From positions 5,264,898 to 5,328,897 of the forward strand of contig OZ199839.1 of NCBI GenBank assembly GCA_964304625.1: a stretch of DNA of 64,000 nucleotides, given 5' to 3'. The position numbers were made by a program, and so were the translations under genes. This document shows positions 1-64,000 of the stretch, in pieces. Under the pieces are notes generated by a model. It saw only the letters and a program-made list of their open reading frames with translations. It had not been told where the DNA came from and searched no databases. Every line of letters begins with the position of its first letter. The first letter of the stretch is position 1. This DNA is from Kudoa neothunni (Eukaryota > Animalia > Cnidaria).

Positions 1-241
1 CTTTTGTATTCTTTTAAGATATTAACGTTCGCTTAAAAATAAATAAGATCAAAAATCGAAGTATTGATTTCAATGTACGCCATACTGCCCAATTATCTCA
101 CAATTATCCATGTCACAGCAATGCCCCGGGTTTTCCAAGTCCTACAAGAGACGTTCATTGAACGCTCAAAGATTTCCATGCCCCACCAAAAGTTTTTCAC
201 ACTCTACCGGTGGGACGTCGCCCCCAAGTTGGGAAACATTG
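1..241. mobile_element. Right end of a non-autonomous hAT (Charlie/Buster-like) element, truncated by the window edge
   Basis: Ends in GTTGGGAAACATTG (reverse complement CAATGTTTCCCAAC, a Charlie-type TIR). 45-200 aligns by eye with 26097-26220 of the related element at 25555-26245. Confidence 0.65.
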
Positions 242-249
242 GAATAAGA

Positions 250-729
250 TAAAATGGCCTTCTTTTATTCTCATCGTTGTCATCACTTTTTGTATAATGA
301 ATATCAAAATCATATTCTACGATTTACATTGAACGCTTTACGGTCGGTTGGAAAGAAATTTTAGGATGTTTAAATCTCCAATTTTGTTCATCTTTTATCA
401 ATGATATACCCAAATCATCTTCAAAACTCTCATTTAACATATTATTTTGGATAAAATTGTCTAATTCGCTCGATGAAATACTTTCACAATCAGGCGTTAT
501 TTTGATCAACTTGCAAAAATGTTTGAAATTAAACAAACAAAACAAAGGATTACATTTGTAATTAATGCCTGCATTACATGCTTAAAATTGACCCAAAATG
601 AAGTAAATAAGAATTAAATTTTTTATGAATTTACGTGAGATTTAGCTTTAAAATAATGAATTTTTGGGGATCATAAACACAATTTAGTAGGTGGGTGAGA
701 TCGTGGAGCCCAAGGTGTTTCATTAAGGG
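250..729 (-). mobile_element. Probable piggyBac-like left end with a remnant acidic transposase N-terminus
   Basis: TTAA|CCCTT terminus on the minus strand at 729, followed by a short acidic ORF (324-545). No matching right end was found. Confidence 0.3.
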
Positions 730-1454
730 TTAATACGTTATAATATTGTTGACAAAATTCACTTGGAATAGAAATCTACCTCATTTCACCTAGAAAATTA
801 ATAACGAAAAGAATGAAAATTTTCATTGATAAAAATGATGTTACTAAGACGCATGATAAGACTAAAGTTACGAAAATTTTATACCGGGATTATATCTTAA
901 AATTTTGTTAATAGAAACTTAGTCAGATTATACATATGGTAAAAATAATACAAAATTTTTGTTTATAGTAATTTTTATCAATACGAATATTTGTAAGACT
1001 AACTAAAGATCTAAAATTAAAATTACTATTAAATATAAATTAATGATGTAGAAACATTATTAATTTCCGACGCAACCTAACAAGATAAAAAAAATTGAAC
1101 AATTACTGTTTATAATAAAGCGGATAAATTTTCATAAACTACTTCAATAAATATCTACAAATATTTATCAATCATAAGTACTACACATACCATATACACC
1201 CAATATTAAAATTTTCGAACTGTATAATATAGAGATAAATTTAAACTCCTACAATGATGATCTATGTTGCTATAAAAAATATATCGATCATGTTCTATGA
1301 TGGGAAACAAAATTGGTAATTATTTCGTCGAATTGTATAAAATTTTTTGTTTGAAGATCAAAATTTGGTTTTATATTCATTGTTAAAAATCGCATTAAAC
1401 TTTCAAAAATAAATATGTCTTACTCTTTTACTTTAAACTATCGCCAATGGCCAA

Positions 1455-1626
1455 CTTTTCCTAGTATTGTGTGATAAAAAATGTTAACTTTTAATTTAAT
1501 TTTTCTCTTTTAATTGATGAATTTTAAATTTTATCATTATTTTTGCAATGTGATGATTTAGAAAAACAAAATAATGCGCGCACTTTTCATTCAAATATAA
1601 ATAATGGTATTAAGGGAAATTACTGA
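1455..1626 (+). repeat. Dispersed repeat; second copy at ~15335-15570
   Basis: Shared blocks such as TCATTATTTTTGCAATGTGATGATTTAGA and CATTCAAATATAAATA occur in the same order in both copies. Confidence 0.7.
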
Positions 1627-2122
1627 TACATGGACACATAGAAACAATATTTTTTTATTTTTTTTAAATGAATAACTTATTAATTGTAATTATTAGCATA
1701 ATGAAAATCTTAAATTACGCAATATCCAATCTCGACTGTATATATGAATGTAACTCGAGGGGAGGCGAGCTAAATTTGATAGACAAATATTATGGACTTG
1801 TTTCCTTGAGAATCCCCCAAGCACGCCAAAATCTCGTATACACATACACCAGGTCGTTTTTGGAGTCCAATGGATCAAACTCCGGACGGCCAGACAAGGA
1901 AGGTTTAATTAAATTCAAATAAAACGTAATGAACTTTAATGATTATACTAATTTTTTAATTTTTAGACCACCCTTGTAAATAAACCAATGTTTAATAAAT
2001 TATAATTAATGCGCACAGAAAATTGACAACGAAGGTTAAACTAACACATAATAAACTATAAATATAATAATAAAAAATTAACTATAAATATTGTTGATAA
2101 ATGATCATAAATTTTAGTTCCA

Positions 2123-4152
2123 TCAAGCACGACTCTTAAAACGTGTTGATCTGTTCAAATAGATGTATAATCCAATTAATACAACTATCAATATAATCAT
2201 GCTGGGGACCAAAGAAACAATCATTTTATTTTTGAGGTTATTTTCCGGGATTGAGTCGGCTATGTAATCAAAACGATTATTTTTTGTTTCGCTGATTTGA
2301 TCTATTTCAAATAATTTTTTTTCATTCCTTTTATCAAAAAACCAAATATTTACCACCAAACAGCATCAAACGCGTTTGGCTGCTTATTAATTCCACTTCC
2401 CAAGTCAAAAAGGGAAACTATAATTACGTTGAATTTATTTTTAACAATTTATACATACACGAAATCTGTAATGATTTTTTTCATTATTTGCTAACCTCAT
2501 TTTATCAATATGGCACAAAACAGTGTAGTAATATGTTCTTTTTAACGCTTCCTGAATGTATTACAACCTCAACTGATAATTAACCACATTAATAATTTTA
2601 ATACCAACGGGTGGTTCCTTTCCACGAGATTTTCTTCATTTATAAGAGACTTTATATTCTCCAAAGTATATGTTTCTCGAATATTTGAGCTAAAAGCCGA
2701 GTTGTAAGCCTAAAAATATATAAAGTTTATTTCTGATTAAAAGACGATCAATTGATAAATTTCGTTATACATTAAAATAACTGCTCCCAGCTTTTTGGGG
2801 GAATTTTGTGGAAATAAATTCTTTTGTTTCATTATTCCAAGGGTGTTGATCGTTGGGAATAAATACCGCCTCGTTCATTAAAATCATGCAGGCAGTCAAA
2901 TTATAGGCTGCTGCCACGTTGACTTGACGATGGGTTAAATTAATTTTTTGGCCGTCCGAAATCGATAATTCTAAGCCTTCTTTTAGAAAGTGAAAGATCG
3001 TATTTGATGTATAGCACGGTGATTTTACAGTAATAGCCTGTTCTTTACTAATGGAATTTTTTTCAAGCTAATAAATATCGAATGTTTAAATAAAAAATGA
3101 AACACATATTTAATTACCAATATTTGTTTATAAATTATTTTAAAACCGATATCGCTATAACCCATCGATTCGAAATGTTTGGAATAAAACTGGTACTCAG
3201 TTGAATTGACTTTAAAGGGAATTAGATCCTTATTTCGTGAGCCTTCTATAGGATATCCAATATCAAGTCCGTCATCATCCACGTGTATATATCCGTAGTC
3301 GTTGTATCCCTAATAGATATATATACTATAGAAAAAAGTTTTTCTATCCTTTAATACAAGTTACAAACGAAAATATTCACATATTAGATAAGTTTAATTG
3401 AGAGATGTATCGTTTAAGTTATTATTCAATTGCGCCGCTTGAATTTGAAGCTTCTGTTTCTCAAAGCATACAAATTTGGGATAATGAAATAAAATAAACA
3501 ATAGAGTCTATTACTTGAAAATCCAAAGATATTTCCTCATTTGCTCCCACATAACTATAAAAAGTTTTTTCGGAATTGGTAATCACGGAATAGTTTATTT
3601 GCAGATTTTTATTATCGATGGTTACTTTGCGAACTTTTGTGCCGCGTTCTGACCATCTATCGTAAAAGTTGCTCTGCATCCTTGTAAATAAAACACCAAA
3701 AAAATTTAATGTATTTTAAAATTTTCTCATACCATTTTGGACAAGTTTTATCAGCCACAGCCATAGTAATATTAGCATCTATGAGCTGTGGTCTATTGAT
3801 TATACTCTTTAAACAATCATTTTCAGCATCAATGTTTGTTTTGTATGATTCTTTTTTTACTTTAGCAAATTATTGAGAAATATCGACAGCTAACTGGTAT
3901 CTTACGTGGGCATACGAAATGAGAATTCATTCTACATCCAACCCCAAACCATTTCTTTTGATCTGATGTGCATTCGAAAGATGCGCCTTGTATCCAATTA
4001 TAATGGACATATAGCAATATTTCCTACAGGCGTATTATATTTGTATGGTGAACAAATGTAATTCCGCATACTTTTTTATTTTGAAATTCTACGCTTAGAC
4101 CGATTGGTAAATATGCAACCCATATCCAACATGCCAACAACTTAACTATCAT
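2123..4152 (-). CDS. Multi-exon type I membrane protein, highly divergent CD39/GDA1 (E-NTPDase)-like; possibly a pseudogene
   Basis: Signal peptide MIVKLLACWIWVAYLPIGLS (ATG at 4152), about 11 exons joined by short GT-AG introns, and a C-terminal TM segment IVSLVPSMIILIVVLIGLYIYL followed by a basic tail. The motif order GANEEIS / YGYIHVDDDGLDIGYP / FYSKHFESMGY / SPCY / YNLTAC resembles CD39 ACR3, ACR4 and downstream elements. In-frame TAA at 3396-3394 where a donor is expected. Confidence 0.5.
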
Positions 4153-5930
4153 ATTGAAATGATCAAACTATTCGCCTTATCTAATGATAGTGTGTATCTA
4201 TTCAATTATATTGATTCAATCAATGATATATACAAACAATTTACGTATGAATGCGGTTGAAAGCTTATTCAAGATTATATTCCTCCGAAATTTTATTGTT
4301 TGTAAATATGTGATTTTTTAAAATAATTAATAACTATTCATTACTTTGATAGTTTTAATATTAGAATTATAACATTTTTCAATACATCTTAATCGTTAAT
4401 ATACCAATTTAACTTAAATGCTTTTAAGTTTTAACTTTAGTACCGAAGTTAAATTTGTATTAAATATTAGTATTATTATAGAATACCTAATGCTAACGCA
4501 CATAAATTATATTGGTATATATCCAATATATAGGAGTGTTAATCCAAAAGTTTGGTGAACGACAATAAATGCCCCAAAACGATTTAGAGTTGTTTTATAT
4601 TCGTGCGATAACTCCTATTTAAAATTAATAATCAGCATTGCCTAAATTAGAAATTTTTAATCATAAAACATAATATTTTTTAAAGGATTGTTAATTATAT
4701 ACCTTATTATTACAAATGCATAACAATGGTCAGTGCGAATTATGCTACTTAAAGGGAGAAAATTGAAAAATATCAATATACCAAACACATTCTAATAAAG
4801 ACAGTTTCCATCCGTACATAATAATTCTATATAAAATGCATTAATAATAATTTCATGACAAATTATTCAATCGAATATAGCACGAATATTTCCATAATTA
4901 TTTAACTTTAGTAAAATAATCTGTTAATACTAATATAAATATTGATTTAATTATGAGTGATATTAAGCAATGAGACTCGACATCTTTTTACAGTTTATTG
5001 TCATTCCAAAAACAAAAGTTAACTAATTTTCCTGATTCAAATAAATTTTCGAATTTAAATTTAAACAAATATCGTTCGGTTTTAAGAATAACGTGAAAAA
5101 TATTTGTTTACCACATTAGTCCTTGAAACATTTTGAACACTCTCTTACAATAGTATTATACTCTCGATTGACTTCATAATTCACAATGCAAAATATTTAC
5201 AGTCGGACCTGAATATAGCGAGGTTTTGGTGTTTTGAATTCAACGTTTATTTTAAGACATAAGGAATGGTGTGAATTCTTTTTTTGTATTAATAGATATT
5301 AATAACTTTAACTAAAGAAGTCGTTTAAAAAAATTTTTTTTCTAACTATACATACCTCGTTATAACGAGGTTCTTTCATATTGCGAGGTTTCCGGATAGT
5401 AAGAAAGCAACTAACTATAGTTTAAAAACTCACTTTTATGGAATTTCCAAAATAAAATAAGGGAATTAGAGGAATAGAAGCTGAAAAAATAAATAATTTA
5501 ATCTACATGGTAACTGCGTCGGTTTTAATTTTCGTGTGAGAATTTTTAGGTCGATCATCGTTGGGCACCACCCCGTAAAATGAGCACAGTATTATTAATT
5601 CCGATATTTCTTTCAATAGAAAAAGATTGTTACCTGGAAAATTTATGCTGATTCACGCAGATAACATTTTTATTCTTTCCAAAAAATACTGCCAACTGTA
5701 TACAGCCAGTGGATGTTGGAATAATTCATTACTTAAAAAGTCACTGTAAAAGTATCCTTTGTCGGACATTCTAATATATAAAGAGAGCTGCGAACAAAAA
5801 TTTACATTATTAGATCTCACGTTGAACCCCTGAAAAATCTTGGGATAAAGTTGCTTTCTTAACCATCGTTATTTGTTTAAATAAAACCAAAAAAGATTTT
5901 TTATTGGAAAATAAATAAACGAATAAAATA

Positions 5931-7751
5931 CAGTCGAACCTCGATTATCGGGGAAATTTGGGACCAGCGAGGTTCCCGCTAATCGAACATAGACAACGCG
6001 CACGCACTTATATGAAATTTTTGCTGATTTTGATTGTTTACTTGATTTATAAACAATTTTTATCATTTATTAAGTAAAGTATTTTATCTTCTGCCATTTA
6101 AATTAAAAATGTTGACATATCTATTAACTAAGAAGATAGAGACAAAGGAAAAACAGTACATAATTATGACAGCTTTTATACGTCTGCAAAGGAGTAAGCT
6201 GCTTTTTTAAATAATCGGTAATTAACCCTTCCCACATTGAGCCAAAACAAATTACGAGTGATCCGACGTAGGATACCTGTCGTACTCCAGCAAAAATATG
6301 CCTTAATCAATTTTAAATCCTTCGAAATCTACATGATTTAAACTATAATAAGCATGTATATTAATAGAAGTTAACATAGAAAATTGTTCTATCCTTTGTA
6401 ATAAATACAACGACAATATTGCAAATACAATAAAATGCAGCTACAAGGGCGTACAACCGACCAATACCCCTATTTCTCAACCAAACAATAATTTAAACAA
6501 CATTAATCAATAAATATGGTCGAAAAATATGAATACATCATTATTAGTAAACATTGTTGCTCACGAGAAACATCACAAGTCAGTCGCTCGCCCTTCGTAT
6601 TTATCGATATAGTTGGATCACGTCTCCCGCCTGGTTTGGATCCACTTGTGCGTGAGTATTATAGCTAATTGCGGAAATCGAATTGGTTTAAATACAAGAA
6701 TCTTTATCTATTTTAAAATGAATGTGGGTTAAATAGACGATAATAATAGCCAAAATAATAGGCTGAACTTAGAGGTAATTGTGGAGCGCGTGGCTCTCCC
6801 AATTTTAGCGTTTTTACAGTTTTTTTCGTCAGAAGTGATCTCAAAAAGTCTTATTTGCTCTTTTCATCTGTAGCGAATCAAAATTGTATAAACAAATTTT
6901 TCGTCTAGTCTCACACATGATGGCATAATGAAGACAATAGTCCCCACTATACATTGGAGGATTAGGGACCTATACTAGATGAGGTCCCAACGGCTTCCTT
7001 AATTTTTAATAAGTTTTTTTAATTAATTAGAGTCAAAAAGTTATCTCAACAAATGAAAAAGTTATACAAATTGGGAATGCGCGAATGCCGCCAGATTAAT
7101 AAAGTATTATCGAATTAATTTTCGTAAATAGCCAATCAGTTTTACTTTGATGGAAAAATGTTTTTTCCGGTTAGAAATATAGGAATTTTAATTATTAAAT
7201 GATATTAAAGTCTATATTAAATAGAAATACAAATTAGCAGTACATTATTTAAGAAATAATTATCTCTCGATTTTTAGAAGTATATAATTTTTAGTTTATA
7301 AAATTTCGAATACAACTTTTTTGTTTAAATGGCAGCCTTATAAGTTTTTAGGAGCATTCTAAAAATTCTCGTGCTTTGAGTAAAACAAAAAATATTTCTT
7401 TTGGAGTATGACAAATACCCCACCCCGGCAGGAAGGGTTGATGTATGTTTCATATACATTCATGCATGTGTTCAGATATAATAAAAAGTTATATAAGAGC
7501 TGAATGCTTAGTCTACGTTTTAAAATAAAAATTTATTAATAAATAACCTGGAACTATTTTTGTTTTAAATATTGCATTGGTATATATGCCACATTGTATA
7601 CGTCGTACGGTGATGATGGGTGGTATTTTTATCGGAAAATATACCCAAATAGTTCTTCCGGTTTCCGGATAACCGAACGTCTATTGACACGTAATGTGAA
7701 TAAAATTCAAATAAAATTAAAAATTTCTTCAGTATAATCAAGGTTCGACTG
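5931..7751. mobile_element. Non-autonomous Tigger/pogo-like element nested in the previous one
   Basis: TIRs CAGTCGAACCTCGATTAT / ATAATCAAGGTTCGACTG (1 mismatch) with TA duplications at 5929-5930 and 7752-7753. Confidence 0.75.
6226..7437. mobile_element. Non-autonomous piggyBac-like element (innermost of the nest)
   Basis: TTAA|CCCTTCC ... GGAAGGG|TTGA termini plus subterminal inverted repeats (6271-6300 vs 7391-7420). A related left-end fragment lies at ~14984-15080. Confidence 0.6.
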
Positions 7752-7841
7752 TATAACTCCTCCCCTCTCCGCACACGCAAGTCATGGGTATTGCGAGGTT
7801 CTTCGCCGGTCCCATAAAACCTCGCTATATCCAGGTAGTCT

Positions 7842-9126
7842 GGACAATGTGGCGTAGTGATGGACTAATTTACAGTTCAGTAAAATTCATCATCGTTTAT
7901 CGGCATCAATCGAAATTTATAGCGCGATGGAATTTACTTTCGAAAGTATCGATGATTTTTTGTTAGAACATCTTTTTGAAATAAAGAATGACGTAGAAAA
8001 ACAAATATCACTCTTACAAAAACTTAAACTTATATTTAAAAAGAGAATGTGAGACAATTGTGACGTATTAATGTTGCTACAAAAAAGATTCTATTATTGA
8101 TAAGTATTTTTTCAAATGTCCAATGTGTAAAAAAATATAAATTAGAAGGGGACATTTTTCGAGGGTTCCAAACTAACGCTACGGCAAATCTTTACATTGA
8201 TATATATAGAAGTCAATAATATACATATGTCTTATCCACCACAGCTGTCGAAACAACTGCAAATAGGTTCTGACAGTACAATTTGTGACTGGAGGAATTT
8301 TATTAGAGAAGTTTATGTCGACTACTTTGATTTACATAATGAAAGAATCGGAGGACATGCAGTGGTAATACAAATTAACGAATCACAGATTTGCAAACGT
8401 AAGTATCACCGAGGAAGAGTTTTAGTAAACCAAAACATATGGATCGTTGGTGGTATTGACTCGTATGGTAATATATTTCAAGTGCTAACCATCATTCGAA
8501 ATTAACCTACACTTGAACATATAAAAATTCAAAATGTTCATCCTGAGTCAACACTTTAGACAGATTGCTGGGCTGATTATAACAACTTGGGTGCTATTTA
8601 CCATAGTCATGAGACGGTAAATTACTCGGTTGAATTTAAGACACAGGAAGGTGTGCATACCAACCGTATCGAAGAAATTTGGGGTGCGATAAGAAGGAAA
8701 TACCGACATATAACTCATAAAAAATCGGAATTAATTAGTTCCTATCTCTCAGAGTACCATTTTAAGAGAAAATACCCTAAAAATACATTTTCGATGTATA
8801 TAAAAACAATGAATGAAAAATATTTACATTAAAATTCGTTAATCTATTAAATTCATTTTTTTTCGAGCAGAACTGAACACATCCGATGAATTCAACTGAA
8901 CTGTAAATTAGCCCCTAAACCGAAATTAAGCAGGAAAGGTAGAATTTGGGCGTTCGCAAACGCCGGGGTACAGGGACGAAATAAAACCCAGTAGGAGGTT
9001 TCCGTAAAGCCGACGCCCGCATTCAGACGACTCTCACAGACTAATTCTGGGTTAGTCCAGGGTATGGTTTGGGTGGTGGTTGCTCCGAAACGTGGATGTT
9101 TAATGGGCCAAAATCCCACATTATCG
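7842..9126 (+). mobile_element. Merlin (IS1595/ISXO2-like DDE) DNA transposon, defective
   Basis: ORF pieces 8197-8505 and 8587-8832 carry INESQICKRKYHRGR, WIVGGID, DCWADY, VNYSVEF and GVHTNRIE. The first catalytic D is replaced by N and there is an in-frame stop. Inverted repeats at 7865-7892 / 8886-8911 and 7843-7852 / 9116-9125. Confidence 0.8.
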
Positions 9127-9252
9127 CATGAACATAAGTCGCCTTAATATGACGCTGCGACGCTTACAGTGTGGATGGAGAAGGCCTAACTAGCCCCAAC
9201 ATCACAACCCAACAAGTTGCGCTAGGGGTTTGACCTTGTAAACAAAAAAAAT

Positions 9253-10306
9253 TGCTGATGTGGACTTTAGGCACGTCTAATATTTTGTTAACACCAATAA
9301 TCTTGGTTGGGCATAAAATAAACACTTAATCTTTAAAAAGAATATATAGACTTTATCTGGTTAAATGTTTTTTTAAGTGTATATTCTGATAAATAACCTT
9401 TTGTTGGCCGAGGAGATTTTTTTAATATGGCGAAATTTTCTTTTGCAGGCGCCCCTGGCTGCCTCAATTCTATTAATGTGAACTCCATCAGAGGCAACGA
9501 ATTTTTTGCTATGGTTGACTGTTTTACGAAGAAAACCATAAGCATCGAGTCTTCTATATCCCTTCCAACAGTCCGTCCAAATAATTGAACCTATCTCGAC
9601 ATTTTCGAGGGTTATTTGATGTAGGGTAGCTTGGTTTGGTATTGTAGTGACATTCATAAAAACATTACCATTCTTATCAATACCACCAACTATCCATTGA
9701 TCTTCGTTAGCAAGAATTTGCCCTAAGTTGAATTTTCTTTCACAGAGCTTGGATTCATCGATTTGAACGATGATTCCAACGCCACCAACCTTTCCAGAAT
9801 ATGGAAATACATAATTACAGTAGTCGTCGCGCACTAAGTTCTTCCAATCAACGACTATTTTTTACGAAATTTTGATTTCTTTTTCAAAAAAAATCCGCCT
9901 ACCAATATCATTCGAATAATAATATATTAATCTCAATATTTGGTAAAATTTGAGGTGACTGTGTTCAAAGAATGACTATCTTCGTATCGATACGTATTTC
10001 TTGCAAGTGCTACAATAGTACGCACAACCATCAATGACCCTTTTTCGTCGTGTAAGTCTCAGAGGTAAATCACAACAAACGATATCTTTATTTATAATCA
10101 GACCATTGTACCTTAAGAAATCTACGGCATATTTCTGATTCAGATTTAACAAATCAATAATCGAAATATCTATATCACTGATACGAATGTTATCCACATG
10201 TGGCAGACTAACTTTTACCCCCAAAATTAATATTAATCTCGAATTAGTTAAATATTACTATTATTGGGACTAACAAAGTATTAGATGTGCAAAGACCACA
10301 CTAGCC
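9253..10306 (-). mobile_element. Second Merlin (IS1595-like) DNA transposon, defective
   Basis: ORFs 9976-10224 (CC...CSTC zinc ribbon) and 9373-9834 (QIDESK, WIVGGID, TDCWKGY, VNHSKKF, GVHINRIE) are interrupted by stops and frameshifts. ~45-bp imperfect TIRs at 9253-9300 and 10261-10306. Confidence 0.85.
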
Positions 10307-11472
10307 AAAATTTTGTAATTACCGAAGAAGTCAATGTAGTCAAAAAAGTTTCCCTGATTGAGAAAATAGTATTTATTGTGGCATTTAATTTTATTTTTTT
10401 CTTGTGCGAAACAGTCCGAGGGTATCAACATCTCATCTACCGGTTTTAGGGGGATTATTTGGTATAATTATTGCCGGTTTGTTATAAAAATAGTCGATAG
10501 AAATCGTTGTAACTTTACAAATTTATCTATAATTATTTTATAAATAGATATATCCAACAAAGGAATGGGATGTATTACATCCTAAAAATCGTTGGGGGTG
10601 TACGTTTTTCGCATCATCAGAGGGTTAAATAATATAATTTATTTTTTTGAATAATCATAGTACATTTAATTAAGAAATTTAAAAAAAAATATATAACATG
10701 TTGTAATGTTAGGGCTTCCAGGTGGTTCTACAGTAATGGACCGGTCGTACGTACATTAGTTATTTTACATATTAAAAGGCTCGCTCATGTTTAATATAAT
10801 CCTAAAAACTATATAATGTTAGAACTACTCTCTTTTAAATAATTTATAAATAAAATTACTGCGACAGAACGAAAAATAAAAAGTAACGTGAAGATCGGTC
10901 GTACGTACTTTTTTGCTTTGACTACTGCGTGATTAAATTAAGTGTTATCATTAATTTTTAATACAGATGAGCAATAAGTAGGTTTTTATAGTTACACCAA
11001 TGGGGTAGCTAGTTGAAAAATGAAGGATAAATATACAAACATGTTTTAGATATATAATAATGTGTTTTATAATGGTGTCCTCCCTAATTCACAGTAATGA
11101 CAATGGCGCAATGACAGTCTCTCCCCAATAATTCAGAAACGGAAGATAATTTTGTTGTTAAAGAACTGAACCTTTCAAAGATGGCCTTATTTTATTTAGA
11201 AGAGTTTGGCAACTATTTTAAACTAAACATTATGGCTCAAAGAAGAGGGAGTTAATATCTGATTCTACTTCTTATGTTTTGCTCAATTTTAACTCGCATA
11301 AAAACTGCTTTTTTCAATAATATTTAAGTTATAGCTAATATTGTTTATTGATACGGCACCGGTAATACGCACAAATACTCATCCTCAAGGGGATTGCATA
11401 CGACCGACCTATCACTATAGTTTGCCATAAAATACACCACAAGCTCTAGTATGAAACACCTATTGTCTAGAT

Positions 11473-11696
11473 CAGTGGTTATCAACCGGTGATACGTTTC
11501 ACCCAAAAATTATAGAAACTAATAGTAGGTATCTATTTACAAATACATGTTGTCCAAGTTTTTGGTGATGTCAAATAAATTTTAAGAATAATATATTTTA
11601 GATTTTTTTTAATAAATATATTAAAATTTTTTATAAACATTATATTTTGTTTTTTGACAATTGGATCCGCTATTTCAAAACGATGGAAAACCACTT
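11473..11696. mobile_element. hAT/Charlie-like MITE
   Basis: GTCTAGAT|CAGTGGTTATCAACC left end (NTCTAGAN target) and degenerate right end GGAAAACCACTT. Confidence 0.5.
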
Positions 11697-12584
11697 GTTT
11701 AGCGCCATGTATAACATTCTGGGTAAAGAAGGAAGTTATAAAAACAGCTTAATAACCGTTTTACAGATAGTTATAATTGATAACAATGGTGTCTCGCCTT
11801 AACATACAACTTAAAAATTTTCATGTATCTATTTTAAAAGCTTGGAAGTTAACTAAAAAGAGTTATACAAAGATTATTGTTTTTTATTACCTAATAAACC
11901 ATTATTACTATTTATAATTATATAATATATCTACTTCAGTAGCAAGAATTGATAAACTAAAACTAACTCTTTTCGAAAAAAGATCAAAAGCTTCATCTTT
12001 AAATATGTTCAGATATGGAATAGCAATGTGTTGTTACTCTTCTAGAAATTTTTAGTTATTTTCGAGTATGGAGCGGTTTCAAAAATGATAAGTTGACATC
12101 AGAATTGACACACAGGCACAAAAAAATTTACCAATGTAATCATATTGATCATACTCAGCCATTGTTTACAAATCACATACAAAATAATATTTCATTGCAT
12201 TTTAAATACAGCTTGAAATTATTCCGTTTTTACGATCATAAAAATAAGATTTACATTAAATTTTCATTTTTTTATGTAATTTGATTATTACGTCCGACAA
12301 AAATTCTTTTGAGCATTTTAACTTTTTAAATCGATATAAGTAACAATTTTTAAGTAATATATTATCTTCAGACCGCAAAAAATAGGAATGAAATGGCTGA
12401 TGAACAAAAACTTGTAACATTGCAACGTAAATTTCAGTATGATATTTTATAAAATGTAAAATATTTATGAAAAAAGAAGAATATGTTTTAATATTTTGTT
12501 TAAATATTACATAGTTAGCGCCATAATAAAAAGCATAATTATTGGACACGATCAAAAGAAATTACAGAATAGACAGTTACAATA

Positions 12585-14609
12585 TTATTTTCTTTTCAAT
12601 AATAGATTTTTCAGGATATTTTTAGGATTGGTTTTGGAGTTTGTATCCACATCAATGTTGATTTCTTTCAGTTTGGCTGAAGGCGTACGCTTGAAGGAGG
12701 AACGATGCTGTCGTAGCATTTCTCGGCATTGTTCATTGTTGAGTGAGATATTTTGATGGGTGACGGCAATAGCATCTGATTTCATCACAGGATGTTTGAT
12801 TTCACTAAATTATTCAATCACGTCTATTTATTGGAAGGAAGCTGAATTTAATCTAATAGCTAACCATTCGAACAAATTAGAAGGATCCACTAATTTTACA
12901 CATATCTCCTTTCGCTTTTGCAAAATTTCTCCGATTCTAGAGATGGTTCGTTGTTGGTTCGATAGCGAAGCAGACTCGATCGCAGATTTTATCTAAATAT
13001 AAAAGATCCAAACGTTTGGTTAGATTTAACGTGAAGTTTACATGATGTGGGCATTTAAGCAATAAGAAAATATCAATGGTCAAAATTTCCAGTTTGTTTT
13101 TTAGTGCGTGCTACGTTAGGGCAGCAAATAAAATAAAGAAACCAAACACATATCTTACCATAAACAAATCCAATAGAATATCTTCACGTTGAGAGTTTTC
13201 ATTGGTTGATTCTTCATATTTATAAGCTCGATTATATTTATTTTTAAATTCCTCGAAAAATATCTCATTCTAAATCCAACCCCATATAAGAGAATATTTT
13301 AAAAGTTGTTAGCCACCTGGATAACATTAACATAATTATTGTCGGTGTAGAAGCGTGTTAACATCTCAAACATCACTTCCTTGTAGTCTAATAGATTGTA
13401 CTGCTCATAATTTTGAATAATCGATGGTATATAACATCTAAAAACATCCCCTCATCAATAAAATTATCATCTCTATTTTTCACGCCACACAAACCATAAC
13501 TGGGCATTCCTTACCTCATTTTTATTTGGTTATTTACAATATGGGTGGATATTCCCACAAATTTCTCTCCATATTCAAATGAGGATCTTCCAAACAAACT
13601 CCAAGTGTGTGAATTCACAAGTGAATAATAAAAAAACTGAAACTTAGTGACCACCGACAATATCCCTTCATTAGTGAAACTGAAAAAGTATTTAAAAAAG
13701 ATAGATGTTTTTCCATTACGTAAAAGTATTTATTTCATCGTTTGGAGTGAGTAGTTGTAGGGTGCACTTGCTCAAAAGTACAAGATCAACTCCAATACGA
13801 TAAACGTAGGTGTCGATAATGTGAGGTGAATTTTCATTCAATGTACATGCAACTGAAAAGATGTCATCTCCAAAAGTGGCACCATTACAATACAATCCAC
13901 ATAAACTCCATTTATAAACTAAAAATCCTCCAAGCGTATACACATAAACCACATTGTTGGTTGAAACCATCACAAAAAATTGTTCTGTTGCATGTACAGC
14001 CTACCCAAGTTAAATAAACTTTTAAAGCGCAACTTAACTACCCTCAAACTTTCTCCCCAAGGCAATTCCCCATCCCAACTATACTGTTTGGTCCATTTTT
14101 TAAAGCTAATACAAGTGAATTGTTTTCTAAATTGGTACAAATAAAAATCCATTCCGACTCTTCGTTACAATACTTAGTTTCTGCGGAGGTAGCTGCTTGG
14201 TGATTATTCACTCTACCCAACACTACATCTGTAGTGCTAATAGATGCTATATCATATGGGTGATTGGCGGGGATTTTTATTTGATTGTAATTTGTTCCTT
14301 TTCCTGATAAAATAATATGTTCATACATCGGAAGTGAGGACTGGTTGTCTTCATTCTTGATCATTTTTACCATCCCATGAGCATTCCAGCACTAATCACA
14401 GTTTATTGATACGTTTTGTTCGAGAGATAAATTTTTACCAAAATCTTTCCTTTGGCAAAATTACAGGTAGGACGGTTAGCGTCATCCAAAGCAGGCGATG
14501 ATTGAAACTTATCATCTCTAAATTTAACACTAAATGGAAAAAAACTTTCTGTATCAATGTGTGAAAGATGAGATGGGTTTTCTTTGAAAAAGTCAGATAT
14601 GTTTGGCAT
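12585..14609 (-). CDS. WDHD1: WDHD1/AND-1/Ctf4 replisome hub protein (SepB beta-propeller plus helical bundle), ~10 exons
   Basis: The spliced translation gives FQSSP..KILCWNAHGMV, CISFKKWTKQYSWDGELPWGESLRAV, VSTNNVVYVYTLGG, FTNEG and LLDLFMHALKNKLE..AIESASLSNQQRTISRIGEIL, colinear with AND-1/Ctf4 SepB motifs. Canonical short introns, e.g. 14392-14438. Confidence 0.72.
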
Positions 14610-15224
14610 TTTTAACTCAACTCAGTCACGTGGATGTCTTTGAATCGAAATCCTAAGCGCCGTTCCATTTGAAACATTATTTTTTCCACATAATAATAAA
14701 ATTAAAAATAATAAAATGCAATTTTATTTCTTTTTCGATATCAAAAGATTGATACGCAATTAACTATCCACTCTCAACATAACTCACTCTTAACTTGGGG
14801 CAGTTAGTTTTTATTTTCAGTCTTGTTATGTCATTTGTCAATATTATTAATCCAAAATAAATTAATGTATATATTTAAAATTTATTTCACTTAAAGTAAT
14901 TATAGGTAGATACACTATGTATTTATAAAATGTATAAATTTTTTGTTGGTTGGCAAGAGTCCCGCCAACTTTATCCCATTCATCCCTTCCCAAATTACGT
15001 GTGAGAAAAATTTTTACGTACCGACGTAATTGTCATACTCCACGAAATATCTTTTTTAATAAGTTTGAAATCTCCCAAAATTTGAACGAATTCGAAAAAA
15101 TCAAACCGACATGGCAATGAACCTTTTTATGCCGAAATTTTTTGTTTGCAGTCCTAAAACAAAATATTACATACATTCTGTTAGTTATTAGTAGGTAATG
15201 TCGTTTTCGACGTTTATTTCCTAA

Positions 15225-17168
15225 CTAGCGCCAAGGTCCCGCTTCGCGAAGACTTCCTTGCCCAGCCAAGTAGGCTAACACCTGACGCATATTAAAGCCT
15301 TTTTGATTTTTAAGTAAATAGCGCTAATGCCCAATTTTTCCTGGTACAATGTGATGGAAAATTTTAACTTTAATTTTATTTTTGAATGGGGAAATTTTAC
15401 AGAAGAGTTAATCTAATTAGCACTTTAAACCCTGTAAATTTTATTTTTCTATTTTAATCTATGCATTTTAAAAGCTTGTCATTATTTTTGCAATGTGATG
15501 ATTTAGATAAACGAAATTATGCGCACACTTTCCATTCAAATATAAATAGAGGTATGGAGAGAAATTAATGAGTAATTTTAAGTTTATTTTACAAATTATT
15601 GACCAAAACTATGATGACCTTAATTTTAAGAGAAATGTAATTAGCGATTAAAGTCCAGTTATTTATGAAACGAAATCATTAAGTAACTTAAATAGAACTT
15701 TCAGTTTTTTTCAAAATTTTGCGATAAAAATTAATTCTTCTAGTTATAAAATTTATTATTAATCCACAAACGATAAAAAAATAAAATCAACCTAAGATAC
15801 CTCCGAAATATTAATATTAATTGTTACTCCTTTGTTCGCAATTTTATAATGGTGCCAACGATTTTTTAAAAAGCTGTGAGCGGTAACTTACGTATTCATT
15901 ATTGTAACAAAATTTCCCGATTTATAAATAAATCCAACCTTGCTTTTTATCAAGAATACTTATTGGTTCAAAAATATACACATTTAATTAACAAAATACG
16001 ATTAAATCAAAAATGTAAGGGTGTTTTTGGTATGAAAAATTACAATAATGCTTAAACATCAACTGGTTTTCTTGAAGGAATGCACCTCTTTAAAAATTAA
16101 CGTTCTGTTTGATTGTTCTAAAAAATCTATTTATGTTGAACTATTCTTCGATTAACGGAAACTTTGTGCAAAAATAATCGTGAATATAAATTCTTAAATT
16201 ACATATAGATTGCTGTGTCGCATATTTTTATGCAGCTTTTATATCATAATGATTTAATGCGAGCCTAAAGAAAACTGTATATTGATTTGAATATTAATCT
16301 TAAGGTTTGAGATAGGGAATAATTAGGTAATTAAGAACTTAAACACTATTTAAAAAATTGTCTCGTCAAATATAGAGACTTTTCGAATTAGTTATGTCAG
16401 CTGTCTTGCAAGAAAGTTTTGGAAAACCAAAAAATGAGTAAAAACATATCGAAAAGACGAATATAGCTTCAATCTCAATCGACATATTTGATAAAAAGAA
16501 ATGTTCACATCTCAGGAATTCCAATGAAGCATAATTTTCACTTATGTTATCACAAAAATTTTAATATTTAAAGCTTTACGCACATTTCATATCGCTTTTA
16601 GGATACGTATAGAGACTCTAATTATCCCAACGTGACAACAACTTGTTATCTCAAATTATGCGTTTTATTTAAAATGATCATAATCTATTTTGCTTAACTA
16701 TATCCATAACGCTCGAAATGAGAAAACACAAACCAAATAACTTTTTTATGCTTCAAATTTTAAGGGAATGCAACAACTCTTGTAAATGTGACATTAAGAG
16801 TTTTATTTGTCTTAAAGTAACTCCTAATAGGCATATATAAAATTTATAGAGCATTCTACATCAAAATTAGCAGATTTTCTTTGTATACAACGAGTGAAAG
16901 TTTATTTTAATTGAGTATCACTCTGAAGTAAACCAACATCAATTTTATGCAGGTACTATTTAATCTGCTATTTGAGTAGACAGCCAGAAAATTACGCACT
17001 TCTGATACCGACATTTATTATATTTATACTTCTAAGTGAATGAACAATTTGTACCAATGATATCATCGATTCAAATGCAAACGAAAAACTGTATTTAAAA
17101 AAAGTTTCTTCATGGCACACGCGTATTGCTGAAAACACACACTGACAGATATGAGCTTTATATAGAGA
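15225..17168 (-). mobile_element. Non-autonomous Helitron-like element (copy A)
   Basis: Minus-strand 5' end TCTCTATATAAAGCT...GTGTGT; 3' end is a short GC hairpin (CGCGAAGCG) followed by CTAG|T at 15225. Confidence 0.55.
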
Positions 17169-18352
17169 CTAGCGCGAACTGCCCAGCGTTGCTCGGGGAA
17201 GACTTCACCTAAAAATGTTTTTTAATAGCATTCAAAGAATATAATGAATTTTCGAATTAACCCATACAAATAAAGTAACTAACAATTTTTAAGCTTTATA
17301 TTTTAACGACTGTGAATATGAAATTTAAATTATGTTCATTTCTGTGAAAGAGTGTACCAATCCCGGCGTCTATTTAAAAATTTCACGACCCGGCACCAAT
17401 GCTAAATAAATTAAGGTCAGCATCATATCTTTTTCATTCCCGAATTATTTAAATCTCGTTAAAGTGTTATCTAGAACGTTATTTTTTGGCCAGGGGGATT
17501 TTTAAAAGTTGAATTCTGGCCCGGCTCGGTAACCGTGCGCACCACTAACCTTTAAAAAGATAAAAAATAGAAAAAGTAATAGAGATAGAGATAGAAGAAA
17601 ATGTATGAACATTAATTGATATTGCTAAAATTAGCATCGCTTGACCGACATAAATATTAGTGCACTTTTCCCAAACAAACAGCTAAAACTCACGTCAATA
17701 TCAACATAAATAACTTATATAATTAGATGAAGTAAGAGTACAACCATCTATATTGAATTTGATCACTGAAAGTTCAACATAGCGGACGATTCCAATGAAA
17801 TCTAAAGACATGGTGCTTGTAAAATAAAGCTACAATCTATTTGATTATATAATTCTTTACCAAATCGCTATTAATAATGCAAACATAGACTTTTTGTTGC
17901 ATGGAAAACCATTAATAAAACTTTTAAAATATACTTATCAAGTCATATACGTTAAAACTATACAAATAAGGAGTGTATCTGCACGAACACCTAAATTTAC
18001 ACACCTAATTTATATTCAAAGTTAGATAGCAGTAGTTAAGCAATATTTGATAGAGCATATGAAGGGGAAATTTAATTCAAACCGACCATGTGCAAGTCAT
18101 AAGCTGGTGTTAATCCTATTGTGAACTCAAGTAATCCGTTTAACCAACTTTGAATCGACAAAATCACCATTTTCTAAACAATTTAAGGAACATTTAGCAG
18201 TTTGAAAATTATTTAAATATTTTTGAAACATTGTGATTTTTAAAAAATTCCATAAATGTCCCTCTATAAGGAAAATATCTTGATGCGCGTGTATACTTTC
18301 TGACACACACACGGACACTTCGGCTTTATATATTCAGTAGATAGATAGTAGA
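17169..18352 (-). mobile_element. Non-autonomous Helitron-like element (copy B), head-to-tail with copy A
   Basis: Minus-strand A|TCTACTATCTATCTACTGAATATATAAAGCCGAAGTGTCCGTGTGTGT 5' end; 3' hairpin CCCGAGCAACGCTGGG then CTAG|T at 17169. Confidence 0.7.
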
Positions 18353-19111
18353 TTTAACACGATTTCACTAGAGGCAGTATATCTAGGAGATTTTACATAC
18401 GACGAATTGTTATTTGAATTTAGCAACTAACCTATTTTAGGGATCATAATATTTTCAATATATTGCGCCATTCAAAGATAAGCTTCCAAAAAATAGAGAA
18501 TGAAATCGAGTATTTCATAAAGCTGAATAAAATTTTCAAGTCCTTCAGGACAACTTGATTTCACGATAATAGGAGTACGAGCATACTTTATTTTCGCCGT
18601 TGCTTTTTATCGGTTATTAGTCATTTATTGAAAAAACAAAAAAATTCCACACGACCTTAATTTTTTTATGAAATATCCACAGAGAATAATTAATCAAGAA
18701 TTAATACAAGAACAATCGGTTTGTTCACGCGTAACCGAAAATACTCGATGAACAGATATGTCGAAAAAATCATGAAATTTACAAATTAATTATATCATAA
18801 TATATATTAAATTGTTAAAAATAAGTATTAAATCTTAATTAACTTAATATGTTAAATCTCCGACTAATTAAAGTCATAAATCTGTTATTTGGTGGCATAT
18901 GCTTGACCCAGCTTAATAATGTTCGCAGATTGTCGTTGTTACATTAACGCGCTGGTACCTTGGTCGATTTTCACTGAAATTTGGTGTTTTCTCTATTGCT
19001 AAGGTGGGTTAACAATTGAGTAAATTTATAATTAAAAATAAAATTTAATTTCCACTCAGCACTATTTATTCATAGTTTCATTCGATATTTTTTGATATAG
19101 ATAAGAACGTA

Positions 19112-21773
19112 ATGGGTAAAAGTGCTAAGATAGCAAGATTGAGAAAGGATAAATATTATCAATTGGCCAAAGAACATGGATATCGTTCAAGAGCAGCTTT
19201 TAAACTAATCCAATTGAATCGAAAGTTTGGTTTTTTGAATGATGCGTCCGTGGTGATTGATTTATGTGCAGCTCCTGGTGGATGGTACCTTATTGTTGAT
19301 TTTGGTTATTTTTAAACATTACTTGTTGAAGGCTACAGGTTGTTGCCAATATTTTACCCATGTCCAGCATAATCATCGGTATGATTAAAAATAGTGTTAT
19401 TGTCGCTCTATATTAGTTACAATCTTATAATCATGGTGAATTTAGGTGTTGATTTATTTCCAATAAAACCCATCAAAAACACAATCACCTTCGTCAACGA
19501 TATAACAACACCTGAATGTTTCAGTAATATCAAAGCAAATCTGAGGGAACAACCGGTTGATTGTGTTCTTCATGATGGTGCGCCAAATGTGGGTCAAGCA
19601 TGGGAAGCTGATGCTTTTGGTCAGGCCCAACTTACGTTACACTCTCTTAGAATGGCTTCCAAAGTGTTGAAACCTGGAGGTTGGTTTGTCACTAAAGTAT
19701 AGTCATTTTTATCTCCAACGCCGAAATAACTAACGGACAAATTTAAGATATTTAGATCTCGAGACTATTCAAAATTGATAACGGTTTTGAAAAAATTATT
19801 TCGACATGTCCATTCCACTAAACCGTTAGCATCTAGGAAAGAGTCAGCAGAAATTTTTGTAGTTTGTCAAGTGAGTATTTTGTTTGATTAAAGAGGTTGA
19901 ATTTTATTTATTGATAGGGATATACTGGATTAAAAAGCTTTGATTCTTCCATTTTGGATTTTAAAAATGTTTTTCGTGAACAGGACGATGCAACGGATTC
20001 CACCAAGTCACTCACCCTGAAATCTATGTTTAGACAGTTGGTAGGTTATTTTTACTTTTCTTAAACTAACTAATAATTTAATTCTGCGCTTTGTTAGAAC
20101 AAAGCCAAACCCAATCGAGATGGTTACGAAACAGAGTCTCAGTTATTGTACTCAACTCTAAAACTATCGGAATTTTTAAAGCTTGAATCCAACGTTTTAA
20201 ATGTTTTGTCGAAAGTCAATAAAATTCAGTTTGACGTTGATACCTATGATTCGCCAGATGTGACTCCTGACTGTATTCGGTTGTATTGTGAAGATCTCCA
20301 AGTGTTGGGCTATCCCGAGTTTAAACAGTTGTTGGATTGGAGACGGGGGATTCGCGCCAAATATGAATTGGATGAGAAAAATACGGTCGAACTCGAAGAA
20401 ACCTCAAAGCAACCATTAACGGATGAACAAAGAATCGAGAAAGAAATCGAAATGGCTGAATTGGATCAGCATCAACTGGACAAACGTCTCAAGAAAAAGG
20501 AGCTAGCCAAGAAAAGATTACTGAAACAACATATGAAAATCAACGAAACAATGAATGCTCAAAACAACATCGACCTCGATAACACTGGTTACTTTGCTCA
20601 ATTTGTGAATAGAAACTCCAATAATGATTCATCGTTGGCAGTTCATGATAATGTTGATATTGATGCGACAGCGGATGATGTGAATGATTTATTGGATGCT
20701 TCAGAAAATTTATCTGACAAGGAACAGCCTTTTGATTCCGATGTGAGTGAAGACGAGCGTGAATTTACTACGCTTGAGCGGCAATTAAATTCTCAGATGG
20801 AATTTTTGAAGAATGCTGGCCTTAACAAGAAAAAGCAAAAACATTCACAATTGTCTGATCAACTTTCAACCGCCAACGTAAATTTTTGTGAATATCTTAG
20901 TTCGTGTTGTGCAACTTTTGATGTATTTAATAGTCGAAAGAGATTGAGATGGACTCTGCTGTGAACGTTGGTGGTGGTTGTAGCTTGTCGGATATCGACG
21001 AAGATGAAGAGTTAGACATGGAATTTTTAGCGGAATCAACTCAACAATCACGCTCTGAACCGCCTTCATTTAGTAACGCGACTGCTGAAGCTTCTTCGAC
21101 TGAGGAAAAGTTTCAAGATGAAGATAGTGATGACAGTCATTCCTCTGAGTTGGAAGATGACAACAAATACTCTCCTGAATTGCTGGCTCTGGCGACGCGC
21201 ATGAAGCGCTCAAAAAAGGAGAAAGAACGCATTATTGACAGTTTATGGAATCGTCATTGCAAAGGGGAAGAAAATTTACCACAATGGTTCATTGATGATG
21301 AAGCCAAAGCCACTCATCGAATACTTCCAGTGACCAAAGAGGAGGTTCAACAATACAGACAAATGCAACGTATTATGGATGCTCAGCCGAGAAAGAAAGT
21401 GTTGGAAGCTCGTCAACGTAAACGAACAAAGATAGAGAAACTTATTCAGAAAGCTCGTGCTAAAACCGACAAACTTTCAAACACTGAGGATGATCAAGGT
21501 GATGCTGCAATTAATCAAGATAAAATCGATACCGTCAAACGTATCTACAAGAAAGTGGCGAGAGAAATGAATCCCAAAAAGGACAAAACTTATGTGGTTG
21601 CGAAACGTCATCTTGTTTCTGGCCGTCGTTATGTAAAACCTAAAGCCGTTTCTGGGCCTTATAAAGTGGTTGATGCACGTCAGAAAAAAGATAAGCAAAA
21701 AGCCAACTCCCATATGTCTAGGAAAGCCGGAAAAACCAAACGCAAGCGATTTGTTAAGAGAAAGCGCCGTTAG
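19112..21773 (+). CDS. FTSJ3: pre-rRNA 2'-O-ribose methyltransferase FTSJ3/Spb1, 7 exons
   Basis: [70 protein letters not shown] and Spb1 C-terminal LPQWFIDDE / [13 protein letters not shown]. Exons 19112-19284, 19332-19378, 19446-19696, 19748-19870, 19918-20040, 20098-20877 and 20934-21773, all GT-AG and frame-consistent. Confidence 0.97.
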
Positions 21774-21990
21774 GTTTCAACTTTGCTTTGTAGTTAGCTA
21801 TAGTGTTTGATTGTGTATGCGTTTTTATATATTTTATATGCGTTCGTTTTTTTGTTTATTCTTATTGAAAAATTTTTTATTCATCCCGTCGGTTTGATGT
21901 TATAATTTTCTAATATTCCTATAGTTAATGTATTCATGAAAGGTCTTATTTTTCTGATATAAATTTGATGAATAAGATAAGAAATATCGC

Positions 21991-22014
21991 ATATATATAT
22001 ATATATATATATAT
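21991..22014. repeat. (AT)n microsatellite
   Basis: 12 consecutive AT units. Confidence 0.95.
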
Positions 22015-23206
22015 GTATATGTATGTATTTTCAAAAAAATCTTTATTTAAGTAGTTGAACAATTTTACAGTTTATATTTATCAGATTGTTCATTATAAAC
22101 GTTTATCGTAAGTAGTTGATGGGATAATCTGGTGATTTAGGAGGAAGTGTATTGAATGATTATTTAAAAAAATATGAGATAATTCTTTTACAAAATAAAT
22201 TAGAAAGTGCTCAAATAAGAGTGTAGTAAGAATCATTTAATAGTTTAATCGAGAAAATACTATAATTTTGTTTTTGAGACCTAATTGAAATTATGAATGC
22301 TTATTCTTATAAATTGATTTAATTTTAACGTGTTGATTTTATTGAATTTAAAAGAATAAAAACTTAAATATATTTGAATTTAAGGGTGAAGTGTGTTTTT
22401 ATGCTTTTTTGATTTTTTTCGCGTAATTATTTAATAAAATAATAGATTAAAAATATTAAAATTTTGAATTTTTATTTTGTTAAATGTTAATAACAAAAAC
22501 TTTGTGCTTTGAATTACTAGGAACAACTGGCTATATACATCAAATATTCCATAAATCAACAAATAATATTCACGTTATATAATCAAACTCGTCCTGTTCT
22601 CATTTAATCTCCAAAAGTTTGTGATTAAATAAAATCATTGTATTTTAGAAAATAAATAGAAACTTTATTATTTGGTTATCTATTACTTCACAACGAATGA
22701 TTTCTCAAAGACAGAATGATATTCATCCCATATCTCCATACAAATTGATAGGACTTATTCAAAAAAACGTAAAGAAATAGTCAATTCTAGTTCATTTTTA
22801 GGCCAGCTTCATCGAAAAATTACTCTTTTTTTAGCGAGGATATTTTGTTGAATAATATTTAAAATCAATAAATATTAAATGTAAAATTAGCTTTTATTTT
22901 TGTGTGGTAGTAAGGGAGTAAAATATATAGGGAATCACTGATCTTAATGATTCAACTAACTCATAGTTCTTATAGGAGAAATAAAATTCTCCATTCAAGA
23001 TTTTCGATCTTATTAAACTGCGAAACAATCAAAAAAAATATTCTACAAATAGAGAAGTTAAATATTTATTCAGATTTATCGATGCTGTGTAAATATTTCT
23101 CAGTTATCCACAGATTTGAATTAATATAGTAATAAACGAGAAATTAATAAATTTCAGAAAATAAACAGAATTTTAATTTTTTTATAAATCTAGATTTTTT
23201 TCTTAA

Positions 23207-25334
23207 CTTTTTAAATAAAATGAGGTGTATTTCGACCCCACGCATGTTATAAGGTCATTTTTTATATATAAATGGTTTGTAAATTTGATTTTAACTTCAT
23301 GCAATCTTGTATATTACAGAGATCTTTATAAAACTGTAATAAAGTATTCGTATTTTAAAAAATAAAAAAAATTAAATCAAAAACACCTAAATAAAAATGT
23401 GGTATAAATCGACCCCAGGTTTTTTTGGTTAAATTGTAAGAAATAAGAAATAATATTTATAATTGAGGTTTAAGGAAATTTAATCGATAAAACATTGAAT
23501 AAATAATAATATATTCGTGGCCACCGATTATTTTCTTGGCGAAAATGGAGCTTGGTGGTCAGTTAATAAACTTATAAATTCAAAAACTGGATCAGAAAAT
23601 ATTTTGAATAATCGTCCTGGTGTGTCACCTTTCGCTTTTTGGAGAGTGACTAATTTAGGTGACACTTTCCGACTATTATTGAATCAAGAAATTTACGATC
23701 TGATCCTAAAATTTACAAATTTATTTGGTGTTAATCAGTTGGGCGGTAGTTGGAATAATTTAGATGAAACCGAATTTGAGGGTTATATTGGATGCCTGTT
23801 GTTAATGGCCACCCATAAAGATCGACAGGAATCCATTTCGGAGTTATTTAGAGTTGACAAAGGCCTCAAATCTATAGAGATCTTTTTTGTTTTAATAGAT
23901 TCAGGCAAATTACAGGGGTTCTTCACTTTGATGATCTGGCAGCTCGAGGGCTGGGTAAAGGGTCCGATAAATTTTGCCATATTCGGGACGTCTGGACTAC
24001 TTGGAATGATTTGCATACACTTAGTTTCCGCCCATTAGAGGGTGTATGCATTGAGGAGCAGCTAGTTTCTTTCAAAGGCCGTTGCCCATTTGAGCAATAC
24101 ATGCCTATCAAACCAACCAAATATAGCATTCAATTTTTTCTCGTAGTTGTTCCTAGATCAACCCATGTATGTAATATTGACGTCTATTTGGGAAAGCAGA
24201 ACCAATTCGATAAAAAGGCAACAAACGTTGGGAAAAACATAGTATTGAAGTTATCTAGCCCATTGCATCGTTCTAGTCGAAATTTGTTTTGTGAAAACTT
24301 TTTCACTTATGTGGAACTGGCGGATGAACTGTTAAGAAAAAAACTAATCTTACTTAGGACATTGAGATCTAATAAAAGAGAAATTCCACCATATCTAAGA
24401 CTATTGAAAAATGCTCCTGTCAATCCTCTCTTTTTGTGTTTGATGGTAAAAAGATGACTTTAGGATACTTGCCCAAAAGAAACAAACCTGCGTATATGTT
24501 GTGCACCTCTGCAACTAATAACAACGTTTCCTAAGAAAAGCCCTACAAACCTGATGTAATAGTCCGTTATAACTCTGCAAAAGGGGAGTTGATACTATAT
24601 CTCGATTACTTGCATCGATAAGTGTAAGAAGATTCACTAGCCGCTGGCCCCTGATTGTATTCTTCAGTATGGTTGATATTTCATGGATAAATGGGTTTTC
24701 AGTTTATAAAGAAATATTTCATCAAGCCAACATAAGAAAGAGAAATTATTTAAAAAGGATGGCTGAAGAGTTTACAAGCGCTTTAAAAACGCGAAGAAAA
24801 GTAGACAATTCAGCTAGAATATTTGTGGAGAACGCTCCAAAAAATTCGATTCAAAAGTGTCAATTGTGTGAAAGAACAAAGATCATAAAACCTCAGCAAG
24901 ATGTCATAATTGCAATTCTTCATGTTGTAGAGAACATTCTAAAACTGTTTGTTTGAATTGTTTATGGTACTATTTCTGTTATTTAACATCTTGTCTCATT
25001 TATATCGAAATAAAACTTGTTCAATCATTTTTTAACTGTTTAAATATTAGAAATTAATAATAAATAAAATTTTAAGCGCATGTACTGGCTATTCCTTATT
25101 CTAGGTATAATTAAATCATCAAAAACTTAAATTCTCCAATCAATCGCGCATGCTTGATGGGATGTTAGCGATTTTATTACTTTTTTTACAATACTTTGTA
25201 GATGAATATTGCTGAAAATTTATATAAACAGTTTAATTTATATTTACTATGCAAAAAATTTTAAGAAAATTGGGATCGAAATACACCCTAATTTTTGTTG
25301 GAAGGTGTAACTTTCAAGCTAGCTATTTAGAAGG
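23207..25334 (+). mobile_element. piggyBac transposon (PGBD4-like), pseudogenised
   Basis: Frameshifted ORFs 23517-24956 carry IEEQLVSFKGRC..YMPIKPTKY, CENFFT, TLRSNKREIP, RWPL and a C-terminal CxxC. Two catalytic Asp positions read Glu. Subterminal repeat GGTGTATTTCGACCCC (23224) is inverted at ~25272; TTAA at the left end. Confidence 0.85.
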
Positions 25335-25554
25335 TAAAATTTGTGTTTGTAAATTGGACCATTTTCTTTTCTTGGGCGTGCGTCTTTTTGACGTATATGT
25401 TTTAGAGTGATAAGAAATCACAGTTAACGACAGCTCAATTATATGCGCAATTAATTATCACGAGTTTATCAATAGTAATATTATTATTATTATATTCCCT
25501 GTTTAATACATAATACGAGTTAATGAGTATAGCATTCGTAACAATGTCTTAAAT

Positions 25555-26245
25555 CAATGTTTCCCAACCTTTTTTCTATCGCGTCCCACAAAATTCTCGA
25601 TATACAATTCTAATCACCACCTTTTCAAAAGTATTGACGTTTTAATTTATACTGCTTATAACTCTAAATTATGCTTATATCATTATGAAATTTGAAAGGG
25701 TTTGAGATATAATACTTTTTTTATTAAAATTGAAATTTATTCGATCATATCTAGCTAAATTTATCGATGGGCCTTAAAAATCAGTATCTTTAATTCTTCA
25801 TTCCTTCGAAAACAATGTTAAGTGAAACTCATTGTAATATTAGTTCACATTAAGCAAGTCTTTCATGTATACAGGTCTTAATAACCCAAACGAAATAATC
25901 TACATAAAAAATTAAACAGTATTATGTGGGGGTTAAATCAACAACAGGGGAGATCATGATTAAAAATGAGACAAGATTGGGATTAAACCCATTCTGCTTC
26001 TATTCAAGCTAAGACCATTTGAAATGTTATTTTTATATAATTAATAATTTATTTAGTTATGGTTTTATGATATTAAGAGTCACTTAAAAAAAAAAAAGAT
26101 CGAAAATCTCGATATTGATTTCAAAGTACGCCATACAGTCCAATTATCTCACGATTACCCGTGTCACACCAGAGCGGTTCATTAAACGTTCAAAAATCTC
26201 TATGCCCAACCAAAATTTGTTCAATCCCCACGTTGGGAAACACAG
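25555..26245. mobile_element. Non-autonomous hAT/Charlie-like element
   Basis: TIRs CAATGTTTCCCAAC / GTTGGGAAACACAG with a partial 8-bp TSD. Same family as 1-241. Confidence 0.65.
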
Positions 26246-27186
26246 TCACAAACGAGACATGGAGAATAATTATTAAATACATATTCCTTTTTGAGTTTAA
26301 TAGCCCTGAATAATATTATTTCTTAGAAATTCTCAAGTATGTCACAGACCCTATTATGCAAAAATTGTCCCTATCCAATTTTTGTTACTTAATCTATTCC
26401 CTTCCATTTGAAGTTTACCCACATATGAGAGCATCTGGAATAACACATTTCTTTAAATTAACTGACCAATAATATTCTTCTGTGATAATTTATCATACAT
26501 CTAAATATTAAGGAAAATACAAAATTCATCGTACATTCGACTTTAAATATTTCTTAGTGTAAAATTTAAAAAAGCGTTCAAATAAATTTTGGAAAATGTT
26601 GTTTCTATAGTTAGTCTGTGACATTATTGCTCTTTAATTAGTTAAAAAATGAGTTTATTAAAGTTTAAATACCAGATAGTGCTCTAAATTGAACAGCAAC
26701 CGAAGTGTGCTTGTGATAACTCATGTGGAATTAGTGGAGTAAAAAAAAATAAATCCTTAACATATCGATAAAAATATTGCATATTGTAAGAAATATCAAT
26801 TAAAAGCAAAATGTTTAAAAATTTCACTGTTAAAAACTAGCAGATTTCCGACAACTAATCAACGGATTAGTTGTGCAAAACACGAGTCCACGGTAACTTT
26901 CGTCGTCGCCCAATATTTTGAATTCTAATTCAATTAATTCACTTAAAACGACATTTTCTAACCAATATCATATCAAATTTAAGAAAAAAAAATATTTGCA
27001 TGTTTCACGATACTCATGGAGCGATTAAGATAATAAGCCATCGTACTCCGATATTACTCCCCGGTTTGCGTTCGGCGCTGCTTACCTCTAATTTTAGCGT
27101 TACCTTTGTGTCTGCTATTGTGTTGACTCATCTGTTCAGGTGGGAGTTTTACGCTATTAATAAGTTCTACAATTGGGACCCGCTTT

Positions 27187-29442
27187 ATGGATTCTAATGA
27201 CACAAACGACGAGATTCCATCTACAGGTACGTTTATTTGTTAGTGGGATTTGTGTGGAAGTATCAAAGTGCATAAAGCCTAAATTCGCATTCTCTATTAA
27301 GGCGGAAACCCACAATATCCCAACAGTTGGTTTGAAGCTTTGAGCACATACCAACGTCCTTTGTTGCTCGCCAAAAATCGGTCACTTGGCAAGAGTTCAA
27401 ATGACGATTCTGGAAAAGGGGGCACGGTATCTCTGCGCGAGGGTCCTATGCCTAGCATGATAGATGGTACAAGTATTCGACCTATGATTGAAATAGATAG
27501 CAATCATCATTCTCATCGAAGAAAATCTAACTCGGATTCTAGCACGTAATTTCATTCTCAGCCTACGATAGGCAAACATTGTGTGTATTATGATGTTACT
27601 TACCTACACTTATGATTGTAGTAGAGTTTCACAAAAACGTACAATTATAGATTTGTCGAATGATGACAACACAGAGAATGTGAATGAAGGTGCACAATAC
27701 GCAGCATCAAACATCAACGTGAAATCAGGTGTCACCTATTACAGTGTGTCGATGTCTAAAAAAAACGATGGACAAAAATGTAAGATGTGGTTTTCGTTAC
27801 TGACTGATTTTCTGACTTTTTAGCCAGCTTTACGCCGTTCAAAGTGGAACCATTCGAAATGACCCCAACATATGCATCAATATCACCAAGTTCTTCGCAC
27901 AATAAGCTTGTGATCACTGTGTCTGATTCGAGAAGCGTGCCAAAAAAGTCCAAAAAGAAACCCAAAAGAGACCCTTCGCCAGAAAATCCGGACGATTACG
28001 AACCCATCACTATCGATGCAGACTCTCCTTCTGATCCTGATATTAGTGTGATGATGAAGCGCGCTATTGAACGTTCCAAATACGATATGGGTATTTTTGA
28101 AACGTCAAGAAACCTCACTAAATGATTTGGTAAAAAATGTTGTATTTCCATATGCTGTAATGATGATGGTGATCCAAATAGGATAAACATGATCCAAGTA
28201 ACAATAAAAAGAAAAAATCAAAGAAAAACAACAAATCTCTTATGCCCAAGAGAGTACAACAACTTCTAGTGTCAGACAGTGACGACACCGACTGTGAAGA
28301 AAGACAACGTGAAGTTGCTGAATACGCAAGATTGGCGGCGCTAGCTCGATCAATTCATAATGAGGGTAATCGTGAAAATCCTTTGTTGATTTCAGAACCA
28401 ATCGTGGTCGACGCCGAATCCCCTCCAAAATCCAAAGAAAGTATTTACACAACTACTTTCTTCCAGTGTGATAATTATAATAATAAATTAATAATTGTAA
28501 TCAAATAACAGTTGGATGTATATTTGCTTATAGAGTCGAAATCTAAAAAGCGTAAACGTGCCGAGAAATTATTACTACAGCAGGAGCAAGAACTGCAAGA
28601 ACAGCATCAACAACAAGAACAAACACAATCACCTAGTACTTCAACGCATGTGATAACCGAACAAGAATTTGTTGATCCACCGCACGTAAAAAATAAAAAA
28701 ATACCCAAGTTGGTCGAGGATCCACCTGTCGAATCTATCGTAATTCTTCAGTGCGCTTTTATTGATGGCCTGAAAGGTCGTTGCACAAAACATTGTGCTG
28801 GGGTGTATTGTCCTAAGCATGAAACGGTTGTTCGTAACACCGAATCCGAATTTGATACGTTGTGTGGAAATTGGTCTAATGTGAATCCAAATTATTCAAA
28901 CGACCAATCCTCCATTCTTAAGGATGACGATAGCTCGAAAAAGAAGAAATCTAAAACAAAATCATACAATACGACAACAACCAGTGGTATGGTTACTTGT
29001 TAATTGTTTCTGATTTATTTTGGCGCTAATTTTTGCTTTTCTTGTAGATACAAACATTCTTTTAGATTATCAGAATAAAATCAACAACCTTGATAACAAA
29101 ATAAATTCATTCATTGAAATGTCGAAACATTTCAAGGAACGATCGCGAAATTTAAAAAAACTTTATCGTCTAATTAATAACCAGATAAAAGTTGCCACTG
29201 AAGTGAAACAACAACTCACCGATAATATGTTATCTATGATCGATTCATGGTCATCGGCTGAACATCTCGCCAATGATGATAGCCATTCGATGTCTCTGGG
29301 TTCGAAATCGGTGAATGGAGAAGACAACACTGTCAAAAAGATGCTCTCCTTATTTGAAGGTGCCTCATCAGATGAAAATAGTGTTGAAGATCAAACTGCC
29401 AGTAGCATCAGTTCCAAATCTAGATCCAAAACTAAAAAATAA
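27187..29442 (+). CDS. Uncharacterised, largely disordered nuclear-type protein with SIM-like and UIM-like motifs, a Cys/His finger and a coiled coil (~7 exons)
   Basis: ATG at 27187. Frame-consistent GT-AG introns link ORFs 27340, 27581 and 27844, and ORFs 28242, 28512 and 29020. Lys-rich NLS-like tracts; GC content higher than the flanks. The junction at ~28090-28181 is unresolved. Confidence 0.7.
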
Positions 29443-29728
29443 ATTAGCACACTCATGTTATCTTCACGGGGTGTATTGTTTATTTTAGCAGATGTAATTT
29501 GAGTGTTTTTTTTCGCATTCCTAACACTTGCAGCAGCTGTGGATTATCGTTTTTCCTCCATATTAAGCTCTGCTCCGTTTAGCGTTATTCTGGTGATATT
29601 TTAAAATAAAAGAGGGTCTTTGAAAAAGCGTGGGGATGATGTTTAAATTTCTGAGCGTTCCCTAATTTTTCCATCTTACACAGCTCTTATAGCAGTGTTT
29701 CCTAACCTTGTTTCGTCTTGACCTATAT

Positions 29729-30298
29729 CAGAGGTTCTCAACCGTTTTATCAAATTTACCCTTTTAATTTGGAAGTAAAATTCATATTTATTTTAAGGTT
29801 TTATACTGGCTTAGTTACAGCAGAGACTATTTGAGGGGTTAATTCTGATCTTAAATGGCACGTACGCATGCATAATGACAATTTTTAATCTCATCATCTC
29901 TTGCTCACAAGCTTTACACAGATTTAATTTTTTAAATTTTGCCGAATTAAATTATTTCTTTCCCATTACTTCGCTCTTATGTGATAAAATAATTAAAACT
30001 AATAATATTTGTATATTATTTTTCATGAAAATAGTCATATTAAGTATTATTATTAGGTTACATCATTAAAAGATAAATGTGGCATAAAAGAAAGAGACTG
30101 ATAATAATTATATAAATAGTTTTGAAATAATTATTCCTAAAAACATTTTACGAATTCTTGCCTAATTCTTATTGAGTCTAATAGCCATGAATAATATAAT
30201 TCCTTAGAAATTCTGAAGTACGTCACAAACCCATAATGCAAAAATTGCCCCTATCCAATTTGGACGTCACTTATTTTATCTCCGGTTGAGAACCCCTG
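29729..30298. mobile_element. hAT/Charlie-like MITE
   Basis: TIRs CAGAGGTTCTCAACCG / CGGTTGAGAACCCCTG (15/16). The internal segment 30171-30260 is also present at 26291-26380. Confidence 0.65.
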
Positions 30299-31020
30299 AC
30301 TTTATCGTATTCTTATTAAAAAAATGTTGTCTAAATAAATTTCAATATTTATTTAGAATAATTGTCTAAAAATTTACAATTTTTATTTTAAAATAATATT
30401 TTTATTCAATATATGTAATAAAATATTCTTGACGAAAAGATGAAAACTTTTTATTAATTCTTTATAGCTTTTGCATTTCTATAAATAAAAGTGACTCACC
30501 TCTATTATTGTTATTATTATTAGGCGCTTTGAAATATTAATCTCAGCTCCTTAAGTATGACGTGGCCATTGGTACGGTCAATAATATTAAGGTGTTATTA
30601 ATTTCGACTATATTTATTTTTGATCCTTAAGAGTGAGGTGGTAGTTCAGAAATAATTAAATACAACAGATTATATAAAATTCAAACTGTATAAAGCTTTT
30701 TAAATATTAAATCTACGCACAGCTTCTAAAAATTACATCTGCATGTAATTTCTAAAAAGTTTAATATGCATATGACTTCTGAGTAAGAGTAGTTGGGGTT
30801 AAAAATTAGTCGTGCGTGTTGCAGTTAGAATTAAATTTTACCACACCAGTAGCCTCTGCTTTCTGAATATTAATTTAATTGGTGTAAAAAACTTAATTTA
30901 ACTCAAATCTCTACATTATCTACTATTATCACGTGAGTAAGAAATTACAAGTTAAAAAACTTAATTGAAATATTGAAATCATTTAAAAGTTTTACTCTTT
31001 AATTAAAATCTATAACAATC

Positions 31021-31137
31021 TGTAACGGATGACACGCGTCAACCGGATTTAGATTAGTGATATCTAGGTAGATTACTTTTCGAGTATATTTTATCATGGC
31101 TTCTCCTATCGACAGCGCAACTAACTCCACCGTTACA
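31021..31137 (+). repeat. 5' LTR (117 bp)
   Basis: Direct repeat of 34815-34931 with 8-bp terminal inverted repeats; contains the gag ATG at 31096. Confidence 0.97.
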
Positions 31138-34100
31138 TCTGGTGACAGGGGTGTTGACTCTGTTAAGCCACCGCCACTCAAGAAATTTACCGGCGCCGCC
31201 GATAACTTCGCCAAGTTCCACCGCTCTTTTATGCTCCTTGCACTAGCTAGCAACTGGAATGACCTGGACAAAGCTAGGAATTTTCCCTTGTACCTCGGAG
31301 ATACCATCCTCGATTTGATCGAGACCAACGGTATAAATATGTACCGACCAACGAGGGATACATTCAACCTTATGGTGGAGCTGTTAAATAATACATATCG
31401 CCCTATCACTTCTTCCGCATTGTCCCTTCAATCGTTCTACAGTTCGACGTGGGACAATGTCACCCCCTTTGCTGAATTCTGCTTCGGAGTGAACAATTTG
31501 CTTCGCAAGGCCCTACCCTCTATCGACGAAGACACCGCTAGAACTCTAGTTATGGACCAATGCACGAAGTCGTTGCCTGAGTACATCAAACGTATTATCG
31601 TTGCTTCGAAACCCCAAGCACTTCCTGAGCTGATCCAATCGGTTGAGGAACAGCTAAATATTCCAAATCACACTGCAGCAGCCTCGTACGGCGAGAGGAA
31701 ATCCAAATACAAGAAACGATCTTGCAAAAAATGTGGCTCAAATAATCACTCAACCAAAGAGTGCAAAGGTTTTGCAATATGTAAAACCTGCCACAAGAGG
31801 GGACACCTCTCATATATATGCAATAGCAAACATACAAATAACATTAACTGTATCAATTTTAATGAATCTGTTTCGGATGAGGCCAATTATTCGTGTTTTG
31901 TTTCTTCAGCGCAGTTTGACTTGTCTAAAAATTTTACAATACCAATTGAAATCGGAACTAGAGTTGCAACTGCTCTGATTGACACTGGATCTTCCATATC
32001 AATTATAAGACACGGCTACGATGTGGAAATGCACCCTGACAAAATTAGTCTTACATCCGCAGGCGGGAAGCAAATGGAAACCATTGGTACTAGCATCGTC
32101 GAATTCTCTCTAAATGGAAAGGTCTTCAAATGGAGAATGGTTGTATGTCATAATCTGGTAACAGATTGCATCCTTGGTCGCGATTTTTTGTCTGCACATG
32201 CTGCCCTCATCACCTGCCAGAATGGTTCCATAACACTCCCTGCAGTACGTGGGAATACATGTTCAATCGCCCCGAAACAGGATCACGCAAAAGTTCCTCC
32301 ATACTGTTTCAAATTCGCCGATAACCCCTTTCACATCTCCACCAGGAAAATCCCTTTCGCCCTCTCCCCAATTTTTAAGGAGCAGATAGATAATATGCTC
32401 AACGATGGTGTAATACGTAAAAGTAACAGTCCGTATTCATCCCCAGTGCTCCTCGTCAAGAAGCGCAACAATGAATATAGATTCTGTGTAGACTATCGGA
32501 AACTCAACTCTCAGATAGTTTCGGAACAATTCCCCATACCATTACTCCATGACATTATCTCCACCCTCTCTTCTGCCACCTACTTTTCAAAAATCGACCT
32601 CAAATCCGGATTCTGGCAGATACCACTCCACGAGAATTGTAAATATGCGACCGCTTTCTCCACTCCCTTTGGCCACTACGAATTTAATGTGTTGCCATTT
32701 GGTTTGGTAACAGCCCCATCTGCATTCCAAAGAGCCATGACCGAAACTTTGAATGACTACATTGGGAAATTCTGTCACGTTTACCTTGACGATATCCTAA
32801 TCTATTCCTCCTCTTCTAACGAGCACGATGAACATCTCAAATTAATCATGAAGCGTCTCACAGAATTCAACTGGAAACCCAACACAAAAAAATGCATTTA
32901 TAAGGTAACGTCAATCAAATATCTCGGCTTCGTAATCTCAAAAGATGGAATCACACCTGATCCTGATAGAATCAAATCAGTAGCTGACATACCCATTCCC
33001 AATACACCCAAACGCCTCCAATCATTCATTGGCTTCGCAAACTATTACCGCGACCTAATTCCAAACTTTGCTAGCATAGCACAGCCCCTCTACAATGCCA
33101 TTTCTACAAAACCCTTTGAATTATCCACCGAAGCTATTAATCGAATAAGTAACATCAAACATTTGTTAACATCCTCGCCACTACTCAGTCTTCCTAACCT
33201 GAATAAAAATTTCACAATTTCCACCGACGCTTCAGACACAGCCATCGCATCAGTACTCTATCAGGAAGTGAATGGCAAGAAACATGTCATACGTTATGCC
33301 AGCCGTATCCTCAATAAATCCGAAATTAATTATTCCACCTTCGAAAAAGAAGCACTAGCGCTAGTACATGCACTCAAAACATTTCACCAATATGTCTACG
33401 GCAAAAGAACCAAAGTATGGACGGATCACAACCCCCTAACTCACCTGAAAACCATCAAAGACTCTCACGGTAGAATATCCCGTTGGCTGCTATTTCTCCA
33501 GAACTACGACCTAGAAATAGTCTACAAACGTGGCCCTGATAATGTAGACGCCGACTTTTTATCGAGAACACCGTGCGAATCAAATGCTATATCAGTCCAT
33601 TTCCTATCCCTACCAGTAGACAAGTGGATATCGGCCCAAAAAGAGGACATAACTATATCGAGCATCGCAAAATCCATTGAACAAAATAAATACAAAGGTA
33701 AGAGAGTTTACCGATTCAAAGATGGCCTCTTGGTGAGGACTCTGAAAGCCGAAAATAGAGAAATCAATCAACTTTTCATCCCACTTCAAATGCGCGCTAA
33801 AATCTTGGACAGATTTCATGATCAATCTGGCCATCCCGGGTTCTTCAAAACATTTTCGATGCTACGAGACAACGCATTTTGGCCCGGCTACGAAATCGAA
33901 ACCCGAAATTATGTGCGTTCTTGTAAAACTTGCCAATTGAATCCATGGTCTTCCGAAAAATCCAACTTAATCCCACTAAAAGCTACCTTCCCTTTTCAAT
34001 TAATGGAATGGGATATCATTGGACCTTTCAATCGCACCGATAATCTTAATAGATATATACTCTGCTGTGTGGATCTTTTCACCAAATTCGCCATAGCCAT

Positions 34101-34851
34101 TCCACTAGCTGATTTAAGAGCAGAGACAATTTGTGACAAACTCATCCAGGAAATATTATGCAAATTCGGTAAGCCTAGACGTATACACAGCGACAATGGT
34201 AGGAACTTCGTTTCAAATATTATCGTACAAATCTGCCGTGATCTCAACATCGAGCTATCCCATACTACACCATACCATCCTCAGGGCAATGGCGCCGTGG
34301 AGCGTTTCAACCGAACTCTTAAGCATATGCTACTGAAGCTCGACGAACCCAATTTATGGGACATCCATCTCCAAATGTTAGTGAACCATTATAATAATCA
34401 TACCAATGAATCAACTGGTTTTTCTCCCTTTCAACTTATCTACGGTAAAAAACCCAACTTTGCTCTCACACCCATTCTGCCCAATGATAACATGAACAAT
34501 TCTCCTACCACTCTGTCATACCTAAAAAATCTCAAACGTGAACTTTCACGCACACATGCAATTGCACTCAAAAGCCTAACCAATTCATCATCCAAAAACT
34601 CAAGAAACTACAACAATGCAAGTCCTCCTAAACCCATCCAAGTCCAATCTAGTGTTGTTTACAAAAACCCAGCTACCAATAAGTGGTCAGGACCTTACGT
34701 AGTCCTTAAAAGACATGGACCCTCCACTTATACAATTAGTATTGACAATCTCCCAACTACTGTCCACAGAAACAACATCAAATCATATATGTCCCGATCT
34801 TCCCAAGGGGGGAATGTAACGGATGACACGCGTCAACCGGATTTAGATTAG
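31096..34851 (+). CDS. Gag-Pol polyprotein, 1251 aa
   Basis: Two CCHC knuckles (CKKCGSNNHSTKEC, CKTCHKRGHLSYIC), protease LIDTGS..ILGRDFL, RT YLDD, RNase H TDASD/EKEALA/TDH/DFLSR, integrase HHCC plus WDIIGP/SDNG/VERFN, and a GPY motif. No chromodomain or env. Confidence 0.97.
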   Translation: MASPIDSATNSTVTSGDRGVDSVKPPPLKKFTGAADNFAKFHRSFMLLALASNWNDLDKARNFPLYLGDTILDLIETNGINMYRPTRDTFNLMVELLNNTYRPITSSALSLQSFYSSTWDNVTPFAEFCFGVNNLLRKALPSIDEDTARTLVMDQCTKSLPEYIKRIIVASKPQALPELIQSVEEQLNIPNHTAAASYGERKSKYKKRSCKKCGSNNHSTKECKGFAICKTCHKRGHLSYICNSKHTNNINCINFNESVSDEANYSCFVSSAQFDLSKNFTIPIEIGTRVATALIDTGSSISIIRHGYDVEMHPDKISLTSAGGKQMETIGTSIVEFSLNGKVFKWRMVVCHNLVTDCILGRDFLSAHAALITCQNGSITLPAVRGNTCSIAPKQDHAKVPPYCFKFADNPFHISTRKIPFALSPIFKEQIDNMLNDGVIRKSNSPYSSPVLLVKKRNNEYRFCVDYRKLNSQIVSEQFPIPLLHDIISTLSSATYFSKIDLKSGFWQIPLHENCKYATAFSTPFGHYEFNVLPFGLVTAPSAFQRAMTETLNDYIGKFCHVYLDDILIYSSSSNEHDEHLKLIMKRLTEFNWKPNTKKCIYKVTSIKYLGFVISKDGITPDPDRIKSVADIPIPNTPKRLQSFIGFANYYRDLIPNFASIAQPLYNAISTKPFELSTEAINRISNIKHLLTSSPLLSLPNLNKNFTISTDASDTAIASVLYQEVNGKKHVIRYASRILNKSEINYSTFEKEALALVHALKTFHQYVYGKRTKVWTDHNPLTHLKTIKDSHGRISRWLLFLQNYDLEIVYKRGPDNVDADFLSRTPCESNAISVHFLSLPVDKWISAQKEDITISSIAKSIEQNKYKGKRVYRFKDGLLVRTLKAENREINQLFIPLQMRAKILDRFHDQSGHPGFFKTFSMLRDNAFWPGYEIETRNYVRSCKTCQLNPWSSEKSNLIPLKATFPFQLMEWDIIGPFNRTDNLNRYILCCVDLFTKFAIAIPLADLRAETICDKLIQEILCKFGKPRRIHSDNGRNFVSNIIVQICRDLNIELSHTTPYHPQGNGAVERFNRTLKHMLLKLDEPNLWDIHLQMLVNHYNNHTNESTGFSPFQLIYGKKPNFALTPILPNDNMNNSPTTLSYLKNLKRELSRTHAIALKSLTNSSSKNSRNYNNASPPKPIQVQSSVVYKNPATNKWSGPYVVLKRHGPSTYTISIDNLPTTVHRNNIKSYMSRSSQGGNVTDDTRQPDLD
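31140..31153 (+). promoter_or_regulatory. Primer-binding site, probably tRNA-Leu
   Basis: TGGTGACAGGGGTG lies 2 nt after the 5' LTR. Its complement CACCCCTGTCACCA resembles the eukaryotic tRNA-Leu 3' end CACCGCTGCCACCA. Confidence 0.75.
34805..34814 (+). promoter_or_regulatory. Polypurine tract
   Basis: AAGGGGGGAA directly abuts the 3' LTR. Confidence 0.85.
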
Positions 34852-34931
34852 TGATATCTAGGTAGATTACTTTTCGAGTATATTTTATCATGGCTTCTCC
34901 TATCGACAGCGCAACTAACTCCACCGTTACA
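34815..34931 (+). repeat. 3' LTR (117 bp)
   Basis: Identical by eye to 31021-31137; contains the pol stop codon at 34849-34851. Confidence 0.97.
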
Positions 34932-36448
34932 CAATCAATATGAAATTAAATTTATTTGAAATTAAAAAAAGCTTTCGAAAAAATCGAACTAACATAAGAA
35001 GCAGGCAACGGCTGATGTATCGTAATATAAATAATTGAATATGTGCCATAGATATAATTTGGGATTTTTGTTAGAAATGAATAATTAAATTTTAGGTATT
35101 TTAATTAAGTATTTTATTTACAAAAATGCCATGAAAACAATGCGATGTGGAAATAGTAATAAACTAATAACTGTGGTTATTGTAATTAGGAAATTATCAA
35201 CTACTTTATATTTTTTATTACCGTCTCAATTGAATATTATAACTAAAATACTACTCTTATTTTAATCATTAAATTTTCATTTTACTACGTAATATGATAG
35301 TACATTTTTAGATAGCAAATTCTAAAATAAACCAAATGAAAATATAAGAAATTTGATTATCTGGTATAAAACTTCTCGAAAGACCAAGAAGTAGTTTGAT
35401 TCAATCTTATGTGATTTTAGTAGTTAATTCCATTAGAGGGTCTGATAATGGTCTTCATATCATATGGGAACGTTAGATCGTTGATATTTTTCTTTCCGAA
35501 ATTTTCTGTTTCTTAATATAAAAAAGTTGTTTTAATCAAGATAAAATTCCAACTAAATCAATTGCCTCGAATGCTAATGTTAAACATATATTTACTATCG
35601 GGCGTGTACTACAAGACCCAAGTCCACGTTTTCCTGCATCTTAAAAAATTAGCAATCAATTTTTCGTGGCTCTATCATGAGTCATATGACCCAGGATTGG
35701 GGAGGACTAATAAAGTGTTTCTGTTCATCGAATTTTATTGATTTGTCAAAAAATGCATGATGTTAATTGCACCTAATTTTTGTAAGTTTTATTTTTAAAT
35801 ATTTGTTCATCTATTAATATGTTCAGTGATTTAATAATTCTACGCACATTTTAAATGGAATATTTACATTTTGTGGAACAATTCTATTTTTTTCTATATT
35901 ATTTAACATTTGTGTTATTTTTAAAGAATCAGATAGAGAAATCAAAGTAATATTGACAAAAATAGATCAAAGCTATTTAGAGATAGTTTAGCTAAATATT
36001 ATTTGCTAACATTTAAATGTTTCTCTTACAGGTCGCCATAGATAAAAATGAATAAAATCCGTAGCTTTAGGTTTTAGTAAAATATGCATTATTTGATATT
36101 AGCATAACTTTGACGTTCCAGAAAATTAATTTTATTCAAAGTTTACACAAGGCTTTATATCCAACATTTGAAAAGAGAATTTTATAAAATATTAACGACT
36201 AAAATCGTCCACCCAATGTGCAGGCGTATTTGTTAGTTGTAGCTTGGAGATTTTTTGTTGATCAACAACGTGTGAGACAATTCTCAAATGATTTGTTTTT
36301 GAATAGGTGAGTGAGAGTGCAGAAGATTGCGAAGCAATTTCGGCATCATAATGAAATTGTTTTTAAATCGGCATCATCACTGTCTGGATTTCTCTCGAGG
36401 CTGCTATATTTCGACCAGTTACTACCTAAGATTTATATCACTTTTAGG

Positions 36449-36970
36449 ATGATTTTCAAACTGCTTTTGATGATTAATTTTATTTCGATTTTCACTTCTG
36501 ATATAAGCGGTAATATCACATGTTAGTACTGTGCGATAATTACTTATATCATTTTTATTTATTATTTTACCAATAATGACAATTATAGACATGGAGATGG
36601 ATGTTAAGGTGAATTCTTGTTATTATTGTGCTGAAGAGAGCAAGGAGAAGTGCAAACCTATCAACAAAGTTATTTCCCCTCACACATTTCAACGTTATAT
36701 TAACTGCGATAATTAGAGAAAATGTGAAGCCAATGAAAATCTGTGTTATGTGGGACTGCTTACTAGGGCTAATAACACCATATATGTTGCTGGTTGTGTG
36801 AGCGACCAACATCGAATAGATTCAGAAGAATCATGCGACTTTCTCAATATCAAATATCGAGTAACTTAGCTTAGCATAGCATAGAGAGCTTATTAGATAC
36901 AATTAATTTATAAAATTTATAGATAATATATTGCAACTTTGACAACTGCAACACACTCGATCAACTATAA
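36449..36970 (+). CDS. Small secreted Ly6/uPAR (three-finger)-like protein, ~114 aa, 4 exons
   Basis: Exons 36449-36521, 36589-36668, 36717-36860 and 36923-36970 give MIFKLLLMINFISIFTSDISG...SCYYCAEESKEKCKPINKRKCEANENLCYVG...AGCVSD...SCDF...YCNFDNCNTLDQL*. This has a signal peptide, a CxxC start, GC and a terminal CxxDxCN. Confidence 0.75.
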
Positions 36971-37105
36971 CATAACTTCAATGTGTGGACTGACAACGAA
37001 TATTAGCATCATCATTACACAAAAACTCCAACTCAACAATAACACAATTTAAAAATATGATTATCTTTTATTTTGTTGTTGTTATAATACAAATTGTATT
37101 GATCA

Positions 37106-38446
37106 TCAGTCATCATCATCTATGCCCGCTAATAAATAATGATAAAGTAAACTTGACTGCTTTCGTTCTAGATATCTCAGTTGGGCGGCAGCAATAGATT
37201 CCTCAGTATTTCTTTTATCATAGATATGAATGCCAAGAGATTTTTTTGGTACAATAGGAATCTCCTCTATTACAGATTCGATTTTGGTATCAGTTGTCGA
37301 TTCATGTGTTAAGTTGTTCGATTCAGCCACACTTTTGAAGTCGGCCTCATTAATGTCCTCTGGCTGAGATAAAGGTAATGGAGATGATGGCAAAAAATCA
37401 ATTTTATTATCAGAGATTGGAATGTTGGACTCATTTTCTGAATCCTCTTCTGAATCCACTCGTTCGCGTATGTTAATATTTTTTTTGGTGCGTTGGGCAA
37501 AAGACAAACTTTCGCTTGTTTTCACCTTCAACTCCTCATCACATACCATCCTTTGGTTGAGCACCAGGTGACGATAAAACTGAGCCATATTATTTTGTTT
37601 CGCGGCAGCATGATCTTCTACATAAGTGTATAAGTTGGACTAGCTATACCAAACAAAACGGCTACCATCGAATTCTTCTCGCTGACGCAACAACTCATCC
37701 TCCTCTTGGCGTTCTTCTAGTTTTTTACGATACCTACACAACCGATTACAAACACTTAATACTTTTACTAATTACGTTTCAGTCACAAATACTTCTTTAT
37801 CAGCCAGTTCAGGATCTTCAGTTTCGCGCTCTTTTTGTATTTTTCGTTCCATTCTCCGATCGTTCTCCCGTTTTCGCATTGCCGCTGTTTTCAGTATTGC
37901 TTCCATGTATTTAGGCTGGTGTAAATTTTTAGATTAATTCATTAAAAACCAACTAATACCTGTTCTTTTTGGTCATTAGCCAGATTTGCATTAATATTTG
38001 ATGAATTGTTGTTAGCGGCAGATTTCTTTTCGGCTATTTTCTCGTACACAGCATCGTATTCAAAAACCGTTGAATCTTCTTCCAATGCTCTGTTCAACTC
38101 TTTAACGCTCTACCACACAAAAGCACACAATCAAATTGATCTTTCGTAATCGTTAATCTACTCTTTTTAGGGTTATACTTGACCCATAACTTTTTGTTAT
38201 ATCTTTTTCAGCATTCTTAGACTATCAAAATTTCAGTATTATGACTAAAAGATCTTTAATCACTGCAATTGGTTGAACTTGGTCGTCTTCATCATCAAAA
38301 AAATTCGATATCGTCGGTTGTGGCTTCACCACGTTCGTTACCTTGGTTCCTGGCTTTTTAATTACGCTCCTAAGCAAGATTGTAACTATAACTCTGCTTG
38401 TGACAAAATACTTTTGAAAAATTATTTTCCTGTTCTCACTATCCAT
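37106..38446 (-). CDS. NSRP1: Nuclear speckle splicing regulatory protein 1 (CCDC55, DUF2040), multi-exon
   Basis: ALEEDSTVFEYDAVYE, PKYMEAILKTAAMRKRE..RMERKIQKERETE..DKEVFVT, YRKKLEER, AQFYRHL and C-terminal KRNTEESIAAAQLRYLERK match the family motifs in order. Confidence 0.9.
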
Positions 38447-40344
38447 GTATCTGCGCACTCTGTTTGCGCATCTGTAAAAAGTTTTACTTTCAATTGTTAT
38501 TTTAAATAATTAAAATTGATCGATTCTTATTTCTAAAAAATAGAAATATAGTTATTGAAACAAATATCAAAAAAAATTATCCATGAAATATAAAATTATC
38601 ATTGCCAGTAGATCAGTAATTAATAATAAAAATGAATTATCATTAATAATTTATAGATCATTTTCATTATTTCAGTTTTTTTAGGGTAACGTATAGGAAA
38701 AATATTGTTTCAAATATTTATGTTTTTGATCAATTAATAAAAACTACTGATAAGACAACAAAGCAAATTATTCAAAAATGGGAGTAAATATGATTTTAGA
38801 GAAAATAGTTAATGAAGTATTACTTGAGTTTATTTGGAATTTTATTTATCATTTCAAATGAATTATTGTATATGCCTGATGAATAGTTAAGTTAAAATAA
38901 AGGAGACTTTTGGAATTTAAAAAATATTCTTGATTTGCATATTTTAGAGATTCACGTGTTAAAATCTTTTTTAGTGTGATTTTTGGAGAAACCCTTAAAA
39001 AATTCCATCAAATAATGATATAATATAATGCAAGGGACGTCAGAATTTTACGATTCATTAAAAAACTCGGCCGAGCATTTTTATGTGATTTTGCTTTTAT
39101 AACATATTCGAATGTCTTTATGGGTACTTTATTTTAATGTATTTGAAATTTATTTCATTCTTAAATTATTTTTTATGCTATTTATTTGTATTCTAATATA
39201 CGTGTTTCCATTAATTTGGAAACAATTTAATATTCCTAAATTAAAATATTTGTTTGTGAATGTGTTTTTTCCCTATATTGATCATTCTTGCAATAAGTTA
39301 ATTAGAGAATTTTCAAACTAAATTTGGGGGATCACGTGAGTATTTTGATGGAATTATATTTTACTTAATTTCGACATCTAATAAATTTTAATGATGTATT
39401 TGCCTAAGTCAACATATATAAATTTATCTTAAAAAAGTAAATAAAATTTAAGAATTCAAATATACGGACGAATATAAAATGAATAAATTTAATATTTTGT
39501 TAATTAACAACTGAAGATTGGCTTAATATTAATTAACTTGATATATTTATGTGCGATTTTTTATCGAAAATTAAGCTGACAAAAATAAAATATAATAATA
39601 AAAATTGTAAATTTAAATGAAAATGAAAATGAAAATAATTTTTCGCTATACAAAAAAATTTTATTCCATCAAAAATTAGTCAAAAATCTTTTTGCGACAA
39701 AATATTTATATAAAATTGAGACCAATTTTTAAAATAATAAGAAATTTAATTAATAATCTTTTATAAATAGGTAAATTTTAATTATTTTGGTTAGGATTAA
39801 TTTAACTAGACTCAGATAAATAGTTACTTTAGAAAAGAAATTGTAGATTTTTATTCAATTCATATCTATTATAACTATAACTATAAATTCTTATAAAAAT
39901 GTTATGTCATATTATTTAAGAAACAAATATTATATTGGTTAAAATAATATATTTAAATTGGTTACTGCGTAAAAAAAATGTAAATGTATTTAAAGGATAA
40001 GCCAGCGTGAATGAACTTTATAAAAATATCAACATGTCTTGGAAAATGCTAAAGAGTAACTCTGCATAAGACGAACAATATTTGGGTAAACTAGGTTGAA
40101 TTTATTAGAATGAATGTCTTGTGAATTAGTATTTTTATAACGCTAATATTTTAAAATATCTTATCCAAATTTAACTAAGATCTCATCTAATTTCGTGCAT
40201 ATTTCGGCAACGCCGATATAGAGAACACAATTTCAAATACGATATAATTATAATAGTATTGATAATAATGTTACAGAGAAAATAATTCGGTGTGTTTGAA
40301 TTCGTTAATCCGAAATTTCAGTAGTAATAATGGTTGGCTTATGT

Positions 40345-43300
40345 TCAACTAAATAACTTTCCCAAATTACTCACGGCTGTATCCTGACCGATCAACGGCT
40401 GGTTATTTTCCCTTTCTGCAATCGGAATTGAATCTAAATGTTTCTTTTGGTTTTCAGCATTTTCCAATCCGTAAGTTGTAATATTGATAGTGCTTTTATT
40501 CATTGTTTCATTTTTGGTGCTGGGGTTCGAGTAAGTGACTGTTCCTAAATTAGGATTAGTAAATTGGGTCGTAATTGATTGATCACCCTTAGAAATTGTA
40601 TGACTTCTTGAAACAGTAATTGTTTTATAGATTGGGAATGAAACACTGACACTAACATTAATTTGATTATCCAAGTAGAGTCGGTTTTGATTGACGTCTT
40701 CAGCAATGAACGTAATCACCGCCGAAAGTGGGATATAGAGATCTATTGTGCCAATACTTTGTGAAGGAAACATAGTTGTAATGTTAAGGATTCCGTCCAA
40801 ACTTTTAATGATTATATCCCCGTCAATACTGTTATAGAATTTGACAGTTAGATGGTAAAGTTGGGGATAATTCCAGAGCAAAATATCGGGGACAATTTGA
40901 CTTTTTGAAGATGAAATATTGGAATTTATATTTCCCATAAGAGAATTAAAGTGATTGATCCAATCTTGACCTTTAAAAATTATTAAAACGGTTGATATCA
41001 ACAAATAAATACCTAATTCATGGATCACAACCGGGAGAGTAGATCCAGTTAGGTTGTTGATCTCTCCGAGTTTCCATTCGGCGAGGCCGTTAATTAGAAT
41101 TGTTTTTTCCATTTCACCATCTCGCGCCGATGCTGTAAACATCAATCGATGATCCGAAGTGACGTTAACTCCAAGTTGTAAATCGGTGGCTACGTTATGT
41201 TTTTCTACCTCGGATTTCATACCCACTTTAAAATTTGTTCCTGTGATCTCACGTAATACCACATCAAGTGGTGTCATCAATTTGATTCTCAACGTCAAAT
41301 CGTAAAATGATTTGGTTTTATTATCGATAGGTAAGGCGATAGATGCATTATATGATTTTACTTGATTTTGAATTTCAACCAAATTGTTGTATACTTCTTC
41401 CCAGCTGGGGTCATCTAGAGAAATAAATATTATCAGTAATTAGGATCAACTTCCGCACCTTTTCTGTGAATAACTGCTACTCTAGCCACTTTGGGGATAT
41501 TAGTATCGGTCAAATTTTGAATATTACCAGTAATGTCAAACGTCGTGCGATTATTAATTAAGTAGGTTTGATTGGTGGGGCTGGATGGCGAGAAAATTAT
41601 AGATTTTGGGGGCTGTGTATTTTCTATCTTTATTTTGACTATTTCGTTCGAATTGATAATAAAATCAATCATAACATCGTTTTTGTCGAGTATTTTAACA
41701 TTTTCATCTACCAAATTAGCCATAATCACTTCTATTTTTTTCTTCGAATTGACTTCATAATCGGGTTGTACACCGTACAATTTATGTAACAATACATTTT
41801 TTGGTCTTTTCCAATCAGTTTCTATTAAAAGTCACAAGAATAAAATACAAATGTTTATTACCTTTGTTATGAAGTATTAGTATAGTTTCATTTGCTCTAG
41901 GTATCGAGTTAATTATCAAAAGAGTGTGACCATTGATGAGCACCCTTTCACCAAGGGTTTTATCCGCGTAATCGCCCTCCAGAGCAACAAGAGCAGTTGG
42001 ATACTGTAAGGCGTGTTTGGGTTTCCATATGACTGTAGCATAAGGTCCAACCTTGAATGAATTGGCTACGTCATACACTTTGATTATGGTAACATTTTTA
42101 GGAGATGAATTTTTCAGAATAAAATAGACAGGATGTGGCTGTTGAGTTGTGTTATTTTTATTAGTTAAATCTGTTGGCGTTTTCACAATTTTAGTTTCTG
42201 ACACCAAGCACGATTTCAAATCGTCATTCCAAGCTGAGTTTGTAGGGCATCTTTCTCGCCTAGCAATACCCTCTTGACAACTGATAAATTTAGTCTTATC
42301 ATTTGGATCAGGGAATAACCCTTCTTTCTTTGGACAGAACACTAATAGCTTAATCAGAAATTTACAAATGATATTTAAAGTTACATGGTGTTGTTATAAT
42401 CACGTTAGTGACTATTGATTGATCTTCTTCAGCATTTACCACAATCGACCAATCATTGTTCAGCAGGTATTCTTTGTCTGAAGTGAGACCAAAAGCTTTA
42501 AAGACAATCGGATAAGTTGTGACAACTCCTTTCTCTTCTAATCTCAACTCAAGAATCAATCCTGCATTTATGAGATATCCTTCCGAATGATGTTCTCCTC
42601 GATCAGGTTTGATAAGAATATCTTGTCCAGCTCTATTTTGGAAATTGACACTGATAAACCGAGTGCTTGATGGACTCTTATCTATAAAATGACTCAAACA
42701 ACATTTTCCAATCACAATGTCTTACTGTGGTTGTTATAAAACAAAAAGTAGTCCATCAGCTCATTTTCATTATAAGCGAGCTCGCTCAACGCAAGTTGTT
42801 TGATGAAAAATTTACCATAGGTACCTGAACTCTCAACGACGGGTCTTCCAATGATGAATGTAGTATTGCTGTATGATGCGCTACCTTGAAGATCGGATGA
42901 CTTGTCAACCTGTTTGAAATCGTTGCCATTTATCATCATGCTTAGTTTTCCACCATTATGTGGATCCCAAGTCACAGCAACCATAATCCATTCTCCAATG
43001 ATTAAACGAGTTTCAATTTTCCAGACCTTTCTATTCTGCGACACTTCTGCCAACAGTCTTCCTCCCAAGTAGAATAACGAAAAACCTTTACCATTATGTC
43101 CACCAGTGTCGAGAATAAAGTGAGGATTGTTGTCGTCATTCACAACCTCATTCAAACGTATGGTTATGACCAAAGTGAATCCTTTTTCGCAAAACAAAGG
43201 CTGAGTTAAACACTCCAATTCTAGAATCACAATAACTCATCACATTTAATCTATAAAATCTCACCTTTGAATTTATCAATATTAAGGTACGCTGATGCAC

Positions 43301-46300
43301 CGTCAAGGGACAAAGATTGATTGACAGTTGCTGCAGCTTGACTTTCAATCACATTACCAAATACTGTGATTTCAGGTAAAGAATTTTCAACTTTTCTTCC
43401 ATCGGCACTTAGCGACAAAAATCTCCAGAACTGTTGCATTTCCATTATTTTTGCTATATTATGTTATTTTGGTAATCTGTCACAAAAATGCAATTACATG
43501 GAGCTGACAATATAACGTTAAAATATTCGTTGTATTCGTTGTTGTCTAACGAGATCTTGATTGGTGACGGTTGGTTGTTGATATAGAGGGGAGTGTTCAG
43601 TTCTGAATCGGTTGCCGAAATAACCACATATATGCTTTGAGGAATTTGGACATGTTTCTCCTTGAATATTTCGTCGTTTGTCCTATTCATATCAACCAAT
43701 GTGAGTATATCTCCTCGAGTGTTGGCGGGGATTAGAACTTTATTTGGATAGTTTCCATTTGTGCTGACTTCTAATTTGATGGCACGCTCGAGTTGATTGA
43801 ATAATCGTAGCAAATTAAACTGGGCTTTAGCTCGCTCTAAATTAAATTGATATGAAGAAAATGATTATATTTATGAGTAAAATAAATTTTTATTTATATT
43901 AACATTTTATTTTATAACTTCTTCATATATATATATATATATATATATAAATTATAAATAAATCAACAATTTGATACAACAAGATACATGTAAGTTTTAA
44001 AATATACTTGGATCTGACAGTTGTAGGTAGGTCATTGTGGCTTCTTGTTGATTAAAGTATTTGTCGAAAATTGTCAAATAAACCATGATAAATTTGCTGT
44101 AGGTTACACTGTTACCATTGACATTTCTTCCAATCAACAGGTTTGGATTGATATCAAGATCTTGAGTTGAGAAAAGCATTTCTCCATTGTGTTCGGACGA
44201 GACCAATACCCCATCCATATGTAAATAGAGGCCACTTTCTGGTTGCCAAGATGCAATCACGGTAAAAAATTTATCCAGTGGATGTCGTGCGGTGATGAGC
44301 CAAGTTTTGGAGCTGGTAGTTACTTGGAAATGAATTTTGCCACCCTCTGCAGTTAAAGTGACACCCGTTGAGCTACCTCCATGTCCACCGGAGTCAATGA
44401 TGTATTTTCGATTGGCTTGAGTATATTCTGAAGTGGGGATTGCTAACCTCAAGGCTATAGTGAATCCTTTCGAACAGACAGTTGGTTCAATAACACAGTT
44501 GGAGCCGGTCAAATGGATCCCGGCCCAGGACTCGTTCCCACTAAACATCACTCCAATACTTTTATTGTTATTGTCTTTGTAGTCGGATAGAGAACCATGG
44601 ACAACAATCGAGGGTTCATCTTTTATTGTCCCTTCATTATTAAGCCCAAGAAAGACGTATGAAGATTTAGGCAGAGATGGCAAATCTAATGATGAATTAG
44701 AAACTAAAAATAAACCGTGAATATGATACGAGGAGGGGTGATTTTGATATGTGTGGCGGGCCTGTCTTGACTTAGAGTGAATTCGACTTGGCCTAGAGTT
44801 CCATTTAACAAAAGTGGATACTGCGTTAGATTCTCTTGAGCAATCAATATAATGGGTAGCATTGTTTGTTTGTTGACTGAACTTTCCTGATTTATTTCAA
44901 GTATGCCTTTGGGTTCAATGAGGTAGGTTTTATCGTTGACAACAGTTTTAACTGAAAGATCTAATGTGTTATCCAAAAGCAAACTGTAAAGTCTATGTGA
45001 AGTTGTTTCATTGGTGGTTTGGTTGTTCAAATAGTTGGGAATATTTAAATCAATGCTGTCCACTGAGAAGTATATATTCTTCGAATAGGTTGTGTTCAGA
45101 TTTATAGAGTAAATCGCAGTTCCATTTAAAAAGACATTGCGTTGTTGAGTATCATATGTGGTAGCTTTAAAAGATATAGAATCACTTTCGAATGGTTGAT
45201 TCACCACATAGTTAACATCCTCCTTGATATTGAGGCTGGAATTTGGTTCAATGTAAGCCTGACCCCTTGTAGTATTTTCACCCATCCCAGCAAACCATTC
45301 AATTATTACAGCTTGTTGCAACTTGTTTTTCACTATCACTTGATCAAAGTTGTGTTTTGGGTTGGACACTAAAAACAAATCAATATAAATTAAAAATATC
45401 TCAAATTGAATACTTTTTCCAACATTGGCGATGACATTCGTTGTGAAATTGAATTTTAAATATGTTTGATTATTTATCAAATAAAGGTTGCCAAAGTTGT
45501 CAAAAATAGTAAGAGTTTTTTGGCCGAAACAATTGGCGCCACAACCAATAAGAATTGGTTGATTGCTCTGGGGTTTGATAACAGAAAAATGTTCGTAGAA
45601 TTGGTCGTATTGGTGATTTACAAACAAAAACAAGGTGGAGTTATTTGTTGTGGGGCTAAATCGAACCGTTGCAGTGTAGTTGATGTATGAAGTAGGGAGA
45701 TTGGTAAAATTTTCGTCTTGGACTGTTCCAATGACACCACCCACCGACATAACTATCCATTTTATATCATTCAACGATTCGGTCATGGATTTTTGGATAG
45801 TCTTGGAGGATATTACAACTTTTTTCAGTTTGTTATTGATAGACCACAATTCTTTGTTGCTGTTGGTGTTGGTTGCCCAAATAGTGATGGGTTTGGTATC
45901 CATTCTAGACAATCTCATCACCAAGTCGATTTGATTTTCATTGAAGAAAGAAGCATTTTTCTTTTCATTTTTGTACTCCCAATAGAAGTTGATGTTTGGT
46001 CTTTGATATATGTTGGCTAATCTTATTCCAAAGTAATGAGTTGTGGCTAAGATCAACATAAAGGGATAAAAGTTATTGAATATAAATTACGCTTATTTCC
46101 AAGGTGAAGTAGAATTTTGGTATTATTTTCTAATGGTTTAATCCCAAATCTATAGGTACCATTGACGGTAACAGGAACCCCGCCTACAGTGGTTGTAGCT
46201 TTTGCTACAATGATTTCACTGGAGTAGGACTTGGTGTAGTTGTATGTGAGAGAGGAGTATGGTTCAATATTGACACTTTCGTAGTAGGAATTGTTCCAAT

Positions 46301-49300
46301 TTAGGTATAGCGTAACTTTTTCAGTCGGAAGGAAGTTGTATACTTTGATTTCGGTGTTTATCGACTCCACATATTCTTCGTAGTTTTGGGGTTGGGATTC
46401 GGTTGAGGAAATCAAAAGCGTATTGGTATAATTGGATGTTTTCTCTAACGAAGCGATAATATGTGAGCTGTTTCGACCATTAATAAATAGATCGTTTTCG
46501 TAGTAGGCATCGTAAGCTTTTACAGCAAACACTGGCAAAGTTATTGGCGATTTTATGCGGTAATGAATTCGAACTTCATTGCCAGGAGTTACCAATGGCT
46601 CTGGTAAACCCACTCTCCACTCTACCGTAGCTGGACTTTCACCAACATTTGTTATTTTGAGGTTGAGATTGTAAATTGGATAGTCACTTTTGTAATTGTA
46701 ACTCAGAATACGCGACACAGGCACATATTCAATGAAAGTGTTATTGTTTAGGAATGGCAACGTTGTATATTGCTTCCAGATGCCATCTGGAACTTTCTTT
46801 AGCATCAATTTAATGGGATCACTTATGTAGTCATTAGGCAATATAATTTTTCGATAGAACGATATAAGATTCGTAGGGTCAAGAATCAGAGTTTTTTGAG
46901 GCAACAATTGGTGGTCAATTTTAAGCTGAATACTTTCAGTAGGATTCATATTGGCCACAATAAAATTGAGGTATTGTTTGTGTTCGATCTGGTAATCTAA
47001 ATGTGTGTCAATAACATTTAATATGATACGGTCGCAGAAGTAAAAATACTTGACATATTTCTTGAAATAAAAAGAATAACATATTCGAATTGTGAGGTAC
47101 TGAGCTTGACAATGTGTTCTTTCAGGCCATTCATGTAGAGAGGAGATTGTTTGGAGCGAGCTTTGACAATTATCGGAGACGGTCTATTATTTAGAGAGAC
47201 GAACGAATATTTTAAGGTTTTTTTGGTGAGATTTCCTGGAATTTCTTCCAACGAACTGAGAAGTGTGCCGTCTTTGGTAAACGAAACAAATGCTGTCACA
47301 TTTTCCTGATTGATCACTGTGATTTGGGCGTAGAATCTTTTCATGGCATTAGTTTTTGCTAAATAATCCATCTATTAAGCAAGAACTATTCCAATTAACA
47401 ATTACCATGTCCAATGTGTATCTTAAGAGTTTTCTTAATAAGATCCAACTGAAGAGTCAAATGTTTTGAATCACGCAATATCATTGGTTTTCCAGTGTGT
47501 AAGTTTTTTGCGCTCAATGAAATAACTCCAGAGTTCACAATATCGGCATTATTGATTGAGATAACTCTACTTGAGTTTTGATTGACAACAATGTTGCCAC
47601 GTTGCCATGTTTGGTTGGATTCTAGAAGTATTTCCCAATTGACCAATACCACACTATCAACATCGTTCACAAGAGTGATGTTGATTGGGTTGAATTCCAG
47701 GTTGGAGTAATTTAAAAATCTGGATTGGTTAGTCTCATGAAATACTTCATCCGCACAAACTTTGGTTTCAAAATTGGATGCTATCAAAATTTCTCCACAT
47801 TCCATTCCTCCATTTTTAGGGGGTGGATTATTACAGAAACGACTCCTCGATTTAATTGTTTGAGGTTTTGTTTGATTAGCACTTTCTGTAGCCGTTCTAT
47901 CTATGTAGCATTCACTCCATTCGCTCCATTCCGAATATCCACCGTGAACTATTTCCAATGCAACTCAATTAAAAATGTTACCATTAACTAACTGTTTACT
48001 TTCAGGTGGGCAAACACTTTCGCCTCCAATCGAGTATATTATATTTGATATCTTTCAAATCATTCTCGAAGTCGTCGTAACTTTTTTTGGAAGTAAGTAC
48101 GAGATCAATAACTGGTGAATTTTCAGATTCGTAACAGACAAATGGTGCTTGTTTTTCTCCGTTGATATCAATATCACACATGGAATCGTAAAACCTTCCA
48201 TGCACACAAGAATAGATAGATATGTTACGAATTATCGAAGAGATATTTGAGACGTAGTTAAAGGTTAGTTGAATTAATCGACTTTGGTTATTTTTGAGTG
48301 TTGCCATCAACGAATCATCCCTCCAAAATACATCCACGGTATATGGAAGTGTGTTGTATACGTTAAGGATTGAATGGCATGTGTGATATGAATTGTCGCC
48401 ATAGTTAGAGTTAGAGCTAGAAACATAACTGAAATTTGTTTTTTCAGTAATAGAAAGTATATTGGTGGCATTTAAACTTGAAATCATCGGCTCTATATAG
48501 TAGGCAGGAGAGTTTTCAATATATAATGGAGTTCCATGGTTGTTAGAGTTGGAAGCAACGGCGACAAAGTCTATTTTTCGAGTAGCATAGAATCTTGTTT
48601 TCCAATTCTCATAACCGTGAGCTATCAAATATTGGACAGGGGTGGTTTCAAGAAAATTCACCGTAACATTTACAGCATAATCCAATGTATTGAATAAAAT
48701 GTAGTCGTAATCAAAATCTCTTATTGGTGGTTTCTCTTTATTGTGATCTATGCTCTCATTATAAACAATTTTTTAACAATAAACCATCTCACCTGGTTGA
48801 GAAATAATCATAATGACAAAATCATTAGGAACGTATGAGATTGGAGACTCAAACGACAAACGACCATTCACAAAAAGTTGTTTTAGAGAGTTTTTCTCAA
48901 ATGCTTTGAATCCAATCGATAGTGGCATCGATATAGAATGAATCACATTGAATAATGTTGAACGATTGTGTGCCCTCACTTCAAACGCTTTCTTTTCCTC
49001 CCCCATATCATAATACACTATGATATCATCGTTTAGGGGGTTAATAATTTCAGCGTTCAAATAATATTGTTCTATTTCGGTTTGGTTCATCTCATCAAAC
49101 ACATCAACGTTTCTGGTGTAGTTTTTGAACTTGTAACGTATCCATAACGAGACACCGAAAATTAAATCAAAATTGGTTGCTTTGTACGGTTCTAGAAGAC
49201 CGCTGGTGCTAGCCAGTGTGCCGTAGGGGTCACTTTTGGGGTCTAGCGAGGTAGTCACGAATAAATCACTTCCATCATTGAGAACATAAGGAATTCTTTG

Positions 49301-52300
49301 GTTAATGTTGCTTTCGTTATTCCAATCACCAAATTTCTCGTGTAAAACAATTTTGGAGGAGTTGTTTTCGTTGTTGTCGGTAAAATTCCAAATTCCTCCC
49401 TCCATATAGTCACCCTTGTTTACAACAATCATGTATTGTTTTTCAATGAGAGAGACATCAGATGTAAACTCGATAAATCTGCCGATAACAGAAAAGGAGG
49501 AATTCAGACCAGGAATGTTGGCGTTTCTGTAATTTATTAATATTACAAACTATTGATATAATCGTCAAAATATTAAATATAATTATTATTTTATTCTGTA
49601 CTATTTAATTTTAATTAAGAATAAAAGTTTGAAGGCGTTGAAAATATTATGTTTATAGTTTATCAATTTTGTTATTTTTTACGACCTACTTCTAAATGAT
49701 TGCCCCTTGGTTAATAGTTTGAAAAATTAATGCAAATACTTTTATGGTTATTTTTGCTAATTATTAAAAGTCTAACTAATCCGAAAAGTATATTCAAACT
49801 ATTTTTAAAGATTATATAGAAACTTCATTAAAAATATAAGAAAAATATATCTAAAAATAATTTGTGTCTTTATATCTGATATGATAAAATTCGTAATTTT
49901 AATATTAGAATATAAATAATACTTTGCGGGAAAACAAATAGATTTGAGTATCATTTGGTTGGAACATTTATTGATGTGATATTTAAGTTCAGTATTTATT
50001 ATTATAATTTGAGATATTACAGTTATATTAATTATTTAAAAAAAAATACATATTCTTATATAGATATATTCACAAATTATCCACAAAATTTAATCGTTTT
50101 ATACTGGTAATAAAATTGTCTCATTTTTGCATATTTTCGAGCATAGAAACCAGATAAAGAGTGTAACAGTCATATAATCAACATTTTTATTTTCTTTATC
50201 ATTTTAGGTCTCGGATATTTAATTAATTAAATAATGATAAATTATTTTATATTAAGTTAATCCTTTGAATACTGACTTTTTTCAACTACTTATAAGTATC
50301 TCCTTAAAAACTTTGTCCGCATCTATATACTCACTCTTCATAAATAATTTAATATTTAAGCTTTATATTTTCAAGCGCAAAGTTTAATTTATTAACCAAA
50401 TAATCTCAATATTCTAATTCGATTGATTTTGATAAAGTCGGGCATGGGTGAGCAAATAACCACAAATTTAAATGAGCTCTAATTTTTAACACTTAGGAAA
50501 TTAATTAAATCTAATAAAAATTGTTTAGATTTAAAAAAAACTGTAAGTATTCAAAATATCAGCGCATGTCCTAGATGCGCGTGCGTAGTTTAAAAATATT
50601 CGATAAAAATCCCCATGTTACAATCTTCGTCAAAATTACTTCTACTTGAATTTTATCAAAAATTCGAAAAAAATATTTGATAATTTTAAAATCAACGTTT
50701 TTTGAAATATGTCTATTTTATTAAGTCAAATAAAAGTCTTCTTCCAGCAGGAAAATAAAATTCAATCAGTTTTTAAATATTACACTTTACTACGTCTCAA
50801 CTGAATGCGCTAAATTATATTTTTTGAAGCTAGCATACAAATAAAACATTACTTTTTAGATATTAAATTTTTTGAATCAATTAAAAAGTTTGTTATTAAC
50901 AATGTGATAATTAAAATTTTATTTTAATTTTACAATTATTTTGTGAGAATGCGCTTGTATATAATAGATATTCCAGCTCATGTCGTCATACTGAGTTTAA
51001 CTGAATAAATATTGCATTATATTTTGATTGACAAAATAAACCATTAAAAATGTGAAGAATATTTAAAAACACTTTTTTATTCGAATAATCTTAATTTTAA
51101 GAGTTGGAAGATGATATAAATTAATAATACTATTTTTAAATAAACTAAGATAAAATAACTTTAATGTTAGCAGTTTATACGAAATATTACCCAAAATTAA
51201 TATATTTATTATTAAATATTAATACAATTATCTCAAAAAAAACAGTGTTAGTTTTATATTTTCAAATAAATTAATATAGAAAGTTTATTGTGATTCGCAT
51301 ATCAATATCCGTGGAGGATATACTATGCATCACTTAATATAAGTTGGATTAATATTTTTTACGTAAGCAACGTAAATATATTTCTTCTTTAAATGTTAAG
51401 TGGTATTATGATCAAATAAAAACTGGTTGAGATGTTTAATTTAAATAATTTAAGTGAGTAAAATACCTTTCTAAAACCTGAGCACTGGACCAACCGTCAC
51501 CATTGATACTGTTGAACACAAGTTCCCATCCGCCTCCACCAGTGTTCATATCACAATAAACATTCGACTTGGATATTGTTGAATTGTCCGTGATAAAGTC
51601 GGTACCATCCGAATTTAATGCGGTAATTGCTTCATAAATTCCGGTTCTATGTCGAGAACAGCGACTTTTATATTCAAAACAGGACCTTATGGGATAAAGG
51701 GGAACTTTGGTGATATCTTATTAAATAAATTCGAATTATAATCAAATAAATTAATAGCCTAATACTTTTGGAGGATGTTTGATTGGCAGAGGGTTCGGTG
51801 TTGTTAGCATTTATAGGTGGTGGACAGTTATCGTTACATTTAGTATTCGAAACGTTTGCGAATGTATTAATTGTATCAGAACATTTTTGGAAAAGTTCGT
51901 TTATCGAAGTATGTGTGAGTATCTCGCTGTAGACGAACAATTCATCGAGATAAGTGCGATCATTTTGCTGATTCTTGTTCTTGTTGATCAAGTTTCCAAC
52001 TGTTATTTCTTTGATAGGAATAAGTTGTTGATTAGGAGTTTGATGCATTGAGCACGATTTTTTTATATCGCCGTCTTGGTAGAGTTTTATTTTACCCGCA
52101 ATCGAATCAAAAGTGATGACTATATGAGTCCAGTAGTTGTGAGTAGATTGATTATTTAATTCATCGGAACAGGTTATGGTTTGATTAACTGAAAAAATGT
52201 TTGCGTACATCTGATTGTTTTTCAGGTAGAATAGGGGACTGGGTTCGTTGTGTTGGTTCCTAGCCCATAACACGTTAACGGGCTGATTCGGTGTTAGTGA

Positions 52301-54741
52301 AACGCTATTTGGATCATTGTACACCCAAAATGCTAGTGTTAATTGTTTTCGTTGCTTCCCTGCTATTGTGCGGGAAGCTGTGGGCAGTTGTTTGCTGATA
52401 GGATCGGACAAATCATGAGCTTCTCCACAATAAATGTCATCGCTGTATATATGGTCTCGTTTGCTAACATTATTTAATTGATACTTATTAAAACTCAGAT
52501 GGAGTAACGGCTTGTGTAGACTGAAATTGTCGTCCGAGCTTGATACTACACAAATATCATTAATATCATTAACTGAGAATAAATTCAACCAACAAAAATC
52601 ATTACTTCCATAAGCATGAGTTATAATCAAGGAATTATTGATAATACCAATATTACCAAAGCTTTTATGAGTTTGAAAAAACTCAAACAATGGTTTGAAT
52701 GGGTCCTCTAGTTCTTTTTTTAATAAAATCGCCAAGTCAATTACGATTATGCTAGTTTCATTTTGATTTTCGGTCTTGGTTCGAGCTAGACAATCTCTCC
52801 AATCCAATAAGGAGTCCATGATTTGACCATCGTAGGTTTTGTTTAGCTAATGTTAGGAGTGAAAATATCGACAAAGTCAAAACATTACCTCTACCATTAA
52901 ATTATTGGTTTCATTCATAACCCAACCGTCATCAGTTGTATTCTCGGTGCTATTGGTAGCCAACCCGAAGCTCACCATAAATAATTTGCAGGGACAATTT
53001 TCTAATCGAATAGGCTAAAACTTTTTCAACTCTATAACTACAAATTACGTTCAGGACAGCCTTGTTTGTTCGGCCCAACGGCTTCCATAATCTCATCGTA
53101 ACAACAACCATACGTTGAATCCTTGCAATTGATCGACATTGGAATGTCCATTCGACTACAGATGTCCATTAGTTTATCTTGATCTCCACCTTAAAAATCA
53201 AAGTTGAAGTTTTTCTATGGAAATCTGTTACTTTTTAAATTCTCCAACTTCCATGACTCGGACAACACTACCACAGGCGCCATTCTATGGTTGTGGGTTT
53301 CTTCAATGAGGGGTGTCAAAGGATTGACGTCCTCATTATGTTCAACAATTATACGAGCACTTGTGAGATTTAATGGGATAATTTCGTCTGGTTTAGGACT
53401 ATTTAAATAGAATAATAATCGACTTTTTTTGTTCAAATAAATCAAATACGTGATATCTAAGAAAGTAGCGTTGTAACTTTCATGCTGGTTATAAATTTCC
53501 CGTATCTATTCCGATTCGGTCACAATTCAGGTATCAAAACAACAAGCTACTTTGTTTTTTATATCCTTAATAAGTTCGAATTGATGCTCTGAGTCGAACT
53601 GAGCATCCCAAATCTGAACAATAGTAAAACTGATGAGTGTGGTAACTTTGTTATTTTTGGTTGCTGTGGCAGTAGTGTAAACAGAAGGGGGAGTTGTGAC
53701 CGAAGTATCGCTTCTGTTCACAACATCATTGGAAGTGGATTCCCTGTTTGGTTCAGTGTTCACACTGGTAATAAAGTTATCTTTGTAATAAACTAAATTT
53801 TCTATAAAACTTGCATCAAACAGCTTTGGCTACCTTCACACAAGGAAGCACAATGGTCGTACGAGGAAAAAAACACATCAACACCATCATTGCAAAAAGA
53901 ATGGATAAATAACTCGCATTCTTGAGTTGTTCGGTTGAAGTAGTATTTTCTCACCGTTTGGTTGCATGATGGTTCATTGTAGGCTTGAGGCAGCGCTTCA
54001 CACATTGTGATTGGAATCGCTAAAATCCACCCATAAATAAATCATGACCGGTAAGTTTTCAAATCATTACTTTGATTTGCTGGTGAGTTTCCCGATTTCT
54101 CGTCGGAAGGCATAATAGTTGCTGTTGGTTGTTGATGTAATCCGAAATAAGGATTCGAGTCTCGCCATAATGGCAGTGGTGTTGTAGGTGCGGTTGTTGT
54201 GGACCACTCATATTCATATGTAGATTGATTATAGTTTGGGGCGGTTTGGATAGAACTCGTTATAGTCTCGTTAATTTCATTTGTTTTCGAATGTTGATAA
54301 TCATTGTTAAAAACTTGGCCGTAATTCGAGGCAAGATAGTTATAGGTGTTATTTTCGCCTTGATTCATTGGAGTATTGTAGTAATAACTAAAATTTTAAG
54401 TTTTAGATAACTAAGCTCCGCAGTCCATAGTAACTTGTTTCCAAATGGAACCGAAGTAGAATTGTTATCTAAATAGTAGTAGTTGTAGAGGGAACCGTTG
54501 GTGGGGTGTTGCTGTGGTGGGTAGTTGTAGGTAATTGTTGGATATATTGTGTAATTGGTAGTTACATTTTCTCCATTGTAAATAGGATAATCTATTCGAT
54601 ATCATGTTATATCAGTGAATACTTTTCAACTCAACGATAACCTTGATTGAAGAGGGTTTGTTGCGGTAATGCTATACCACAAATAGCCAAAATTATCAAC
54701 GCGGAACGAAGTAGCAATTTCTGGGTTTGGATTTTCACCAT
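40345..54741 (-). CDS. Giant secreted mosaic glycoprotein (~3,700 aa, ~28 exons): Kunitz, SEA-like, lagrin, LamG-like x3, fibrinogen/intelectin-like, TSP1, chitin-binding and ~18 unassigned repeats
   Basis: Signal peptide MVKIQTQKLLLRSALIILAICGIA (ATG at 54741). Consecutive minus-strand ORFs join through frame-consistent GT-AG introns at the junctions checked (mostly 40-55 nt; one of 1,940 nt at 49527-51466). Motifs: 6-Cys Kunitz (~53834-54005), CKDSTYGCC..AVGPNKQGC, WTHIVITFD..LYQDG, VYCDMNTGGGGWELV, HGGYSEWSEWSEC..RSRFCNNPPPKNGG and FCPKKEGLFPDPND..CPTNSAWN. The exact 3' end is uncertain. Confidence 0.85.
43925..43949. repeat. (AT)n microsatellite within an intron
   Basis: About 12 AT units in the ~170-nt intron at ~43837-44006. 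Confidence 0.9.
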
Positions 54742-56984
54742 TTTAAGCCTAAATCAACCAATTTCACAATCCTATTTACCCAACAACAAGTTTAAGAAGG
54801 ATCCTACTTTAAAAACTCAGATAAAGATCTTCGCCAATCTCCTTCTATATCAGTTGATAGATCTGAATCAACTTCACACCTTGAACATTATATTAACAAC
54901 AACATGCAGATAATCACCAGAAAGTGTCAGGGAAACAACAATGTGACCTATTCATACTATTGACCAAAATAGCACGCTAACTTAAGAAACGTTGGTAATT
55001 CCACTTTTCCAGTTCAAAATCAAGACAGAAACAAGTAATCTATTTTATTCATAAAATATGCTGAAATATCAGTGGGTAAATCCGCATTAAACATGTAGTA
55101 AATAAAGGTCGAACCATCCCGTGGGTTGAGTCTTGTCAGCATCTCATTAGCAATGCTGTGAACTATAAACAAAAAGACCACAGCTATTCCAACAATTATC
55201 GGTAACACCTTCGTAGTTTACGTCTAAGTTGGATGGTTGTAATTATTTATTATTGAATTAGTTGTCAGATTTAAATTAGGAGACAACATTTGTTGGTCCA
55301 ATTTGAAAAATTTATATTTTGAATTTCATTAAGTGAATATGCATTCGCTATGTCAAAATGGTTTTAAATTTATAAAAATAATCTTAATAATTTATATTTT
55401 CTTTATTATTACACAACGTATACAACTACAATCATCCATTTAACTCGAAAATATGATGTCATTAGATAAATTGCAGTTCCACGCTGTCTCAAAGTTCTTT
55501 CAGGAAAGTCATAGTGAATTATTAAATTAATTTTTATGGAAAATTTCATTAACTTCCTATTTATTTTTTTTCTTATTAATACAAAATATCTATTTTCGGG
55601 TACCGAAAGTGTGAATCCTTTGAGGGTTGCTTAACTGTTAAATCGAACCCGTTGTGCATGTTTTATTTGTTATATTATTTACATCCAAATAAGTCCAAAC
55701 AAATTCTATTTCACCCAAATATTATTTGTCATGGAAACGACACTTGAACGAAATTAATTCAGTTTCAACCTCCGACCCCTCTTTCTCTCTTGTAATACAT
55801 CAAACATCGCATAATATCCTAACACATAGAACTTACCTCAATTCACAAGAAAATTAGAAAAGTGGGATCTAAAAATAAAAATTTTATACTCACATGATTA
55901 AAGCTGCTACCAATATGATTAATTTATAAAGTGAAAATTTAAACAAGGCTTCGATAATTTCACGCATTTATTCATTAAATTACTCGAGTAATGCGTAATT
56001 TTAAATATTGATATTTATGAGATTAAATCTCAGATTAATATGACGAATAAGGTTACTCTGCTAATTTATCTCAGAAAAATATCTAAACCTATGACTCACA
56101 TTTTTGTAAATAAGTAGGTTTCAAAAATTGCAATGGAATTTATTATTTGTTGTGATATAAATAATACACAACATTATGATAATAATTATAGAATAAACTT
56201 AAAATCATGGATTAAAAAATTAATTTTAATTTCGTGTATTTGTATTATTAAATATTTAACCTCTTCTTGCATAATGTTCATTTAAATTGTGAACGAACAA
56301 CAGGAAAAATTACATGTTTAAGGTTCTCTGTTCTGAATATCTTCTCCAAAATAGTTTTAAAATGTAGCAATTTTTATATATTTAAAAACAAATGAAAAAC
56401 AATTCTAATATACACAAACGTTATACATATGCATTACAAAATTTGAAATAAACTTTTTTTAACGATGCAGTTTACTATAATAAGTAATTTTATTTTATTC
56501 CGTAAAAGACTTTTATTAAAATATAATTTTTTTATAGTTTAAAAATATCCTTATATATATATGAAAAGTTGGGAAGTTCATTTAAAAATTTATTCAAGGA
56601 ATATTGTTGTTTATTATCTAATCAATCATTATTTTAGTTGTATATATTTTCTTCAGGGAGAAAAATATATGCACAAAAAATTGATCGATTTAAGCATATT
56701 GATTATATTAAGCCATTGCTTACAAATCAGACGCAAAATGAATTTTCGATGCATTTAAAGTCTAATTGAAACTTTTATGTAGTTGTGATGTATACGAATG
56801 GCACTTTTATTTAATTTTTATTTTGTCCTATAATGCAATGGTAACGATTGATAATTTTTTGGAGGAATTTAACTTTTTAACTCGTTGAATTAAACTTGTT
56901 TAAATATTTTATTAACTTGAGACAGAAAACAAAAATTTAGATATGAGATGTTAACATAAATAATTTATTACTTTACAGCCAATT

Positions 56985-58451
56985 ATTGGTTGCCAGACGA
57001 TTTTTGTAAATCTTACCAAATAGTACCAAAAAATTTAAAACCCTACTAAAATTATAAAAATGCACCATATTTTAAAAATAGAACAAAAATAGCGTTATAG
57101 TAACATAAAACTAATCGAAACAGAAAAGGTTATTGACAAGGTCTGTTTATTTATTTAAATGTTAATTCGTTATCATTGTCCTCCTCATATAGTTATATAT
57201 TTTCCATCATTTTAGCTGATTGGCCAGGTGTATTCAATCTCATGCAAATAGGGTCTCTCAAAAAATATCCAGAATATAGGGGGAGCATTTATTGTTTCAT
57301 CTTTCAATAAAGAACTGTTTTTTAACTTAAGTTATTTGCTAATGGAGGTAATCTGTCTTCAGATCTGGATAAATGAGGCAAAGCAATAAAGACAACATTA
57401 ATTCTAACAGTAATGGGTACTAAAATATTTCTTACTTCTTTCATTCGAGACCACATACCAAAATTTATCTGGTTCTTTTTCGATGTAATGACCATTATTC
57501 TCCAGGTTATGTTCTATTTATTCAATATCCAAATTTAAATGCCCATTTTCAGCAATACTATTTGGAAATCACTTAGGGGAGTATAATGGAATGGGGTTTC
57601 CTTCGCTAACATTTGCAGGATGAAATGCTTCAAGTGATTGTAACTTCATTAATTTTGCGATGATAAATAACTTTTGAAATGTGAGTTTTGAAAGTAGTAA
57701 ATTGAAATCCAGAGTTTTGGTAGGAAAGTGAGCAAGATCTTGCGTACTTATTTCAATAATGTTTTTGTTCTAAACGGATTTTTCTTTCGGTTCATATTAA
57801 AACTTATACGAGGAGTATAATTTGAGGGGTTTTTAAAATTTATGCTACAGAAGGTGCTATTTTTTGATCATACTTCTTCTCAATAAATAAAAAGTTTTAC
57901 TTTAATAATATTTTCAAAAGAATTCCTCAACTTATGAACTCTAAACTCTCACCTTATAATTCAACGTTGAGTTTATTGACTATGGGTAAGTTAAAGTTAA
58001 AAAAAGCGTATTACATTTTATTTATGGTTTTAAAGAGAGATGAAAATATTCTTAATGCGAGTTCGTAACTGTTTTCTGATGTTCCTACCTTGAGAAACGT
58101 TGCAAGGACCGTCCATTCTTCCAATATTTTTTTAAAAACATGCTCGTGAGACAACCATCTGTTGCAGCAGGGATACAATATCTTCGGATACTCGATGCCA
58201 ATTAAAATTGGTAATTCGTCATAATCATTTCGAAGTTTTGAGATTTTTGAGAGATATGAGTGGATATTTTGCGCTAAGTCTTCTAACACATAAGTTCATT
58301 AAGTGGCATGCACTTTTAATAATTTTATCTCGAAACTCGTTGACCTTACAAAGTAACAACTTTTTCGAAGTCACACCAAAGTACGAATACCTTTATTTAA
58401 GGCGAAAAACGTACCATTCTGTTATGTTTTGTACCAACGCTGGCAACCTTG
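56985..58451 (-). mobile_element. Decayed hAT (Tip100-like) transposon
   Basis: Inverted ends GGTTGCCAG / CTGGCAACC. Relic ORF 58011-58289 carries NRWLS..KILEEW, matching the hAT TRWLS motif. Confidence 0.65.
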
Positions 58452-59554
58452 ATTTGAATGAGTTTGTTTGATAACATCATACTCAATCCAATATTAATCA
58501 TTCAAATCTAAAATATAAATGCGAAATATCGATATTTATTTATACGCATATTGTTTAACGCAATAAACTCAAACTGAATATTATAATACCTAAAAATTTT
58601 GTTATTGCAATACCGACTCAAAATATAATTCACTCATTTATTTTTTTTACGTTTTGAATTTGTAAAACATTTTTAATGATTTTTTTAAGAAAGCTAATAA
58701 ATAAAAATTAATTGGTACAACGAAAATAGGAATTTAGTAATATATTTGTTAACAAATCATTTTGTTCGCCTTATTTTTTAGTCACCTAATATTTAAATTA
58801 TTGACACAGCACGTTATTTGATATATTTACAATCAACTATTATTTGTTCTATTAACTATTTTATAATGTATGAATATATACTTTTAAGGAGAAATGAAAT
58901 TTATTAATATATTTTTCTAATTTTTGTTGAAACCCTATCAATGAAAAATATTCAGAAGACTGTTCTAAGATAATAAATTCGCTTTAATAATTAATAAATT
59001 GCTAATTCCTCAATATTTACAAAAAATCATATCAGAATCAGAAACAAATCATAATCTGTTACTGCATCAATGACAATCAGCGGACTTGATGAAATAATTT
59101 TTTTATACTCGTATTCCCCTAATTTACCAACTTTAGAATAGTTCAGTTATTTTTAACATTTTTGTATGTATAATATAACTGACACAAAAAATAATATTTA
59201 AACCGAATTCAGAAGTTTTTCATTTAAAATAATAAATATTTTTATTTATATAAACAAAATTTTTTTAGAATTTTAATACACTTTCAAGCTATTTTCTAAT
59301 CGAGAAATTTAATAAAAATATTTATTAATTACTAAAAATCTATAAAGAGAAAACGTTAAAATGTATGGCATGGAGTCTATGTAGACACCCTTTCGCTACT
59401 CTACGTTCCGGGAGGTTTAAATGTACGTTGGATTAAATAAAAAATATTGAACCAAATGCACCATCGAATCAATCAAGATATTGGATTAAATTTTATATTT
59501 TTATAGTCGGACACAAAAGCTAAAATAATCTATTGCTCCAAACTACTTCTAGAT

Positions 59555-60640
59555 CAGTGGTTCTTAACCTTTCACGTTTACGGATCCCTAATGCTTTCTA
59601 GGAACTTAACACGGATCCCATTGTGTTTTTATGCATAATCCGAACATACATATGTGTACAAACTAAAATTATTTATCTAATATCCCCTAATTAATTAAAA
59701 TATTTTTTATATAAATTAATTATATGGTGGTTTTGTTTTAAAATAAGTATTAACAATTTTTAATCACTGAGAAACTTTAATCACTAAGGTACGAATTATT
59801 TTTAGTATTAAAAAATAAACATCGGTGAAATCCTCCCCAGTAATTTTATTATAAATAAATTATTAAAACTCTAACAAAGTATAGAAATTGACGCATAATA
59901 CATATAAATAAAATATTTAGTAAAAGTTATTGAATTAATATGAAAATACACACACTTTAAAAAAGAAAATACATTAAAAAATATTTTCAGCGAATACGTT
60001 CTTGTAAATATCGAAATATTTTTGCTACATAAAATATCCATTTTGGTTAATTATTTTTTTTATTGAAGTAAAGTTCAACGAAGCAGGAATCATTATATTA
60101 TAGAATACAAATTCAATACAAGAAACATATTCCTTATATTAATATTAAAAATTAAAAGAATATATAATGAGATTTCCGTAGTTGGTTCTTATCAATAAGC
60201 TCGGGGCGATTTGAATAATTATTTGAAGAGTGCAGCTCATAATTGATTTTGTGACTTTGTTTTTATAGTAACCAGCGTGGAAACTTAGATTCTCAAAAAA
60301 AGGTTGTTGTAGAAGGGGTAATCATTCCAATTGCAAAATTTGCAACATTACGAAATATTTTTTATAAAACTTATAGTTTCTGTGAAATAACTTAGTAAAT
60401 AACTTTTATTTTTATAGAACCTATTATAGAATAAATGTAAACACAAGGAAATTTTGTAGCATATATAATTTTGATAAGAAACATTGACGCAATGGTATAT
60501 TTGAAATTTTTAATAATTACGCCAATACTAAAAAGTACCAAATTATATTGAATATTTGTTAATAAAATTGGATTAAAATTTTATTGAAAATACTCCCAGA
60601 CCCCCTTGGCGGTATGTGAACCCCAAGTTAAGAGCCACTG
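59555..60640 (-). mobile_element. Internally deleted hAT Charlie/Buster element
   Basis: TIRs CAGTGGTTCTTAAC / GTTAAGAGCCACTG, 8-bp target TTCTAGAT / CTCTAGAC (NTCTAGAN), and a dimerisation-domain relic around 60240-60330. Confidence 0.8.
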
Positions 60641-60897
60641 CTCTAGACCTATAGATGTCCCGAAACTATAACTTATTTTAAAAATAATCTACCCTTCTAT
60701 AACATGAAATGAGTTGTATGTTGACATACAATATTCGTGAAATAATTTCTAATTCACAAAATAAAGACACGATGAAGGCGCTCAAAGATCGTTTAAATGC
60801 GCAATAAACTGATCATGTCCGATAATAGAAACACATTTTTAGAATGAAAAATTTTAGGTAGACGGTTAACGAAAAACTTTTATGATATCATCTATAG

Positions 60898-61873
60898 TTA
60901 GGATCCACGTGAGAAAATGATATAATATTCTCTAATTTTATCGAATCCAGAAATCACACCAGCACCAGCGACTCCACGCAATATATTGGCCCCAGCGCCT
61001 TTCATAAGCACATTGGTACCTTCATTTTTGACAATGTGTGTAAAGCAATCGAGACTATTTTTGTATTTGACTGCATTTCCAGAAGTCATCATCATTCGTC
61101 TTCGCACAGTGTCAATCGGATAGCTGCACAGGCCAGAAACAACAGTAACCAAATAGGCCAAACCAAAGGCGACTCTAAAATCGATACTGTCCTTCATGAG
61201 GATTGGTCTTGCGGTGTCATATAAACCAAAATAGAGACCACGATAGATGGCAATGCCAACACATGAGATAATAAATCCGCGATACAGCCCAGCAATGCCA
61301 TCAGAGGCCAATGTCTTTTTGTAAACATCAACGATTCCATTGAATTGTCGTTCGCCTCCTTTTGCAGATTTGGCGTCATTTGCAAGACGTGTTCTCGCAT
61401 AATCCAACGAATACACAAAACATAACGATAAAGATCCAGCAGCACCGCCAGAGGCAATGTTGGTGAAGAGCTTTTTGTTGAATGAGTCGGTGGGTTTGAT
61501 GACAAAAGTCTGTTTGATTTTGCCGTTGAAAGAAAAGTTCAACGCCTGGGTGGGAAAGTAACGAATAACATTGGCCAAATTTCCACGCCAAAAAGGCATC
61601 AAACCCTCGCTCTTAAATGTACGCATAGTACAGTCAATCACACCATTGTACGGCTTGTCCAATCGTCCTTGTTTGATCATCTCATGTTGGTTTTGGACCA
61701 ACAATTTCACTCGTTCGATTGGTGCAGCAACAGTTTTTGAGATAATCGCAGCGGCACCACTCAGTCCAAAATTCTCCGTAAAAGTTAATCTGCTGTCATC
61801 CTTAAGACTATTACATTGCAATTAAATAGATAACTCCGCGAAAATTTAAAAAAAACCCTTACGACTCGCTCAT
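60898..61873 (-). CDS. ANT: Mitochondrial ADP/ATP carrier (ANT/AAC, SLC25), 2 exons
   Basis: [38 protein letters not shown] and the signature RRRMMM. The 11-nt first coding exon ATGAGCGAGTC (61873-61863) is followed by a 55-nt intron at 61808-61862. Confidence 0.97.
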
Positions 61874-62498
61874 TTATGATTCACTCCGGCAGCGCACGCA
61901 TTTGCTCTCGCTTCATAACAACCGGATTAATATTTTGAATTTCGTCCACATTAGGACCACATAACAACATAAAACTAGGTGTGAATGAGTTTAATATTAA
62001 ATTATAAAATTATATCATCAATATTAACGCAAATGCATTGGATGGGAGTGTGTATTTCGATCGGCATCAAGTGCTCAAAATAAGTAATCCAGATTTAAAT
62101 TTAATTACTCGTGAATAGTGTTTTAGCATTATTTTAGTTTAAATATTATTCCATTATTATTTTAATATCGTTAACATAGTAGAATGAATTTATTTAATTA
62201 TTATTCTTTTTATAATAGTAAACGTTATTTGATTACCGATTATAGGTACTTATGAAACACTCAAGTTGATCATTTATTAAAGTTTTGTCAAACGAATACT
62301 TATCACCTAACATTATAATATAGTTTCGCAATTGATTGGTCTCTAAACTCTATTTTAATAAGTTCGTGGATTAACAAGATTAAATGTAAAGGATTAAAAT
62401 TTGAATTAATCGAGACCTGTAAGATTCTTTATTTTTTGTTACGTCAACGATTGTTTTATATTATTCGATTAAAATTTGTTGTCACAATTTTTTAATTA

Positions 62499-62833
62499 CA
62501 GTGCAACCTCGGACTTCAACCATAATCCGTTCTAGAAGTGTGTTCGAACTCCGAATAATTTTTTCCCCTGCAAAATAATGAAAATTAGTTTAATCCATTA
62601 CAGCGCATTAAATAGATAACTATTTTTATTCTTATTTATGAAAAGACATGCATACCTTGTGATTATAAAATATTACAAATAAATATTTATTGAGTCACTT
62701 ACGAAAGATCATAGAGAGTTCCCTTCCTTCTCTGTTTTTCCACAACTGGATTTGTTCTGAATATCCCTTCTATGTGTTCGATCTCAAAAGTGTTCTGACT
62801 CTAAATTTATTGTCAAACTTCGAGGTTGCATTG
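62499..62833. mobile_element. Tigger/pogo-type MITE (335 bp)
   Basis: TA|CAGTGCAACCTCG ... CGAGGTTGCATTG|TA (12/13 TIR match, TA TSD). Confidence 0.8.
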
Positions 62834-64000
62834 TATTTTCTTATTTAAATTTTTGGCTGTGATTTTTGGAAATATTCTCAAAATGTATTATTTATTAAAC
62901 TACTTAAAAATCTATCTTTATTTAGATATTTTTTCATAAATTAGCAATTGATTTTAAAATTTACGCAGAACCCTGTTTTTCGTCGGAAGCCTTAATTATT
63001 AATTTGAATTCTTATTCAACAATATTTTTTGTACGAGTTTATTGTAATATATCCGATAATCTAAAAATTCATTTTTATAAGTTCAGTTGTGTTATATTAT
63101 AATTAAAAATAAAAAATAATATACATAAAACTTTATTCAGCATGATTATTCAACATAATAAGAAAAATAACAAAAATTGACTTGGTCTATGCGTGTTGAT
63201 TTCCTTAGCGTGTATGAAGATAACCACTTTTGCTAACCTCTCAAAATAAGGATAATCTGGTGAAAATCAGTAATAATAATTATTATTTTGGTGAATAATT
63301 CGAGTTTCGCGACAATGCGGTGATGTCGAAGTAATAGTCTTGGTATACTTTTTAAAATTGATACAGTAATTGTTATATATCTTAAATTATTAGAATGTAT
63401 GTAAAAATCCGTCTAAAAATTACTGCACGGGTGTAATTATCTCACACACTAAAACTACCATATTATAGACATCCGAAAATTTATCTACTATATTATTATC
63501 TAAGCAACAAAAACAACGAACAAGTAAACATTATTCCAGGGCATGTATCTGAAGCAAAATAAATTTGTTGGCTCAATAGATAATCCGAGGAAGTTTCATA
63601 AACAATAAATTAGAATTAATTTAATAATGTTTCATTATTTAGGGTAATATTACTATTTAACGTTTCTATCGGTGAAATAATTAATAAAACAAGGAATAGG
63701 CAATCAGATTGAATATATATAAATATTCTAGTGGATGTGAAAAAAGTTCATTTTCCTTATCACCAATAAAAAACTAATTAATTTATTTTCGTAAAAAACT
63801 GACATATACATTAAAATAAATGCAAACGATATTAATAATAATTGGTAAAAATAAAATGATATATAAAAAATTAAAAAATATTTGTTAATTATTACTGAAA
63901 TTTAATAAGGGGTTTTATAAATTTGTGGAAATTTTCGTCAAAATGCAATAAAATTTAAATATTCAAACCCTTATTCAATGTAACCATGAACTCGTAAAGT

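Follow-up and report, generated by a model that had tools for sequence, protein, structure and literature searches.

The window analyzed here (64,000 nucleotides of contig OZ199839.1 of the myxosporean Kudoa neothunni, in which all positions given below are numbered) carries on its minus strand, at 40345..54741, what a preliminary description took to be a single gene for a giant secreted mosaic protein. The questions that this locus raises are whether so long a coding region constitutes one gene, which domains it encodes and what role a protein of such composition might fulfill. Two roles had been put forward, a chitin cross-linker of the spore valve or polar capsule and a host-attachment adhesin, both of which are plausible candidates. 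Myxozoan spores are the transmissible and very resistant stage of parasites that harm fisheries and aquaculture.

Gene structure and orthologues

The predicted gene (40345..54741, minus strand, as are all features described below) starts with an ATG at 54741 and ends with a stop codon at 40345-40347, and its frame remains open across all 27 exons, such that 11.2 kb of coding sequence (~3,731 codons plus the stop, for a product of ~3,731 aa) is free of stops once spliced. All 26 introns have GT-AG borders, 21 of the 26 lie in phase 1 and 24 measure 40-53 nt, the exceptions being one of 171 nt that includes an (AT)n run and one of 1,940 nt; GC content is 0.37 in the exons and 0.23 in the introns. 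A naive gene model likely needs three more short in-frame introns (53449-53399, 45413-45369, and 41012-40971), and for the last of these support comes from a relative's ORF that loses alignment precisely at the donor. The splice junction 48015/47964 appears atypical. Only DNA contigs carry the Kudoa sequence and the gene model is a prediction from genomic DNA; three metatranscriptomic runs with the same species label have 0 reads on 47400-53390, a count that does not amount to a test of expression.

The 1,940-nt intron (49527-51466) is ~40 times longer than the usual intron of the gene and interrupts the fibrinogen-related, intelectin-like domain (FReD). When it was searched for Rfam families, tandem repeats and ORFs, no Rfam match, no tandem repeat and no noteworthy ORF were found, and its origin as a transposon copy was rejected, its sole genomic match being itself. 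The length of this intron, the odd junction at 48015/47964 and a Kudoa model built from DNA alone might be taken to indicate that two or more adjacent genes have been wrongly joined, or that the locus is a decaying pseudogene; however, we consider this extremely improbable, as the spliced model has no internal stop, the long intron contains nothing else and orthologous sequences cross the junction. Indeed, the prediction that one single gene spans the 1.94-kb intron, which the preliminary description had already made, is supported because the Thelohanellus kitauei orthologue (KII67588.1) is collinear and a single 1,759-codon ORF within it runs unbroken over the site. The sequence P0054 and those of Henneguya and Myxobolus honghuensis likewise run across it.

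Collinear orthologues, with per-exon identities of 21-58%, exist in Thelohanellus kitauei, Henneguya and Myxobolus, fish-parasitic myxozoans that retain the gene in single copy. Their modules follow one another in the Kudoa order, and the Henneguya sequence shows an identical domain order. Gene architecture is less uniform: the T. kitauei gene has ~3 interruptions whereas the Kudoa gene has 26 introns, and the Henneguya gene model is a fusion with a neighboring mitochondrial-carrier gene. The deposited relatives bear either the misleading name of a Kunitz inhibitor or that of a hypothetical protein. A full-text search for KII67588 returned no paper and its identifiers are missing from the supplements of PMC8773148; within the literature searched, the orthologues are uncharacterized beyond their automatic name. 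This constitutes an annotation problem, in that a Kunitz-inhibitor label sits on orthologues of a giant matrix protein, which may therefore enter counts of "Kunitz-type toxins" in myxozoan venom surveys.

Module composition of the predicted protein

From the N-terminus, the domain order is signal peptide, Tyr/Asn/Thr-rich region, Kunitz, lagrin, LamG, FReD, R, TSP1, R, LamG, R, LamG, R, CBM14, R, where R denotes a repeat considered separately below. This order, originally read from the letters of the DNA, was matched by Pfam, BLASTP, phmmer, paralogy, a PDB profile and language-model features, the exceptions being two regions called "SEA-like" earlier (53232..53792, which contains the candidate intron 53399-53449, and 52352..52846), an assignment that was not borne out: neither has a Pfam match at E<=10, and the best Atlas feature score of the second is just 0.77, too low to be of use.

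The final model, from which the likely intron 41012-40971, and with it the sole internal hydrophobic stretch, has been removed, exceeds a hydropathy of 1.8 over 19 residues at one place only, the start codon and predicted signal peptide (~25 aa; 54667..54741); no membrane segment was detected in it by hydropathy. The C-terminal tail with the stop codon (40345..40611) is not hydrophobic by translation and hydropathy and is thus without a GPI-type signal. These features, together with the 98 N-glycosylation sequons counted in the protein, agree with the earlier reading of a secreted product that lacks a transmembrane segment and is rich in N-x-S/T sequons. The Tyr/Asn/Thr-rich low-complexity region (exons 2-3; 54071..54591), seen in the translation, has no Pfam match.

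The Kunitz domain (53834..54017; Pfam PF00014, E 7e-7; 29.7 bits, cut-off 21) must, in the predicted model, end its exon at 53834 (donor 53833), since the sixth cysteine is otherwise lost; given this donor, six cysteines align in three species. Its P1 residue is Asn both in Kudoa, where it lies within an N-Q-T sequon, and in T. kitauei, while Henneguya has Tyr; none of the three has Lys or Arg, such that trypsin-type inhibition seems unlikely and the sequence suggests that the domain is not an inhibitor of this type. It is hence very doubtful that the protein is what the orthologue's database name implies, a secreted Kunitz-type serine protease inhibitor or a venom-like toxin. The fold does keep all six cysteines, as in the Kunitz/BPTI inhibitors (MEROPS I2); however, it lacks the basic P1 of the trypsin-type inhibitors and accounts for ~55 of the 3,731 residues of a protein far from small, and the name itself derives from an automatic best-hit transfer.

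The single lagrin repeat (53050..53187; C..YGCC.D....A.GP...GC) is of the papilin type, since BLASTP aligns it with at least 10 units of the array in Anopheles papilin (best E 2e-7), with 58% identity to its T. kitauei counterpart, which itself scores E 4e-10. Kunitz, lagrin and TSP1 form the module set of papilin and MIG-6 (lagrin definition: bioRxiv 10.1101/2025.02.10.637428), and LamG domains are usual in basement-membrane proteins, which would fit a papilin-like protein that organizes the pericellular matrix among the cells of the parasite itself (plasmodium, sporoblast) and is no component of the spore wall. Like papilin, lacunin and MIG-6 (ADAMTS-like), the Kudoa product is a secreted giant glycoprotein with Kunitz, Cys-rich lagrin and TSP1 modules, but the papilin cassette (TSR, ADAMTS Cys-rich and spacer), Ig and PLAC have no Pfam match in any exon or in the full-length orthologues, and papilin has arrays of Kunitz and lagrin where the Kudoa protein has one each. 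Moreover, LamG, FReD, CBM14 and R are absent from papilin, CBM14 and FReD being foreign to it, and we regard the papilin-like alternative as unlikely.

Among the remaining modules, LamG domains 1 (51902..52351; PF13385, Laminin_G_3, E 3.1e-9, 37.6 bits) and 3 (two exons, 42727..43451; E 7.6e-8, 33.1 bits) both exceed the Pfam cut-off of 27.6, whereas LamG domain 2 (44009..44683) has no direct Pfam match and was recognized as a paralogue of domain 3 (29% identity, E 1e-20), with 36% identity to T. kitauei. The intron-split FReD (49094..51714) matches PF00147 in its N-terminal subdomain (E 3.4e-5), and a profile of the orthologues matches angiopoietin-2, fibrinogen beta, XEEL and intelectin in the PDB, again in the N-terminal part only; these Pfam and PDB profile matches cover just the first 40-60 residues, and beyond ~60 the sequence has diverged past recognition. 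Language-model features (Atlas) of the whole domain score 0.95-0.96 against FReD and intelectin clusters of cnidarians, with 22 of 30 matches in the intelectin set; an AF2 model from five orthologous rows was unusable (pLDDT 49). The TSP1 repeat (47782..47949; WSEWSEC...) was found by phmmer to thrombospondin-1 TSR structures (E 1.2e-4), and its Pfam TSP_1 score is below the cut-off in Kudoa (13.2 bits) and above it in the Henneguya orthologue (26.5 bits). The CBM_14 (peritrophin-A) module (42196..42336; PF01607, E 1.6e-9; 38.1 bits, cut-off 22.1), a putative chitin binder by profile match, retains four of the six canonical cysteines, consistently so in four species, in which its aromatic residues are also kept.

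Other large or glycan-binding proteins offer partial likenesses. Agrin and perlecan, which are also secreted into the matrix and of large size, resemble it in their three LamG domains and in bearing modules of the protease-inhibitor type, although the Kudoa protein is without EGF, follistatin/Kazal, LDLa and Ig modules and SEA was not confirmed in it. With peritrophins and other CBM14 proteins it has in common a peritrophin-A module that exceeds the Pfam cut-off (four cysteines in Kudoa vs. six) and with the FReD lectins (intelectin, ficolin, FIBCD1) a putative intelectin-like FReD, whereas here one CBM14 and one FReD are embedded in a 3,731-aa scaffold. The view that the combination fits no characterized family is supported; the preliminary claim that no described protein has it thus stands as far as characterized families are concerned and needs qualifying for database entries, the architecture being uncharacterized yet represented by relatives already deposited.

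The R repeat

R is a unit of ~97 aa with the strand pattern h.h.h.N...V.h and a conserved h-h-I-N-G turn, present in 17-19 copies by a repeat HMM and arranged as 3 + 8-9 + 1 + 1 + 4. Repeats 1-3 (48212..49093), 4-12 (44749..47715; eight clear and one weak, at 46695-47059) and 15-18 (40612..42162, containing the candidate intron 40971-41012) were located by this HMM and by a genome profile search, repeat 13 (43508..43834) by the HMM, and repeat 14 (42395..42679), the best conserved copy with 58% identity to T. kitauei, by the HMM and the orthologue alignment. Across the 40-Mb genome, every match of the R profile falls inside this single gene.

Pfam searches of 16 R copies at E<=10 gave nothing consistent, any family being matched by at most 1 of the 16; the Pfam matches of P0001, P0002, and P0003 (TetR_C_8, CSDE1, AHSA1, and similar) were discarded as summed repeat noise with 0 individually significant stretches. 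AF2 confidently models R as a seven-stranded beta-sandwich (pLDDT 89). The closest fold neighbor in the PDB by Foldseek is pVHL (E 8e-4), Atlas neighbors reach TM <=0.73 and the best VIA match in a wide search, the pVHL beta-domain (Z 8.6), lies within background; family assignment by fold search was dropped, as the neighbors are only generic beta-sandwiches.

Against 1.84 billion proteins, the R profile retrieved 66 representatives, down to E 2e-143. The sole named carrier found outside the myxozoans is XP_057306681.1 of Hydractinia symbiolongicarpus, an uncharacterized protein of 7,499 aa with 32 R-type domains, laid out as VWA, alternating FN3 and R, tandem R and VWA; it is without Kunitz, LamG, FReD, TSP1, and CBM14 and is therefore not an orthologue. 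VWA and FN3 are characteristic modules of the extracellular matrix. R also occurs in metagenomic genes adjoining VWA-domain ORFs, and both occurrences indicate an extracellular-matrix context. An undescribed repeat domain, which makes up most of the Kudoa protein and which it shares with giant matrix-type proteins of free-living hydrozoans, is hereby defined.

Spore-stage evidence and proposed role

The M. honghuensis transcript 26099_MH_MC, which encodes Kunitz, LamG, FReD, and TSP1 domains, was identified by mass spectrometry in isolated nematocysts (polar capsules), the three replicates yielding 2, 5 and 2 peptides, respectively (PMC8773148 Dataset S1). That proteome is an inclusive list of 1,366 nematocyst entries in which cytosolic and membrane proteins also appear, and the abundance of the orthologue is low (PMC8773148), so the detection alone does not fix the localization.

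In Sphaerospora molnari, the stage that forms spores shows upregulation of CBM14 genes (PMC11792419). Evidence concerning chitin points in two directions. The valves of T. kitauei are damaged by chitinase (PMC3242780). However, chitin synthase is unreported in myxozoans generally (PMC10216261) and none (PF03142, PF13632, PF01644) was detectable in the Kudoa genome, and the chitin idea is weakened as a result. The obvious ligand of the CBM14 module may hence not be made by the parasite. In other animals, the CBM14 and FReD classes bind GlcNAc-type or microbial glycans.

A foreign ligand, conceivable given the apparent absence of chitin synthase (PMC10216261), would suit a host-attachment adhesin on the spore or parasite surface, in which CBM14, the intelectin-like domain and LamG bind host glycans such as those of fish mucosa or of chitin-containing linings in the annelid host. 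Lectin-type modules are indeed present and conserved, and many adhesins are likewise long, secreted and without a transmembrane segment; nevertheless, this protein has no surface anchor (neither a transmembrane segment nor a GPI-type tail), its M. honghuensis orthologue came from a fraction prepared from the interior of sonicated spores and R domains elsewhere sit in matrix-style proteins (VWA/FN3). An adhesin is hence a minority reading, which we would give roughly one chance in a handful.

We lean, by a modest preference, toward a modular matrix protein of ~3,730 aa that is secreted and heavily N-glycosylated, encoded by a single-copy gene kept across myxosporeans (Kudoa, Thelohanellus, Henneguya, and Myxobolus) and acting as a spore-stage scaffold. 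The 17-19 beta-sandwich R domains would form a long spacer that displays the lagrin repeat, three LamG domains, the intelectin-like FReD, TSP1, and the 4-Cys CBM14 as binding modules, with the Kunitz domain also present, and the whole molecule would bind glycans and proteins to one another within an extracellular spore-stage structure, probably of the polar-capsule or valve fraction. A bolder and rather improbable extension is that R represents a new extracellular domain family of the cnidarian lineage and that the protein is the main organizer of the hardened myxospore or polar-capsule wall, cross-linking a GlcNAc-type polymer that is either made without a canonical chitin synthase or captured from the host; if true, this would explain the old conflict between chitin-stained spores and the absent synthase gene.

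The composition of the myxozoan spore wall and capsule is poorly known, and the protein described here can be named as a specific candidate for one of the structural or attachment components. As a conserved, single-copy, giant secreted protein with modules of glycan-binding type that is represented in a spore-organelle proteome, it might also serve as an antigen for diagnosis or vaccination.

The R domain and its distribution

The dominant domain of the predicted protein is an undescribed repeat of ~97 aa, R, for which an HMM iterated on the gene model recovers 17 clear and two weak copies that share only 11–23% pairwise identity. A profile built from 16 copies matched 66 proteins among 1.84 billion representative sequences (best E 2e-143), and R is hence a genuine family with members beyond this gene; over the 40-Mb Kudoa genome, the same profile gave 16 matches, every one of them within the present gene. 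In Pfam, even with the threshold relaxed to E<=10, no family was hit by two or more of the 16 copies. AF2 predicts a confident seven-stranded beta-sandwich (pLDDT 89), the structural neighbours of which (the pVHL beta-domain at Z 8.6, luminal domains, TssJ and C2) all lie within the stated background of the search tool.

Beyond myxozoans, Hydractinia XP_057306681.1 contains 32 R domains, with FN3 domains interspersed among R and a VWA domain at each end, and R also occurs in metagenomic giant genes that adjoin VWA-domain ORFs. One such ENA metagenome contig carries VWA-domain ORFs at 18–716 and 6796–7470, upstream of a 13-kb ORF (10001–23113) encoding a secreted protein of 4,370 aa that consists of R domains almost throughout, a layout that echoes the VWA and R architecture of the Hydractinia protein.

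Gene model and domain order

Across the gene region (window 40345–54741), minus-strand ORFs follow one another with short gaps between them, and were linked via GT-AG introns chosen by frame continuity. The joined frame runs without interruption from the ATG at 54741 to a stop at 40345–40347 (minus strand), giving a final model of 27 exons and 3,731 aa with 98 N-x-S/T sequons, 44 cysteines and, by local hydropathy analysis, no hydrophobic stretch besides the signal peptide. Introns measure 40–53 nt in 24 of 26 cases, the remaining two being 171 and 1,940 nt long; GC content is 0.37 in exons vs 0.23 in introns, and 21 of the 26 introns are in phase 1, an excess expected for shuffled extracellular modules. 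The 171-nt intron (window 43837–44007) is longer than most because it contains AT-rich filler and an (AT)n microsatellite. Analysis of the joined protein was confined to local scripts that gave its frame, length, hydropathy and repeat limits; database searches and folding were run per exon or via orthologue identifiers instead.

Three very AT-rich, in-frame, short GT..AG segments lie inside long exons on the minus strand (53449–53399, 45413–45369 and 41012–40971). The last, which encodes the sole internal hydrophobic stretch, was treated as an intron because the alignment to a close relative's ORF (75% identical) runs exactly to its donor, where that ORF ends. The donor of the Kunitz exon was set at 53833, not 53839, as needed to retain the sixth cysteine seen in orthologues. 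Small indels and a single substitution, at 48034–48035, 48622, 50533, 51234 and 52597, separate the window from an independent DNA contig (run X1, depth 4). The extra TA that this contig has after 48034 would move the end of the exon there, so that the junction, atypical in the window (GTTTGC..TTGAG), would become a typical one (GTAAAC..AAATAG, 51 nt, phase 1); a 2-bp error or allele in the window at 48034–48035 is therefore possible. The contig's AGG insertion after 48622 keeps the frame.

Exon searches placed Kunitz, two Laminin_G_3, the N-terminal part of Fibrinogen_C and CBM_14 above curated Pfam cut-offs, and a third LamG (exon 44009–44683, minus strand) is a paralogue of the C-terminal one (E 1e-20). 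TSP1, under the Pfam cut-off in Kudoa and above it in the Henneguya orthologue, matches solved thrombospondin-1 repeats (E 1.2e-4). An orthologue profile of the fibrinogen-related domain (FReD) matched angiopoietin-2, fibrinogen beta, Xenopus XEEL and intelectin-1 in the PDB over its first 40–60 residues only, and a language-model feature search with the whole 249-residue domain grouped it with cnidarian FReD clusters at 0.96 and with intelectin at 0.95 (22 of 30 matches); the AF2 model of this domain was unusable (pLDDT 49). The preliminary description was borne out overall, including its R layout (3, TSP1, 8–9, LamG, 1, LamG, 1, CBM14, 4), except for two "SEA-like" regions that found no support in Pfam (both regions) or the feature search (the second). 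Its lagrin call was correct: in Anopheles papilin, over ten successive 25-residue units match the Cys-rich exon at 53050–53187 (minus strand; best E 2e-7), the T. kitauei copy of the repeat scores E 4e-10, and such units of papilin and MIG-6 have been described as "lagrin repeats" (bioRxiv 10.1101/2025.02.10.637428). A papilin-like pericellular role is a serious rival to the scaffold reading developed below.

Orthologues in myxozoans

Thelohanellus kitauei KII67588.1 has the same Pfam domains in identical order, and per-exon BLASTP is collinear from the Kunitz domain through the C-terminal R repeats, with identities of 58% for the lagrin repeat and the 14th R copy, just before CBM14, and 36% for the LamG domains. 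The claim that a single gene spans the 1.94-kb intron holds as far as DNA alone allows: one unbroken 1,759-codon ORF at the T. kitauei locus (L001:3636–8915) matches the flanking Kudoa exons five residues apart, and the relative P0054, HZS_5153 of Henneguya salminicola (4,331 aa) and a M. honghuensis transcript likewise span the site. In M. squamalis, MXB_3998 and MXB_4000 are parts of one orthologous gene on the same contig. The T. kitauei gene (L001:3001–15159) has ~3 interruptions separating four ORFs of 1,759, 191, 1,450 and 395 codons, vs 26 introns in Kudoa, and intron density therefore differs greatly for the same gene in two myxosporeans.

About 6 kb upstream on the same strand is a gene for a mitochondrial carrier (window 60898–61821, minus strand; PF00153, E 5e-63), and a 1,251-aa ORF lies ~5.5 kb downstream of the 3' end (window 31096–34851, plus strand). 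In HZS_5153 the orthologue is preceded by a fused Mito_carr domain, and this model is probably two merged genes; given this fusion, the carrier-gene neighbourhood seems conserved across Myxosporea.

Expression, ligands and function

No paper dealing directly with this protein came up in our literature search. Guo et al. 2022 (PMC8773148, Dataset S1) detected the M. honghuensis orthologue, 26099_MH_MC (1,939 aa; Kunitz, PF13385, fibrinogen subdomain and TSP1), in isolated nematocysts by MS, from 2, 5 and 2 peptides at low iBAQ. The list of 1,366 proteins includes obvious non-capsule ones (PMC8773148, Dataset S1), and what the detection shows is hence expression at the spore stage, not localization.

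CBM14 occurs at only two loci in the 40-Mb genome; the other (G000:C3:4936234–4936380, minus strand; 29 bits, 95-aa open frame) may be part of another chitin-binding protein. The spore-forming stage of Sphaerospora molnari is enriched in CBM14 genes (PMC11792419), and T. kitauei shell valves are damaged by bacterial chitinase (PMC3242780). Chitin synthase profiles PF03142, PF13632 and PF01644 had no match in this genome, and myxozoans yielded no such enzyme in the study of Vandepas et al. (PMC10216261), which together count against self-made chitin as the ligand; the GT2 "cellulose/chitin synthases" of the T. kitauei genome paper were listed from dbCAN only (PMC4986447). We consider the protein most likely to be a spore-stage extracellular scaffold, with glycan- and protein-binding modules carried on a long R-domain spacer; host attachment is a serious rival role.

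At the Kunitz P1 position Kudoa and T. kitauei have Asn, glycosylatable in Kudoa, and Henneguya has Tyr, making the database name of Kunitz inhibitor a poor guide to function. Orthologues carry this name and a protease-inhibitor GO term (PMC8773148, Dataset S1 entry 333; PMC4986447). The protein is already in databases, yet uncharacterized and misnamed, and because of that name and term its orthologues may have been counted as "Kunitz-type toxins" or secreted inhibitors in surveys of myxozoan venoms and proteases.
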